Shown in pieces: positions 1-64,000 of a DNA stretch of 64,000 nt. The notes beneath the pieces were generated by a model, which worked only from the letters and a program-made list of their open reading frames with translations, searched no databases and was not told where the DNA came from. The stretch is from Tagaea sp. GTDB taxonomy: Bacteria; Pseudomonadota; Alphaproteobacteria; CACIAM-22H2. A program made the position numbers and the translations under genes. The number at the start of each line of letters is the position of its first letter. Position 1 is the first letter of the stretch. The stretch covers positions 704,001 through 768,000 of the forward strand of contig CBDIIB010000005.1 of assembly GCA_965279525.1 (NCBI GenBank). The letters are read 5' to 3'.

Positions 1-334
1 TGATCGACGCAACGTCCACCAGCCGCGCGGAACGCTGCCGACGGCTCATCCCCCGCTTCAAATCGTCGAGCATCTTCTCGCCGGCCGGCGTCAGGACACG
101 CCCCCGCTTGCCCAACGTGCGCGCCAATCCGCGAGTAACGAGTTCACGCAGTGCGCGACCCGCCGTCGCCTCCGCCACGGCAATCCCCGCCTGCCTCAAG
201 GCACGCACCAGCTTGTGGTTTCCGACAGGGCCGTCGTTATGCCTGAGCAACTCAAGAGCGATCAGATCGATCGCAGATCCGCGATCCTGATCAAATCCCA
301 GAAGCTTGGAACGCTCGCGTTTCGCTCGCCGCAT
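1..334 (-). CDS. Winged-helix transcriptional regulator, probably NrpR-like wHTH plus FCD (partial, runs off window)
   Basis: Not in the ORF track. Manual translation from ATG at 334 gives MRRAKRERSKLLGFDQ...ALELLRHNDGPVGNHKLVRALRQAGIAVAEATAGRALRELVTRGLARTLGKRGRVLTPAG, open to the window edge; divergent from the TRAP operon. Confidence 0.7.
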   Translation of the reverse strand, partial: MRRAKRERSKLLGFDQDRGSAIDLIALELLRHNDGPVGNHKLVRALRQAGIAVAEATAGRALRELVTRGLARTLGKRGRVLTPAGEKMLDDLKRGMSRRQRSARLVDVASI

Positions 335-495
335 ATGATTGATATTCCCCGTTAACTTCGAACCCACAATCGATGGCGGTGCAGCGCGACCGTGCAATCG
401 AATCTGGAGCCGAATTGATTGATAAGTCATCTTCGCCATAACACGCAACGACGACGGCGGTCGGCCCACTTTCGCCGCAACGCACAATTCGGCCG

Positions 496-534
496 TTGAC
501 AGTCCAGAATCCTCATATCATCATCAATGATGAT
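496..534 (+). promoter_or_regulatory. Candidate sigma70 promoter with overlapping palindromic operator
   Basis: TTGACA at 496-501, CATCAT 17 bp later, and a perfect 7-1-7 inverted repeat ATCATCA-A-TGATGAT at 520-534. Confidence 0.5.
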
Positions 535-579
535 CGATGTTCATTCGAATGTCGATCCTGCTTTGACAAACAGGTCGCC

Positions 580-1155
580 ATGCGCCGAGACAGTCCGCTC
601 AATACGCTGCGCGCCGCCGTTGGCAGCTTTGTCGACCGGATCAACGCTACGATAAGGATCGCGATTGCGGCACTGCTTGCCGGCATGTGTGTCTGTGCGC
701 TGCTTCAGGTTATTGTCCGGCTCGTGCTTGACTCGTTCGGCCTCAACCTCTCGGTACCGTGGAGCGAGGAGCTGAGCCGGTATTTCATGATCTGGCTCAT
801 CTTTCTGGGCGCGGCTTACGCGTGCCGCCGCGATCAACTCATCTCGCTGACTGTCGTCGTGGACAACTTGCCCGTTCCGCTAAGGCGTATCGCAAATCTG
901 GCGGCCGCCTTCGTCTGCATTGCCTTCTATGCAGTACTTATTCAGGTCGGTGTGACTTCCATCCGCTCCGGCTTTATCGAGATGAGCCCGGTCCTGCAGT
1001 TTCCAAAGGCTTATGTCTACGCCGCCATGCCGATCGGTGGCGCGGTCATGATCCTCAACACGCTGGCGTTCTTGGCCGAGAATCTGGGGTGGCTCGACGG
1101 GCCGACGAACGGCGGCATTCAGGGTGGCGTCGCTGCCCCGGACGCCCCGCCATGA
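580..1155 (+). CDS. dctQ: TRAP transporter small permease
   Basis: Four hydrophobic segments and WSEELSRYFMIWLIFLGAA motif; ATG at 580 preferred. Confidence 0.88.
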   Translation: MRRDSPLNTLRAAVGSFVDRINATIRIAIAALLAGMCVCALLQVIVRLVLDSFGLNLSVPWSEELSRYFMIWLIFLGAAYACRRDQLISLTVVVDNLPVPLRRIANLAAAFVCIAFYAVLIQVGVTSIRSGFIEMSPVLQFPKAYVYAAMPIGGAVMILNTLAFLAENLGWLDGPTNGGIQGGVAAPDAPP

Positions 1156-2423
1156 TCGTAGCCCTTATCCTGCTTTTGGTTTTGTTTGCGATTGGTGTGC
1201 CGATCGCGGTGACACTGGGAGCGGCGCCGCTCTTGGCGATTTACGAACGCGGCATTTCGCTCGTCATCGTGCCGCAGATCGCATTCGAGGCACTCGACTC
1301 GTTTACGCTGATGGCGATCCCGTTTTTTGTTCTCGCAGGCAGGCTAATGCAAGCCGGCGGAATCGCAGGTCGACTTGTCGATCTCGCGGTCGCCCTTACG
1401 TGCTGGATGCGAGGCGGCCTTGCTAACGCCTCGATCGTCACGGCGATGATGTTCGCGACGATGTCCGGCTCGTCTTCTGCGACCGCCGCAGCCATCGGCA
1501 CGACATTGATCCCGGCAATGGGGAAAAGCCGCTATCCCAGACCTTTCGGTGCGGCGACGATCGCGGCCTCTGCAGAACTTGGCGCCATCATTCCTCCATC
1601 GGTGCCGATGATCGTCTACGCGGTCGTGGCAAATGTCTCGATCGCCGATCTGTTCCTGTCGGGCGTGTTTCCGGGACTGCTGATCGGCTTCTCGCTGATC
1701 CTGTTCGTCACCATCGTCTCCACCATCTACGACTATGGTATCGTCGAGCGGCCTGGCTTCCGGATTTGGGCCATCGGTGTCGTTACCGCAGCCAAGCGCG
1801 CGGCGCTGTCTCTGCTGATGCCACTTATCGTACTTGGCGGCATCTATGGCGGCGTGTTCACACCGACAGAGGCAGCAGTCGTCTCCGCCGCCTATGCTCT
1901 TGTCCTCGGGATGTTTGTCTATCGCAAGATCGGCATCAAAGACCTGCCGGAGATATTCTTCGTCAGCGGCCTCACCTCGGCAGTCGTGCTTCTGATCGTT
2001 GCCCTCGCATCCGTCCTCGCCTATGCGCTGGCGATCTATCAGGTCCCGCAGACCCTCGCTGCCGGCATCCGGGCGATTTCCGACAGCCCCTACGTATTCC
2101 TGCTGATCGTCAATCTGCTGCTGCTTGTCGTGGGCATGTTCATCGAGACGCTGGCCGCCATCGTTGTCGTGACGCCCATTCTGGCACCTATGGCGATGGG
2201 TCTGGGCATCGACCCGGTGCATTTTGGTGCGATCATCATCGTCAATCTCGCCATCGGCATGGTGACGCCGCCGGTCGGGGTGAACCTGTTCGTCGTCTCG
2301 ACGATCTCCGGATTGAACATCGAAGCGATGATCCGCCCGCTGCTGGGGTTCCTGGCAGTCCTGATCGTCGATCTAATGATCATCACTTATATTCCCGTGC
2401 TGTCGACCTTCCTGATCAGGTGA
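1152..2423 (+). CDS. dctM: TRAP transporter large permease
   Basis: AIPFFVLAG, SGSSSATAAAIG, IIPPS, FTPTEAA and TPPVG motifs; ATGA overlap with dctQ stop. Confidence 0.93.
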   Translation: MIVALILLLVLFAIGVPIAVTLGAAPLLAIYERGISLVIVPQIAFEALDSFTLMAIPFFVLAGRLMQAGGIAGRLVDLAVALTCWMRGGLANASIVTAMMFATMSGSSSATAAAIGTTLIPAMGKSRYPRPFGAATIAASAELGAIIPPSVPMIVYAVVANVSIADLFLSGVFPGLLIGFSLILFVTIVSTIYDYGIVERPGFRIWAIGVVTAAKRAALSLLMPLIVLGGIYGGVFTPTEAAVVSAAYALVLGMFVYRKIGIKDLPEIFFVSGLTSAVVLLIVALASVLAYALAIYQVPQTLAAGIRAISDSPYVFLLIVNLLLLVVGMFIETLAAIVVVTPILAPMAMGLGIDPVHFGAIIIVNLAIGMVTPPVGVNLFVVSTISGLNIEAMIRPLLGFLAVLIVDLMIITYIPVLSTFLIR

Positions 2424-2478
2424 CGTGCGGGCCGTCTCAACGACCAACGGAATCCACAGACCGAAAGGAGCTTTAAAA

Positions 2479-3468
2479 ATGATGAACCGCATCGCCGCAG
2501 CAGCATTGATCGGCCTGGCCGCCCTGCTGCCAAGCACCGAAGCCGCATCGCAGGCCCATCAGATGAATATCGGCCACGTGCTCAGCGACAAGAGTTCGTA
2601 TCAGGTCGGCATGAAATACTTCGCCGATGAGATGGCAAAACGCACGAACGGCCGCGTCAAGGTTAACATCTTCCCCGCAGGCGGTCTTGGCGGCGAACTG
2701 CGTCTGGTCCAGGGCGGCTCGACCGGCACGGTCGACGCCTTCATCATCGGCCAGCCGTCTCTCGAGGCGACGATCCCCGAGTTCAAGATACTGTCACTAC
2801 CTTACCTGTTCGATAGCGAGGCCGAAGCCATCAAGGTGCTGCGTGGCAGCTTCGGCAACAAGTTTCTGGAACTTCTGCCGAAGCACAACATGGTCGGCCT
2901 CGGCTGGGCGGGCGTGTTCACCCGCGGTATTCCCGCGACGCGAGCGGTCGAAACGGCCAACGATCTGCGCGGCCTGAAGGTGCGCGTGATGCAGTCACCC
3001 GGCTACATCTCGACCTTCAACTCTCTGGGCAGCCAGCCCACGCCGATCCCGTTCGGCGAGCTGTTCATGGCGCTGCAGACGCGCGTCGTCGACGCAACCG
3101 ATCTCAGCCCCGATCTCGTGATCTCGGGTCAGTTCCTCAAGGCGATTACCCATTATTCGCAGCCGGGCATCCATCAGCTCCCTTCGATTTTCATCATGTC
3201 GAAGGCCAAGTACGACTCGTTCCCGGAAGATATCCGCAAGATCGTCCTGGAAGTCGGGCGCGAAGGCGCGGCGGCGGCAACGGACGAACAGACCCGCCTG
3301 ATGGCCGCCGGTCTGGAGGAAATGCGCACGGCAGGCATCAAGATCAGCGCGCCGAATCAGGCGACGTTCCGTGAGGCGGCGATGAAGGCCTGGCCGTCGA
3401 TCACCGCCGGGGTTCCTGATGTAGATGCCTATCTCGCAGAACTGAAGACGGCCAAGGCGGCAAAGTAA
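2479..3468 (+). CDS. dctP: TRAP transporter substrate-binding protein
   Basis: Signal peptide, LPYLF, DLRGLKVRV and PTPIPFGELFMALQ motifs; SD AAGGAG. Confidence 0.92.
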   Translation: MMNRIAAAALIGLAALLPSTEAASQAHQMNIGHVLSDKSSYQVGMKYFADEMAKRTNGRVKVNIFPAGGLGGELRLVQGGSTGTVDAFIIGQPSLEATIPEFKILSLPYLFDSEAEAIKVLRGSFGNKFLELLPKHNMVGLGWAGVFTRGIPATRAVETANDLRGLKVRVMQSPGYISTFNSLGSQPTPIPFGELFMALQTRVVDATDLSPDLVISGQFLKAITHYSQPGIHQLPSIFIMSKAKYDSFPEDIRKIVLEVGREGAAAATDEQTRLMAAGLEEMRTAGIKISAPNQATFREAAMKAWPSITAGVPDVDAYLAELKTAKAAK

Positions 3469-3544
3469 TCTTCAAGGACGTCGCCTGTTTCGGCGGCGCC
3501 CTTCTCTCATCCATCCAGGACTGAATTCAAATGGAGAAGTATTC

Positions 3545-3931
3545 ATGCGGACGGCCGTAAATACCCCGCTCCCGCCCATTGACGCGCCACTCGAATGGGC
3601 GACCATGTCGAACGGCGCGTTCTATACCGCTGTAATCGGCACGCTGCCTGACGGCACGATGGATACCGGCGATATCCGCTCGCAGACCAAGTACACGCTC
3701 GACAATCTGAAGATCTGCATCGAGGCAGCGGGCGGTACGATGGATGACGTGACACAGGTGCTGGTCTATCTGACCGCTCGCAAGGACGCGAAAGGCATGA
3801 ATGAGGTCTACGCGCAGTATTTCAAGAAACCTTACCCCAACCGCGCGACCGTTGTGATCTCCGAACTTCTGGTGCCCGGCTGCATCGTCGAGATGGTGGC
3901 CTATGCGCATATCGGATCCCCCAAGGGCTGA
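3545..3931 (+). CDS. RidA/YjgF family protein
   Basis: MNEVYAQYF..PYPNRATV and VEM motifs; 128 aa. Confidence 0.88.
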   Translation: MRTAVNTPLPPIDAPLEWATMSNGAFYTAVIGTLPDGTMDTGDIRSQTKYTLDNLKICIEAAGGTMDDVTQVLVYLTARKDAKGMNEVYAQYFKKPYPNRATVVISELLVPGCIVEMVAYAHIGSPKG

Positions 3932-3946
3932 TCCGGGAACCTTGAT

Positions 3947-5425
3947 ATGCGCGATCTTCTCTATATCGGCGGGAAGTGGGTGCCGCCTGTAAAGGGAGGC
4001 TCGATCCCGGCAATTGACCCGTCGACGGGGAAGGAATTCCACCGCATTGCCGCAGGTACGGCACCCGACATCGACGCGGCAGTGAAGGCCGCGCGCATTG
4101 CCTTCGACAAAGGTCCTTGGCCGCGAATGACGGGTAATGAACGCGCCGCCTTCCTGCGTGCCATCGCCGGCAGGATCAAGGCCCGACAGGGACAACTCGC
4201 CGCACTCGAGACACGTGACAACGGAAAGCCGCTGCCGGAAGCCGACTGGGACATCTCAGACGCCGCTGGCTGCTTTGAATACTACGGCAACCTGGCCGAC
4301 GGGCTTGATTCGCAACTTGCCGAGCCGATCTCACTTCCCGATGCGCGTTTCACGTCCAAAGCGGTCAAGGAGCCGGTCGGCGTTTGTGGCGCGATCGTCC
4401 CTTGGAACTATCCGCTCTTGATGGCTGCCTGGAAGGTCGCGCCTGCTCTCGCTGCTGGCTGCACGGTTGTGCTCAAGCCGTCAGAGCTTACTTCACTCAC
4501 GGCACTCGAGCTTGCGGCGATCGCAGCAGAGATCGGCATGCCTGAGGGCGTCCTGAACGTCGTTACCGGTACAGGGCCCGAGGCGGGTCAGGCGCTGGCC
4601 GATCATCCTGACGTCGATAAGCTGGCCTTCACCGGCTCCGAGGCCACCGGCTCGAAAGTAATGACGGCTGCGGCACGCGACATCAAACGCATCAGCCTCG
4701 AACTGGGCGGCAAGTCGCCCTTCATCGTGTTCGACGATGTACAGGTCGACGAGGCCGTCGAATGGATCATGTTCGGCATTTTCTGGAATCAGGGCCAGGT
4801 GTGCTCGGCAACGTCACGCGTCCTGATCCAGGATGGGATATACGAGCGCGTCCTCAATCGCCTGATCGAGGAAACGCAGAAGATCAAGATCGGCGCCGGT
4901 ACTGATCCGGGGGTGCTCCTCGGACCGCTTGTGTCAGAAGGCCAGTACGACAGGGTAGCTCGCTATGTCGATCGGGCCCGTGCGGACGGAGCGAAAGTTC
5001 AATGCGGTGGCCGGCGCCCCCCTGGCCTCGACAACGGATATTTCTTTGAGCCGACCGTCCTTACGGATGTGCCGCTCGACAGTGCTGCTTGGCGCGAAGA
5101 GATTTTCGGCCCCGTCGTCTGCCTGCGCGGTTTCGCAGACGAAGCCGAAGCCGTGCGCCTTGCCAACGACAGTCCCTACGGTCTGGCAGCAGCCGTAATG
5201 ACGGCGGATACGACACGCGCTGAACGTGTCGCTGCGACATTGCGTGCTGGCATTGTGTGGATCAATTGCTCCCAGCCGACCTTTACGGAAGCCCCCTGGG
5301 GCGGGTTCAAGCGATCGGGCATCGGCCGTGAACTCGGAAAATGGGGGCTCGACGCCTATCTCGAGGTCAAACAGATCACGCGCTATATCGCGCCCGAACG
5401 CTGGGGTTGGTATATCAAGAATTAG
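3947..5425 (+). CDS. Aldehyde dehydrogenase (betaine/aminoaldehyde dehydrogenase-like)
   Basis: PWNYP, FTGS, LELGGKSP, GQVCSA and EEIFGPV motifs; C-terminal WGWY. Confidence 0.92.
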   Translation: MRDLLYIGGKWVPPVKGGSIPAIDPSTGKEFHRIAAGTAPDIDAAVKAARIAFDKGPWPRMTGNERAAFLRAIAGRIKARQGQLAALETRDNGKPLPEADWDISDAAGCFEYYGNLADGLDSQLAEPISLPDARFTSKAVKEPVGVCGAIVPWNYPLLMAAWKVAPALAAGCTVVLKPSELTSLTALELAAIAAEIGMPEGVLNVVTGTGPEAGQALADHPDVDKLAFTGSEATGSKVMTAAARDIKRISLELGGKSPFIVFDDVQVDEAVEWIMFGIFWNQGQVCSATSRVLIQDGIYERVLNRLIEETQKIKIGAGTDPGVLLGPLVSEGQYDRVARYVDRARADGAKVQCGGRRPPGLDNGYFFEPTVLTDVPLDSAAWREEIFGPVVCLRGFADEAEAVRLANDSPYGLAAAVMTADTTRAERVAATLRAGIVWINCSQPTFTEAPWGGFKRSGIGRELGKWGLDAYLEVKQITRYIAPERWGWYIKN

Positions 5426-5799
5426 CGGCTTGAGCTTGTTACACGATTGCGCTTCCGCACGTTTTGTGGAAACGAAGATAAGCTCAAACGCAAAGCAGAC
5501 TCTGCCCTCACTCGAGTGAATTCGTTGCCTTAGCCCCTGTAATATAAGGGCTGACGCTGCAGTTTTTCGCTCACCAAAATTCCAGAATCACTAATGGTCA
5601 GTCATGCGACTCTTTAGCTACTTCCAATGGAATGGGTGACTCGCTCTGATCTGCCGGCCGAAGCGGACGCTTACGGTCCTGCAATTCTTGCTCGAGCTTT
5701 CGTGCGACCTCATCCAAATATCGCTGAGCAAGACAAGGGTCATATCCATGCATATGGCGTTTCCCTCGAAAAGGTTGCGATAGCCTATTCTTACTTTCT

Positions 5800-6573
5800 T
5801 CAGGCCGGAAGCATCCAGAAACGTTCGTTTGACACAAGCTTTGCTACAGCGTCAGCAGCTGCTTCCAATAGCCTCTCACCCTTCTCAGCAGTCGACGCAC
5901 GAGGATCCCCAATGGCACCATGCGTCGTGCGTGACTTGAAGGAGCGATAGCGAATTGCAGCATCCGTACCAGTAACGTCCTTGATCTCAGTTTCCGTCGG
6001 ACCAACAGCGTTCTGCGCCCGAGCCATATCGACGAACTGAGGGGCAAGATGAAGAAGCATCGACGTCTCGGCTTCGCATGCATGTCGGACGTTTGTCTGG
6101 CGCTCGAGGATTTTCCCGAACGCCTCCTGAGCCAGTAGCCAATACGAGGCGGTTGCTATCGGTGCGTCGAACTCAATCGCAAAATCATTCACGATCGCGG
6201 TCAGGGCTGCAATGTTGCCGCCGTGGCCATTCAACAAGAAGATACGCCGGAACCCGCCCTTCAGGATTGATCGAACAAGGCAACGGAGTACGGAGTGGAA
6301 TGTGGCAAGGTCGAGCGAAAGTGTCCCACCAAGCGATAGGTGGTGCTCGGCCAGGCCGTGCCAAACCGTTGGTGCGACGACGACCGGCGTCTGGTGTGCG
6401 ATCTTTCGCGCAGCTCGACGCCCTACTTCACCAGACAGCAGCGAATCCACTTGCGTCGGCAGGTGTGGGCCATGCTGTTCCGTCGAGCCGACGGGAAGGA
6501 TCACAACGGCGTTGCGTGCCGCAAGCGCATTCAGTTCGCTGGCCTTTAGTTTCCACCATTCGACTTCGATCAT
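5800..6573 (-). CDS. Creatininase family amidohydrolase
   Basis: [19 protein letters not shown] and HACEAETS motifs. Confidence 0.92.
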
Positions 6574-7364
6574 CGTACCCTCCGGGATCCGCCATCACGC
6601 TCAAGCAGCCGCTCCAGAAATGCCTGAGTACGCGCTTCAGCAGGAGCACTGAAGATCTGCGAGGGCGGCGCACGCTCCACGATTGTTCCCTTGTCCATGA
6701 AGATCACATCATCAGCCACATCGCGCGCAAAGCCCATTTCATGGGTCACGACCATCATTGTCATGCCCTGCTCTGCAAGCTGGCGCATCGTCTTCAGGAC
6801 TTCACCGACAAGTTCCGGATCGAGCGCGGACGTCACCTCGTCGAAGAGCATGATGCGCGGTCGCATGGCGAGCGCCCGGGCGATGGCCGCGCGCTGCTGC
6901 TGACCACCCGAGAGCCTCGCTGGATAGGCATCACTCTTGTCCTCAAGGCCGACCTTGCGCAGGAGCTCGATTGCAATATCCCGTGCCTCGTTCGGCTTCA
7001 TGCCACGAACCCGACATGGTGCGAGGGTGATGTTCTGGAGAACGGTCAGGTGCGGGAACAGATTGAAGCTCTGAAAGACCATGCCGACTTCCTGGCGCAG
7101 CTTTTCCCGGCCGGCCCTGTCGAGCTTGATCGAGTTTCCGTCTTCGCCGCCCTGCACGGCTGGCGCGCCATCGATCAGGATTCGCCCCTTCTGGATGGGT
7201 TCGAGCCCGGCAACACAGCGCAGCATCGTGCTCTTGCCTGATCCCGACGGACCGATGATCACCATTACCTGACCTGGATCGATGGCGAGCGAAATGTCAT
7301 CGAGGACCGTTTCTGTCCCGTATCTTTTTGTTACGCGTTCGATGACGACGTGAGGTTCAGGCAT
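6570..7364 (-). CDS. Polar amino acid ABC transporter ATP-binding protein
   Basis: [16 protein letters not shown] and [11 protein letters not shown] motifs. Confidence 0.93.
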
Positions 7365-8044
7365 TAATGGCTCCGGCTGGCGTTCAGGCGCTTCTCGATC
7401 GCTTGAAAGAAGAGTGCAATCGGATACGTCAGTACAAAATAGGCAACTGCGACGATCGTGAGTGTCTCGACCGGCCTGAAGGTTTCAAGCGAGATCAACT
7501 GCCCGACACGTAACAGTTCAGGCGTGCCGATCGCCGTGGCAAGTGCCGTACCCTTGATCAGATAGATGACGGTCGTGCCGGTCGGGGGCATCACGTTGCG
7601 GAATGCCTGCGGCAGAATCACGAATCGCAGCGTGTCGCCAAGGTTCAATCCAAGGACTCTTGAGGCCTGCCATTGGGTCCGGTCGATTCCGGCAATTCCG
7701 GCGCGGAATATCTCAGCGAAGAAGGCCGCTATGTTCAGCCCAAGAGCCAGTGCCGCAGACCAGAATTCATCGAGATCGTAACCGGTGATGACCGGCAGAC
7801 CGTAGAATATCCAGACGATCTGAACGAGCGGCGGGGTTGTACGAAAGAACTCGATAAAGACATAGGCTGGCCAATTGAGTACGGCGATGCCTGAGTAGCG
7901 CATAAGGGCAAGCACAAGCCCGAGCACGAGGCCCAGGCTTGCGCTCACTGCACTCAGCCCGATCGTCACCCGTACCCCGTCGATGAGGTCCGGGAGATAT
8001 TCGACGATCGGCGCGAAGTTAAGGTTGCCCATATGCGTACTCAA
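7364..8044 (-). CDS. Polar amino acid ABC transporter permease
   Basis: [10 protein letters not shown] and AEIFRAGI motifs; HisM-type layout. Confidence 0.9.
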
Positions 8045-8052
8045 TCCGCGGA

Positions 8053-8871
8053 CTACTGGGCTGCGTTGATCTGGTCGGCCGTCATGAACTGCTTGACCAG
8101 TTCAGCCAGTTGGCCGGACTCGCGCAGCTTCTTGGTGAAGCCCGCAACATACTCGGCAAGCTTGGCATCACCCTTCATGTGGGCGTAGCCGACCTTGCAG
8201 GCGCGGATATCGAGCGGATTGTTGTGCCCCGGAAAGACCTTGATTCGATCGCCAAAGGCAGCAAGGGCGACAGTCGTCTGGATCGGCGTATCGAGTACGA
8301 CGGCATCGGCGCGGCCGGCGATCACTTCCTGAATGAGGTCAGCCGATGTCGACTGGCCGAATACCTTCAGCGTTGCCAGCGGTGCTGCTTCCTTTGCGAC
8401 CGACTCTGACCACGAACCGCCGGGCACCGCGAATACGACTTCCGGACGGTTGAACGCCGCCAAGTTCGTCAGCCCCTTCGTGTTGTTCGCCGCGATCGTC
8501 AGTGTCGCGCCGATGGTGATGTAGCTTTCGCTGAAATCGACCGATTCCTTGCGCCTGTCGGTGATGCAGAGCGCGGGAACGATATCCCACTTCTTCGTCT
8601 CGACACCGGCGACGGCCGTGGCCCACTCCGCGTTGACGACGTTGAGTTTCACGCCAAGATCGCTTGCCATCCGCTTCATTACCTCGACATCCATCCCGAC
8701 ATACTCGCCATTCGGCCGGCGGGAGATGAGGGGACGGTAGAGGACGCCGGCGACGCGGAGTTCTCCGCGCTGCTTGATTTCGTCAAGTACGCTTTGTGCA
8801 GCGACCGGCGCCGGTGCGCCGACTGCAACAGTGCCGAGAAGTAGAACCGCCAAAGTCAGGAGTCTACGCAT
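8053..8871 (-). CDS. Polar amino acid ABC transporter substrate-binding protein
   Basis: Signal peptide, GMDVE and ITDRRKESVDFS (SBP_bac_3-like). Confidence 0.88.
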   Translation of the reverse strand: MRRLLTLAVLLLGTVAVGAPAPVAAQSVLDEIKQRGELRVAGVLYRPLISRRPNGEYVGMDVEVMKRMASDLGVKLNVVNAEWATAVAGVETKKWDIVPALCITDRRKESVDFSESYITIGATLTIAANNTKGLTNLAAFNRPEVVFAVPGGSWSESVAKEAAPLATLKVFGQSTSADLIQEVIAGRADAVVLDTPIQTTVALAAFGDRIKVFPGHNNPLDIRACKVGYAHMKGDAKLAEYVAGFTKKLRESGQLAELVKQFMTADQINAAQ

Positions 8872-8939
8872 CGTGATTCTCCTTGTTCATGCGGAGGCAT
8901 GTGGCCGCCGCGGGTTTTCGGTGGCCAGGCGGCCGCCGT

Positions 8940-9605
8940 TTATTCGGCCTTGAACGCAAGACTGCTTCTCTTTTCGAGGTTTGCTGAGAGCAGAACCAGC
9001 GGCCAAGTGAGGACGAAGTAGATGAGCGCCACGAATGTCAGGATCTCGAGCGGCCGGAAGGTTTCGGAGGCAAGTATCCAGCCGCGGTTCATGATCTCTG
9101 GCATTGCGATTACGGCAGCCAGCGATGACTGTTTCACCAGGCTGACCAAAGTGTTGCAGGACGGCGCAAGAATGAGACGCAGTGTCTGGGGAAGCACGAC
9201 CCACCACAGACGCTGGAAACTCGACAAACCGAGTACCTGTGCTGCATCCGACTGGCCGCGTGGCACTGCTGAAATCCCGCCCCGAAAAATCTCGGCCATT
9301 TGGGCGCTGGTGGAACAGGCCAGCGCGCCGGCGACGACCGTAAATGCATCGAGCTTGATGTCGGCGATTACCGGGAGCGCGTAGTAGGCCCAGACGATAT
9401 GCATCAAGGGCGGTGTCGTCCTGAAAAATTCAATCCATGCAAGCGATAACGTTGCCACAACGGGCACGCGCGCTATCCGGGTAACTGCAATGGGTAGAGC
9501 GGCAATGGTTCCGACAGCAAAGGCGACGACCGTGATTCCGATGGTCAACGGTACTCCGAGGAGAAGGGACGGAATGTCGCCGATGACTGTGTCGAATCGC
9601 AGCAT
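8940..9605 (-). CDS. Polar amino acid ABC transporter permease
   Basis: [16 protein letters not shown] and VKQSSL motifs. Confidence 0.9.
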   Translation of the reverse strand: MLRFDTVIGDIPSLLLGVPLTIGITVVAFAVGTIAALPIAVTRIARVPVVATLSLAWIEFFRTTPPLMHIVWAYYALPVIADIKLDAFTVVAGALACSTSAQMAEIFRGGISAVPRGQSDAAQVLGLSSFQRLWWVVLPQTLRLILAPSCNTLVSLVKQSSLAAVIAMPEIMNRGWILASETFRPLEILTFVALIYFVLTWPLVLLSANLEKRSSLAFKAE

Positions 9606-9610
9606 GCCGG

Positions 9611-10408
9611 TCAGCCTTTCGGACCTTTGCGGCGATGCGGCCGTGCACTTGTGTCGGAAGTCCCAATTGGCAGAAGGTCTGCGCCCTTTGTCTTGTGCTC
9701 CTGAAGCTGGGCTTCGATCTCCGTCAAGGCAATCGGTCCGACCGTGAAGTGATCCTTGATCGCGCGCGCCGAGACATCGGCATCTCGCGACTCGATAGCG
9801 TCAAGAATCGCCTGATGCGCGTCCCACGTCCGCTTGCAGAAATCGGCGCTGAAACGGTGCTCCGCTCCCTCGGTATGAACATCCAGAAGCGGGCTTAGAA
9901 GATCCTCGAGCACTGCATTCTTGCTGGCGCGGGCAAGCGCCAGATGGAACTCGCGGTTCAGTTCTTGGCTGGCGGCGTAGTCGAGCGGAAGCGGTTCGGC
10001 TTTGCGAATGATCGCCGCCATCGCGTCGATATCGGCCTTCGTCGCCCGTTCCGTCGCCAGTTGCATGATCTGGCCTTCCAGAAGGCGCCGAGCCTCCCAG
10101 AGATCGCGGATCCCGATGCGCTGCATGGCGAGATGGAACAGTGCCGGATCGTAGATCAGCGGCATCCAGCGGAACGGCCGAATGACCGTCCCGCTCCCGT
10201 GATTGGCCTCGACGACATTGAGTGCGGCCAGACGCTGCACGGCCTCGCGGATCACTGCGAGACCAACCCGCATCGACCGGGCGAGTTCCCGCTGCGGCGG
10301 AAGCCTGTTGCCTGGAACAAGTTCGCCACTCGCGATCCGCTTGAGGATCGTCTGCGCGACCTGATCGGGAAGCGTCTGGATGGTCGGGGAAGGCCACGCT
10401 TTGGTCAT
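9611..10408 (-). CDS. GntR/FadR family regulator
   Basis: GNRLPPQRELA..IREA HTH plus FCD domain (NREFH). Confidence 0.9.
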   Translation of the reverse strand: MTKAWPSPTIQTLPDQVAQTILKRIASGELVPGNRLPPQRELARSMRVGLAVIREAVQRLAALNVVEANHGSGTVIRPFRWMPLIYDPALFHLAMQRIGIRDLWEARRLLEGQIMQLATERATKADIDAMAAIIRKAEPLPLDYAASQELNREFHLALARASKNAVLEDLLSPLLDVHTEGAEHRFSADFCKRTWDAHQAILDAIESRDADVSARAIKDHFTVGPIALTEIEAQLQEHKTKGADLLPIGTSDTSARPHRRKGPKG

Positions 10409-10440
10409 TGCAATCTACTCCAAGAGTGTTAGGTTGATAG

Positions 10441-10455
10441 AGTGTTCGGAACACT
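10441..10455. promoter_or_regulatory. Candidate GntR operator
   Basis: Perfect 7-1-7 palindrome AGTGTTC-G-GAACACT in the divergent intergenic region, beside a minus-strand TTGACA at 10457-10462. Confidence 0.55.
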
Positions 10456-10492
10456 TTGTCAATCGATGACTTAAATCGAAACGGAGGGGAGA

Positions 10493-11623
10493 ATGAAGAT
10501 CACGGCAGTTCGTACGGTTCCAGTCTGGGGGCGCCGGAGGCGTCCATACGGAACCGTGACGCGTACCGCTCTGGGTGCCGCCCCTATCTCCGACTACACG
10601 ATCATATTCGTCGAAACCGATGCCGGCATAACAGGCCTCGGAGAGGTCTGCTCGGTCTTCAAGCGGCGTGGCGCCCTGCTCCGCTCCGACGTCGACCTGG
10701 CGCTCGCGCCGGCAGTCTTGGGCGAGGATCCTTTCCGGATCGCGCATCTGGTGGCCAAGATGGATGCGACACTCGACGGCGTCGAGGAAGCAAAGGCCGG
10801 CATCGAGATGGCCCTGTGGGACATAGTCGGGAAAGCGCTGAATACGCCTGTCTACAATCTGCTCGGCGGAAAGGTTCGTGATCGCATTCCGCTCAGCTAC
10901 TCGATTCCGTTTGGTACGCCGGAGCAGATGGCGGCACTTGCGGTCGAACGCGTCAAGTTTGGTCACAAGACCATCAAGGTGAAGGTCGGCAGTGAGGACG
11001 GGCCGCGCGACATCGCGGCAGTCCGCATGATCCGAGAAGCGATCGGACCGGCAATCAAGCTTCGCGTCGACGGCAACATGGGTTGGCCCACCGCCAAGCA
11101 CGCCATCCGGATGATCCGTGCGATGGAGCCCTACAATCTGGAGCTCTTCGAGCAGCCTCTTGCAGCTCTCGATCTCGATGGAATGGCGGAAGTCCGGCAG
11201 AACATCGGCGTTCCTCTCATGGCAGACGAAAGCATCCGGAATCCGCGTAGTGCCATGGCCGTGATCCGGCGGGGTGCGGCCGACATCGCGAATGTCTATG
11301 TCACCGAAGCCGGTGGAATCCTCAACGCGACCCGTATTTTCGCGATGTGCGAGGCCGCGTCGATTCCCTGCATGATCGGCTCGATGCCGGAGTTCGGGAT
11401 CGGAACTGCCGCACAGATCCATCTGGGCCTGGCAATGACCAATCTCGGGCCTGACAGCGACACGTGCGGTGTCCTCTACCACGAGGAGGATCTGCTCAAG
11501 ACTCCGCTTCGCTTCGAGGATGGCTTCGCTTATGCCCCCACTGGTCCAGGACTTGGCGTCGAAGTCGACATGGCTATTGTGGAGAAATGGAACAAGGCCG
11601 GTCCGGACGGGGCCAAGGGCTGA
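10493..11623 (+). CDS. Enolase superfamily enzyme, muconate-lactonizing/epimerase subgroup
   Basis: KVKVG (KxK), VDGN, FEQP, ADES and PTGPGLG motifs. Confidence 0.88.
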   Translation: MKITAVRTVPVWGRRRRPYGTVTRTALGAAPISDYTIIFVETDAGITGLGEVCSVFKRRGALLRSDVDLALAPAVLGEDPFRIAHLVAKMDATLDGVEEAKAGIEMALWDIVGKALNTPVYNLLGGKVRDRIPLSYSIPFGTPEQMAALAVERVKFGHKTIKVKVGSEDGPRDIAAVRMIREAIGPAIKLRVDGNMGWPTAKHAIRMIRAMEPYNLELFEQPLAALDLDGMAEVRQNIGVPLMADESIRNPRSAMAVIRRGAADIANVYVTEAGGILNATRIFAMCEAASIPCMIGSMPEFGIGTAAQIHLGLAMTNLGPDSDTCGVLYHEEDLLKTPLRFEDGFAYAPTGPGLGVEVDMAIVEKWNKAGPDGAKG

Positions 11624-11635
11624 AGGGAGCGCGAA

Positions 11636-13054
11636 ATGGGACCCAGCACGCATCAGAATTGCGACATCCTGATCCGCAACGGCTACGTCGTGACGATGGA
11701 TGCTCGACGAACCCTGTTCCCCGCAGGGGCTGTCGCCATCCGCGGCCATACGATTGTCGACGTAGGGCCTGAGGCCACACTCACGAAGAAGTGGAAAGCC
11801 GTGCGGACGATCGATGCGGGCGGGAGCTTCGTGCATCCTGGCTACATCGATGCACACCTGCATGTGAATGCCCAATCCTGCCGCGGTTTCTTTCGGGGCG
11901 ATGCCAGCAAGGGAACGGCAAAAGGGCCCAGCTACGCCGACTGGAAGGCAGAACTGACGGGCGACGACGAGCAAGCAGCAACAGCGCTTGCATCGGTGGA
12001 GATGCTGCGCCACGGGATCACGACATTCGTCGAGCCAGGTAGTGCATTCGAACCGGATGCCGTGGCCGAAGCTGCAGGTGCTGTCGGAATCCGGTGCACC
12101 CTGTCTGATCCCTATCTATGGGACGAGACCGAGATCATGCAGACGATCCCGGGCCTGATGAGTCCCGCCCTCGCCCGCCGGGTCCCGCCGGAGCGAGGCC
12201 GCTGCATGAAGTTGCTGGGCGGTCAGCTATTCCGGAATCGCGATCCGGACGGAATCGCACATGGGCACATAGCGCTCTACGGCGAGGGAACGGCGTCGGA
12301 CGAGCTCCTGCGAGCATCGAAGTCGCTTGCCGACAAAGAGAATACCGTCGTCAACAGTCATATTGGTTACGATTTGGATCTTGCACAGGCCATGGAGAAG
12401 CGGTGGGGAAAGCCTCGCTTCGTTCATCTGCACGATATCGGCGTACTCGGGCCGAACCAGACCTTCGTCCACATGAACCTGATCGGGGAGCAGGAAGTAG
12501 ACCCGATCCTTTCAGCGGATATCGTCAGCGTGTGGTGTCCATTTGCCTATGCATCTCGTGCCACGGTAATGCGAATGCCAACGCCGCTTCCTGAATTGAA
12601 AAAGAAGGGGGCTGTAGTCGCACTTGGCACAGATTCGGCGCGCCAAAGCTCATCCGGCGATGCGGGCTTCCTTGCCTTCGTCTTGTCTGCAGAAGTCGGT
12701 CGCGGTCTCCAGGCTGAAGAAATTCTGGAGATGCTGACACTGGGAGGGGCACGGGCTGCGGGACTTCAGACGCTGATCGGTGCGCTGGCGCCCGGCATGC
12801 GAGCAGATGTCGTAATCCGTTCAAATCATTTCGCCGAAATTGCGCCCGGGGTAGACGCAGTCCATCAGCTCGTCGCAATCGCTCACGGAGCAACAGCTGA
12901 TACGGTGCTCGTCAATGGCAACCTCGTGCTACGTCACGGCCAACCAACAAACGTCGATGAAGGTGCAGTCATCGATGGAGCTCGGAAATCCGTAGCCGGT
13001 GTTGCCAAGCGGCTGGGGATATTCCCATCTGGTCTTTGGCCAAAGCAGAGCTGA
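11636..13054 (+). CDS. Metal-dependent amidohydrolase (SsnA/AtzA-like)
   Basis: PGYIDAHLH, GITTFVE, LGTDS and GMRADVV motifs. Confidence 0.85.
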   Translation: MGPSTHQNCDILIRNGYVVTMDARRTLFPAGAVAIRGHTIVDVGPEATLTKKWKAVRTIDAGGSFVHPGYIDAHLHVNAQSCRGFFRGDASKGTAKGPSYADWKAELTGDDEQAATALASVEMLRHGITTFVEPGSAFEPDAVAEAAGAVGIRCTLSDPYLWDETEIMQTIPGLMSPALARRVPPERGRCMKLLGGQLFRNRDPDGIAHGHIALYGEGTASDELLRASKSLADKENTVVNSHIGYDLDLAQAMEKRWGKPRFVHLHDIGVLGPNQTFVHMNLIGEQEVDPILSADIVSVWCPFAYASRATVMRMPTPLPELKKKGAVVALGTDSARQSSSGDAGFLAFVLSAEVGRGLQAEEILEMLTLGGARAAGLQTLIGALAPGMRADVVIRSNHFAEIAPGVDAVHQLVAIAHGATADTVLVNGNLVLRHGQPTNVDEGAVIDGARKSVAGVAKRLGIFPSGLWPKQS

Positions 13055-13252
13055 CTGCTGAATTGACTGGGGTGCATGGCATGATTTGCCCGAAGATCTG
13101 GTCTGCCCCGAGATCCGCGGACATCGAGATATGCTCTGAACCAACTCCATCGGAAGCGCAAAATCAGTGAGAATGGAGGCTGCGGAAGTTGGCCCTACCC
13201 CGTCCCTGTAGCCGGGTTCACTCGGCGCAGGAATCTCGGCGCGACAGTATCA

Positions 13253-14362
13253 TCACGTCAAGAAGCCAACCTTCTTCCGCTTGATCAGGTCAAAGTCGAT
13301 CTGCGCTCCAAGGCCCGGCGCATCGAAGCAGTGGACGTATCCGTCCTTGTCGACTTCGATGTCCTGAATAAGCCCATACTTCTGAGCCGCATCTGGCAGC
13401 AGAACCTCGAAATAATCCGAGTTCTTGATCGCCATGATCAAATGAAGATTCGCGACATTCGCGAGCGAGTTGCCACCATGATGGACCTCAAGGTTCATCT
13501 GGAACCCCTCGGCAAGGTGGGCCAGCTTAATCATTGGCGTTAGCCCGCCCTTGATCGCAACGTCACCCCGCAGGTAGTCCGTTGCCTTGGCTGTGATCCA
13601 TGCGGCGTAGGCTTCGTAACCACCCGGCGCGTATTCCGTCGCCATGATGGGGATATCGAGCTTCGCGCAAAGCTTTGAGTAGTTGTAGATGTCGCATTCG
13701 TGCAGTGGGTCTTCGTACCAAAGGAAGTCCAACTCCTCGAGGACCCGCCCGAGGCGCATCGCCTGCGGAAAGTCGAACGCACCCGCCGGGTCGATCATCA
13801 ACTGGATGTCAGGTCCCACGAGCTTGCGAACGTCACGGCAGACTTTGATGCACTCGTCGAGCTCATGCGGCGGATGGAGCTTATAGGCCCGGAATCCACG
13901 GCCGAGGACGCGCTCGGCATCTGCCATGTATGCGGCATGGTTGGGCAGCGTAGAAGAGCTCGCATAGGCACGGACCTTGCGCCGATAGCCGCCAAGCATC
14001 TTGTGGATTGGCATTCCCGCGACCTTGCCTGCGATATCCCATAGAGCGAGGTCGACGGCGCCGATCGCACGGTACGAGGTGGCTCGCCAACGCTTGTACA
14101 GCGAACGATGAAGGCGTTCTCTCTCAAGAGGATCCTGCCCGATGACCAGCGGCTTCAGCTGATCGACGAGCGAATGGGCATCGAGTGCCGCACTGCGGAA
14201 CGAAGATCCGAGGAAGCTGTGCCCCTCAACACCGTCATCGGTGGTGACGGTAACCAGACCGATTTCGCTCTTGTTCGTCGTCTTCGGATTATGGGCGCCA
14301 TAGACAACCGGCGGAAGGTCATTCCACTCGAACATCGTAACGGTCAGATCCTTGATGCGCAT
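13253..14362 (-). CDS. Mandelate racemase/enolase superfamily enzyme
   Basis: DLALWDIAGK, YKLH, WYEDP and PGLG motifs; SD AAGGAG before ATG 14362. Confidence 0.88.
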   Translation of the reverse strand: MRIKDLTVTMFEWNDLPPVVYGAHNPKTTNKSEIGLVTVTTDDGVEGHSFLGSSFRSAALDAHSLVDQLKPLVIGQDPLERERLHRSLYKRWRATSYRAIGAVDLALWDIAGKVAGMPIHKMLGGYRRKVRAYASSSTLPNHAAYMADAERVLGRGFRAYKLHPPHELDECIKVCRDVRKLVGPDIQLMIDPAGAFDFPQAMRLGRVLEELDFLWYEDPLHECDIYNYSKLCAKLDIPIMATEYAPGGYEAYAAWITAKATDYLRGDVAIKGGLTPMIKLAHLAEGFQMNLEVHHGGNSLANVANLHLIMAIKNSDYFEVLLPDAAQKYGLIQDIEVDKDGYVHCFDAPGLGAQIDFDLIKRKKVGFLT

Positions 14363-14376
14363 CGCCTGATACTCCT

Positions 14377-15201
14377 TCAATGCTTTACGGCGCCATGGGT
14401 CAGCCCTGAAACCATCAGGCTTCCGAGCACCAGATAGACGAACAGGACAGGAATGATCGCGAGCGTCGCGGCCGCGGTCAGCGGCCCCCAGTCACGACCG
14501 AAGAAACCGATGAACTGATAGATCGCGACCTGTAGCGGCCTGAATTGCGGCGATTCGACCATGATCGAACCGGCGATGAACTCGTTCCACGCATGCATGA
14601 ACAGCATCAGACCGGCCGCACCCATGGCAGGCCGGGTCAGCGGCAGGATGACCAGCCGGTAGACCTTGAAGCTGGAGGCACCGTCGACATAGGCGGCCTC
14701 GTCGAGCTCGCGCGGGATTGATTCGATGCTGCCTTTGATAATCCAGATGGCCATCGGCAGCGTGTAGACCGTGTAGATCAGTACGAGAGTGAACCACTGA
14801 TTGGTCAGCCCGAAGTATGTGAAATACAGATAGTTAGGGATCAAGAGAGCGGCCGCACCGATCGACAGCGGAATGCTGGCGACGACGACAAGGAACAGGA
14901 TCTGCCGGCCCTTAAACTTGAACCGGTCGAAACCGAATGCGGCAAGTGACGCCAGAAAGACGCCGAGCACGACGGTTGCGATTGCGTAGACCGATGTGTT
15001 GCGCAGGGAGATCGGGAAATCGCTGCCGAGGACCGTCGCGTAGTGCTCCAGCGTCAGGTCAAAGGAGAAGACCCGCGGCGGATAGACCATGATCTGCGTC
15101 GTCGGCTTGAGCGAAGTGATTATCCCCCAGACGAGAGGCAACAGGTTGACCGTGACCAGGCAAAGGAAGGCAGCGAGTACGAGAAGGTTTTTCACGCGCA
15201 T
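14377..15201 (-). CDS. Carbohydrate ABC transporter permease (MalG-type)
   Basis: IPRELDEAAYVDGAS and AWNEF motifs. Confidence 0.9.
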   Translation of the reverse strand: MRVKNLLVLAAFLCLVTVNLLPLVWGIITSLKPTTQIMVYPPRVFSFDLTLEHYATVLGSDFPISLRNTSVYAIATVVLGVFLASLAAFGFDRFKFKGRQILFLVVVASIPLSIGAAALLIPNYLYFTYFGLTNQWFTLVLIYTVYTLPMAIWIIKGSIESIPRELDEAAYVDGASSFKVYRLVILPLTRPAMGAAGLMLFMHAWNEFIAGSIMVESPQFRPLQVAIYQFIGFFGRDWGPLTAAATLAIIPVLFVYLVLGSLMVSGLTHGAVKH

Positions 15202-15202
15202 C

Positions 15203-16057
15203 TCAGACCTTCCACTTCGCGAGGCGGACATACGCGACAACGAGAACGATGTTGGCGAGGAACATGCCGATGGCCATCGCTATCGCCGTGTTGAAGTCGA
15301 ACGATGCGAAGGCGCGCATATAGACATCGAGCGGGAGGATGTTCGTCGCTCCAGCCGGCCCGCCGCCGGTGACGATCAGGGGCGTTTCGACGTTGTTCAG
15401 GTTGCTGAGGGTCAGGATTACCGAAGTGACCAGCAGAGGGGTCTTGAGCTGCGGGATGGTCACGAATCGGAAGGACTGCCAGCGCGACGCCCCGTCCACA
15501 GCAGCAGCCTCGAAATAGTCCTTAGGTATGCTCTTGAGGCCCGCCAGAAGGATGATTACGGCGAATCCGAGGGCGCGCCAGGTCGCGAATGCGATCAACA
15601 GCACCATCGCTGTCGTTGAGTCCGCCAGCGGATTTATGCGGCCGAAGCCGATGGTCTCAAGAAAGTGGATGCCAAGCCCGATCTCGGTGACATAGACCCA
15701 GCGAAACAACAGCGCCTGCACGACGTGACTGACAACCCATGGAATGATGACGCAGATTTGCAAGGTCATGGCGAACCACCCGGACAAACTGTTGATCCAG
15801 GAGGCGAGCGCCAAGGCCACTGCCAGCGTCACGATGAGGGCGCCGGTCGTGAAGACGACGCTGATCCAGACGACGTGCAGGACCTCCGGATCACCGAGCA
15901 GGTGGCGATAGTTGTCCAGACCGACGAAGTCGGTCGGGAGCAAGAACTGCACGTCGAAGAGGCTGTAGTAGAACCCGTACAACGAAGGCAGATACAGGAT
16001 CGCAAACATCAGCCCAAGCGCAGGCGCGATGTAGGCGTAGGCGGCGCGCTGGTTCAT
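15203..16057 (-). CDS. Carbohydrate ABC transporter permease (MalF-type)
   Basis: FVGLDNY, EAAAVDGAS and TGGGP motifs. Confidence 0.9.
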   Translation of the reverse strand: MNQRAAYAYIAPALGLMFAILYLPSLYGFYYSLFDVQFLLPTDFVGLDNYRHLLGDPEVLHVVWISVVFTTGALIVTLAVALALASWINSLSGWFAMTLQICVIIPWVVSHVVQALLFRWVYVTEIGLGIHFLETIGFGRINPLADSTTAMVLLIAFATWRALGFAVIILLAGLKSIPKDYFEAAAVDGASRWQSFRFVTIPQLKTPLLVTSVILTLSNLNNVETPLIVTGGGPAGATNILPLDVYMRAFASFDFNTAIAMAIGMFLANIVLVVAYVRLAKWKV

Positions 16058-16077
16058 CGCTCAGATTCGCGCCTGTC

Positions 16078-17379
16078 TCAGCGACGATGCCGTCGGTTGA
16101 ACTCACGCTCCGCAGCGAGCAGGGCCTCACGAGTGTCCGTGCCACGCGTAAGGATCACCTGAGCGACTTTGTTGAGGTCTTCGCGATAGCCACCGATGGT
16201 GAAGTCGAGGGGTGCGAGCCAGCCGTACTTGACGGTCGCTTTGGCTGCGACAGCCAGATACTGCTTCGACGGCTCTTCCAGATAGTCCTTGAGGGTCGCG
16301 ATCGTTGACTGGCGGATCGGCACCGTACCGGATTCACGCGTCCACCAGACATCGGCCTCGCGCCCGCCCATGAACTCGACGAACTTTGCGGATTCCTTCA
16401 GAACCTTCGACTTCGACCAGATGCAGGTGCACCAGCCCGTAATCGAACCGGGCGAGTTGGTACCTTCCTTGTCGCCCGGCCACGGCAGGAACGCGATGTC
16501 GTTCGGATCGATCGCCTTTTGAAGGACGGGGATACGTACGGAAGACGCCGAGATTACGGCGTATCGGCCTGCGGCGAAGTGCTCGAAGAGTTCTTCCGAA
16601 TTGAGGGAGATCGCGCTGTCGGGTGTGACCTTGTGGACACGCACCATGTCGAGCTGCGCGTTCATCGCAGCGACGCCGACATCGCCCGACCATTTTGCGC
16701 GGCCGTCCTGCTCGAACAGGCTACCCTGTCGAGCCAGCATCATGTTGACCGCCATCTGCGGCGTTGCCTTGTCGGCGGAGAACGCCTGTCCATAACCCCA
16801 GCGCGAGACATTGCCGGCTGCGTCACGGACCGTGAGTTTCTTTGCCGCGTTGGTAAGGCGATCCCAGGTGCCAAGATCCTCGGGCGTCAGCCCAGCGGCC
16901 TTCAGCATCGAGGGGCGGTAAAGCATGCCGAAATAATTTCTGGAATGCGCGATCATGTATCGCTGCGTCGGCGTCGTTCCATAGTTCCAGAAGGCGTCGT
17001 TCAGATCTTCTCGATCCGCCGGCGACCAACCGTTCACGAACAGCTCGTTGATATTGGCAAAGGCGCCTGCCTTCACCCCGGCGGCAAGCTGTTCGTTATG
17101 GAACCAGGTTACATCGGGTGCGTTGCCGGCACCGTGCGCGGCAATGAACTTCGCCGACATCTGGTCCCAGACCTGAAGCTCGATTGTGACCTTGATGCCG
17201 GGATTGCGGGCTTCGAACTCTTTTATGATCTTCGCGAGCACCTTGCCGCGCGGATCGGCGCCATCCGGATTGATGAAACTCCACATCCGGATCTGAGTTT
17301 CTTGTGCATGGGCCTGCGGCGCCAGAATTCCAATGGCGATCAGCAGGGCGAATGTCACGCCGCGGAGCAATCTGATCAT
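16078..17379 (-). CDS. Carbohydrate ABC transporter substrate-binding protein
   Basis: Signal peptide, FEARNPGIKV and APDV motifs. Confidence 0.88.
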   Translation of the reverse strand: MIRLLRGVTFALLIAIGILAPQAHAQETQIRMWSFINPDGADPRGKVLAKIIKEFEARNPGIKVTIELQVWDQMSAKFIAAHGAGNAPDVTWFHNEQLAAGVKAGAFANINELFVNGWSPADREDLNDAFWNYGTTPTQRYMIAHSRNYFGMLYRPSMLKAAGLTPEDLGTWDRLTNAAKKLTVRDAAGNVSRWGYGQAFSADKATPQMAVNMMLARQGSLFEQDGRAKWSGDVGVAAMNAQLDMVRVHKVTPDSAISLNSEELFEHFAAGRYAVISASSVRIPVLQKAIDPNDIAFLPWPGDKEGTNSPGSITGWCTCIWSKSKVLKESAKFVEFMGGREADVWWTRESGTVPIRQSTIATLKDYLEEPSKQYLAVAAKATVKYGWLAPLDFTIGGYREDLNKVAQVILTRGTDTREALLAAEREFNRRHRR

Positions 17380-17446
17380 GTCGTTCCTCCCCTTTTTTCA
17401 GGCCGGCGCTTTTGCGCTCAACCTGTCGCCTGTCTAAAGTCCGGTA

Positions 17447-18154
17447 TCATTCCTCGAAGTAGAGTTCCTTTGCGCGTGAGAGCATCCGCGTCATGGCTGC
17501 GCGCGCTGCGTTGCTATCGCGCCGCCGCAGCGCGTCGATCAGCATTCGGCGACTTTCAATGGCGTGCTGGCGGTGGCTGGTCCGAAGCAGGCGGTTGCGC
17601 AAGGCGAACCACATCTCGCCACTGCGCAGGGTCCACAACTCTTCGACCGCGGCCGCGAGATAGCTGTTCCCGCAGGACTTCGCGAGCGTGACGTGGAATC
17701 GGAAACCTTCGCTGTCCGCCAAGCGCGCATGCGGGTAATTGCGCTCCATCTCCGCGACCAGTGCCTCAAGTTCGGCGATCGTCTCAGGGGTGATGAGCTG
17801 GGCAGCACGCGCAGCGACTTCGCACTCGATCAGTTCGCGCGCCTCGAACTGCTCGAACGGGCCAGGCCCCTGATCGTTGCTGCGCGCTTGCGCCGGCAGC
17901 GCAAGCACGAAGCTTCCGTTTCCGTTCCTGACTTCGACAACGCCCGCGACTTCGAGCGCAATCAATGCCTCCCGTATCGTGGGTCGGCTGACTTGGAACT
18001 GGCGAGAGAGCTCTTGCTCGGGAGGCAGTCGATCGCCGACCGCAAACGCACCTCCCAGGATCAGGCGCTCGATCTGCTGCGCAACCTGCTGATAGAGCCG
18101 CCGCGGACGAATGGCTTCAATCTTGAGATCTACGATCTTTGCTGCAGCCGTCAT
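17447..18154 (-). CDS. GntR/FadR family regulator
   Basis: RRLYQQVA, GDRLPPE and SRPTIREAL motifs plus FCD domain. Confidence 0.92.
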   Translation of the reverse strand: MTAAAKIVDLKIEAIRPRRLYQQVAQQIERLILGGAFAVGDRLPPEQELSRQFQVSRPTIREALIALEVAGVVEVRNGNGSFVLALPAQARSNDQGPGPFEQFEARELIECEVAARAAQLITPETIAELEALVAEMERNYPHARLADSEGFRFHVTLAKSCGNSYLAAAVEELWTLRSGEMWFALRNRLLRTSHRQHAIESRRMLIDALRRRDSNAARAAMTRMLSRAKELYFEE

Positions 18155-18285
18155 CGAACATCCAACTATTGAGCTTGACTGCCAAGCTATCTGACAGCTT
18201 GATAGGTGTCAATCGGGCGACTTGAGGCCTCGAAGCTGGGACCCGCGTCGAGCCTAAGCCAGTTCGATGGGTGGGGAGAGAAGCG

Positions 18286-19281
18286 ATGAAGATCTGCGTC
18301 TATGGCGCCGGGGCGATCGGCGGAACCATTGCGGCACGCCTTGCGATGGCCGGCCGTGACGTCACCGTCGTAGCAAGAGGGGCTCATTTGGCCGCGATGC
18401 AGTCCTCGGGTCTGGCCTTCCACGACAAGACAAGTGGTGAGCGGCACCAGATCCAGCTCCGGACAGCCGCCAACGCGGCGGAGGCGGGACAACACGACCT
18501 GGTAGTCTGTGCGGCGAAGTCTCACTCGCTTCCGGCGATGGCCGCCGAAATCTCGGCGGCGATGAAGCCAACGGCGGCGGCCGTGTTCGCCGTCAACGGC
18601 GTCCCATGGTGGTTCTTTCACAAGATCGGTGGCCCACATGATGGCGCCAAGGTCATAAGCGTTGATCCCCAGGGGTTGCTGACGCAGCACGTCCGGCCCG
18701 AACGCGCCATCGGCTGCGCCGTCTATCTGGGCGCTGCAATCGACAAGCCCGGCGCCGTTACTCAGGCCACGCGCGGAAAGCTCGTGCTTGGTGAGCCGGA
18801 CGGCTCGACTTCATCTCGCATCAAGCAAATCGAGGCCGCGCTTGCCGTTCCGGGCTACGAACTCGCACTGACCTCGAGAATCCGGGACGATGTCGCGACA
18901 AAGTTCATGGGGAACGTGGCGACCAACCCTCTCTGTGCACTTCTGCGAGTCCCAGTTAAGCGTATCTTCAACGATCCAATCCTGCAGCAATTCGGTGAAC
19001 GGGTGATGCGCGAGGCCGCCGCGATCGCTGAGGCCTATGGTGTTCGCCTCACGATCGATGTCGACAAGCGCATCGGGCAGTACCAGTCCGGACCGGTTGC
19101 CGAGTTTCGGCCGTCGACGCTTCAGGATGTCGAGCAAGGCCGCGCGCTTGAGATCGACGCCATTGTTCACGCGATCTCAGAGATTGGTCGCCGGGCAGGC
19201 ATGCCGACAGAGAACATCGATATGACCTACGCGATGATTCGGGCCATGGCAGATGGCTTAGGACTCTATCCAAATGTATAG
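18286..19281 (+). CDS. Ketopantoate reductase (ApbA/PanE) family protein
   Basis: GAGAIGG, NGVPWW and STLQDVEQGRALEID motifs. Confidence 0.88.
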   Translation: MKICVYGAGAIGGTIAARLAMAGRDVTVVARGAHLAAMQSSGLAFHDKTSGERHQIQLRTAANAAEAGQHDLVVCAAKSHSLPAMAAEISAAMKPTAAAVFAVNGVPWWFFHKIGGPHDGAKVISVDPQGLLTQHVRPERAIGCAVYLGAAIDKPGAVTQATRGKLVLGEPDGSTSSRIKQIEAALAVPGYELALTSRIRDDVATKFMGNVATNPLCALLRVPVKRIFNDPILQQFGERVMREAAAIAEAYGVRLTIDVDKRIGQYQSGPVAEFRPSTLQDVEQGRALEIDAIVHAISEIGRRAGMPTENIDMTYAMIRAMADGLGLYPNV

Positions 19282-19489
19282 CCACTCAGCCGCCGACCGG
19301 AACATCGAGACTATCGTTGCAGATATCGGGCGGCAGCGCGGATGGCCGACAGACGCGCTTCCCGAGCTTGAGCCGGAGGTTCGGTGCGCGCTAATTGCTG
19401 CCATAGAGAGGGGAATGTCACCTCGACGGCTCAATACAGTTCTCGAGGAAATCTTTGCAATCGAGACAAGGGGGAGACTGGGATCCTGA
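19274..19489 (+). CDS. Possible small hypothetical protein
   Basis: 71-aa ORF overlapping the upstream stop by 8 bp, helical-looking composition; no family recognised. Confidence 0.3.
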   Translation: MYSHSAADRNIETIVADIGRQRGWPTDALPELEPEVRCALIAAIERGMSPRRLNTVLEEIFAIETRGRLGS

Positions 19490-19650
19490 TGGCCGGGGTG
19501 ACGTCCTATCATTCTCCTCAGCCAACTTGAGAAAGGGGCCTGGAGGCGACAGCACCCTAAATTTCCCCATTGACCCCAAACGAAGACTTGATCCCGACGG
19601 CGAGCCGGAACCATTTAGACGCACACGTAACAATGCCGATCTTCACCTGA

Positions 19651-20880
19651 TCAGCTTTGCATCTGCATCGCAGCCTTCAGACTGAAACCGACATCGGCCG
19701 CCTGCGCAGGAAGGATCGGGAACTTCCCGGCGAGTAGCCGCCGGCCTGCCATGTGATCGGCCGGATGATTGAAGCTGTCAACGGCGAGCAGCCGGTTCCC
19801 GGCGAAGTGCCAGATAGAGAATTTCCCGCTTTCGGCGTCTCCGCGGATGATGCTCCGGTCGCAGCGTGTCGCGATGCCCACCATCTGGAGCTTCGTGTCG
19901 AACTGCTCAGACCAGAACCAGGGTACTGAATCGTAGCCGACTTCGCGCCCGAGAATCGTGCTCGCCGCAACAATCCCGTTGTCGACGGCATTCTGCACGC
20001 TTTCGAGACGCATCGCCGTCCCTGAAAACCGTTCGTCGTGAAGTGCGCAGTCGCCGATAGCCAGCACCGCTGGGTCGCCCGTCCGGAGCTGCCTGTCGAC
20101 GGCAATCCCATGCATTCCTGGAAGTCCGGCTGCGACCGCGAGTTCGGCATTCGGCAAGGCGCCGATCCCTACGACCACGATATCCGTAGACAATCGTTCG
20201 CCATTGGCAAGCTCGATCTCGGTGACTTTGGTACTATCATACTTCAATCGTACAACCTGACGATCGAGAAGGATCCTCACGCCTTTCGACGCGTGAAGGC
20301 AACGCAGATGCTCCGCTGCGACGGGTGACAGCGCCCGAGAAAGCAGCTGGCTTCCGGATTCAACGACCGTGACCGCCTTTCCCGCACAACGCGCCGTGGC
20401 GGCCACCTCGAGGCCGACAAACCCGCCACCGATCACAACGATTCTCTCGGCGACCGGTAACGCCTGGCGGAGACCTTGCGCGTCACGGATGGATCGCAGA
20501 TAGAAAAGGTTGTCGCATCTAACTGTATCCATGAGTAGCGACCGAGCGCGTGCGCCGGTTGCCAAAACCAGCCGGTCATATGCGTACTGGTTCCCGTTAC
20601 ATGACCTGATCGTTGTCGATGCGCGATCTATCGAGACAATAGGTTCGCCCAGATGCAGATCGATCTGGTTTTCCGAATAGAATGACTGGTTCGCGAATCC
20701 GAGATCGGGGATGTCCTTCCCAGTATCCAGAAAACCCTTCGAAAGCGGCGGTCGCTGGTAGGGGCTTTCCCATTCGTCGGAGAATATCCGGATGCCGCCA
20801 TCATATCCCTCGGCCCGTAGTGTCGAGGCCGTCTGATAGGCGGCCTGACCGCCACCCACGATCGCTACATGCCTAATCAA
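19651..20880 (-). CDS. Ferredoxin-NAD(P)H reductase (putidaredoxin reductase-like)
   Basis: PYQRPPLSK, GGGFVGLE, RLESVQNA and VPWFWSEQ motifs. Confidence 0.92.
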   Translation of the reverse strand: MIRHVAIVGGGQAAYQTASTLRAEGYDGGIRIFSDEWESPYQRPPLSKGFLDTGKDIPDLGFANQSFYSENQIDLHLGEPIVSIDRASTTIRSCNGNQYAYDRLVLATGARARSLLMDTVRCDNLFYLRSIRDAQGLRQALPVAERIVVIGGGFVGLEVAATARCAGKAVTVVESGSQLLSRALSPVAAEHLRCLHASKGVRILLDRQVVRLKYDSTKVTEIELANGERLSTDIVVVGIGALPNAELAVAAGLPGMHGIAVDRQLRTGDPAVLAIGDCALHDERFSGTAMRLESVQNAVDNGIVAASTILGREVGYDSVPWFWSEQFDTKLQMVGIATRCDRSIIRGDAESGKFSIWHFAGNRLLAVDSFNHPADHMAGRRLLAGKFPILPAQAADVGFSLKAAMQMQS

Positions 20881-20907
20881 GCGGACGGATCCCGGACCCG
20901 AAGCGCT

Positions 20908-21105
20908 TCATTCCTCATTGATCGTGATGGCGCTTGCCGGGCATAGGCGTGCTGCGAGTTTTACAGATTCCACCAAGGATTCTGGTGGATTCTCGTTCAG
21001 AAGGATGACGAGCCCGGTGTCTTCCTCCTGATCGAAGACGGAAGGAGACTTCACCACACAGTGGCCTGCCGCAATACAGCGGGCTTTATCGACGATCACA
21101 CGCAT
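20908..21105 (-). CDS. Ferredoxin, [3Fe-4S]-type
   Basis: CIAAGHC...CP motif; 65 aa; lies between the P450 and the reductase. Confidence 0.9.
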   Translation of the reverse strand: MRVIVDKARCIAAGHCVVKSPSVFDQEEDTGLVILLNENPPESLVESVKLAARLCPASAITINEE

Positions 21106-21122
21106 TTTGTACTCCGATTGAT

Positions 21123-22325
21123 CTACCAGGCGAGCGGGAGCTCGTGAATGCCGTAAATGAACATGTCGCTCCGGAAGCGAATGTCTTTGAACGGAACGGC
21201 GAGGCGCAGATCGGGAAGTGCTTTGAAAAGACTTTCAAACACGATCTGGAGTTCGGAGCGCGCGAGGACCTGCCCCAGACACTGATGGATTCCGTAGCCG
21301 AACGCGACATGGCTGGATGCGTCGCGCGTGATGTCGAAGCGATCAGGATCGGGAAACATCGCTTCGTCACGGTTCGCGGCGGGGATCGCACAGATGAATC
21401 CATCGCCGGCTTTGAACTGATGTCCGTTAGCCTCAAAATCCTCGCTGGCGACGCGGCGGGCACCCAGATGGAGAACTGTCGTATAGCGGAGGATCTCGTC
21501 GACGGCCTTAGACGCCAAGGAGACGTCCGACTTAAGTAGTGCCAGCTGGTCCGGGTGCTGAAAAAGCAGGGCAAGCCCCAGCGTAACCGTATTCTGAGTT
21601 GTCTGGTGGCCTGCACTCAAAAGCAGCCGGATCGTGCTGATGAGTCCGGCGCGGTCAATATTCCCTGGCAAGAGCTGCTCGTGAACCAGCCGCGAGATGA
21701 TGTCATCGGCCGGCTCCTTCTCTTTCTTGGTGATCATCCCGTCGATGTACTTAAACAGGTCGTCAAGCGACTGGCGAACCTGTTCCGTCGTTGACTTCAG
21801 GTGGAACTGGACACGCGTCGCTTCGTGAAAGAATTCGTGATCCTCGTACGGAACGCCGAGAAGGATCGAGATCACTTCAGTCGGCAGCGGTGCCGCAAAA
21901 TGCTCTACGAAGTCGGCACCCTGCGGAAGCTTCGAGAACTCCGCGATCAGCCGGTCGACGATCGATTGGACGCGCGGACGAAACTGTTCGACCCGCCTGA
22001 CCGTGAACTCCTTCATCACCATACGGCGCAGGCGCGTATGCTCCGGCGGATCCGTCCGGATGAAGGATCGGTCGGCCTGGTCCGAGACTTTTCGGCCTTC
22101 CAGGATATGCGGATAGCCTTCGCGGTTCGCACTCGTGCTGATCGCCGGGTTCGACAGGACGGCGCGGATGTCTTCGAAGCGCGTTAGCAGATACGGAGAC
22201 GTACCATCCCAGATCTTAACTCGCGCATAGGGCTCGTTTGCCTGCAGCTTCTTGTAGGCGTCCGGCGGATGGAAGGGACATGTCCGCGGCATCGGATACG
22301 AAAGTCCTGATTGTTCATCCGCCAT
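21123..22325 (-). CDS. Cytochrome P450 (CYP105-like)
   Basis: DPPEHTRLR, AGHQTT, EILR and heme motif FGYGIHQCLG; SD AAGGAG before ATG 22325. Confidence 0.95.
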   Translation of the reverse strand: MADEQSGLSYPMPRTCPFHPPDAYKKLQANEPYARVKIWDGTSPYLLTRFEDIRAVLSNPAISTSANREGYPHILEGRKVSDQADRSFIRTDPPEHTRLRRMVMKEFTVRRVEQFRPRVQSIVDRLIAEFSKLPQGADFVEHFAAPLPTEVISILLGVPYEDHEFFHEATRVQFHLKSTTEQVRQSLDDLFKYIDGMITKKEKEPADDIISRLVHEQLLPGNIDRAGLISTIRLLLSAGHQTTQNTVTLGLALLFQHPDQLALLKSDVSLASKAVDEILRYTTVLHLGARRVASEDFEANGHQFKAGDGFICAIPAANRDEAMFPDPDRFDITRDASSHVAFGYGIHQCLGQVLARSELQIVFESLFKALPDLRLAVPFKDIRFRSDMFIYGIHELPLAW

Positions 22326-22477
22326 GACAGCTCCTTCGAAATGGAGCGGACCGCCCGCATCGTATGGCGGTCCGTTCGGCTTGCACGCCGAAGATTTCGT
22401 AAGAGCGACAATCCCGCAGCGTTCCCGATAGTGCAATCTTAAAACATTAATAGCTTAGTAGTTAATATATAGGAATT

Positions 22478-23473
22478 TTACGAATTACCACGAGTACCGT
22501 CCCGCTCGATCCATGCGATCAGGCGGCGCAGCCCCTCCTCGATTCCAACCTCGGGCTCCCACCCGAGCAGTGCGCGTGCCTTCTCGCGCGAATAGCCCAG
22601 AGCGTGCGACGTCGTGAAACGTGGCTTGGACGGATCGCGGCGATACTCGGGCCTCACGTCCGTGCCAAGGATGCTCTGGAGGGTCGCGACGGCTTCGTTG
22701 AGCGAGACGTCTCGGCCGGAGACGATGTTCAGCGACTCGCCGGACGCGTCGCTTTCCATCGCGAGGACGTTGGCCCGTGCGACGTCGCCGGCATAGACAT
22801 AGTCATGCGCTTCTTCGCCGTCGTCTGGCAGAACGGGTGCGGCGCCACGACGAAGGGCTCTGTACGCGTCCGTCAAATAAAGGACGTTGATCCCGTGCCC
22901 GTGCTGGCGCTCTCCGTACACTGTCGAGTACCGGAGCGCCATAAAGTTGATTCCATACTTCTGCCGATAGAGCCGCAGTAAGATCTCTGCGACTGTCTTA
23001 GTCGCGGCATACAGCGCGCTTGCCGGCTGAAGTCCCTGCCATGCGAATGGCCGGTCCTCGGTATAGCCGGGGCGTTCGTCCTGTCCGTAGACGGCAATCG
23101 ACGACGAATAGACGACCTTGCGGACTCCCCGATAGCGGCAGGCGTCGAGCACGTTCATCATTCCGCTCACGTTGACGTCGACACCGAGTGATGGATTTTC
23201 GCCAAGCGGCATCGTCAACAAAGCGGCGACCGCGAATACGCCGTCTGCGGCTTCGAACGCCTCATAGAGATCGTTCGGCCGGAGGATGTCGCCACGAATC
23301 AGCCGCGCACGGCCGTCCTTCAGCAACGGCGAGATCGATGCCGCCGATCCGAGGGAAAGGTTATCGAACAGTGTCACACCGGCTGCACCGCATTCCAGCA
23401 ACCGTTCGGCAATATGCGAACCGATCAGACTCGCACCTCCCGTAATGACATACTTCTTGCCCTGCACACCCAT
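22478..23473 (-). CDS. NAD-dependent epimerase/dehydratase (extended SDR)
   Basis: TGGASLIGS, SSIAVYG and YAATK motifs. Confidence 0.88.
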   Translation of the reverse strand: MGVQGKKYVITGGASLIGSHIAERLLECGAAGVTLFDNLSLGSAASISPLLKDGRARLIRGDILRPNDLYEAFEAADGVFAVAALLTMPLGENPSLGVDVNVSGMMNVLDACRYRGVRKVVYSSSIAVYGQDERPGYTEDRPFAWQGLQPASALYAATKTVAEILLRLYRQKYGINFMALRYSTVYGERQHGHGINVLYLTDAYRALRRGAAPVLPDDGEEAHDYVYAGDVARANVLAMESDASGESLNIVSGRDVSLNEAVATLQSILGTDVRPEYRRDPSKPRFTTSHALGYSREKARALLGWEPEVGIEEGLRRLIAWIERDGTRGNS

Positions 23474-23674
23474 TGCCTGAATACCTCACTCATCGCAGTC
23501 GGGCTCCCGGCCCAACACGGCATCAGTCCGCGAAATTGTTCAAATTCACATCGATGCGCCTCGATATCCTTTCGTTGTCGATTTAGACTTGCCTCGACTT
23601 CGGATATTTCCGTCGAGCAAAGCAAGGCGGTCGCCGAAGCCGAATTGATCGAGCCCGGTGAAGGAGTGGCGCAT

Positions 23675-24418
23675 ATGAGTGACGTGAAGTCGGCGAAGCG
23701 GGTTTTCGAATTTCTCGAATACTTCTCCGAAGTTCAGCGTTCGGTGTCCGTCGCTGAGGTCGCGAACAAGTTCAAATATCCCAATTCGAGCGTTTCCTCG
23801 ATTCTCCGAACGATGGTCTCGCTCGGGTATCTCTCCTACGACAGATCCAAGCGCACCTATCTTCCGACGGCACGCCTTCCGTTCCTGTCGACATGGATCG
23901 GGACGCGACTTTTCGAGAAGGAGAACCTGCAGCGGATCATGGAGGATCTGAGCGCCGCCACCGGTGCCGCGATCATGCTGGCCACACTCAACGGCCGCCA
24001 ATGCCAGTATGTCCACATCCTTCCCGCGACAAGCGCCGTACGGCTTCACACCGCGCCCGGATTCCGTCCGCTGGCGCGTACGGCCGCCGGCATTGCCCTG
24101 CTCAGCAAGCTCGACGACGAATACATCAAGAAGCTGATGCGCCGGATTGCAGCGGACGCCCCCAAGGAAACCGTCAAGATCCCGGATCTGATGGCAAAGA
24201 TCTCCGCCGTCCGACGCAAGGGCTATTCGATGTCGATAGGACATATGTTTGCCGGCGGCGGCGCCATCGCCGTTCCGTTGCCGACTACGGCCGATTCGTC
24301 GCCGATGGTTGTCGCGATCGGCAGCGTCGAGTCGCTGCTGATCCGACACGAATCCGAGTATGCCAAACTGATCAAGGCAACGATTGCTAAGCATTTCGGC
24401 CGCAAGGCTGATGAGTAA
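23675..24418 (+). CDS. IclR family regulator
   Basis: VKSAKRVFEFLE HTH, TAAGIALL and VRRKGYS motifs; SD AAGGAG. Confidence 0.9.
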   Translation: MSDVKSAKRVFEFLEYFSEVQRSVSVAEVANKFKYPNSSVSSILRTMVSLGYLSYDRSKRTYLPTARLPFLSTWIGTRLFEKENLQRIMEDLSAATGAAIMLATLNGRQCQYVHILPATSAVRLHTAPGFRPLARTAAGIALLSKLDDEYIKKLMRRIAADAPKETVKIPDLMAKISAVRRKGYSMSIGHMFAGGGAIAVPLPTTADSSPMVVAIGSVESLLIRHESEYAKLIKATIAKHFGRKADE

Positions 24419-24420
24419 GG

Positions 24421-26142
24421 TCACGGCGGAGATGCGAGCATGTGTTGCACAGCCCGGTAGGCAAAGACGATCCCTGGCCCGAGATTGATGCCGCCGCCGG
24501 GATAGTATCCGCGCATGATCGACGCCAGATCCGTGCCGCAGGCATAGAGACCGGTCAAAGCATCACCGTTGGCGGCAACGACTTCAGCATCCCCTGTCGT
24601 CTTAAGACCTACCGCCGTACCGAGCGTGGCAGGATGGATCTTCAGTGCAATGAACGGCGGCTTCTCGATCGGAACGAGATTTGGATTTGGCCGGTCTGTC
24701 GCGTCGCCAAACTGCCTGTTGTAGGCGTTCGAGCCACGCCCGAACTCGCGATCGACGCCTTCGCGCGTAAAGACGTTGTAAGCGGCGATTGTGTCCACGA
24801 GACCAGAGGCGTTGACGCCGATCCGGTCCGCCAGTTCGCCGATCGATTCGGCAGCCGTGATGTAGCCGGACTTGACGAAAGGCCGAATGCTCGGTGTGAT
24901 CGGAAACGGGCGCATTAGCCCGAGGCCGTACTTCCGAACGAAGTTTATGTCACATACGAAATGGAAGTTCGCGCCAAGCCCGCGCTTCTGCTGATGAAGC
25001 GCCATGACGATATCATGATACGAGTTCGACTCATTGACGAACCGGCGCCCGTCCGGATCGACCGCAATTACGCCGGGACGGCCGCGATCGAGATATCCGT
25101 ACATGACGGTCGTCTCCTTGCCGTCGCGGCCGGTCAGTGCGGATGCAGGCGTCCATAGGCCGGTGCTGGCAAGTTCGGTATCGATCGAGGCACCCGCCGC
25201 CAGTGCCGCCTTGATGCCGTCGCCGACGTTACCGGCGAATGCCATCGTGTGCTTGTGTGGGAAGTCCTTGCTCAAATCCTTGTGCATGTCGAAGTTCCGC
25301 GGGAACCCGCCCGTCGCCAAGACGACGCCGCGGCGCGCACGGACTCTGACCGACTGCCCGTTCCGAGTGAGGACTGCACCGACGACACGGCCGTGCTCGG
25401 TCACGAGGCTTGAAAGGGGCGACGACGTCCATATCCGCGCATCCGTCTTGCGGAGGCTGAAAAGAAACCGGGCGACCAGCGCATTGCCGTTCCGGATGTC
25501 AGTTCCCCGCCGATACCTCAACCGGTCGATGGCATAGCGGCCAAGCTTCTTCGTGACGCGCTTGAACGCGCCGACCGAACGGAACGGATTCAGGAAGTCC
25601 TGGATTTCGTCCGGCGAGACCATGAGGCCGCCAAGAATCATCAGGCGATGGATCGGCGTTCTGACGAGATCGAAATCCTTACCAAGGGTCCTGCCGTCGA
25701 ACGGACGGGTCACGAGGGATCGGCCCTTGTCCATCCCGCCTTCTCGGTCGGGATGATAATCTGGCCAGTCGATCAGGTTGAACTGGACGTCCGTATTTGC
25801 GGCAAGGAATTCGACGGCCTCATTGCAGCTATCAAGATAGCCATCTATCAGATCGGCCCGGTAGAGATTGCCCAGCTCACCCTTCAGATAGCTTTTTGCT
25901 TTCTCGCGCGAGTCGCCGTATCCAGCAGCACGCGCTTGTGCGTTGTTCGGAATCCAGATGATTCCGCCCGACGTGGCCGTCGTGCCGCCAAGCTGGTCGC
26001 TCTTCTCGCACAGGATCGTCTCAAGACCCTGCTTTGCCGAGAAGAGGGCCGCAGCAAGGCCGCCGACGCCGCTACCGAACACGACGACATCCGCCGCTTC
26101 GTCCCAGTGACCTGCGGGGCCACTGTCTTTTGTGTGGTTCAT
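24421..26142 (-). CDS. FAD-dependent oxidoreductase (3-ketosteroid dehydrogenase/FAD_binding_2-like)
   Basis: GSGVGG, GGTTATSGG, VVLATGGF, RFVNE and YPGGGINLG motifs. Confidence 0.87.
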   Translation of the reverse strand: MNHTKDSGPAGHWDEAADVVVFGSGVGGLAAALFSAKQGLETILCEKSDQLGGTTATSGGIIWIPNNAQARAAGYGDSREKAKSYLKGELGNLYRADLIDGYLDSCNEAVEFLAANTDVQFNLIDWPDYHPDREGGMDKGRSLVTRPFDGRTLGKDFDLVRTPIHRLMILGGLMVSPDEIQDFLNPFRSVGAFKRVTKKLGRYAIDRLRYRRGTDIRNGNALVARFLFSLRKTDARIWTSSPLSSLVTEHGRVVGAVLTRNGQSVRVRARRGVVLATGGFPRNFDMHKDLSKDFPHKHTMAFAGNVGDGIKAALAAGASIDTELASTGLWTPASALTGRDGKETTVMYGYLDRGRPGVIAVDPDGRRFVNESNSYHDIVMALHQQKRGLGANFHFVCDINFVRKYGLGLMRPFPITPSIRPFVKSGYITAAESIGELADRIGVNASGLVDTIAAYNVFTREGVDREFGRGSNAYNRQFGDATDRPNPNLVPIEKPPFIALKIHPATLGTAVGLKTTGDAEVVAANGDALTGLYACGTDLASIMRGYYPGGGINLGPGIVFAYRAVQHMLASPP

Positions 26143-27758
26143 CGATCCACCGCGACGGTAACGGCGCGGTTGTATCCCCAGGGCATGGCGAGTGCCGACT
26201 GCACTCCCAAGCCGCCCGCGACGACAACATAGATATCCTTGGCGCTGTGGACGATCGGAACGCGTTCGAGGGAGTGGAATTCTTTGGGCCAGCTTGGCCG
26301 GATCCCGCGATTGGCAGTATGGCTACGTGGGACGCGCGCATTCTCGAATATGTAGTTCTGGATGTCGCGCTTGCCCCAACCGTTCTTGGCAAGGATGCGC
26401 GCATGCTCTCGACTTAGGATCACGAACAGGTCGCCGGCCGTAAACGCGTTGTTCGATGCACCGTTGGCGGCGGCCAGGACGAACCCGCGCAGGAGATTGT
26501 CAGGCGACTGGCTGACCTGATCGAGGATGTTGTGCGGAGCTTCGCACTTCGCGATCGTTACCGTACCGTTCTTGCTTCCGAAATCTTCGCACAGCGGAGG
26601 CCACGGGCTGTCATCCGCCTCGGCGAAGCAGTAGCTGATTTCGGCGGGCGTCCCGAGCACACCGAGATCGCCACGGCCGATCAGCGCGCGGCCGACATTG
26701 TTCGCGACAAGCGTCAGTGTGCGTCCGACTGCGAGGTTTGCCCGGTTTACGGCACCCGGGCCAAGACAGCCGGGGCCAGAGTTGATGCCAGCCTTGTGCG
26801 CTATCGGACCGCTGACGAGGAGGAGATTTCCCGATCCGTGTGTCGTCATGTTCGCGGCGGAGAAACGGTACCGCGGCTGCGAAGCCGCCCGGATTGCCGC
26901 CACCACGACCGGGAACTGGGCCGGCTCGCATCCGGCAAGTGCGGCGTTAGCGGCAAGGTCGCGAACGGTCAGCGGCGCGCCGGATGGTTCGAGCAATTCG
27001 ATCAGGACATCGTCCGCCGCAAGTGGCACGGATCCGACAAGCGCATCGACCTTACTCGATTCCGGCGGCAAGACCGGAAGGCCGTCGCCAAGTCCGTCGG
27101 CATTCATCGCCTCGAAGAGCTCGCCGGCCGGCATATCGAGCGTTCCTGATGCATTCTGCGCCGGAAGACGCGCTGCTCCGCCGGAAGCGCCTTGGCCGGT
27201 CGCGCCGCTGCCCTTTGCGAGGGCGTCGAGTATCGGGCCGGCGATTTCCTCGGCAATCTTCTTTGCGTCGGCATCGGCAGCGATCTGTGGAGCATCGAGC
27301 ATCAATAGCGGCAGCTGAACGCCGCGGCTTTCCGACATCGCGAGACCAAGCTGGATACCGATCGTCGTGCATAGCGACACCGTTCGGATCCCCGCATTCT
27401 CGAGTGCCAGCGCCAGCGCAATCGTCGGGAACGTCACGCCGACATCGCATATCGTCAGGACGACGGCCGTCGGCTTGGCTGCGATCAGCCGGGCCAGAAG
27501 CTCCTGGAACTCCGCCGGCTCGGGATTAAGGTGGCTGTATCCGCCGTCGCTCTCATAGTGGAACGGGGCCAGATCGACACCAAGTCGGCGCAGCGCTCCG
27601 TCAAGTTCGCTGAACAGCGGAAAGAAGGAGCCAAACTCCGGATGGCACTTGCCGTTGTCGAACAGGATTACCCGTCCCCGAACGGTGCCGTCGCGCCGCG
27701 CCAGTTTCATCTGCTGTGCGCTGCTGCGCTTGCCGCGCGGATCGATCATTACGGACAT
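26139..27758 (-). CDS. UGSC-family-like fused hypothetical protein
   Basis: LFDNGK, LENAGIRTV, GDGLPVLPP, ANAALAGC and RANLAVGR motifs recalled from UGSC (seleno)protein families. Confidence 0.6.
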   Translation of the reverse strand: MSVMIDPRGKRSSAQQMKLARRDGTVRGRVILFDNGKCHPEFGSFFPLFSELDGALRRLGVDLAPFHYESDGGYSHLNPEPAEFQELLARLIAAKPTAVVLTICDVGVTFPTIALALALENAGIRTVSLCTTIGIQLGLAMSESRGVQLPLLMLDAPQIAADADAKKIAEEIAGPILDALAKGSGATGQGASGGAARLPAQNASGTLDMPAGELFEAMNADGLGDGLPVLPPESSKVDALVGSVPLAADDVLIELLEPSGAPLTVRDLAANAALAGCEPAQFPVVVAAIRAASQPRYRFSAANMTTHGSGNLLLVSGPIAHKAGINSGPGCLGPGAVNRANLAVGRTLTLVANNVGRALIGRGDLGVLGTPAEISYCFAEADDSPWPPLCEDFGSKNGTVTIAKCEAPHNILDQVSQSPDNLLRGFVLAAANGASNNAFTAGDLFVILSREHARILAKNGWGKRDIQNYIFENARVPRSHTANRGIRPSWPKEFHSLERVPIVHSAKDIYVVVAGGLGVQSALAMPWGYNRAVTVAVDR

Positions 27759-28002
27759 CTACGAGGTTCCAATCTTTTTCCATGACTTGACGGATTGTCC
27801 GTCGATAGGTTGCTTCGCTTCATTCACTTGCACTTGCGGTGGGGCATTCGTGACGTGCTGCCGGCATCGTGCGGATGTCGAAGCAACTATTGCTCTCGCG
27901 TGAGTGCCTATAAATCAAAAACATGGATGCAAGCATAGTTCACATATAGAGCGTTTCATTTTTTGAGAGGACGCACGAGCTCTCGCATGTCCACGTGGCC
28001 AG

Positions 28003-28956
28003 TTAGCGGCTGAAATTTGGTTTCAGACCTGCGCGCGGCCACCGCGTCTTCGCGAGCCGTCCGGTGGCACTCAGCGTGACGAAGGCAGTCTGCATATCAG
28101 CACCTCCGAAGCAGAGATTCGTGACGAGAAAATCTGGGTAGGCGAACTGCTCGACGATCTCGCCCGATGGAGAAAAGACTGTGACGCCGCCATCCATGAG
28201 TGTACCGACGCAGATGTTTCCGTTCTCTTCGATCGCAATGGAATCGAGGAGCCGGTAGCCCGGAACGCTTCCCACGAATTTTCCGCCATGCGGCGACGGG
28301 AATGGCTCGCGCTCGATCTCGCCTGGGCCGACGATCTTGAAGCTCCAGACGCGCCCCGTCGCCGTTTCGGCGTAATAAAGGGTCTTCTCGTCAGGCGAGA
28401 GTCCGATGCCGTTTGGATGCGGATGGATGACCGGATGGACGACGCGCCGGATAAAAGATCCATCGGCCTTCGCATAGAACAGCGATCCGTGATCGCGATC
28501 GTTCTCGCGGACCTTGCCCGAGTCCGTGAACCAAAATCCGCCGCTACGATCAAAGACGAGATCGTTCGGCCCGCGAAGCGGCCCTTCGGGACTGCGGTCG
28601 TAGAGGATCTTGACCGCACCGGTCGACAGGTCGACGCGCTCAATGCGCCCGCCCGAGTAGTCGGCAGGCTGGCCGGCAACGGCCCAGCCATAACCCGGGT
28701 GGTTGTGCCACTTGAAGCCGCCGCTGTTGGTTATGTAGCAATGCCCATCAGGACCGAGGGCAGCGCCATTGGGGCTTCCGCCGAGTGTCGCTATCGGCTG
28801 GATGGTGCCCTCTGCGGTCACGCGCGAAAGGCGGCCGGCGGAAATCTCGACAACGATCAGGCTTCCGTCGGAAAGCGCGATCGGTCCTTCCGGGAAGGAC
28901 AGGCCCGATGCGATGACTTCGAATTCGGCCGGGGGCGTGTCGACTGTTTTCTTCAT
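28003..28956 (-). CDS. SMP-30/gluconolactonase family protein
   Basis: FPEGP, PNG, PNDL and TNLCFGG motifs; ATGA overlap with upstream gene. Confidence 0.9.
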   Translation of the reverse strand: MKKTVDTPPAEFEVIASGLSFPEGPIALSDGSLIVVEISAGRLSRVTAEGTIQPIATLGGSPNGAALGPDGHCYITNSGGFKWHNHPGYGWAVAGQPADYSGGRIERVDLSTGAVKILYDRSPEGPLRGPNDLVFDRSGGFWFTDSGKVRENDRDHGSLFYAKADGSFIRRVVHPVIHPHPNGIGLSPDEKTLYYAETATGRVWSFKIVGPGEIEREPFPSPHGGKFVGSVPGYRLLDSIAIEENGNICVGTLMDGGVTVFSPSGEIVEQFAYPDFLVTNLCFGGADMQTAFVTLSATGRLAKTRWPRAGLKPNFSR

Positions 28957-30698
28957 CCTGGGACTCCGGTCGATTCGAGTTGGTCGTGCATGGGTGTTCC
29001 GATGGACTCGTTGCTGCCGGCCAGATGCCGGGCGGCGATGTATCCGAACGTCATGGCCGGCCCGATACCGGAACCTCCGCCGATATAGTGCCCGCCCATG
29101 ACATGTGACATGTCGTTCCCGGCTGCATAGAGACCGTCGATCGGCGTCCCATCCCTCTTCAGGACGCGTGCGAACTCGTCGGTCGCCACGCCTTCGAAGG
29201 TTCCGAGCTCGCCCATCTCGATGCGCACCGCATAGAACGGCCCGTTCTCCAGCGGTGCAACGCAAGGGTTGGGCTGGTGATGGGGGTCGCCGGTATATCT
29301 GTTGTAGGCCGAGCTACCGCGGCCATATGCCGTGTCCTTTCCGTCCCGCGCGCCCGAATTGAACGTCTCGACGGTCTGCACGAACGCGTCAGGGTCGATG
29401 CCGGCATTCTGCGCAAGCTCGCGCAGCGTGCGGCCCCGGATCAGATAGCCGGATCGCAGATAGGGGAAGAGCGGTACCGGTGCCGGCTTCGCAAAGCCGA
29501 TCCCGTAACGGCGGATGGCTTTATGGTCTGCGACCAGGAAGCACTTGTGCTCCTGTTTGCCGAACCCTGCCGCGATCAGGCCGCGACCGAACTCGTGATA
29601 TGAATGGCTTTCGTTGGCAAAACGGTGGCCAGAACCAGTAACCGCGATGAAGCCGGGCTTCTGCCGATCGATGAGGTGCGGGAACACGCCCTCACGACCG
29701 CCAGCATAGCGGACTACCGATACGGGCGCCCAGCAGGCCGCATCCGCAAGCTCCGGGACATGGGCGCCCATCCTCTCCGCCATCCGGATGCCGTCCCCGG
29801 TGAGTGCGGCCGGTGCCGGCGAGCGATGCTCTGTTCCCGTAGGTGCGTGCGGGTAGCGCAACTTCCGACGGGCGATGTCGTGGGGAAACCCGCCTGCAGC
29901 CAGCACGACGCCAAGGCGCGCCGAGATATCCTCGTCGCCGGCCGGGCCGCGGCAGCGCACGCCACGTATCCGGCCGTCGTCGTGCAGAAGGTCGGTCACA
30001 TGCGAAGAGGTCCGGACGACGACGCCCGCATCAAGCGACGCCTTGAGCAGATGGGCGATCAGCGCATTCCCACCCGCAAGATCCATCGACCGCCCGTGAC
30101 GGATCTTGTCCAGAAGCAGAAGGAACAGCCTGCGCGTGACGAACGCAAATGATTCGAATGACCGGAATACGTTGAGGAAGTGGCGAAGATCCGAGGCCGG
30201 CCGCATCATCATGCCGAGAAATGTCGTTTCCCGTAGGGGCGGACGAAGTATGTCCAGCTGAACGCCAAGATCCCGTGCATCGAAGGATGCCGGCAACAGC
30301 ATCCGTCCACCGTTCGTACCGCCCGGTTCGTCGGGATAGTAGTCCGGCCTGTCGGCCGCGACGACGAATCGGATTCCGGCTTTCGATTCCAGAAACTCGA
30401 TCATGGCCGGAGCGGCCGAGATGAAGGCCTCGGCCCGTCGGGCATCATGATCCCGGCCGGTAACGGCACGGAAGTACGTGCGCGCGGCGTCGAGCGTGTC
30501 GGCGATGCCCTTACGGTGCGCCACTGTGCTGGCTGGAACCCAGATGCCGCCTCCGGAGATCGCCGTCGTACCGCCGACCTGCCGGTCCTTCTCGAGGACG
30601 AGCACTTCGAGACCGTGAATCCGCGCGACGAGTGCTGCCGTCAACGCGGCCGCCCCGGATCCGACAACCACTACATCAGGGACGGCGTCCCGGGTCAT
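28953..30698 (-). CDS. FAD-dependent oxidoreductase (3-ketosteroid dehydrogenase/FAD_binding_2-like), second paralogue
   Basis: GSGAAA, GGTTAISGG, RFANE, GLYAAGND and GPAMTFG motifs; ATGA overlap. Confidence 0.87.
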   Translation of the reverse strand: MTRDAVPDVVVVGSGAAALTAALVARIHGLEVLVLEKDRQVGGTTAISGGGIWVPASTVAHRKGIADTLDAARTYFRAVTGRDHDARRAEAFISAAPAMIEFLESKAGIRFVVAADRPDYYPDEPGGTNGGRMLLPASFDARDLGVQLDILRPPLRETTFLGMMMRPASDLRHFLNVFRSFESFAFVTRRLFLLLLDKIRHGRSMDLAGGNALIAHLLKASLDAGVVVRTSSHVTDLLHDDGRIRGVRCRGPAGDEDISARLGVVLAAGGFPHDIARRKLRYPHAPTGTEHRSPAPAALTGDGIRMAERMGAHVPELADAACWAPVSVVRYAGGREGVFPHLIDRQKPGFIAVTGSGHRFANESHSYHEFGRGLIAAGFGKQEHKCFLVADHKAIRRYGIGFAKPAPVPLFPYLRSGYLIRGRTLRELAQNAGIDPDAFVQTVETFNSGARDGKDTAYGRGSSAYNRYTGDPHHQPNPCVAPLENGPFYAVRIEMGELGTFEGVATDEFARVLKRDGTPIDGLYAAGNDMSHVMGGHYIGGGSGIGPAMTFGYIAARHLAGSNESIGTPMHDQLESTGVPG

Positions 30699-32398
30699 AG
30701 CCCGAATTTTCCATGCGCGACCCTCAGCATCGTCAGCACGACCGTGGCCGAAGCGACGGTCATGACCAGCGACAGGGCGGCGATGAGTGGATAGGAGCCG
30801 CTCACATACTGCTCGAGCAGGAAGTAGCCGGCCGTAGGCGTATTGTGACTTGCGAGGATGACGGACGCCGTCAGGTCGCCGACCGCGAACACGAAGACGA
30901 CCACCCATCCGCTGATGATGCCGGGCAGCATCAGCGGTAGCGATATCCGGCGGACCGTACGTGTTCCGCTCGCACCCGACATCAGCGACGCTTCGATCAG
31001 CTCGTCGCGTACCTGCGAGACGGCCGCGCCTGCCGATATCGACGCCTGCGGCAGGTAGATTACGAAATATCCGATCAGCAAGATGAAGATGGTCCCGCCC
31101 AGCCAGATCGGTGGACCAGCGAATGAGACAAGCATCGAGACGGCGATGACGACATGCGGGAAGCCGGCAGGCAGCTTCATGGCAGCATCGAGAATCCGGA
31201 CGATCGAGAACCGCTTGCGTCGAGCCAGCATCGCCTGCAGGACGGCAAGCGCCATGCAGGCCGACGCCGTCACGACGGCAAGCGTAATGCTGTTGATCAT
31301 TGCCTGCTTAGCACCCGTCGTGTTCTGGACGAATATTTCGGCATAGGCGCGCAGCGTGAAGGTGCTGGGGCGGATTGCCGCCGTCCAGAAGCGCTGGAGC
31401 GACACGACAATCAAGCCCACGATCGGGAACACTGTTGCAATGAGAACGAACAGAACAATTATGGCCCGCGCCGGCCAGCGCCAGACTCCCAGCCTGACGA
31501 TGCCGGCGCCCGACCACTTTCCGCCGACGCCCGCATACCGCCCCGAGCGAAGAACCTTCGTCTGGATCAACCAGGCGAGCGCAAGCACGACGAGCATTAA
31601 TCCGCTTAGAACCAGAGCTGGTCCCGTACGCGGGGGATACGAACCGTTCAGCAGCTCGACGATACGCGTCGATAGCATATCGATGCGTGCGGTTCCGCCC
31701 AGCACGGATGGGATCGACACGATTGACATGCCGATGACGAGGATAAGGAATGCACTCGATACGAGTGCGGGCTTGATCATCGGCAGCGTGACGCGCCGTA
31801 ACGTCGATAGGGCCCCGGCGCCCGAAAGGCGTGATGCCTGTTCGAGCGCCGGATCGAGGTTGCGCAACGCGGCCGCGACGATGAGATAGACGAACGGGAT
31901 CAGTTCGAGCGCGTAGAGGCCGATGATCCCATACCAGCTGAAGATATTGAGCGGTCCCTGGCTCGCCCCGATGTCGAAAGCGGCGCGCATGCCAACATTC
32001 AGCGTTCCGGCGCGCGGTGATAGCAGGAAAACCCATCCGATCGCGATCGCGATTGGTGGCATTAGAATCGGGATAATCGGTAGGATTGCGGCGATCCATC
32101 CCATGCGGGCATCCGTCCGCTCGTTCAGCCAAGCGAAGAACGTGCCGACCAACAGCGCAATGATGCCACTCGCGCCGATCACAATCGTCGTATTGATTAG
32201 CGTCGTGCCGATCGAAGGGAGCTCGAGCGCTTCGATGATCGGGTTCGGCCCCGCATCGGCTCCTTGAAAGGCCAGCCGGAACAGCATGGATCCGAGCGGA
32301 AAGACAACGAGTGCCGCCGTGACGATAGCGACGATCCCGATGGCGACGAACTCGCTCCCCCGTACCCGCGCCTTCTGCCCGACGGTTGCGGTACTCAT
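30695..32398 (-). CDS. ABC transporter permease, FbpB/ThiP type
   Basis: Duplicated EAA loops LEQASRLSGA and LIEASLMSGA. Confidence 0.88.
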   Translation of the reverse strand: MSTATVGQKARVRGSEFVAIGIVAIVTAALVVFPLGSMLFRLAFQGADAGPNPIIEALELPSIGTTLINTTIVIGASGIIALLVGTFFAWLNERTDARMGWIAAILPIIPILMPPIAIAIGWVFLLSPRAGTLNVGMRAAFDIGASQGPLNIFSWYGIIGLYALELIPFVYLIVAAALRNLDPALEQASRLSGAGALSTLRRVTLPMIKPALVSSAFLILVIGMSIVSIPSVLGGTARIDMLSTRIVELLNGSYPPRTGPALVLSGLMLVVLALAWLIQTKVLRSGRYAGVGGKWSGAGIVRLGVWRWPARAIIVLFVLIATVFPIVGLIVVSLQRFWTAAIRPSTFTLRAYAEIFVQNTTGAKQAMINSITLAVVTASACMALAVLQAMLARRKRFSIVRILDAAMKLPAGFPHVVIAVSMLVSFAGPPIWLGGTIFILLIGYFVIYLPQASISAGAAVSQVRDELIEASLMSGASGTRTVRRISLPLMLPGIISGWVVVFVFAVGDLTASVILASHNTPTAGYFLLEQYVSGSYPLIAALSLVMTVASATVVLTMLRVAHGKFGL

Positions 32399-33630
32399 GC
32401 AACCGAGTCCTGCTTCGGGGCCGTCTCATCGAAAACCATGAGGTTCTCGGGCTCTATCGAGAGCCAGGCGAGCGAACCTTCCTGGACGTCCGCAGGACTT
32501 ATCAGCCAGACCCGCATGGAAGTTCCAGCGAGGTCCACCGCATACTCGAACAGCGTACCCAAAAACAGGATCGCACGGATCGTGACCTGCCACGTGTTCT
32601 GTCCGGCGGGCTGCTCGCGTGTGAGCCGGTAATGTTCGGGACGTCCAATGACCGTCACCGGACGCCCGACCATCGCGGCCGCTTCGCCTTCGGAGACCAG
32701 TGCGTGGATTGTCGCCTCCGGGGTGTGAATTTCGATTTGCCCCTGCTTGAATCCCGTAACGCAGCCCGCGCTCTCATTCACCGAGCCGAGGAAGCGAGCA
32801 ACATAGGCAGAATTTGGGCGACGGTAGAGATCAACCGGCGGCGCGAGCTGAACAATTCTACCCGCCGATAGGATCGCGATCCGATTCGCGAGAGCAAGCG
32901 CTTCGGACTGGTCATGCGTGATGTAGAGAGCCGAAAAGCCTATCAGCCGCTGCAGTTCGATGAGTTCGATCCTGAGCTGCGCGCGGACCGCCGCATCGAC
33001 ATTTGACATCGGCTCGTCAAAAAGGACGATCTTGCTTCCGGAAATCAGCGTCCGGGCCAGTGCGACCCGCTGCTGCTGACCACCGCTAATCTCTCCCGGG
33101 TGCTGGCCCGCAAGATGCCCGCAGCGGACACGCTCAAGCATCGAGGTCACCTGTGCCGTGACCGTCTCGTTTGGGATGTTCCTCGAACGGAGCGGATAGG
33201 CGACGTTCTCGAACACGGTCATGTGCGGCCACAGCGCATATGACTGAAAGAACATCGCTACGCCGCGCTGCTCGGGTGGCACATCAATGCCCTTCGCGAC
33301 GGAGAAGACCGTTCGACCGTCGAGCTCGATCTCCCCCTGATCCGGTGGCTCGAGCCCGGCGATCGCGCGCAGCAGCGTTGTCTTACCGCAACCGCTCGGA
33401 CCGAGAAGAACCATGAACTCGCCGGGCTTCACGTCCAACGAAACGCCGTTGACGGCCAATACTTCTTCGCCGTCGGCGCGTTCGTACCGCTTCACGATGC
33501 CTGAAAGACGGATAGTCGGAACGGCTCCCGAGGGATTGGTCGTATTGCGCCCTGAGTTGGCAGAGGTTGAATTCACGCTCAAAACTTGGCCTCTAACTTT
33601 TGAAACACCAGACAGCCAACGACCGCTCAA
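32395..33630 (-). CDS. ABC transporter ATP-binding protein, FbpC/PotA type
   Basis: GPSGCGKT, ISGGQQQR and FDEP motifs; start codon uncertain. Confidence 0.9.
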   Translation of the reverse strand: MSGRWLSGVSKVRGQVLSVNSTSANSGRNTTNPSGAVPTIRLSGIVKRYERADGEEVLAVNGVSLDVKPGEFMVLLGPSGCGKTTLLRAIAGLEPPDQGEIELDGRTVFSVAKGIDVPPEQRGVAMFFQSYALWPHMTVFENVAYPLRSRNIPNETVTAQVTSMLERVRCGHLAGQHPGEISGGQQQRVALARTLISGSKIVLFDEPMSNVDAAVRAQLRIELIELQRLIGFSALYITHDQSEALALANRIAILSAGRIVQLAPPVDLYRRPNSAYVARFLGSVNESAGCVTGFKQGQIEIHTPEATIHALVSEGEAAAMVGRPVTVIGRPEHYRLTREQPAGQNTWQVTIRAILFLGTLFEYAVDLAGTSMRVWLISPADVQEGSLAWLSIEPENLMVFDETAPKQDSVA

Positions 33631-34646
33631 CGGGACTGTATCAGGCCGTGAAGCTCCTTGACCTTCTCTGCCGAGACGAATTCAGGCAGCACATATCCTT
33701 CAGGCAGTTGCAGTGTGTCCGTGCCTGGGAGCATCGAGGCGCCGTCTTTCCCGTTGAAGATCTCTTGCCCTTCCTTGGTGAGCATGAAATTCATGAAAAG
33801 CCGCGCCGCCATCGGGTTCGGCGCCTTTGCGGAGACTGCCATGAAGATCTCGTTGCCCGTGGTCGTCGGCGGAATGATGTATTTTACAGGGGCGCCTGCG
33901 CTCACGATCGGTGGAACGAACGGTGACGGTGCCAACGGAACAATCGCATACTCACCGGCAGCAAGGCTCTGCAAGGCAGTTACGACGCTCTCATAGCTGC
34001 CCGGGTTCTGCTGGGCGAGCGCCTTGATATACTGGTCGCCATACTTGTCCTGCCACATTTTCAGGACCGTGTTGTAAAGCGGGCTTGCGTCCCACTTGGG
34101 AAACGTCATCTTCCCCTTGTAAGCGGGGCGCAAAAGATCCTCGAATTTTCTTGGGATCTCTCCATCTTTCAGTAGGTCGGTGTTGTAGGCGAACCCGTAA
34201 ATCTGCGCGATAATGATCGCTGTGCTTTCGAAGCGAAACGCATTCTTCGGCCACGCCGCAAGCGCAGGAACGTCCCGGTCGCTGACTTTCGCGAACGTGC
34301 CGTCCTTGGTGAGATTCTCGTAGACTTGCTCCGTCGAGATGCTGAGGAGGTCGGCGACGACCCGTCCCGATTGCCGCTCCGCCAAGTAACGCTGGGTCAT
34401 CACGCCAGTGGGTGCCCGATGCACCTGTACTTTCACGCCATAGCGTTTCTCGAAAGCGGAAACGACGCGGGTGTTCTGCTCCGGCCCGAGCGTCGAGTAC
34501 CAGACGACGGACCCTTCCTTCTTGGCTGCAGCCGCAAGTTCATCGATGCCGGCGGCAAGCGCTGGCTTCGCGGCGTTGGCACCGAAAAATGCGCCGAACG
34601 CAATCGTCAGCGCGGCAAGGAACGTTCCAGATTTTCTGTTTCCCAT
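33627..34646 (-). CDS. ABC transporter substrate-binding protein, Fe3+/thiamine family
   Basis: Signal peptide, AAKKEGSVVWYS and APNPMAARLF motifs; SD GGAGG. Confidence 0.87.
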   Translation of the reverse strand: MGNRKSGTFLAALTIAFGAFFGANAAKPALAAGIDELAAAAKKEGSVVWYSTLGPEQNTRVVSAFEKRYGVKVQVHRAPTGVMTQRYLAERQSGRVVADLLSISTEQVYENLTKDGTFAKVSDRDVPALAAWPKNAFRFESTAIIIAQIYGFAYNTDLLKDGEIPRKFEDLLRPAYKGKMTFPKWDASPLYNTVLKMWQDKYGDQYIKALAQQNPGSYESVVTALQSLAAGEYAIVPLAPSPFVPPIVSAGAPVKYIIPPTTTGNEIFMAVSAKAPNPMAARLFMNFMLTKEGQEIFNGKDGASMLPGTDTLQLPEGYVLPEFVSAEKVKELHGLIQSR

Positions 34647-34971
34647 GGGTGACCCTCCCTGATCCGACGCCGACAACGCCGGACATTGAATACGAAACGC
34701 CGCTTCTCTGACGCCTTCGAAGACGCCGAGGATGTTGTTGATTTGAAGCTACCGACCGTCACGTGTGCTTGCAACGCGCAACTGCAATATGTGTGTAGTT
34801 AATATATATGTATTTTGAGTCGACTGTATTGACTCACGGTATCGAGTTTCAATTTATACCGAATGAGAGATCGTTTACCCGCAATGACCGGCTCCAGAAG
34901 CTGCGGCCTGAGCCCAATTAGACCAACCACCATCCATTCTGACCGGCATCCTCGACCTGACTGAGTAACTT

Positions 34972-36357
34972 CTAAACTTTCCCGTCGCGATTAAGTTCAA
35001 TGGGCTCAATTGCTTTCAGGTCGTCGCCCGAAGTTATATTGCGCCGAATTTCGAAAGCTCCGAGGGCTACAACCGGATCGACATTTTCAAGGTTCTCGAA
35101 ATCGATGCGAGCAAACTCATCTCGCGTCGCGCGAACACTAAAGAGATAGTCATCGTGCTCAATACCCGTCGCTCGATCGATCCGCTGCGAATAGCCAGAT
35201 ACGACAATCGTTTGAGCACTTGGAACGGCAGAAAATGTACTGCCAAGGAGATGCAACCCCACGCCATGGACATGGCGAAGGTACTCAGCACGCAATTGCT
35301 TCTTTGACTTCCGCCTTATCGCGAGACCTTTTCTGGACGGTTCCGCATCAGCCAGTCGGATCGGTAAGTCTTCGATCTCCGGAAGGTCCACGTCCAAAAC
35401 GACAAAGCGGCCGTCATCTCGAACATCAAAAGACACAATGGTCTCTCGAGGCCACGATATTCCGTCCACGGCACTGCTTAGCACTTCCTCCATCAGCGAA
35501 ACGTCGCCATGGAGGCGTTTCTGCCATTCCTCGGCCAAGCGATCCTGCTCTATGGAATGCTCACTCTTACGGACTTCATATGCTGCAAGGTCAGCATGCC
35601 ACTTCTCAACTGCTGCCGCATGATTGGCAGCCGCCAACTCCTCATTCAATTCAAAATCTGAAACAGCTTTGGCATAAGCCGCCTCATCATCCCGAACAGC
35701 CTGCTCAAACGCACGACGCTTCCAAGGAAGTAACCTTGCAATAAAGCCAATCGAACGAGGCGCGGGTTGATCTGGCGAAAGTTGCCGCTCTGGTAGGAAT
35801 GGCTGATTGGGCGGTGATTCGTCAAAGACGGCACGCACATAAGTCGGGTGTATATCGGGCGGCGGCGTATCGAGATGGATATCGACAATCTGCCTGGTCT
35901 CGGAATTGATCTTGTCGGCCTGCTCACTTAACCAATCAAAAATACGCTCTCCTTGCTGCTCCCACATCAAGGCGATTTCCTTACGGGAAAGCGGCGTATT
36001 TCCTCTCGCCGTTAAGGAGAGAGTGCCGTCATCTTTCAGGCTCAGCTTACAATTGGCTAACTCTTCGGCACGCTTCCGAACTTCCCGAAGCTTTGCAGCT
36101 TCCTTTTCGGCACGAGCCAGCTCTCTTTCATAACGACGCTCCGCCCGCTCCAACTGGCTTGGCGACATGCGGTCCCCGCCAATTTTCTGGCGGAAAGAAA
36201 GTCCTGTCCCAGGGATTCCAACATTCGAATATACGCCGCGTTTGCTTACGCTAATGGACGCGCCGCGCGGACCGAGCGACCAACCTATGCCGCCAGACCC
36301 AACACTCATCCGGACACCAGGCAATAGCTTTATGCTTTTCCTAAATCGTAGCCCCAT
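34972..36357 (-). CDS. DUF4236 domain protein
   Basis: N-terminal MGLRFRKSIKLLPGVR...GIPGTGLSFR signature, coiled coil and conserved-looking C-terminal domain. Confidence 0.8.
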   Translation of the reverse strand: MGLRFRKSIKLLPGVRMSVGSGGIGWSLGPRGASISVSKRGVYSNVGIPGTGLSFRQKIGGDRMSPSQLERAERRYERELARAEKEAAKLREVRKRAEELANCKLSLKDDGTLSLTARGNTPLSRKEIALMWEQQGERIFDWLSEQADKINSETRQIVDIHLDTPPPDIHPTYVRAVFDESPPNQPFLPERQLSPDQPAPRSIGFIARLLPWKRRAFEQAVRDDEAAYAKAVSDFELNEELAAANHAAAVEKWHADLAAYEVRKSEHSIEQDRLAEEWQKRLHGDVSLMEEVLSSAVDGISWPRETIVSFDVRDDGRFVVLDVDLPEIEDLPIRLADAEPSRKGLAIRRKSKKQLRAEYLRHVHGVGLHLLGSTFSAVPSAQTIVVSGYSQRIDRATGIEHDDYLFSVRATRDEFARIDFENLENVDPVVALGAFEIRRNITSGDDLKAIEPIELNRDGKV

Positions 36358-36364
36358 ATCCTTC

Positions 36365-39300
36365 TCACGCCTTTAGAGCATTCTCAATTCGGTCCCGCGC
36401 CGCGGCACTCAACCGTCTGATACCGAAATATCTCGCAATCTCGATAGGTGCATCTCCGCCGGCACAGAGTTGCTGCGCCATCCGGATTTCCTCGGACGCG
36501 ATATCTTCAATCAGCCGAACAGATGAATCATCGAATGGCTTGCGCGCAATAGACCAAGCCGCCCACTGCGGCTCATTCAGCCAAGCAAACCGCCCTCCGA
36601 CAGGGTCCTTGCAAATGAAATGGCTGCGCCTTGCAATCTTTATAACTCTATCTCGAATGCGATCGCCGGATCGTTGGAAGCCGTGGGCTCGTGCTACTCG
36701 TTCAACCAAGACATCATCTCGCATAGGTGCCTCGCATTCCAATACGAACGCGATCAGCTTTACGAGGGTAGGCACATAGTCGGGGTCTTCGAACTTGTTT
36801 CGATCCAGAATCAGTTGACTGTCTTGCGCATTTGCTGGCCGAAATGTTCCCACGACGCCTTTAGTCGCCGATGCCGAAGCGCCCCGAGCAAAAAGCTCGC
36901 GCACAGGCTCCGCTTCAGTAACTTGTACTGCAGGTGCCTCTGGAACCCGATTATCTGGCAGTACTTCGATATTTGCATACACAGCCGTTGCCGCATCCGC
37001 AGCCGCCACTACGTTGGCCACTGACGCCTCGCGCTCACGTGACTCACTGAGTATTTGGTTGATCGCCTCGTGAGTCCTTGCCAGTGCCCCCTTTTTGTCG
37101 ATCCACCAATCAGTGGACCAGATTCGAACCAGCTTCCAACCGAGCTTCTCGAGAATTGCTGCCCTGATCTTGTCTCGATCGCGTGCCGTTGCTCCGCTGT
37201 GATACATGGCGCCGTCGCATTCCACGCCGACAAGATAGTCACCAAGCCGATCTGGATGAACAACGCCAAGATCAATTCTAAATCTGGAAACTCCAATCTG
37301 GGGGATAACTCGCCATCCGAGCGTCCCAAGTTCGGCTGCAACAGCCGCCTCGAAGGGCGACTCGTAGCCTCCGACAGAACCTCTCGTCGACGTAGCGAGC
37401 GCGCGTGGACCTCGCTCGGCGAACTCTATGAAATGCTTCAAGTCGGCAACTGCGCGAGCACTTGTTCGATGCAAATCGATCATTCCCGGGGAGAAGGATG
37501 TGAAAACGACCATCTCCTTCTTCGCGCGCGTAATGGCAACATTCAGCCGTCGCCATCCACCTTCACGGTTTAGAGGACCGAAGTGCATGGACATTGTATC
37601 TGAACCCTGCGTAGTCGGCCCAAAGCCTATACCGAGCAAAACAACATCTCGCTCATCGCCCTGGACTGTCTCAAGGTTCTTCACAACAACAGGCTCAGTA
37701 ATATCCTCGTCAAAAAATGGCTCTATCTCCGGATATCCTCGACGCGCCTTGTCGAGAAGGTCCTCCACCAGAGCCTGCTGCTGTGAGTTCAAGGTTACTA
37801 CGGCGATCGAATCTGCCGCTCCGCTCTTGGCCCCATCACGAAGTCGGCGGACGACCTCATCGACCATTGCCTGTGCCTCAACGGAGTTGGTCTGGCTTTT
37901 ACCCTTCGAATAGACCCCGTCAATCTTTCGCCAAGTAACGGCGCTTTTCTTGGTTATTGGCGCAGGGAATGTAACAAGGCTTCCCTCATAGTATCGATCG
38001 TTGGAGAATGCGATTAGGCTCTCATGCTGGCTTCGATAATGCCATGTCAGGCCAATCTGGGGCAGGCCAGCCGCTTTGCATTCGTCAAGAATGCTTTCCA
38101 TGTCTTCATCGATATCGTCATCAACTGAGCTTGCGCCTCGCGAGAAAAAGTTTGTTGGCGGCATCTGTCGATGATCGCCGGCAACAATAAGCTGCTTGCC
38201 TCGCGCGATGACGCCAATGGCGTCCCAAGGAGCGATCTGAGAGGCTTCATCGAAAATGATCAAGTCAAACAGCGTTTTATCAGGCGGGAGATACTGAGCC
38301 ACAGACAAAGGACTCATGAGCATGCATGGAGCCAAATGCGTGAATGCTGGCCCCATATCCGTGATCAGCTGCCGAATTGGCTTATGCCTACGTTGCAACT
38401 GGAGTTGATGCCTCAGCACGGCATATCCGCCGTCCTGTAAAGCATCATCCTTGCGAGGGATGCCTTTTGTCAGAACGGTTTTGATATATCGGACCGAGAG
38501 ATCTGACAATTTGTCGTCAAGCTTCCTGAAGTCTTCAATTTTTGCAAGGTGCTCTGCAGCAACGAAATTGCGAATGATCGGGTCGGCGTCGATCGTACGC
38601 GCTGCAAACCAGCGTGCATAAACGATTTCGAAAAGCTGAGATAAATCGCTTCCCGCCGAGAGTCCCGCTTTGGCCAAGTCGACTATGGGGCTCAACCCAA
38701 ACGACATCGCTTCATTGCTCGCACGCATCCAACTGCACCAGGCGTTTAATTGCGCCCGGCTTTCAACGATCGAAGATGCGAGCGTTGAGATGCTTCGGAT
38801 TTGATCGAGTGGAGAACCGCTCGATAGCGTCATCAAGCTGCTTGCGGCCGCAGACAAGCGGCTCAATGACAACTTGAGTGTCGTAAGCGACCTTTGAATT
38901 TTGCCGCCTTCGCCCAGCACGTCATTCGCATCAATGACCAGGCGTGACACCTTCTGCCGGATATCTGCGAGCTCATCGGGATTTCCAGCGAACTCAGAAA
39001 TGGTTTGCCGGAGCTTCAACCCCAGCTCGACTGCCTTACGCAATTGATTTGAATCACTATTCAGCTGAGCCCAGCCTGGCATTCCCGATAGATCCGCCGA
39101 AACAGCATCGAGCTCACTCAGGCTTCCTGCCAATACCTCAATGATTGGCAAATCTCGCTCAGGGTCAGGAGGAGTGGTGGTGCCACCATGAGCCTGCAGA
39201 GTTGCAGCTATCTTCTTCTTCGAAAAATGGGATAGCGGCCAGATTTTGGCTTTTGCTTCGTGCCATAGCCCAATTAGAGAGCGCCATTCAATTCGCCGAG

Positions 39301-42205
39301 CAGATTCTGGAACATATGTCGTAGAAAGCTTCTTCTCGGTATCTTTATAGACTTCCAACGCCCTGAGAGCGCGGCCTGCGGCTTCTGCTTTTGCCGTCAA
39401 ATTTGGAGCGAATGCAAAGCGGAGATCCAGACCATGCGAACCGACAATGGAATCAACGAGTGCAAGCGCTTGTTTGGTTTGCAGGAGTGTCGAAAACTGA
39501 AAATTAATTCCGGTCGCCGCTACTATTTCCGCACAAGCTTCATTGAAATGGCGCTCCTCTGATAGGAACCCCTGTGCCGCAGCGGCAACCTGTTCCTGCC
39601 AGGCGTTCGACCACTCAATATGGGTTAAGTGGGAGAGACGGTCCATCAGACCGGAGACCGGCTGGGAATTCATCTGCAGGCGTCGGACTGCATCACGCAT
39701 CCTGGCCATGTCCTGAGCATCATGCTCGACTGAATCAGGCCAAGTGAGCTTAGGCAGTACGTCTGAGCCATCGCGAACTACAAGGCCGATTGCCTCGTGT
39801 AGCGTCAGCCCATTTGGGGCACGCTTATGCAGGGAGCGGACAAGCGAATTGAGGCCGTCGCGTAAACGAGCAAGCTCGCTTGCTTCTCGAGTCCATTCGT
39901 CATGGGAGAGCGATTCGGCGACATTCCATGCTGCATCAAGCTGTTCGAGAACGGCCGTTTTCGTTGCCTTATTTGAGTGAAGCTCGAGACAGAAATTCGA
40001 AAGTTTCTTGTCTGCGAGGCGCCTATGCACGACCTCAAGCGCTGCCATTTTCTCAGCGACGAACAAGATTCGCCGACCCAATGCCAGATTATGCGCGATG
40101 ATATTTGCAATTGTCTGTGACTTACCGGTACCTGGCGGTCCGTCCAGCACAAAATCCATTCCATCAGCAGATGCTACAGCCGCAGCTATCTGGGAGGAAT
40201 CAGCCGGCAACGGCAAAAACAGCTTGCTCGGGTCAACCTTGTCATCGAGCGCTTCGGGTGGAATGTGCTGTCGTGCGTTCGAATAGGTTTCTGACTTTCG
40301 GTCCAGCAAGTGCCGCACGATCGGGCTATCGCGAAGACTTGCCGAACGATCAACCAAATCCTTCCACATCAGGTATTTGGAAAATGAAAATGTGCCGAGC
40401 ACGATGTCCGTCGAAACTTCGAAGCCTTTCGAATCTCTGACGGCAGAACGAACCATGTTCCACACGCGTAAAATATCAATCCCGTCATTGTCTGTCGGAA
40501 GAGGCCCCGCGAGCGCGTCAACATTCAATTCGAAATCCTGACGAAGCAGCTCGACCAATGTGAGATTGAATCGCGCCTCATCTTCATGCGCTTTTAGTGT
40601 AAAGCCTGAACGCGCGCTTCGCCGTTCAAGACGAACCGGCAATAGTATCAATGGGGCACGATTTACTCTTTGATCTGAATCGGTTTTCTTCCACCTCAGA
40701 AATCCAAGAGCAAGAAATAGGGTGTTTGCGCCACCTTCGTTTATGTCCGAACGCGACTTACGATAAAGCTCTACAAGTGCTGATTCATGGTTCTTTGGAT
40801 CTACGTCGCTGATGATCTCATCTTTACCCAGTGCCTCGCGCGCGACGTCTTCACGAAGATTTGTCCTTCGCTGTTGATCGTAGATCTCACTATCTCGGCC
40901 GCCGGATGCCAAATCCGGCATCGGAACGATTCGTATCGAGTGACCTGCGGCCAATCGATCCTCGAGCTTTGCTGGGTCATGACAAAGGATCGGAACGCAA
41001 CTACTTCCAGCCGGCAAATTCAAAAGCCTATTGCGGGCGGTGAGATCGAGAAGCTTTCTCTGCCATAGAGTAATTCGATCGAGAACCGCATCGGGTTTTG
41101 CGGCAATGGCATCACCAGATTCATCTGGCAGCGGCGGCGGCTCTTCGAGGCCTGGCGGCACATCCTCTTGCTGCGTAGCTTCTGATACTTCTTGAGGGCC
41201 GCGCAAATTGTCTAAAGGCTTGATTTGGCGCATTCGGCCGCGGCGAATGTCGATAACGGCGTAGAAGCCTTCATCATTTTCCGGCACCAGCAGGCGTCGC
41301 GCCTCTTGAACCGCTTGCGAGAATGACGGCGTGGGCACTTGAGTCGCGAACGTCGTCTCAAACACAACGATTTCTTCAAGGTCAAGTCGCTTACGGAGTG
41401 CCGCTGCCTCATCAGTTGCTATATCGGCGAACTCCCGAGACTGAAGCCAGGCGCCGGCGAATGCGTGCCCCTTGATCATAACAATCAAAGGATTTAGCCC
41501 CATCTGCTCCATTGCGGCGGCAAACAGTGTCGCCGTGTCGAGGCAGGTCGCGACGCGGCCCTCCAGGATCGCCCCTGGAGATCTTATTTTCTGACCTGAT
41601 TGCTCAAAGCTTGCAGGCGGAAGTGCATAACTGAGCCGCAATCCTGCTACAGCCGACCAAAGGGCCGATATCAATGTCCACGATCGTTGCCGCGACTTGG
41701 CTTCGTAACCATCCAAACCAGACGGCTTACCTGCGCGCCGTAAAGTCTCCGAGGCAGCTTTTAGTACTTTGTCGACGGCCGGATCGTTCGGCATTACGAA
41801 TGCGGGCAAAAGCTCGGCCATGGATGCCGTGCCGCCCCATTCTGACCGCGCGAGCACTTCAACTGGAGCATGGCTGGTAGCGATATCTGCCCCGTCCTTG
41901 ACCAAGCGAAGCGTGACGGTTCCGCGCACGGATTCAGTCAAGGCGCCGAGATAGGTCGCGTTAAGCTGGACGTTGCGGTCCGGAATTCGCAATGTCGTGT
42001 CTGGATCAATACGATCCAATCGCCATATCTTGTTAGTCAGGAATGGTGGATCTGCGACCAACTCCAGAACTAAGTCCGAGATCGGAATTGAGCTTTGGTT
42101 GACTATCGAGAGTTCGCGCAAAAGAGGTGCCGCATTCTGATGCGATGCGAACCCGATTTTCCCGGAGACGATGGACTGAATCTCGATATCCATGTAGATT
42201 TTCAC
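36365..42205 (-). CDS. DUF4011-SF1 helicase-Vsr-like nuclease-DUF3320 protein (Hhe-type anti-phage protein)
   Basis: WQRKLLDLTARNRLLN, GPPGTGKS, DEASQ, HYRS, QGDE, RRLNVAITRAK and ESPFE...IDL...ECDG..YH motifs; 1946 aa. Confidence 0.85.
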   Translation of the reverse strand: MKIYMDIEIQSIVSGKIGFASHQNAAPLLRELSIVNQSSIPISDLVLELVADPPFLTNKIWRLDRIDPDTTLRIPDRNVQLNATYLGALTESVRGTVTLRLVKDGADIATSHAPVEVLARSEWGGTASMAELLPAFVMPNDPAVDKVLKAASETLRRAGKPSGLDGYEAKSRQRSWTLISALWSAVAGLRLSYALPPASFEQSGQKIRSPGAILEGRVATCLDTATLFAAAMEQMGLNPLIVMIKGHAFAGAWLQSREFADIATDEAAALRKRLDLEEIVVFETTFATQVPTPSFSQAVQEARRLLVPENDEGFYAVIDIRRGRMRQIKPLDNLRGPQEVSEATQQEDVPPGLEEPPPLPDESGDAIAAKPDAVLDRITLWQRKLLDLTARNRLLNLPAGSSCVPILCHDPAKLEDRLAAGHSIRIVPMPDLASGGRDSEIYDQQRRTNLREDVAREALGKDEIISDVDPKNHESALVELYRKSRSDINEGGANTLFLALGFLRWKKTDSDQRVNRAPLILLPVRLERRSARSGFTLKAHEDEARFNLTLVELLRQDFELNVDALAGPLPTDNDGIDILRVWNMVRSAVRDSKGFEVSTDIVLGTFSFSKYLMWKDLVDRSASLRDSPIVRHLLDRKSETYSNARQHIPPEALDDKVDPSKLFLPLPADSSQIAAAVASADGMDFVLDGPPGTGKSQTIANIIAHNLALGRRILFVAEKMAALEVVHRRLADKKLSNFCLELHSNKATKTAVLEQLDAAWNVAESLSHDEWTREASELARLRDGLNSLVRSLHKRAPNGLTLHEAIGLVVRDGSDVLPKLTWPDSVEHDAQDMARMRDAVRRLQMNSQPVSGLMDRLSHLTHIEWSNAWQEQVAAAAQGFLSEERHFNEACAEIVAATGINFQFSTLLQTKQALALVDSIVGSHGLDLRFAFAPNLTAKAEAAGRALRALEVYKDTEKKLSTTYVPESARRIEWRSLIGLWHEAKAKIWPLSHFSKKKIAATLQAHGGTTTPPDPERDLPIIEVLAGSLSELDAVSADLSGMPGWAQLNSDSNQLRKAVELGLKLRQTISEFAGNPDELADIRQKVSRLVIDANDVLGEGGKIQRSLTTLKLSLSRLSAAASSLMTLSSGSPLDQIRSISTLASSIVESRAQLNAWCSWMRASNEAMSFGLSPIVDLAKAGLSAGSDLSQLFEIVYARWFAARTIDADPIIRNFVAAEHLAKIEDFRKLDDKLSDLSVRYIKTVLTKGIPRKDDALQDGGYAVLRHQLQLQRRHKPIRQLITDMGPAFTHLAPCMLMSPLSVAQYLPPDKTLFDLIIFDEASQIAPWDAIGVIARGKQLIVAGDHRQMPPTNFFSRGASSVDDDIDEDMESILDECKAAGLPQIGLTWHYRSQHESLIAFSNDRYYEGSLVTFPAPITKKSAVTWRKIDGVYSKGKSQTNSVEAQAMVDEVVRRLRDGAKSGAADSIAVVTLNSQQQALVEDLLDKARRGYPEIEPFFDEDITEPVVVKNLETVQGDERDVVLLGIGFGPTTQGSDTMSMHFGPLNREGGWRRLNVAITRAKKEMVVFTSFSPGMIDLHRTSARAVADLKHFIEFAERGPRALATSTRGSVGGYESPFEAAVAAELGTLGWRVIPQIGVSRFRIDLGVVHPDRLGDYLVGVECDGAMYHSGATARDRDKIRAAILEKLGWKLVRIWSTDWWIDKKGALARTHEAINQILSESREREASVANVVAAADAATAVYANIEVLPDNRVPEAPAVQVTEAEPVRELFARGASASATKGVVGTFRPANAQDSQLILDRNKFEDPDYVPTLVKLIAFVLECEAPMRDDVLVERVARAHGFQRSGDRIRDRVIKIARRSHFICKDPVGGRFAWLNEPQWAAWSIARKPFDDSSVRLIEDIASEEIRMAQQLCAGGDAPIEIARYFGIRRLSAAARDRIENALKA

Positions 42206-42303
42206 TCTACTTTGGGTCGACTTGGCGGCTTTAAGATGACATCATAAATGATCTTCGTCGAGATATCGTCTGACTCGAGAAGAATAATTGGCCGAGGCAC
42301 CGA

Positions 42304-43131
42304 ATGCACATCAGCATTGGCGGAACATTGGTCGCTTCTGCCACCTGGAATCCGATCTATTTAAAGAATTGTATCGGATCATATGAACTGTATTTTCCGT
42401 TTTCACTGATCGCGAGCGGCGCAGATCATTCCCTCAGCGCCCAGCTCCATGGTGCTCAGGTCGAGTTAAAGGGAATTTCGGACCGACGGATTGAGCTTGG
42501 CTACGCACGTCCGGAGCATCCAATATCGATCGATGGAGTTAAGCGCGAATGGATGTCGGCCTTCATCCTCCCGCTGTCGCCTCTCCATATCGAAGAGATA
42601 GAAGTGATACGGCGCGATACCGATCTGGATTTCGCACTCGATATTCGAGCCACTGCCCAGAAGGGCGATGAACGGCGACAGATTGATCAGAATGTCTGGC
42701 ACCAGCCGATGCCCCGCTCCAAATGGATCGACATCCTGGCGGCTGCCGGTGCCCACAGCTCCATACTGATAAATGTCGAATGTCCCGTCGCCGCCCGTGA
42801 TCCCGGCCGACAGGCAATTTTCACGCTATTCAAATCAGCTCAAGCCTCATTCATGCGAGGCGCTTATATGGAATGCATATCGACCTGCCGGACTGCTTTG
42901 GAAGCGGTTCAAAAATCGACTGCCAGGAACTTTCAAAATTCGTTTGATCTGTTGAATGGCGATCGCCGCTCGATTGGTAGAACTGAGCGCGAAAACCTTA
43001 TCGGCGCCGCGGTCCTCCTCTACACCCATAAAGCACATCACCTTGATGGCGGGCAGGCGCCTGAATTTGGCCCGAGCGATGCGAAATTCGTTCTCTCCAC
43101 GACGGCGGCAGTGATTCAAAAGCTTAGCTAA
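42304..43131 (+). CDS. Hypothetical protein with possible C-terminal HEPN/Abi-like helical domain
   Basis: 275 aa, SD GAGG; C-terminal CRTALE...THKAHH...DAKFVL pattern. Confidence 0.6.
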   Translation: MHISIGGTLVASATWNPIYLKNCIGSYELYFPFSLIASGADHSLSAQLHGAQVELKGISDRRIELGYARPEHPISIDGVKREWMSAFILPLSPLHIEEIEVIRRDTDLDFALDIRATAQKGDERRQIDQNVWHQPMPRSKWIDILAAAGAHSSILINVECPVAARDPGRQAIFTLFKSAQASFMRGAYMECISTCRTALEAVQKSTARNFQNSFDLLNGDRRSIGRTERENLIGAAVLLYTHKAHHLDGGQAPEFGPSDAKFVLSTTAAVIQKLS

Positions 43132-43262
43132 TATCCGCCAATAGCCCCAAGGCGGCTCGTTCGTTCGCTTAGAATTTCTGTCATTCACGTAAACTGTATT
43201 ATTGACACTAAAGCACGCAAAATCTGGCACCGGTTTATAGCTCTCAGGGGCCGGGCTTGGGC

Positions 43263-45581
43263 CTATAAGGCCGTCGGTCTACAAATGCTCTCGATAGCGT
43301 TGTAATGAACCGCATCACTGGCCTTCATTAATTCAACCAAGGAATTAGCTGCGCGGTCTGCCTCTTCTACAGTCATCGAAGATTGAGTGATCAGATCGTC
43401 GAGGCTATCACCATGCGACTCAACCTGGCTGAGGCGCTCGAGCGCAGCAAACTTTGTCCTGTCAATTTCCGGAGGCAATCCCGACAGGAGCTTCCGGATC
43501 TTCTCGTCCAAGCCGAAGGAACCGGGGACTTTGAATGACAAAAATACATCAAGAACTTTTCGTAGCGCGTTTGGCACAACGAAGAAGTAAGTAGCGGGGT
43601 CGTCAATCTTGCGAATGAAGCGAAGGATAAGGTGAAACAGATAGTGGTACTCAGATTCGTATTCGCGAATGTACTTAGGCATATTCTGGAATCTTGTCCG
43701 GCGATCGGTTTCTCCCGCCTTCTGAAACGAATTTAGAAACACGAGCGCGGCAGCTGGCTCTCTTCCGGTCTCTTCCTTGCTTCTCGCTCTATTCTTGAGC
43801 CACTTCTTAACTTCATTCATGAAGTTAAGGTTATGGGTCAAAATAAAAAGCTGTGAAATCGAATCATCTAATCGCGCCTTAAGCATGCAGAACGCATAGT
43901 TGAGCGCGCCGCTGTCCAAGCTCGAAATCGGATCGTCGAGGACAATGATCAAGTCTTTCAGGCGCCGGCCATCTGCTTCGAGCATTGTCAGGAAGTAGCA
44001 AAGGGCTATGGCGGTCCTTTCTCCTTCGCTGAGCCAGCCGGTCATCGGCGCTCCGCTTCTGAAAATTTCATATCCTTCATCACGAGGCCTGAACTCAATT
44101 TCGGTACGTCCGAGATAGTTCGCAATAAGCTTATTTAAGGTCTCGGCAGCCCCTTGATGCTCTCGCATACGACGCTTGAGGGCATCGATTTCTTCCCTTA
44201 CGGCATCACGCGCGATCTTCTTTTCTTTTGCAGTATCGACGGCGATTTTTTCGCTACTCTCCAGTGAAGCGTACTCTTCATAGTTTTCCCTAAGATAGTG
44301 GCGCCTCAAGGAGTTCTTGGCATGGTCCTGCTCCGTCGCAAAGTCGTCGTGCGCCTTATTATGGGCCCAGATCACATCCACTAAAGTTGCCATGCCGGTA
44401 GAGAGTAGGCGATCAACCTCAATTGAAGTCTCGGCACTGATCACCTTATCGAGATCTATCGCGACGTTCGGGCGACTTAACTTGGCCCTCAAAGCCGAGA
44501 CGAGAGATTCGAGAATCTCAATGCCTTTTCCCCGCGCCGTAGCAACAATCTCTGACGCGGACTTGAAGTCTTCTTGCCTGACTGAAATGTCATTCGAGGA
44601 GTACATCATCAGCGATCGAAATTTCTCCACGGAACGCGTCGTGGCATCGTGAAGGGTCTGAATTCCGGCAATTAGTGCGTCGTACTTGTCGTCAATCGCA
44701 GTCGCAAGGCTCTCCAAGCGGCCATGTGGGATATCACTTGAGCAAAACAAGCATTTCGATAGTTCCTTTGATTGGTGATACGAGATGCCCGTCTTGATCC
44801 ACGGCAGCATCGACTCGTTATCCTTTAGCTCTTTAAGCGAAATCGATCCGAGCGTAACGGCGAGACGATCACGGCACTCACTGACGAGCTCGGAGATAAA
44901 TAGATCTTCGAATGTTGGAACAACCAGCTTTGGCAGTGGCGCTGCTCGATCGGCAAGCGCTACGTAGCCCTTGATCTGGGCTTCGGTCACCTGAAGTGAA
45001 GTGCCAACGTCCGGATCTTCGCTGTAGGCCTTTGCAAGTTGAGTTGCATTAAATTTTCGCGCGCCTTGACGAGCATTCGCCTCGATGCTTCGAGCCATTG
45101 CCGTTTTTCTTGTCTCAAACGCCTTACTGGCTTCGCGCTGAGCTTTGTCTGCTCTCTCGTATTCTTCTTCGAGATCCGGGAGTTTTTTTTCCAAAGTTTC
45201 GCGCTGTTTTGCGAGATCAGCTTGCGCCTTTCCAATAAAGTAAATCGGACTTGCGCTTCCTGAAGTCCACTGGAGATTCTCGTCCACGAAATCACCATTG
45301 AACACAAGAATGCGGTCTTTCAAGCGATCAAGATTGCGGTCGCTTTGAATCTCAGATGCATCGTCAAGTGAGAATTTGAAGCCAGATTCGGGAGGCAGCT
45401 TGTCGGCTATTGCACCTTTCTGAATTGATGCAAAAACCCGTGATAGCGACGTCTTTCCAGAACCATTGAATCCATAAATGAGATTGTAGCGTTTGAACTC
45501 AGGCAGATCAGACACGACCGCAGGATCCCGAAATACATGAATGCCTGTAATCGATGAAATCTTGGAAATGATCGGCGGCAT
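43263..45581 (-). CDS. RloC-like AAA_13 ABC-ATPase with zinc hook and C-terminal HEPN nuclease
   Basis: GFNGSGKT, CLFC hook within coiled coil, LSEGE, LDDPISSLD, LTHN and R-x6-H (RLSQVESH); SD GGAGGG before ATG 45581. Confidence 0.82.
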   Translation of the reverse strand: MPPIISKISSITGIHVFRDPAVVSDLPEFKRYNLIYGFNGSGKTSLSRVFASIQKGAIADKLPPESGFKFSLDDASEIQSDRNLDRLKDRILVFNGDFVDENLQWTSGSASPIYFIGKAQADLAKQRETLEKKLPDLEEEYERADKAQREASKAFETRKTAMARSIEANARQGARKFNATQLAKAYSEDPDVGTSLQVTEAQIKGYVALADRAAPLPKLVVPTFEDLFISELVSECRDRLAVTLGSISLKELKDNESMLPWIKTGISYHQSKELSKCLFCSSDIPHGRLESLATAIDDKYDALIAGIQTLHDATTRSVEKFRSLMMYSSNDISVRQEDFKSASEIVATARGKGIEILESLVSALRAKLSRPNVAIDLDKVISAETSIEVDRLLSTGMATLVDVIWAHNKAHDDFATEQDHAKNSLRRHYLRENYEEYASLESSEKIAVDTAKEKKIARDAVREEIDALKRRMREHQGAAETLNKLIANYLGRTEIEFRPRDEGYEIFRSGAPMTGWLSEGERTAIALCYFLTMLEADGRRLKDLIIVLDDPISSLDSGALNYAFCMLKARLDDSISQLFILTHNLNFMNEVKKWLKNRARSKEETGREPAAALVFLNSFQKAGETDRRTRFQNMPKYIREYESEYHYLFHLILRFIRKIDDPATYFFVVPNALRKVLDVFLSFKVPGSFGLDEKIRKLLSGLPPEIDRTKFAALERLSQVESHGDSLDDLITQSSMTVEEADRAANSLVELMKASDAVHYNAIESICRPTAL

Positions 45582-45714
45582 AGATTTCGTCCCTCCGGAG
45601 AAGGGTACGCTCCAAGATTGCGCAATTTGTGTCAACATACATCTGTAATGTGGGAACCTGGTTGCGTGCTCTGGGCATCGAAGCGAGGAATCTGCCTCCG
45701 TAATTCTTATCGTT

Positions 45715-45811
45715 CGGTAGGGGGCCAGGGATTCGAACCCTGCCGTTCCAGGCTATCTGCCCAGTCTCGCGCGAGTATAAGCCGCGCCCGCACTTACCAG
45801 TGCTGCCCCCC
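45715..45811 (-). tRNA. Irregular tRNA/tRNA-like RNA, anticodon UAU, long variable arm
   Basis: Manual cloverleaf: acceptor GGGGGGC/GCCCCCT; D arm GCAC-TGGTAA-GTGC; anticodon arm GCGCGG-CTTATAC-TCGCGC; variable arm CTGGGC-AGATA-GCCTGG; T arm CAGGG-TTCGAAT-CCCTG; ends A-CCG. Confidence 0.8.
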
Positions 45812-45836
45812 AAAGGAACACGATGTTGCTGCAGGC

Positions 45837-47879
45837 TTAGGGCCTCGGACGACGATCCGGATCGTTCTTCCCGATCGTGAAATTGTTCCGCAGCGCCCCT
45901 TTGTCGTGGAGTTCCTTGCGATCCATGACCCGGAATTCCTTTGGAATGTCCTTCCGCGGATAGAAGCGCGTCGGCATCCCCCGCAGCGAGAGCGGCTTAA
46001 TACGGAAGAACGTGCAACTTCCGACGATAAGGTCGGGATGGATTTTTCGACCGGGCTGCTTATCCTCATAGGTCCGCCGCAGCTTGTTCTGCGAGATGTA
46101 CTGCCGGTCGAACGCGTCGAGATCCCCCGTGAGGACACGCGCTGCAGGCCCGCCATGCAGGTCGCGGTATTCCTGCAAATACCCATCGCGAATTAGTGCT
46201 GAGACTGCTGTCTTATCGACCATCAGCCGCTTGGCAACCTGTTCCAGAGAGTGGGTCGGATTTTTGATCCCCATCTCCGCGTAGGCCCATTTGTGGGCAC
46301 TATCCCGATCGAAGATCATGCGCTCAAGGAGGTTGTGCTCCTCGGGATCGAACTTGATCGGGATCAGCTTCCCGCTCAGCACCGCGCTCACGACGGTCGA
46401 CCACGGATAGTCGACATTCTTCTTCAGCATTTCGACGACGACCTTCGTCGTGACCTGGGTGCCCGAGATGAGCATGGGGCGGACACTCGCCTCGAGTGCC
46501 GTAGCGATGGCGTCAATCTCCGCGCGCCGGTATAGCGCCTTAGCCATGCCGACCAGACGCAGGTACTCCGGCTCCACCTGCTTGAGCAGGCCGCTGTCGC
46601 ATAGATCGGCCACGACATCGTGCCTCAGGCGCCATTCTCCCCGGAGGGTTCGCGCGGAGATCATGCTCTGTAGGGCCGACATCACCTCATCGACCTTCTT
46701 CCGGCTGATCCGGAGAGGCGTACCGCTTCCCTGCCCCTCGGACAGCAGAACACCGGGGAATTTCAGGAGCTCGGTGATCCGTCGGTGGCTCCAGCCGTAC
46801 TTGGCCTTCACGTCCCGGAGCATGATGCCGTCGGAAACGTCCCCGACGGCTTCGGCCAGCGGGGTACCGGCTTTCAGGGAGATTTCGGGATGTGCCTCGA
46901 GAAAGGACCGGACGGCCGGAACGACCACGGCCCAGATCTCAGCTTCTGCACTCCATTCCCGCAGCAGGATCTGGAAGTAGCCGAATGCCTTCTTGGTCCC
47001 GTAGGCGCCAGCCCGCTCCTCCGAGATCATCTTCTCCTCCTCCAGATAGCCAAGGAGGGCATCCGGCCAGCCCGTGGCGATCTGGTAGGCGTGCAGCACG
47101 GCCTGGGACCAGTCGAGATGCGTGGTCCGGTGTCCCGGCTTCCTGGGCTCGATCAAGCGATCGACCGCGTTCTTTGGCCTCCGAGCGGCCTTCTCCTCGT
47201 CCATGCCAGCGGCCAGCGAGAACACGAACTTGAAGAGCCTACCGGTACCAAGATCCCGGATCTCGGGTGCCAGAGCCTCGCTGGCAGCCTTGGCCCGCTC
47301 GGGATCGAGGGATACGAGGTCGGCAAGCCCGGCAATCGCCACCCGGGTATCTTCGTCGACCTGATCGGGGGCCCCCGCCGCGATCGGCTCCCCACAGGCG
47401 TGGCAGGTCAGGAAGTCCGACTTGCCCCAGGAGAACTCAGTATCGCAGTGCGGGCAGGCCCCGATCAGACGCTCACCGTTCGCCGGATCGGCGATGACGA
47501 AGGTCAGGTCCCAGGACATCCGATGAATGCCCGTCGCTCTGAAGTCATGGGGTGCGATCCGGGGTGAGCCCCCGGAGAACACCGCCCGCTCGATCCAGTT
47601 CCCAGCGAAGCAGACCAGACTGACGAACTCCGGGACCGCCTCATAGCGACGCCGATCCAGCTCGGCTTTGGACACACCCAACCGCGCTGCGACTGCCTCC
47701 AGGCCGGCCCCCGTCCGGTGGAACTCAGACAGGCTGCGGGCTTCCGCCTCCGTCGCCGGGAGGATCGAAGACGGCCCCGGCAGTACGAGATCCTTAGCGA
47801 CGCGAAGGAAGTAGCCGTTGAGGCTCTCGTCCGGCTGCAGAGAGAGCGTGATGGAGAAGGCGGTCGTGATCTTATCCAT
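45837..47879 (-). CDS. tniQ: TniQ/TnsD target selector
   Basis: PDESLNGYFLRVA N-terminus, CPHC/CHAC zinc ligands and a long HTH-rich C-terminus; fourth gene of the tns operon. Confidence 0.85.
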   Translation of the reverse strand: MDKITTAFSITLSLQPDESLNGYFLRVAKDLVLPGPSSILPATEAEARSLSEFHRTGAGLEAVAARLGVSKAELDRRRYEAVPEFVSLVCFAGNWIERAVFSGGSPRIAPHDFRATGIHRMSWDLTFVIADPANGERLIGACPHCDTEFSWGKSDFLTCHACGEPIAAGAPDQVDEDTRVAIAGLADLVSLDPERAKAASEALAPEIRDLGTGRLFKFVFSLAAGMDEEKAARRPKNAVDRLIEPRKPGHRTTHLDWSQAVLHAYQIATGWPDALLGYLEEEKMISEERAGAYGTKKAFGYFQILLREWSAEAEIWAVVVPAVRSFLEAHPEISLKAGTPLAEAVGDVSDGIMLRDVKAKYGWSHRRITELLKFPGVLLSEGQGSGTPLRISRKKVDEVMSALQSMISARTLRGEWRLRHDVVADLCDSGLLKQVEPEYLRLVGMAKALYRRAEIDAIATALEASVRPMLISGTQVTTKVVVEMLKKNVDYPWSTVVSAVLSGKLIPIKFDPEEHNLLERMIFDRDSAHKWAYAEMGIKNPTHSLEQVAKRLMVDKTAVSALIRDGYLQEYRDLHGGPAARVLTGDLDAFDRQYISQNKLRRTYEDKQPGRKIHPDLIVGSCTFFRIKPLSLRGMPTRFYPRKDIPKEFRVMDRKELHDKGALRNNFTIGKNDPDRRPRP

Positions 47880-47881
47880 CG

Positions 47882-48925
47882 TTACGTCTCCTCATCGACG
47901 GTATCGTCATTCGTCGATCCGTCCCGAGCACCGCTACCCCGATTCCGGGTCGTGAGTTCGCCAGCCGCCGAGCGGAGCGCCTTCTCCGATTTTGTCATCT
48001 TGCGAGTAGGCTTCTTCTTTCTCGACGTCGCATCGTCAACCTCGTAGCCCTCCTCCTGATCAGGTAGGAGAGCGCACACGGCTGTTTGGATTGCGTCCTC
48101 GTCGACCCCGGCGCGCTTCCTACTGCGCGCCTCACGGGAAGCTTCTTCGACGAGGTTGAAGATCCATCCGAAAAGCCCATTTGTGTAGGCGAGCATACGG
48201 CTCGCGACTTCCTCACTGCAGAGGTAGTCGGTGTCCGGGCATCCGAAGGCCTTCGAGTACTCGTTGAGAACACTCCGGAACTCGATGAATTCCGAAGCCT
48301 TCAGTTCCTCCCCGCCACTACGTCGGAAGTCCGGGTTCTGCGTGTCGCAGAACCCACGCAACCGAATGTTACGAATACGGCGGCGACGAACCTGCTCGTC
48401 CATCTGGATGACCATCTCGGATTCTTCGACACCGGCCATGACGATCCCGATCCTGGCATCATTCATCAGGCCTTTGATCGCATCACATACACCGGCCCGA
48501 TCTGTTCCGACCTTTCTGGTCAGATGCTGGAATTCATCCAGAACCAGCACGCGCACACCATGGTGCTTGAGGAAATGGACAAGCCGATTCCGGCGACTTC
48601 CGTTCGTCTCTCTGTTCAAGGTAGGTGCACCCAGCACAGTCAGAATTTCATCGTAGAATCCTTGCAGCGACGGATTGCTCGGCACCTTCACATAGGAAAC
48701 CGGCCGGATCGGTCGACCATTCTCTGTGCAGGGTGGGTGAAGCTCTACGAAGCTTTCGAGAATCGTCGATTTTCCACTACCTGCAGGTCCAATGACGGAA
48801 GCACATCGACCCTCGCGCCCATCGACTGCGACTTCGTAGAACCGCTCGAGATCCGACATCGCCCGCGTGAACTGACGCGTGTCGAGAACCATCGCATGAA
48901 CCTGTTTCCGAAGTGCTTCATCCAT
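47882..48925 (-). CDS. tnsC: TnsC/TniB AAA+ ATPase
   Basis: GPAGSGKS, LVLDEFQH and EQVRRR motifs. Confidence 0.9.
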   Translation of the reverse strand: MDEALRKQVHAMVLDTRQFTRAMSDLERFYEVAVDGREGRCASVIGPAGSGKSTILESFVELHPPCTENGRPIRPVSYVKVPSNPSLQGFYDEILTVLGAPTLNRETNGSRRNRLVHFLKHHGVRVLVLDEFQHLTRKVGTDRAGVCDAIKGLMNDARIGIVMAGVEESEMVIQMDEQVRRRRIRNIRLRGFCDTQNPDFRRSGGEELKASEFIEFRSVLNEYSKAFGCPDTDYLCSEEVASRMLAYTNGLFGWIFNLVEEASREARSRKRAGVDEDAIQTAVCALLPDQEEGYEVDDATSRKKKPTRKMTKSEKALRSAAGELTTRNRGSGARDGSTNDDTVDEET

Positions 48926-48942
48926 AGCTGGTCTCCTCGTGG

Positions 48943-51000
48943 TTACTTGGGTTGAAGGGACGTCTTCTTGAAGGTGTAGAGCGGAGCCTGAGCCGAGCTG
49001 GCCGAAGTGCCTGACGCCTTACGAACTTTGCCGGCGTGCCGCTTCACCGAGGGGATCGGCGTCGAAGCACCCGCGGTAGGCTTTGCTACTCGATGCCTTC
49101 CCGGCTCGTTCGACGGAGCTTCAGGGTTGAGCTTCCTCGGCCTACGTCGATTGATCTTGCCGATGTCTCTCATGATCTCCGCGCGAGCACGGCGATACTC
49201 CTGGTCCGTTCCGGGGGCTTTCTTGGACTTGAGACGTGCCTCGATCAGCCGGTGCATCCGCAGGGAAACACCTTCTCGCTTGCTCGGATCGACGGCGGGA
49301 ATCTCGACAAGTTGTCCAGATGCCGAATCCAGAACGAAGATCTTTCCGACGTCGTTCGGATCAAGGAGCGCTTCGACTACAGGATTCCGACGATGGTAGG
49401 CATGTGCATGGATGCGGATGCGCTCAACGGCGACACCGCCATATAGGATGCCCTCGACCCGGATTCCTGACCGGGTCGCCACGCTCTTTTGGCTCAGCAT
49501 GGTTGCTTCGCGGATTTCTCGTGCCGACAGTTTCACAGGCGGCGGAAACTTGACGCTCAAGTCATTCCAAGCTTGAAGGGGCGAACACCGAAGCGTGGAG
49601 TGGGGCTTCTTGTGATACAAGTCGCAGATGGTTCGTGCGATTAAGCTGTCAAGCTCTGCGAACGTCATACGGGCGTTTTCTTCCGGCTTACGATCAGCTT
49701 TCGCCGCGACATTGCTTTTCGTCGTACCGGCAATTCGATGAAGCAGGAAAGAGCAGAAAGACCCGAAGATTCTCTCGACCCTGGACTTCATATTGGGCGC
49801 ACGGGGCGGCAAGATGACAAAGTCGATATCGAGATTCCGCAGCGCTTCCTGAACTGCATGGCTCAGGAAGTCCTTTCCCCGATCGGTCACCAGCTCGATA
49901 GGAACGCCGAAGATAGGCCAGTCCGACTTAACGCCGAGTGAGTTCAGGAAAGCTCGCGTTTTCGGGAGCATCGCGAAGCGGAGTGTGGCCAGAACAGCAG
50001 AGGCATCCGGCGCTGCGACGTCGAGCAAATATCCGGGGATCATTCTGGTTTTATGGTCAATGATGGCCGTAAGCCAGACACGCCCGACAGTGACGCAGCC
50101 CTCGTCATCGAGGATATCCAGATCGATTTTTGTATGGTCGATCTCCCAGCGTGCCATTGGACCAAGAGAGTCGGGCCCGGCCATCGACTGCTTGTAGTTG
50201 AAGCGGGCGATCCGCTTTCCTTCTTCATGTTCCAGGCGCCGCAACCCACCCATCGCCTCGAGGCGACGCTTGATCGTCGAAATCGAGGGCCGCGGCCCTG
50301 TTGAAAGACGAGCATCTCGAGAGATCTTCTCGTGGAGATCTGTTTCGATTAGAGCGATTGCTCCTGCATAGTTTGCCTCATCTGCGTCGAAGTAGTGTTC
50401 GGCGCATAGTTCGGCCATCCAGATCTCGATCAGCGGATCGCAACGAGGACCACTCGTTCCACGAAGATGGAATTGGGGCACAAGGAGACTTTTGTTGGCA
50501 CTTTTCCACGCCTGTTTGATCCATCTGTAGATGGTTGCACGCGATGGAGCGTTCCGACCTTGCAGCCATTTCGGGTAGCCAGTTTTTTCGAAGTGCGTCT
50601 GGTGAATTTCGAGGGCTTTTTCCTTGGTGAATGCTGAGATTGTCCCGTTGGGTTCGATCGAACCGAACGCTTTGACGAAAGCCGCACGATAATTGGCGTG
50701 CTCTGCGTATGTCACACCACTGACGGTTCTTCGAAGAAGCGCCGTCATGAACGTGTCTTTGCGTACTCCGACTTTAGTCGGCGCCACATTGACGACGATC
50801 TTCTCGTCCATGAATTTCGTCATGAACTCGTCACGCGTTAGCTGGAAGTGGCGTCCGGTTCTGAGTGAGACGAACGTGACACTTCCGCCCGGGTTCTCCC
50901 CGCTGATGCGACATTGTTCCCCGTCGATCTCGAACGAGCTTCCGAGGCGAAAGCCGAACGCGACAGTGGGAACCGGAGGGAACGAATTTCGGGTAGACAT
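48943..51000 (-). CDS. tnsB: TnsB DDE transposase
   Basis: PSRATIYRW HTH, WEIDHT, TDRGKDF, VERIF and YHKKPHSTL motifs. Confidence 0.92.
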   Translation of the reverse strand: MSTRNSFPPVPTVAFGFRLGSSFEIDGEQCRISGENPGGSVTFVSLRTGRHFQLTRDEFMTKFMDEKIVVNVAPTKVGVRKDTFMTALLRRTVSGVTYAEHANYRAAFVKAFGSIEPNGTISAFTKEKALEIHQTHFEKTGYPKWLQGRNAPSRATIYRWIKQAWKSANKSLLVPQFHLRGTSGPRCDPLIEIWMAELCAEHYFDADEANYAGAIALIETDLHEKISRDARLSTGPRPSISTIKRRLEAMGGLRRLEHEEGKRIARFNYKQSMAGPDSLGPMARWEIDHTKIDLDILDDEGCVTVGRVWLTAIIDHKTRMIPGYLLDVAAPDASAVLATLRFAMLPKTRAFLNSLGVKSDWPIFGVPIELVTDRGKDFLSHAVQEALRNLDIDFVILPPRAPNMKSRVERIFGSFCSFLLHRIAGTTKSNVAAKADRKPEENARMTFAELDSLIARTICDLYHKKPHSTLRCSPLQAWNDLSVKFPPPVKLSAREIREATMLSQKSVATRSGIRVEGILYGGVAVERIRIHAHAYHRRNPVVEALLDPNDVGKIFVLDSASGQLVEIPAVDPSKREGVSLRMHRLIEARLKSKKAPGTDQEYRRARAEIMRDIGKINRRRPRKLNPEAPSNEPGRHRVAKPTAGASTPIPSVKRHAGKVRKASGTSASSAQAPLYTFKKTSLQPK

Positions 51001-51069
51001 CGGTTACTCCAGGCAAAGCTCGGGTGTGGCTCAGGTTGAGCTTTCATTTCGGGTGCAGGACTTGGCTTG

Positions 51070-51834
51070 TTAGGCGGAAACTATCAGGCGGCTTTCGAGA
51101 CCGAGTTTGGCCTCCATGTCCGTATCGAGGACTTGCCTGGCGACAAGGGCGTAGATGTCAACCTCATGCACGGCGTCGGCGCGGAATACTTCGACGATCT
51201 TGCGTACAGTCACGTTCGGGTACCGCTTGATCGTTGCCCTGATACTGGCGACCATCGGCGCTTCTACACGTCGGTTCCGATAGTGCCAGAGCAGTTTCCG
51301 GTTGGAGTACTGGGGCTCGATCCGGATTTCTCGCTCTGTCAGAACACGATATGACCAGCCGAGTTGCTCGAAAACCTCGCGCTCTCCTCGGAAGCGCGGG
51401 TTCTCGCGTAGATGTTTCTCGAACGTGGAAAAGGTCTTGATCTGAACGATTTCGAACCGTCCACCGATCAGCCTCAGTTCGACGTCCGGATATGTCGAGA
51501 CAACCTTCTCTCCGACCTCGTAGACCACCGTGAAGGGCTGCGTAGTGTAGGAAACGACGCCCCTGTCGAAGTGGAACATCTTGAAGGCATCGGCCTCCAG
51601 GCCCGATTCGGCTTCTCCGATACCGATCGATTTTGGACTTGCGATCCTCTGCGTTGGTCGAATTCCATAGCCTGGCCTGACCTCCCGGGATGGTTTTCCG
51701 TCAGCCGCTTGCACGATGCTGCCGCAGACACCTTCCGAGGTTCGGAATCGCAGGATGTATTTGCCTTCGACTGGGCCCTTCGCAAAGCGAAACGGCCCCT
51801 CTGAAGGTTTGCTTTTGTGACGTGACTTTGACAT
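51070..51834 (-). CDS. tnsA: TnsA endonuclease
   Basis: ESGLE, QP, YPD, QIK and VLTEREIR motifs plus C-terminal wHTH; SD AGGAGAGG. Confidence 0.87.
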   Translation of the reverse strand: MSKSRHKSKPSEGPFRFAKGPVEGKYILRFRTSEGVCGSIVQAADGKPSREVRPGYGIRPTQRIASPKSIGIGEAESGLEADAFKMFHFDRGVVSYTTQPFTVVYEVGEKVVSTYPDVELRLIGGRFEIVQIKTFSTFEKHLRENPRFRGEREVFEQLGWSYRVLTEREIRIEPQYSNRKLLWHYRNRRVEAPMVASIRATIKRYPNVTVRKIVEVFRADAVHEVDIYALVARQVLDTDMEAKLGLESRLIVSA

Positions 51835-51974
51835 CAGAACCTCTCCTGCTCGATATCGCCAGGACCAGTACCGGACATGCGCAGACGGTCTTCGGCGTCG
51901 CCGGAAGTTCGATCTGTCAGGTCTGGAAGGTCGCCAGTCGGCCCAGGGGCCGACGCCTCACGCGTCGCCGCTGG

Positions 51975-52079
51975 TTAGCGGGATATCGAGATCAGGTGAG
52001 GAAGGGCGCGGTTCATGATGGAAACGTTGTACCTGAAATTTTCGGAAGTTTCAACAATCCGATTCAACGTGGCAGACAT
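51975..52079 (-). CDS. 34-aa upstream ORF ahead of tnsA
   Basis: SD AAGGAGAG 5 nt before ATG 52079; MSATLNRIVETSENFRYNVSIMNRALPHLISISR. Confidence 0.45.
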   Translation of the reverse strand: MSATLNRIVETSENFRYNVSIMNRALPHLISISR

Positions 52080-52475
52080 CGTCGCTCTCCTTTGCAACCG
52101 AACGCGGCGCGAGCTGGCGTTCGGCAACACAGCGCCGAGTTGTTTTCGGCGCACACACGCCAAGGCTGATTGCCAAGCGCAGGGGAATAGAACATCAGTG
52201 CCGCATTGGTTTTGCACAGAAAAATTGTGTAACTGTCAAGTATATCTATTGAACAAACTCAAGTAATTTAGTAAATATATCAATTATGGTGCTTATTTGT
52301 TCGTCTTTCATATAATAAATGAACTTGAATACTTAGACACTGACAAACGTGTCGATCTTTCCCAACCGGTTCCAGTGGGTCGTTCAATTTGCCGCGCCCG
52401 GTCTTCTGCGGACATCATTAGGGCATTTGCCAGCACGCAGATCGGTTGCCTACCTGTTACCTGTGATCACTGGGC

Positions 52476-52860
52476 CTACTTTGAAACCATGCGCCCTTGA
52501 AGCCAGAAGACGCCTGCAACGTCCGAGCCTTCGACAGGCTGCTCATCGGATTTCCACACGTGATCGCCGATATAGAGCGCAAGTTTGAAGTCGCCGTAGC
52601 TGTCGGGCAGGCGAAGTGGCGTGATCACAAGGGAAGTAAGCTTTCGGCCAAATACTTCGATCTTCTCGATCCACCGGACGGGTCCTTGATACTGGTACTC
52701 GTCAGGCGCGTACGTGTCCTGGGGAATAAGGGCGGCTACACCCTTCATGCTGATCGTGATCGGCTTGAGTTGGTCGCCCGGGGTGCCTGGCTCGTTCTTC
52801 GTCCGGAGGCGGGCGGGATCGTCGATGACGATCGGCTCTGTCCTGTCGATCTTCGTTCAC
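52476..52860 (-). pseudogene. Frameshifted C-terminal gene fragment
   Basis: Protein-like 90-aa frame ending GVFWLQG; upstream protein-like text (KIDRTEPIVIDDP) lies in another frame. Confidence 0.45.
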
Positions 52861-52994
52861 TGCGTCTGGCGGGCCGTCTTTGAGGCGTCAAATCAGCCCA
52901 AAGGACGCCTTTGGGCAGGGGGTCGAGTCAGAGAAAGTGAGATTCCGGAAATCAATACTTCCGGATTATTTGTTATCTGTCAGATAGATATGCG

Positions 52995-53066
52995 GATAAC
53001 TCGTCGCAATAAGAGTCTCACCATTTGAAAAGTCGTCTCAGTATCTCTGAGTCACGACAATAGACA
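52995..53066 (-). repeat. Transposon end with candidate TnsB-binding repeats
   Basis: Minus strand begins TGTCTATTGTCGTGACT; TGAGACGACTTTTC (53040-53027) and TGCGACGAGTTATC (53008-52995) match 11/14; an alternative TGT start lies at 53059. Confidence 0.65.
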
Positions 53067-53074
53067 AACCCCAC

Positions 53075-56702
<3,628 letters not shown>

Positions 56703-56703
56703 G

Positions 56704-57837
56704 TCAAACGCGCATCGGCATGAGGACGTAGAGCGCGCTCGGATCGGCGGCATCGGCGACCACGGTCGGCGAGGCGGCATCGGCCATCTTGAAGGTCGCG
56801 TTCTCGCCCTCGATCTGCTCGGCGATGTCGAGCAGATAGCGCGCGTTGAAGCCGATCTCGATTGCCGGGCCCTGGTAGGAAACCTCGATCTCCTCGCTTG
56901 CCGTCCCGGCGTCGGGGCTGTTCGCGGTCAGCGACAGCAGGCCCTTGGTGGCGGCGAGCTTCACCGCGCGCGACTTCTCGGTCGAGATGGTGGCCACGCG
57001 GTCGACGGCGGCGGCGAACAGCTTGCGGTCGACTTCCATCGTCTTGTCGTTGCCCGACGGGATCACGCGCTCGTAATCCGGGAAGGCGCCGTCGATAAGC
57101 TTGGAGACGAGCACGGCGTCGCCGAAGGCGAAACGCACGCGCGTGTCGGAGAGCGACACCTGCACGGCACCGGCCGTCTCGTCGATGAGCTTGCGCACTT
57201 CCATCACGGTCTTGCGCGGCAGGATCACGCCCGGGATCTTCGCGGCCCCGTCGGGCAGCGGCATTTCGAGGCGCGCCAGCCGGTGGCCGTCGGTCGCGAC
57301 CGCGCGCAGCACGTCCACGCCGCCCGACTTGGTGGCGTGGATATAGATGCCGTTGAGGTAGTAGCGCGTCTCCTCGGTCGAGATGGCGAAGCGCGTCTTG
57401 TCGATCAGCGTCTTCAGGTCCTCGGCGAGGATCTCGAAGGCGTGCGGCAGTTCGCCCGCGGCCATCTTCGGGAAATCGTCGGCGGGCAGTGCCGCAAGGC
57501 TGAAGCTGGAGCGGCCGGCGCGCAACGCGACCTGGCCCTTCTCGGCCGACCATTCGATGCCGACCTGGCTGCCTTCGGGCAGCTTGCGCACGATTTCATA
57601 GAGCGTGTGGGCCTGCACCGTGGTCGAGCCGGCCTTGGCGATTTCCGCCGGCACCGTCTCGACGAAGGCGACATCCATGTCGGTCGCGGTCAGCGAGAGC
57701 TTGCCCGCCCCGCCCTTTGCCGATGTCGCTTCAAGAAGCACGTTGGACAAGATGGGGATCGTGTTGCGGCGTTCGACGACGCTCTGGATATGACCCAGCG
57801 CCTTCAGGAGGGCGGCGCGTTCGATGGTGATTTTCAT
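56704..57837 (-). CDS. dnaN: DNA polymerase III beta clamp
   Basis: RNTIPILSN, EETRYYLNG, ATDGHRL and VLMPMRV motifs. Confidence 0.98.
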   Translation of the reverse strand: MKITIERAALLKALGHIQSVVERRNTIPILSNVLLEATSAKGGAGKLSLTATDMDVAFVETVPAEIAKAGSTTVQAHTLYEIVRKLPEGSQVGIEWSAEKGQVALRAGRSSFSLAALPADDFPKMAAGELPHAFEILAEDLKTLIDKTRFAISTEETRYYLNGIYIHATKSGGVDVLRAVATDGHRLARLEMPLPDGAAKIPGVILPRKTVMEVRKLIDETAGAVQVSLSDTRVRFAFGDAVLVSKLIDGAFPDYERVIPSGNDKTMEVDRKLFAAAVDRVATISTEKSRAVKLAATKGLLSLTANSPDAGTASEEIEVSYQGPAIEIGFNARYLLDIAEQIEGENATFKMADAASPTVVADAADPSALYVLMPMRV

Positions 57838-57954
57838 CTCGGGTACGGTCTCGGAAAAGGGTTTCGCGCGAATCGAATCCGTGGACCGCCAAGTATATCA
57901 GAAGGCCCAATTGGCGAAAGCTTCTCGACGCCGCAAATGGCGCCAAAACCGGCC

Positions 57955-58599
57955 TTATTTCAAGGATTTGCGCGCCGCCTCGGCGAGCACGACGCGGACA
58001 GCCGCCAGTTGCTGGCGAACCCCCATCGAGGCGCAATTTTCGAGTGCCGGCGGGTCCGCCCGGCGCAGCGCCTCGGCGACCATTTCCGGGCTCGACGGCA
58101 GGTGGATGAAGCCGCACGGCCGCTTGCCGGCCCGCGCCATCAGGTGCCACAGCGCGGCATTGCAAAGATAGAGACCCGCATCGTCCGACAGGCGTGCGGG
58201 AATGCCGGCAGCCAGCAGGCGCTTCAGGATCGCGTTGAACGGCAGGTTGGCCGCACGCGTCGCCGGGCCCTTGCGATCGATCCGGCCGGTCGGGCGCTTG
58301 CCGTCATTGTCGGCGTAGGGAAACTTGAGACCGTTGTGCGCCACGCGCTCGATGCGCACGCAAGGCTCGCCCGCGGCAAGGCCCAGCGCCACGATCGCGA
58401 CCGGGTCGGTCTCCTCGATGGCGGCATCGAGAGCCGCCTCGATCTTCGCGATCGATACCGGCAGCACGCGCCCGACGACGCGCGCATCGCCGAACCATTC
58501 GCCGTCGAGCCGCTCGGCCAGTGCCTGCGTGGGATTGGTCTTGTGCGGCCCGAAGCGCTCGAAGCCGGTCAGCAGGATGCGCGGGGCGCGCGCACCCAT
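57955..58599 (-). CDS. pcp: Pyroglutamyl-peptidase I
   Basis: ILLTGFERFG, IERVA, SDDAGLYLCN and GFIHLP motifs; TGATG overlap with the dnaA stop. Confidence 0.9.
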   Translation of the reverse strand: MGARAPRILLTGFERFGPHKTNPTQALAERLDGEWFGDARVVGRVLPVSIAKIEAALDAAIEETDPVAIVALGLAAGEPCVRIERVAHNGLKFPYADNDGKRPTGRIDRKGPATRAANLPFNAILKRLLAAGIPARLSDDAGLYLCNAALWHLMARAGKRPCGFIHLPSSPEMVAEALRRADPPALENCASMGVRQQLAAVRVVLAEAARKSLK

Positions 58600-60044
58600 C
58601 AGGCTTCCAGCATGCGGCGCAGCAGGTCGACATCCTCGCTGAACGCGGCGTCGGCCGCGCGGAGCTCGTCGATCTTGCGCACCGCGTGCATGACCGTCGT
58701 GTGATCGCGCCCGCCGAACTTGCGCCCGATCTCGGGCAGCGAGCGGCTGGTAAGCTGCTTGGCGAGATACATCGCGACCTGGCGCGGGCGTGCCACCTGG
58801 CGGGCCCGGCGCGGCGAGTGCATGTCCGCCAGCCGGATCGCGAAATGTTCGGCGACCTTCTTCTGGATCTCCTCGATCGTCACGCGGCGGTCCGACGCGC
58901 GCAGCAGGTCGTGCAGCACTTCCTGCGCGCTTTCGAGGCCGATGGGCCGGCCCACAAGCGTGGAGTGCGCGACGATGCGGTTGAGCGCACCTTCGAGCTC
59001 GCGGATGTTCGCGACGATCTTGTGGGCGAGAAACTCGAGCACTTTGGGCGGCATCGCCACGCCGAGCTTCTCGGCCTTCGACTGCAGGATGCCGAGGCGC
59101 AGTTCGTACGTCGTCGGATGGATGTCGGCCACGAGGCCCCAGCCGAGACGCGAACGCACGCGGTCTTCGAGGCCTTCGAGATCGGCCGGGCTCTTGTCGG
59201 CCGACAGCACAATCTGCTTGTTCTGGTCCACCAGCGCGTTGAACGTATGGAAGAACTCTTCCTGCGTGGCGTCCTTGCCGGCGATGAACTGCACGTCGTC
59301 GACCAGCAGCACGTCGACCGAGCGGAACTGCTCCTTGAAGGACATCGTGTCCTTGAAGCGCATCGCGCGGATGAACTGGTACATGAACTTCTCGGCCGAC
59401 AGGTACAGCACACGGCGCTGGGGATTGCGCTTGCGGATGTGCCACGCGATCGCGTGCATCAGGTGCGTCTTGCCCAGACCCACGCCGCCATAAAGGAACA
59501 GCGGGTTGAACGGCACCTTCGCCTCTTCCGCCACGCGGCGGGCGGCGGCGGCGGCGAACTCGTTCGACTTGCCGTGCACGAAGGACTGGAACGTGAAGCG
59601 CGGATCGAGCTGGGCGCCGAAATCCTCGAAATCGTCGCCCGAGCGGGCGACGGCGGGCGAGGCATAGCCGTGGGCCGTGCCTGCCTGGGTGGCGGCCGGG
59701 CGTGCGGTCGCCGCCGACGCGGTCGGGCGCTGGGCCGAACCGGTGGCGGGTGCCGGGGCCGGCGTCTGCAGGCCGGCGGCCGGCTGGACGACGACCTCGA
59801 TCAGGCGCACCTGCTTGTTCTCGGCACGCCACAGCGTCTTGATGCGGTCAGAATAGTGCTGGCGCACCCAGTCCTGCATGAAGCGGGTCGGTACGGCGAT
59901 ACGCACGGTGCCGTCCTCGACGCCCACGAGCGTCAGGGGCTTCAGCCAGCTCTTGTAGGCCGCCTCGCCGAACTCGCCCTTCAGGCGGGCGCGCACGCGG
60001 ACCCATTGGGCTTCGAGGGAGGGACCGAATTCCTGCGAACGCAT
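58599..60044 (-). CDS. dnaA: Chromosomal replication initiator DnaA
   Basis: NPLFLYGGVGLGKTHL, LLVDDVQF and GGRDHTTVMHA motifs. Confidence 0.98.
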   Translation of the reverse strand: MRSQEFGPSLEAQWVRVRARLKGEFGEAAYKSWLKPLTLVGVEDGTVRIAVPTRFMQDWVRQHYSDRIKTLWRAENKQVRLIEVVVQPAAGLQTPAPAPATGSAQRPTASAATARPAATQAGTAHGYASPAVARSGDDFEDFGAQLDPRFTFQSFVHGKSNEFAAAAARRVAEEAKVPFNPLFLYGGVGLGKTHLMHAIAWHIRKRNPQRRVLYLSAEKFMYQFIRAMRFKDTMSFKEQFRSVDVLLVDDVQFIAGKDATQEEFFHTFNALVDQNKQIVLSADKSPADLEGLEDRVRSRLGWGLVADIHPTTYELRLGILQSKAEKLGVAMPPKVLEFLAHKIVANIRELEGALNRIVAHSTLVGRPIGLESAQEVLHDLLRASDRRVTIEEIQKKVAEHFAIRLADMHSPRRARQVARPRQVAMYLAKQLTSRSLPEIGRKFGGRDHTTVMHAVRKIDELRAADAAFSEDVDLLRRMLEA

Positions 60045-60048
60045 GGCG

Positions 60049-60585
60049 CTACTCCTGCGTCCAGGCAAGGCCGGCGGCTTTCCAGCCCCCTGTCATGCCG
60101 CGATGATTGGCGCCGTCTCGGTCACCCTCGAACCCGCCGGAAAGGTTATATGCACGCTTGAAGCCAAGTGCCGTCACCGCCATCGCGGCCGAGCGCGAAC
60201 GCCCGCCCGAACGGCAGATGAAGATCACCGGGGCCGCCTTGTCGACCGCGTCGGCGACCGAGGCGGCGAAGTCCGGATTGGGGACCATCAGCGCCCTTCC
60301 GTCGGCGGCCGTCGCATAGTTCTGCCACGACACGAACAGCGGCGCCTTGGCCAGCGCCGCCAGATTGGGAACGCCCACGAACGTCCACTCGGCGCGCGAA
60401 CGCACGTCGATCAGCACGGCCGTCTTGTCGGCGGCGAGAAGTTCCCACGCCTGACGCGCATCGATGTCGCCGGCATAACCCTGTGCCGCCGTCGCATCCG
60501 TATCGAATTTCCTGGTCGCCTCAGCCATCGTCCCCGAACCGTTCCCGCTGCTCTCGGCGGCCTTTCGGCCGTCCGTCTTTTTCAC
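60049..60585 (-). CDS. Rhodanese-like sulfurtransferase
   Basis: LIDVRSRAEW, CRSGGRS and GGFEGD...GGW motifs; alternative ATG at 60528. Confidence 0.9.
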   Translation of the reverse strand: MKKTDGRKAAESSGNGSGTMAEATRKFDTDATAAQGYAGDIDARQAWELLAADKTAVLIDVRSRAEWTFVGVPNLAALAKAPLFVSWQNYATAADGRALMVPNPDFAASVADAVDKAAPVIFICRSGGRSRSAAMAVTALGFKRAYNLSGGFEGDRDGANHRGMTGGWKAAGLAWTQE

Positions 60586-61356
60586 TCGTCCTGGAGGCGG
60601 GCTGCTTCACCCGCCGGGAACGGCCTCAACTCGAGGCGGAGCGGCTGGCGGAACGTCGGTAAGCGGGGCGCGGTGCATCGACATGCCGGCGCCGCATCGG
60701 GCGGGACACATCGGAGGAAAACTTGAACGACATCACTGGCGGAAATCCCCGTTCTTGCGTCTGTTCGCGTTCAGACTTGTTGTCGCCGCGCGGCTCGCGC
60801 GAAATCGCACTGCGAGCCGACGGGCGAACTTGGTTGTTTTCGGTATCGCGTTCCGTGACCGGACGCCGTCCCCCGTTCCTGAATTCCGATGAAGGGCTGC
60901 GGCGTGAAGTTCCGATCCGGCGTCGCATGTCGTCGTCCCGCTCCGCTCGTGGCCTGCCGCCGTCCCGCACCGGACCCACCCCGTTTCAGGATCCGGATTT
61001 TCGATCCGGATCCTTCGTCCGACCGCTGCCGATGCCGCTTGCCATTTCCGTGATGCGCTCTCGAAGAAGCGCGTCGGAGAATGGCGCGTCATCGCGCGTG
61101 GCGATCTGACGGGCGAACTAAATCACGATGCCCATCGACTCGCAACAGGTCCGAAGTGCGAACGCGCAAATCGTCTCGGCTGTTGCGTCCGGGCGACTCT
61201 GCGCATGTCTGGAATATCCGCGCGCACGCGCTAAAAAATTCCGCGGATGCAATCCGTCGCGAAGCGCACGCGGAGATTCAATGGCTTGCGCCGCATTGCG
61301 CGTGCGCGGTCGCAAGCGGTGCTTTGTTGCGCGCGTGCTCGAAACCGCGAACGGTG

Positions 61357-61397
61357 AAAATGCAAGCGCCGTCTTCGATGGAACACGAAGACGGCGC
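61357..61397 (-). terminator. Probable intrinsic terminator after rpsT
   Basis: Perfect 12-bp stem GCGCCGTCTTCG/CGAAGACGGCGC (61366-61397) followed by TTGCATTTT on the minus strand. Confidence 0.55.
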
Positions 61398-61447
61398 GGA
61401 TGTCTGGAAGATATTCGCGCGCGGGGAAAATCCGCGCGGCGGGAAGA

Positions 61448-61714
61448 TCAGGCCTTGAGCGCCTTGATGCGCGCCGACAGGCGCGAGATCTTGCGCGACA
61501 CCGTGTTCTTGTGGACGATGCCGGTCTTCGCGGTGCGCATCAGGACCGGCTGTGCGGCCTTGAGGGCGGCGGCCGCGGCGGCCTTGTCGCCGGCGGCGAT
61601 CGCGTCTTCGACCTTGGTGACGGACGTGCGCATGCGCCCGATGCGCGTGCGGTTGACTTCCGTGCGGCGCAGCGTCTGGCGCGCGGCCTTCTTTGCGGAC
61701 TTGGTATTGGCCAT
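61448..61714 (-). CDS. rpsT: 30S ribosomal protein S20
   Basis: MANTKSAKK...[12 protein letters not shown]. Confidence 0.97.
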
Positions 61715-61825
61715 TGTCTTGTGTCTTCCGAAATGGGTTTTTCCAGGTCGCACGCCACGTGCGCACGACCTTGGGAAAGGCGGCGGGTTATAGCCCCGCC
61801 GACGGGGTCCGTCAACAGGCCCCGA

Positions 61826-62602
61826 TCAGCGGTTTTTCCAGCCCGGGGCGCGCTTCTCGACGAAGGCGGCCATGCCTTCTTTCTGGTCTTCGGTGGCGAA
61901 GGTGGAGTGGAACAGGCGGCGCTCGAAACGCACGCCTTCGGCAAGCGTGGTTTCGTACGCGCGGTTGACCGCTTCCTTGGCCATCATGACCATCGGACGG
62001 GACAGGCCCGCGATCTTCTCGGCCACCTTAAGTGCTTCGGGCAGCAGGTCGGCGGCGGGCACGACGCGGCTGACGAGCCCGGCGCGTTCGGCCTCGGCCG
62101 CGTCCATCATGCGCCCAGTGAGGCACATCTCCATCGCCTTGGACTTGCCCACGAAACGCGTCAGGCGCTGGGTCCCGCCCGACCCCGGGATCGTGCCGAT
62201 CGTGATCTCGGGCTGGCCGAACTTCGCGGTGTCGGCGGCGAGGATGAAGTCGCACATCATCGCGACCTCGCAGCCGCCGCCCAGCGCGAAGCCCGCGACC
62301 GCCGCGACGATGGGCTTGCGGCAGGTCGTCACCCGCTCCCAGCCGTCGGTGATGAAGTCGGCAAGGTAGACGTCCATATAGGTCTTGGACGCCATCTCCT
62401 TGATGTCGGCCCCGGCAGCGAAGGCACGCTCGGAACCGGTCAGCACGATGCAGCCGATATTGTCGTCCGCCTCGAAGGCGTCGAGCGCCTGGCCCAGCTC
62501 CTTGATGAGCGCGGCGCAAAGCGCATTGAGCGCCTTTGGCCGGTTCAGCGTGACGAGACCCACCTTGCCCTTGGTCTCGACGATGATGTTCTCGTAGGCC
62601 AT
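61826..62602 (-). CDS. Enoyl-CoA hydratase
   Basis: [23 protein letters not shown] and GQPE motifs. Confidence 0.95.
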
Positions 62603-62613
62603 CGCGGCAATCC

Positions 62614-62964
62614 TCACTCGGGTGACAGGAAGAAGCGCACCTGCGTGCGGCCCGCGGGTGCGGGCGGAAACTCGATGACGAGGCGCTCGCCCTCGCGCGC
62701 ATAGCGGCCCGTCCCGTCGGCGCGCCAGCCCAGCTGCGGCAGCGTGCCGGCATAGAAAGCGAGGATGGCGGCGCGCGTGGCCGTGCCCTCGGCCAGCGCA
62801 TCCACGACGCGGCCCTGGGGCGCGTCGAACACCGTGGGTTCGCCGGCGGCGACCAGGCCTGCCATCAATGGCAGGTCGTCGATGCCGTCGACGAAGCCGT
62901 CGGCCGCACGCGGGGCGGCGGCGAACATGAGGCAGAACAGGGCGATCAGGGCCGTGCGGCGCAT
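62614..62964 (-). CDS. Secreted hypothetical protein
   Basis: Signal peptide [10 protein letters not shown], then DLPLMAGL and [11 protein letters not shown]; 116 aa in the mutM operon. Confidence 0.75.
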
Positions 62965-62978
62965 GTCGACTGTCTTAC

Positions 62979-63809
62979 TCAGCGCTGGCAGCGCGGACAA
63001 TAGAAAGTCGAACGGCCGGACTGCACGATGCGCTTGACACCCTTGCCGCCGCCGCAGCCCGGACAGGGTTCGCCCTCGCGGTCGTAGACGCGCCACTGGT
63101 GCTGGAACCAGCCAAGCTCGCCCGACGCCTGCACATAGTCGCGCGCCGACGAGCCGCCGGCCTTGATCGCATCGCCCAGCGTCGCCTTGATCGCCTTCAG
63201 CAACGCCGCGGCCTTTTCGCCCTTTACCGTGCCCGCCTTGCGCAGCGGGCTGAGGCCGCAGCGGAACAGCGCCTCGCACACATATATGTTGCCCAACCCC
63301 GCGACATTGCGCTGGTCGAGCAACGCGGCTTTCAGCGGCGCCTTCGAGCCGTCCAGCGCACGCACCAGGGCCGCCGCGTCGAACGCCGGATCGAGCGGCT
63401 CGGGCCCCAGATCGGCAAAGCGCCTGTCTACGGCCAGCGACGCCGTATCGACCAGATCGATCACGCCGAAGCGGCGCGGATCGGTGAAGCGGATCGTCGC
63501 CCCTTCGTCGGTGCGCAGTTCGACATGGTCGTGCGGACCCGGCCTGTCCGGTCTGCCGTCGAGCAGCACGAGCCGGCCCGACATGCCCAGATGCACGAGC
63601 AGCGTCGCCTCGCGGTCGAGCGCCATCAGGATCCACTTGGCGCGCCGCTCGACCTTCACGACGCGTGCACCCGTCGCGCGCTGGACGAAGTCGGGCGGGA
63701 TCGGCGTGCGGATGTCGGGGCGCCTTTGCACCACGGAAGCCAGACGGCGGCCTTCCAGATGGGGCTTCAGGCCGCGCACGACGGTTTCGACTTCAGGGAG
63801 TTCAGGCAT
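62979..63809 (-). CDS. mutM: Formamidopyrimidine-DNA glycosylase
   Basis: [20 protein letters not shown] and a C-terminal zinc finger. Confidence 0.98.
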
Positions 63810-63873
63810 GGGACCCGACCCTGCCCCATGCGCCCTCCCCTTTTCCAGTGGTGCTTGCTATGGTGCCGGCCTG

Positions 63874-64000
63874 ATGACGCAAGCGACTGACGACACGACC
63901 CATTTCGGGTTCCGCGACGTGCCCGTGGCGGCCAAGGCCGGCCTCGTGCGCGAGGTCTTCGATTCCGTCGCGGGTCGCTACGACCTGATGAACGACCTGA
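63874..64000 (+). CDS. ubiE: Ubiquinone/menaquinone methyltransferase (partial)
   Basis: Manual translation [16 protein letters not shown]...[15 protein letters not shown]; divergent from mutM. Confidence 0.9.

What the first reader, a model, noticed from the sequence alone, without database searches (positions are those of the whole stretch)
45715..45811. Hidden irregular tRNA with UAU anticodon inside the transposon
Seen: a full cloverleaf starting 25 bp after the tniQ stop, with canonical TTCGAAT T-loop and CT-TAT-AC anticodon loop. Irregular features are a G1-U72 wobble, a one-nucleotide acceptor/D linker without U8, a 6-bp anticodon stem, a long variable arm with unpaired flanks, and no encoded CCA. 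Known: most bacteria read AUA with lysidine-modified CAU tRNA, UAU anticodons are rare, and long variable arms mark Ser/Leu/Tyr/Sec tRNAs; irregular allo-tRNA-type genes have been reported in mobile DNA. Inference: it may mis-decode AUA, aid translation of AT-rich cargo, or act as a processing signal on the tns transcript.
Basis: partly seen in the sequence, partly recalled or inferred. Interest (0 to 1): 0.82.

Follow-up and report, generated by a model that had tools for sequence, protein, structure and literature searches.

The report
Phage-type extra-arm AUA tRNA on transposon
The flagged sequence is a real, well-formed tRNA gene with anticodon UAU belonging to a family otherwise seen mostly in phage tRNA clusters, marked by an extra arm with an invariant A-G-A-U loop, and here it rides as cargo of a Tn7-like transposon.

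Summary
A 96-nt cloverleaf with anticodon UAU lies on the minus strand at 45811..45716, 25 nt after the tniQ-like stop.

A structure model built only from 27 unique phage sequences of a "compact" subtype scores the element 54.0 bits. That is the top hit in its own 4.35-Mb genome, 20 bits above any host tRNA.

The family hallmark is a variable-arm hairpin with a 7-nt loop carrying A-G-A-U. In the 80 viral loci it occurs in 59 of 60 long phage tRNA(UAU) genes and 0 of 117 other long tRNAs, and the window element has it. All helices covary.

The tRNA is not part of the transposition core. Related Tn7-like elements in two other Tagaea genomes lack it.

Most likely it decodes AUA, a codon about 4-fold enriched in the cargo. 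Expression and amino-acid identity are untested.

It fails the defining 8/4 or 9/3 test for allo-tRNA. Earlier notes of this scan describe the same family on other DNA. Five literature searches found no paper describing it.

The parts
45716..45811 (-). tRNA gene, anticodon UAU, 96 nt (G1 at 45811; A73 at 45718; C74 C75 at 45717-45716; next base G at 45715)
   Evidence: ARAGORN; MFE cloverleaf; CM R2 54.0 bits, with 26 of 27 model pairs standard
45777..45779 (-). anticodon UAU, within the 7-nt loop CUUAUAC (45775-45781)
45748..45764 (-). variable-arm hairpin: 5-bp stem and 7-nt loop CAGAUAG. The family-invariant A-G-A-U lies at 45758..45755
   Evidence: script test; aligned to the model's AGAU
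45790..45804 (-). single-nucleotide linker (A, 45804) plus compact D arm (stem GCAC/GUGC, small loop containing GG)
   Evidence: The nearest phage relative L305 has the same linker and the same D stem
45726..45742 (-). T arm: 5-bp stem and loop UUCGAAU
45837..47879 (-). tniQ/tnsD-like gene (680 aa), last gene of the transposition module
   Evidence: Position after the TniB gene; weak PADLOC TniQ match at E 4.6e-5; one homologue cluster carries PF06527
47882..51834 (-). tnsA-like (51834..51070), rve-type transposase tnsB-like (51000..48943), TniB/TnsC-like ATPase (48925..47882)
   Evidence: Pfam and NCBIfam
43263..45638 (-). first protein-coding cargo gene: AAA_13 ATPase, PADLOC candidate defence family PDC-S06. 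It starts 77 nt downstream of the tRNA
   Evidence: PF13166 E 9.2e-133; PDC-S06 E 7.7e-159; weak PrrC match E 3.4e-13
34972..43131 (.). further cargo: ORF with no family (42304..43131, +), anti-phage ProA (42205..36365, -), DUF4236 protein (36357..34972, -)
34790..53066 (.). approximate extent of the Tn7-like element (GC 0.49-0.59 for most of the block, against 0.60-0.70 in the flanks). The right end abuts the gyrB stop at 53075
   Evidence: composition; homology to seven relatives' gyrB stops at 53073-53079. The left end was not verified against an empty site

Best explanation
This is a genuine tRNA gene of a phage-type family: class-II-shaped tRNAs with anticodon UAU whose variable arm ends in a 7-nt loop carrying an invariant A-G-A-U. 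The window copy belongs to a 'compact' subtype of that family, defined by a 1-nt acceptor/D linker, a 4-bp D stem with a small loop, a 6-7 bp anticodon stem and a 7/5 acceptor branch.

It is the first cargo gene of a Tn7-like transposon that sits next to the 3' end of gyrB in a Tagaea (Alphaproteobacteria) genome.

The most likely mechanism, all inferred: it is co-transcribed with the tns and cargo genes, which lie on the same strand. It is then cut out by RNase P and 3' processing, and its CCA end is completed. It reads AUA codons, most probably as isoleucine. This would supplement the host's lysidine-dependent tRNA-Ile2 for AUA-rich, lower-GC acquired genes.

Shown here: the structure, family membership, covariation in the family, genomic position and codon counts. 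Inferred: expression, maturation, amino-acid identity and benefit.
For: Structure:
- ARAGORN call and a full cloverleaf.

Membership:
- CM R2 was built from 27 unique viral sequences without the window. It scores the element 54.0 bits, E about 1e-10, rank 1 in its genome. The next hits are host tRNA-Leu and tRNA-Tyr at 34 bits.
- 26 of 27 model pairs are standard in the window.
- The AGAU 7-nt variable-arm loop occurs in 59 of 60 long tRNA(UAU) genes and 0 of 117 other long tRNAs among 749 ARAGORN tRNAs in 80 viral loci. The window has it.
- AGAT was invariant in 51 of 51 unique sequences although the search pattern did not include it.

The family is a real structured RNA:
- 22 of 24 pairs show compensatory changes.
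- In the compact subtype 99.5% of cells are paired, 19 of 27 pairs show double changes, and 0 of 500 shuffles reach this.

The family behaves as tRNA:
- 56 of 65 compact-subtype loci have another tRNA within 1 kb, and 53 of 65 have three or more others, often including tRNA-Ile(GAU).
- Cultured-phage members are annotated tRNA-Ile: Levilactobacillus phage ENFP1 and Vibrio phage 12VC501.

The window copy is not decayed:
- Against its nearest relative L305, about 8 pairs differ on both sides yet stay paired (my reading of the sequences).
- Its ACCG end is shared by 3 ordinary host tRNA genes.

Demand for AUA decoding:
- Cargo ATA is 9.8 per 1000 against 2.35 per 1000 genome-wide.
Against: - No expression data: no RNA run holds this DNA.
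- No sigma-70-like promoter in 45400-46200.
- The host already has a TilS-type gene and three tRNA(CAU) genes, so the element is not needed for AUA decoding.
- The element is unique to this genome among 50 genomes of the order. Related Tn7-like elements lack it. This could mean a recent, possibly neutral pickup.
- The higher ATA content of the cargo follows trivially from its lower GC.
- Of the bacterial Ile determinants tabulated in PMC9976931, the window has A73, C29-G41, A35, U36 and A37. It lacks C4-G69, U12-A23, A38 and G/C34.
- E. coli IleRS charges a UAU tRNA poorly (PMC3575796, abstract).
- Against the broader model R1 the element scores 43.6 bits, no better than ordinary host tRNAs at 33-51 bits.
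- Mukai et al. found six allo-tRNA(UAU) variants inactive in E. coli translation (PMC5389517, section 16).
Confidence: 0.55

Rival explanations
1. A non-translational tRNA-like RNA. It would serve as a processing, stability or regulatory element on the tns-cargo transcript, in the sense proposed for allo-tRNA(UAU) species linked with transposons and toxin-antitoxin loci.
For: - It lies in a 198-nt gap between two same-strand genes, with no promoter or terminator of its own detected.
[quoted passage not shown] It was inactive in E. coli translation and associated with transposable elements (PMC5389517, section 16).
- The element lacks U8 and has a reduced D arm.
Against: - In phages the same subtype sits in tRNA arrays among ordinary tRNAs with encoded CCA ends, which points to translation.
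- The transposition modules of related elements work without it.
- The invariant anticodon loop and A73 are what a decoder needs, not what a processing signal needs.
Confidence: 0.17
2. A functionless hitchhiker: a phage-derived tRNA gene captured with cargo DNA and on its way to decay.
For: - Present in 1 of 50 genomes of the order and in 2 of 401 sampled genomes of the phylum, one being this genome itself.
- Deviations from the subtype consensus: a 2-nt larger D loop, loss of the outermost anticodon-stem pair, and ACCG instead of ACCA.
- No promoter.
Against: - All five helices are intact, with 26 of 27 model pairs standard.
- About 8 pairs are changed on both sides relative to the nearest relative yet remain paired.
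- GC is 0.67, matched to the 0.664 genome, against 0.44-0.59 in the phage relatives scored. This implies long residence under structural constraint.
- The invariant loops are intact.
Confidence: 0.13
3. A mis-decoding tRNA: it is charged with leucine (or another class-II amino acid) because of A73 plus the long variable arm, so AUA would be read partly as Leu.
For: - The bacterial Leu identity set in PMC9976931 Table 1 is A73, tertiary interactions and a large variable region, and the window has A73 and the long arm.
- Nematode V-arm tRNA(UAU) is charged with leucine in vitro (PMC3333845 and PMC4300185; abstracts in search listings only).
- The window lacks several Ile determinants.
Against: - The common subtype keeps the Ile-type pairs: C4-G69 in 38 of 51 and U12-A23 in 42 of 51.
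- It co-occurs with tRNA-Ile(GAU) in near-complete phage tRNA sets.
- The arm is short (4-5 bp) and its conserved loop is unlike Leu, Ser or Tyr arms: 0 of 117 share it.
- Proteome-wide Ile-to-Leu ambiguity in so many phages is unlikely.
Confidence: 0.07
4. It is functionally tied to the neighbouring AAA_13 / PDC-S06 defence gene, which is distantly PrrC-like. It would act as a spare, decoy or antidote tRNA for a tRNA-targeting system.
For: - Immediate adjacency: 77 nt upstream, same strand.
- The PADLOC PrrC model matches the neighbour weakly, E 3.4e-13.
Against: - None of 4 loci with AAA_13 homologues in other genomes has this tRNA. One has an ordinary tRNA-Gly nearby.
- In phages the tRNA lies in tRNA arrays or beside replication genes, not beside AAA_13 genes.
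- Nuclease activity of this protein is not shown, and no solved relative exists.
Confidence: 0.04

Closest known systems
allo-tRNA(UAU) group (Mukai et al., Nucleic Acids Res 2017, PMC5389517; abstract and sections 13, 14 and 16 read, supplements not available)
   Same: UAU anticodon, long variable arm, long anticodon stem, D stem with a small loop, and association with transposable elements. tRNA-Sec covariance models pick it up as a sub-threshold look-alike.
   Different: - Allo-tRNAs are defined by a 12-bp acceptor branch in 8/4 or 9/3 form. The window and its relatives have 7/5, supported by covariation.
- Most allo-tRNAs have G73 or U73, whereas this one has A73.
- I could not check whether the published allo-tRNA(UAU) sequences carry the AGAU loop, because the figures and Supplementary Figure S5 were not visible.
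Phage genes annotated simply 'tRNA-Ile' in Levilactobacillus phage ENFP1 (OM293948.2) and Vibrio phage 12VC501 (OP313112.1), and an unannotated one in Lactobacillus phage LpeD
   Same: Same family: UAU anticodon and a variable-arm hairpin with an AGAU loop. R1 scores are 86.0, 59.1 and 94.2 bits.
   Different: They belong to the common subtype with a normal D arm and U8, and they lie in phage tRNA clusters. The window copy is the compact subtype, is GC-rich, and sits on a Tn7-like transposon in a bacterial chromosome.
Class I bacterial tRNA-Ile2(UAU), e.g. Mycoplasma mobile (Taniguchi et al. 2013, PMC3575796; abstract read)
   Same: An unmodified-type UAU anticodon used to read AUA instead of lysidine-CAU. 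It raises the same problems of IleRS recognition of U34 and of AUG misreading.
   Different: That tRNA has an ordinary short variable loop and depends on an adapted IleRS (Arg865) and ribosome. The present family carries an extra arm and spreads on phages and mobile DNA into hosts that keep TilS.
Nematode V-arm tRNAs, nev-tRNA-Ile(UAU) (PMC3333845; abstract in search listing only)
   Same: A class-II shape combined with a UAU anticodon.
   Different: They are eukaryotic, are charged with leucine, and no AGAU loop is reported. The resemblance is by analogy only.
tRNA-Sec (Rfam RF01852)
   Same: Long variable arm, 6-bp anticodon stem, compact D arm. An 8/5 fold is possible if U45812 pairs with A73.
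   Different: It scores 24.2 bits against a cut-off of 47, the anticodon is UAU rather than UCA, and ARAGORN found no tRNA-Sec in this genome.

Membership tests
Phage-type long-variable-arm tRNA(UAU) family with AGAU loop (unnamed; defined here) | Variable-arm hairpin, 3 or more bp, closing a 7-nt loop with A-G-A-U at loop positions 2-5 | tested here: met
   The window has CAGAUAG on a 5-bp stem. The feature occurs in 59 of 60 long tRNA(UAU) genes and 0 of 117 other long tRNAs.
Phage-type long-variable-arm tRNA(UAU) family with AGAU loop | Anticodon loop YUUAUAC and discriminator A73 | tested here: met
   CUUAUAC and A73. A73 is invariant in A3 and A5. The loop was partly forced by my search patterns in the viral sets.
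Compact subtype of that family (27 unique viral sequences) | 1-nt acceptor/D linker, 4-bp D stem with a small loop, 6-7 bp anticodon stem, 7/5 acceptor branch | tested here: met
   Alignment to R2 shows 26 of 27 pairs standard, a D loop 2 nt longer and 6 of 7 anticodon-stem pairs.
Compact subtype of that family | Scores with a model built without it, above all other sequences of its genome | tested here: met
   54.0 bits, rank 1 of 26 hits, with the next at 34 bits. Common-subtype members score 24-36 bits with R2.
allo-tRNA (Mukai et al. 2017) | 12-bp acceptor branch in 8/4 or 9/3 configuration | tested here: not met
   7-bp acceptor plus 5-bp T stem. Both helices covary as 7 and 5 in relatives.
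allo-tRNA (Mukai et al. 2017) | Long variable arm, long anticodon stem, tRNA-Sec-like D stem with tetraloop | tested here: met
allo-tRNA (Mukai et al. 2017) | G73 or U73 discriminator in most members (Ser identity) | tested here: not met
   A73
tRNA-Sec (RF01852) | Rfam gathering score of 47 bits; UCA anticodon | tested here: not met
   24.2 bits; anticodon UAU
tRNA-Sec (RF01852) | Selenocysteine machinery (SelA, SelB) in the genome | not tested
   No search was run.
Canonical tRNA (Rfam RF00005) | Reaches the family's gathering score | tested here: not met
   No match at gathering thresholds in the window. In the permissive search only the clan-best tRNA-Sec hit at 24.2 bits was kept.
Isoleucine-accepting tRNA (bacterial identity set, PMC9976931 Table 1) | A73, C4-G69, U12-A23, C29-G41, G/C34, A35, U36, A37, A38 | tested here: inconclusive
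   Present: A73, C29-G41, A35, U36, A37. Absent: C4-G69 (G-C here), U12-A23 (A-U here), A38 (C here), G/C34 (U here). This is my reading of the sequence. Charging cannot be tested with these tools.
Tn7-like transposon | TnsA-like endonuclease, DDE (rve) transposase, TniB/TnsC ATPase and TniQ/TnsD-like target selector in one operon | tested here: met
   The TnsA, rve and TniQ matches are below the curated cut-offs, and TniB is strong at E 3.4e-36. Terminal repeats were not defined.

The most novel reading that the evidence does not exclude
The invariant A-G-A-U in the 7-nt loop of the extra arm places G-A-U, the anticodon of the major isoleucine tRNA, at the same loop positions (3-5) that an anticodon occupies.

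The boldest reading not excluded is that this arm is a surrogate identity element. It would let ordinary IleRS enzymes, which reject U34, charge a UAU tRNA, or it would recruit a U34-modifying enzyme. That would make the molecule a host-independent, portable AUA decoder.

This would explain why the molecule spreads on phages and, as here, on a Tn7-like transposon into a host that still has TilS.
Probability: 0.1. Interest if true: 0.85.

Novelty: new variant of a known kind. Interest (0 to 1): 0.55.

Why it matters
AUA is the hardest sense codon for bacteria to read. It normally needs lysidine-modified tRNA-Ile2, and a plain UAU tRNA is poorly charged by standard IleRS and can misread AUG (PMC3575796, abstract).

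This family is widespread. A covarying tRNA(UAU) family with an extra arm and an invariant loop suggests a different, transferable solution to that problem.

The window adds two points:
- The tRNA is not confined to phage tRNA arrays. It can travel as transposon cargo in a GC-rich alphaproteobacterium.
- The 'irregular' compact architecture (no U8, reduced D arm, long anticodon stem) is a conserved design, not damage.

If the arm proves to be an identity or modification signal, it would be a new class of tRNA determinant and a possible tool for codon-specific engineering.

For annotation, such genes are currently labelled plain tRNA-Ile or missed altogether: Rfam gathering thresholds miss this one, and Lactobacillus phage LpeD's copy is unannotated.

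Tried and rejected
1. BLAST of the element against 400 sampled genomes of the phylum gave only short chance or T-arm matches. The best, in G020, lies in a coding-looking stretch with no tRNA.

2. Tested whether the tRNA is part of the transposon core.
- TniQ relatives were found as 15 proteins at 49-91% identity.
- DNA context could be fetched only for the 62-63% and 29% relatives: 3 genome loci and 1 metagenome locus.
- None has a tRNA downstream.

3. Tested coupling to the AAA_13 gene.
- Homologues occur in 5 of 401 genomes of the class, including this one.
- None of the 4 other loci has the tRNA.
- The plasmid search gave 123 records, all below 60% identity; contexts were not inspected.

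4. Searches of plasmids and phages with the element itself gave no match or T-arm-only matches.

5. No RNA holder was listed for this DNA. Four runs of one study hold it, and none is on record as RNA.

6. Viral scan with TGGTA...CTTATAC...AGAT was too loose. Of its 80 listed loci I judged two (L186, L220) to be real members, and none of the 80 extracted stretches had a T-loop motif within the sequence I cut out.

7. Viral scan requiring the window's exact loop CAGATAG gave 0 matches.

8. R1, the model of the common subtype, does not separate the element from ordinary tRNAs. I therefore built R2.

9. Checked for an att-site relic. There is no second copy of the tRNA 3' end in the window and no integrase among the cargo genes examined.

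10. Six other long ARAGORN calls in the genome look like false positives: they lack T-loop consensus. They are unrelated to this element.

11. Literature searches for a description of the AGAU-arm family found none.

12. The search of earlier findings by sequence and by place returned nothing.

Full report
**Observation**

ARAGORN finds exactly one tRNA in the window: tRNA-Ile(tat), 96 nt, at 45716..45811 on the minus strand. Read on that strand, it starts 25 nt after the stop of a 680-aa ORF that follows a TniB/TnsC-like gene. The MFE fold is a cloverleaf at -47.8 kcal/mol with z = -2.59, and 5 of 200 shuffles fold at least as well.

- T-loop UUCGAAU and anticodon loop CUUAUAC.
- G1.U72 wobble.
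- One A between the acceptor and D stems.
- A 6-bp anticodon stem.
- A variable-arm hairpin with 4 and 5 unpaired flanking bases.

The 3' end is A73-C-C-G, so only the last A of CCA is missing. Three ordinary tRNA genes of the same genome end in N73-CC-G too.

Rfam at gathering thresholds reports nothing in the window. The best permissive hit is tRNA-Sec at 24.2 bits, against a cut-off of 47. ARAGORN alone is not strong evidence here. It makes six other long, poor-looking calls in this GC-rich genome.

**Surroundings**

On the minus strand the order is:
- tnsA-like (51834..51070)
- rve transposase (51000..48943)
- TniB (48925..47882)
- tniQ-like (47879..45837)
- the tRNA
- an AAA_13 ATPase of PADLOC candidate family PDC-S06 (45638..43263)
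- the anti-phage protein ProA (42205..36365)
- a DUF4236 protein (36357..34972)

An ORF with no family match (42304..43131) lies on the plus strand between the AAA_13 gene and ProA.

GC is lower from about 34.8 to 53.1 kb than in the flanks. Homology with the gyrB gene of seven congeners stops at 53073-53079, the gyrB stop. Titles of related records place the genome in Tagaea, Alphaproteobacteria. The tRNA is therefore inside a Tn7-like element, at the junction between the transposition genes and defence-type cargo. The left boundary is approximate.

**Is it part of the transposon core or of the neighbouring defence gene?**

It is not part of the core. Two other Tagaea genomes and one metagenome contig carry tnsABC-tniQ at 66-70% nucleotide identity and 62-63% TniQ identity. 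Homology ends inside the tniQ 3' end, and no tRNA follows.

It is not tied to the defence gene. AAA_13 homologues were found in 4 other genomes of 400 sampled in the class. None has this tRNA.

The family pattern occurs in 0 of 49 other genomes of the order. In a 400-genome sample of the phylum it occurs in 1 other genome, a truncated copy at a contig end.

**Relatives**

Of the 80 loci held, 62 have an ARAGORN tRNA over the match, and 60 of these are 91-96-nt tRNA(tat) genes. The other 18 have no ARAGORN call. The 60 reduce to 51 unique sequences.

Their alignment shows A-G-A-T invariant in the loop of the variable arm, although the pattern did not ask for it. RNAalifold predicts 24 pairs, 22 with compensatory changes, including the variable-arm stem.

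Among all 749 ARAGORN tRNAs of these loci, a hairpin with a 7-nt loop holding AGAT at positions 2-5 occurs in 59 of 60 long tRNA(tat) genes. It occurs in 0 of 117 other long tRNAs (Leu, Ser, Tyr and others). The window element has it, as CAGAUAG on a 5-bp stem.

Members not found through my pattern exist in cultured phages:
- Lactobacillus phage LpeD, unannotated.
- Levilactobacillus phage ENFP1, annotated tRNA-Ile.
- Vibrio phage 12VC501, annotated tRNA-Ile.

All three have the AGAU loop.

**The compact subtype**

Four of the 51 sequences share the window's oddities. A targeted scan returned 71 stretches, complete this time. Of these, 68 could be extracted with full flanks. Three were the common subtype, leaving 65 compact loci and 27 unique tRNAs. 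They align without gaps.

I wrote the structure as follows:
- 7-bp acceptor stem
- 1-nt linker
- 4-bp D stem with a 4-nt loop
- 7-bp anticodon stem
- 4-bp variable stem with a 7-nt loop
- 5-bp T stem

On this structure 99.5% of cells pair and 19 of 27 pairs change on both sides. No slid or shuffled control comes close, with 0 of 500 shuffles reaching the observed values. These sequences are related and partly selected by my pattern, so the counts describe the family rather than independent events.

Model R2, built from these viral sequences alone, scores the window element 54.0 bits. That is the best hit in its own genome, and the next best are tRNA-Leu and tRNA-Tyr at 34 bits. 26 of 27 model pairs are standard. 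Common-subtype members score only 24-36 bits with R2, so the window copy is specifically a compact-subtype member.

The broader model R1 does not discriminate: the element scores 43.6 bits against 33-51 bits for ordinary host tRNAs.

The nearest relative is L305:3833-3923. It has the same A linker and the same D stem, and it lies in a phage contig beside DNA polymerase, UvsX-like and DnaB-like genes. By my reading, about eight pairs differ on both sides from the window copy while staying paired.

**What it does**

In phages the family behaves as a working tRNA:
- 56 of 65 compact loci have another tRNA within 1 kb.
- 53 of 65 have at least three others, up to 38, often including tRNA-Ile(GAU).
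- Nearly all encode CCA.

The simplest function is decoding AUA. In the window the cargo genes hold 34 ATA in 3477 codons, or 9.8 per 1000. The tns genes hold 1 in 1970, and 1073 long ORFs of the genome hold 2.35 per 1000. This enrichment is expected from the lower GC alone.

The host keeps a TilS-type gene and three tRNA(CAU) genes, so the tRNA would be a supplement and not a necessity. No promoter-like or minus-strand terminator-like site flanks it. If expressed, it would be cut from a polycistronic transcript; this is inference.

Amino-acid identity is open:
- A73, A35, U36, A37 and C29-G41 fit the bacterial Ile set.
- C4-G69, U12-A23 and A38 are absent.
- A73 plus a large variable region also fits the Leu set (PMC9976931 Table 1).

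The common subtype does keep C4-G69 (38 of 51) and U12-A23 (42 of 51).

**Comparison with what is known**

The closest published class is allo-tRNA(UAU) (PMC5389517). It shares the UAU anticodon, the long arm, the long anticodon stem and the links with transposons, and it was inactive in E. coli translation. Allo-tRNAs, however, are defined by an 8/4 or 9/3 acceptor branch and mostly have G73 or U73. This element has 7/5 and A73, so I do not file it there. I could not see the published allo-tRNA(UAU) structures, so identity of the two groups is not excluded.

Class I tRNA-Ile2(UAU) of Mycoplasma mobile shows the functional problem. E. coli IleRS charges UAU tRNA poorly, and AUG can be misread (PMC3575796 abstract). 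Nematode V-arm tRNA(UAU) is an analogue charged with Leu (search listings).

Five literature searches found no description of the AGAU-arm family. Papers in subscription journals are not covered by those searches.

Earlier notes of this scan describe the same family on other DNA: an extra arm tipped with invariant G-A-U, apparently undescribed. I reached the same reading before seeing them, and I treat them as leads, not support.

**Verdict**

The finding is real and is more than chance. It is a new, transposon-borne, GC-adapted member of a widespread phage tRNA(UAU) family, and the family's extra arm is unexplained.

My estimates:
- About 0.9 that it is a family member.
- About 0.55 that it is an active AUA decoder in this host.

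The invariant A-G-A-U puts GAU, the major Ile anticodon, at anticodon-like loop positions. It remains the most intriguing open point.

Noticed in passing
window 34972-45638: The cargo of the Tn7-like element is a small defence island. It holds an AAA_13 ATPase of PADLOC candidate family PDC-S06, a 1946-aa ProA anti-phage protein (NCBIfam NF058533, 2098 bits), a DUF4236 protein, and a 275-aa plus-strand ORF with no family match.
   Followed up: partly
G439:C1 and G445:C1 (L037, L038); window 51835-53075: Related Tn7-like elements in two other Tagaea genomes also lie near the 3' end of gyrB, with the tnsA end about 7 kb from it. This suggests gyrB-proximal targeting, perhaps with tandem insertions. 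The region downstream of gyrB differs in all seven congeners compared.
   Followed up: partly
L040, L046, L054, L080, L089 (viral contigs): A second, different kind of UAU-anticodon tRNA-like sequence with a long insert and T-loop, which ARAGORN does not call. It accounts for part of the 18 of 80 pattern hits without a tRNA call, and it lies in or near phage tRNA clusters. It may correspond to the 'D-armless' phage tRNA noted earlier in this scan (e1-6065231).
   Followed up: no
G000 C2:254249-254323, C3:17978-18051, C4:582486-582561: Three ordinary host tRNA genes (Met/CAU, Thr/UGU, Pro/UGG) encode CCG instead of CCA after the discriminator. Almost all the others encode CCA.
   Followed up: no
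L026 1163-1237: An ordinary tRNA-Gly(GCC) lies about 260 nt upstream of a distant AAA_13 homologue (28% identity) in another alphaproteobacterial genome, possibly an island integrated at a tRNA gene.
   Followed up: no
L168 (Lactobacillus phage LpeD, MF787246.1 138772-138861): A clear family member at 94.2 bits with R1, plus several other tRNAs in the stretch, are not annotated in the deposited record.
   Followed up: partly
window 52220-52340 and 34780-34860: Very AT-rich stretches sit near both presumed ends of the element. The terminal TnsB-binding repeats were not defined.
   Followed up: no
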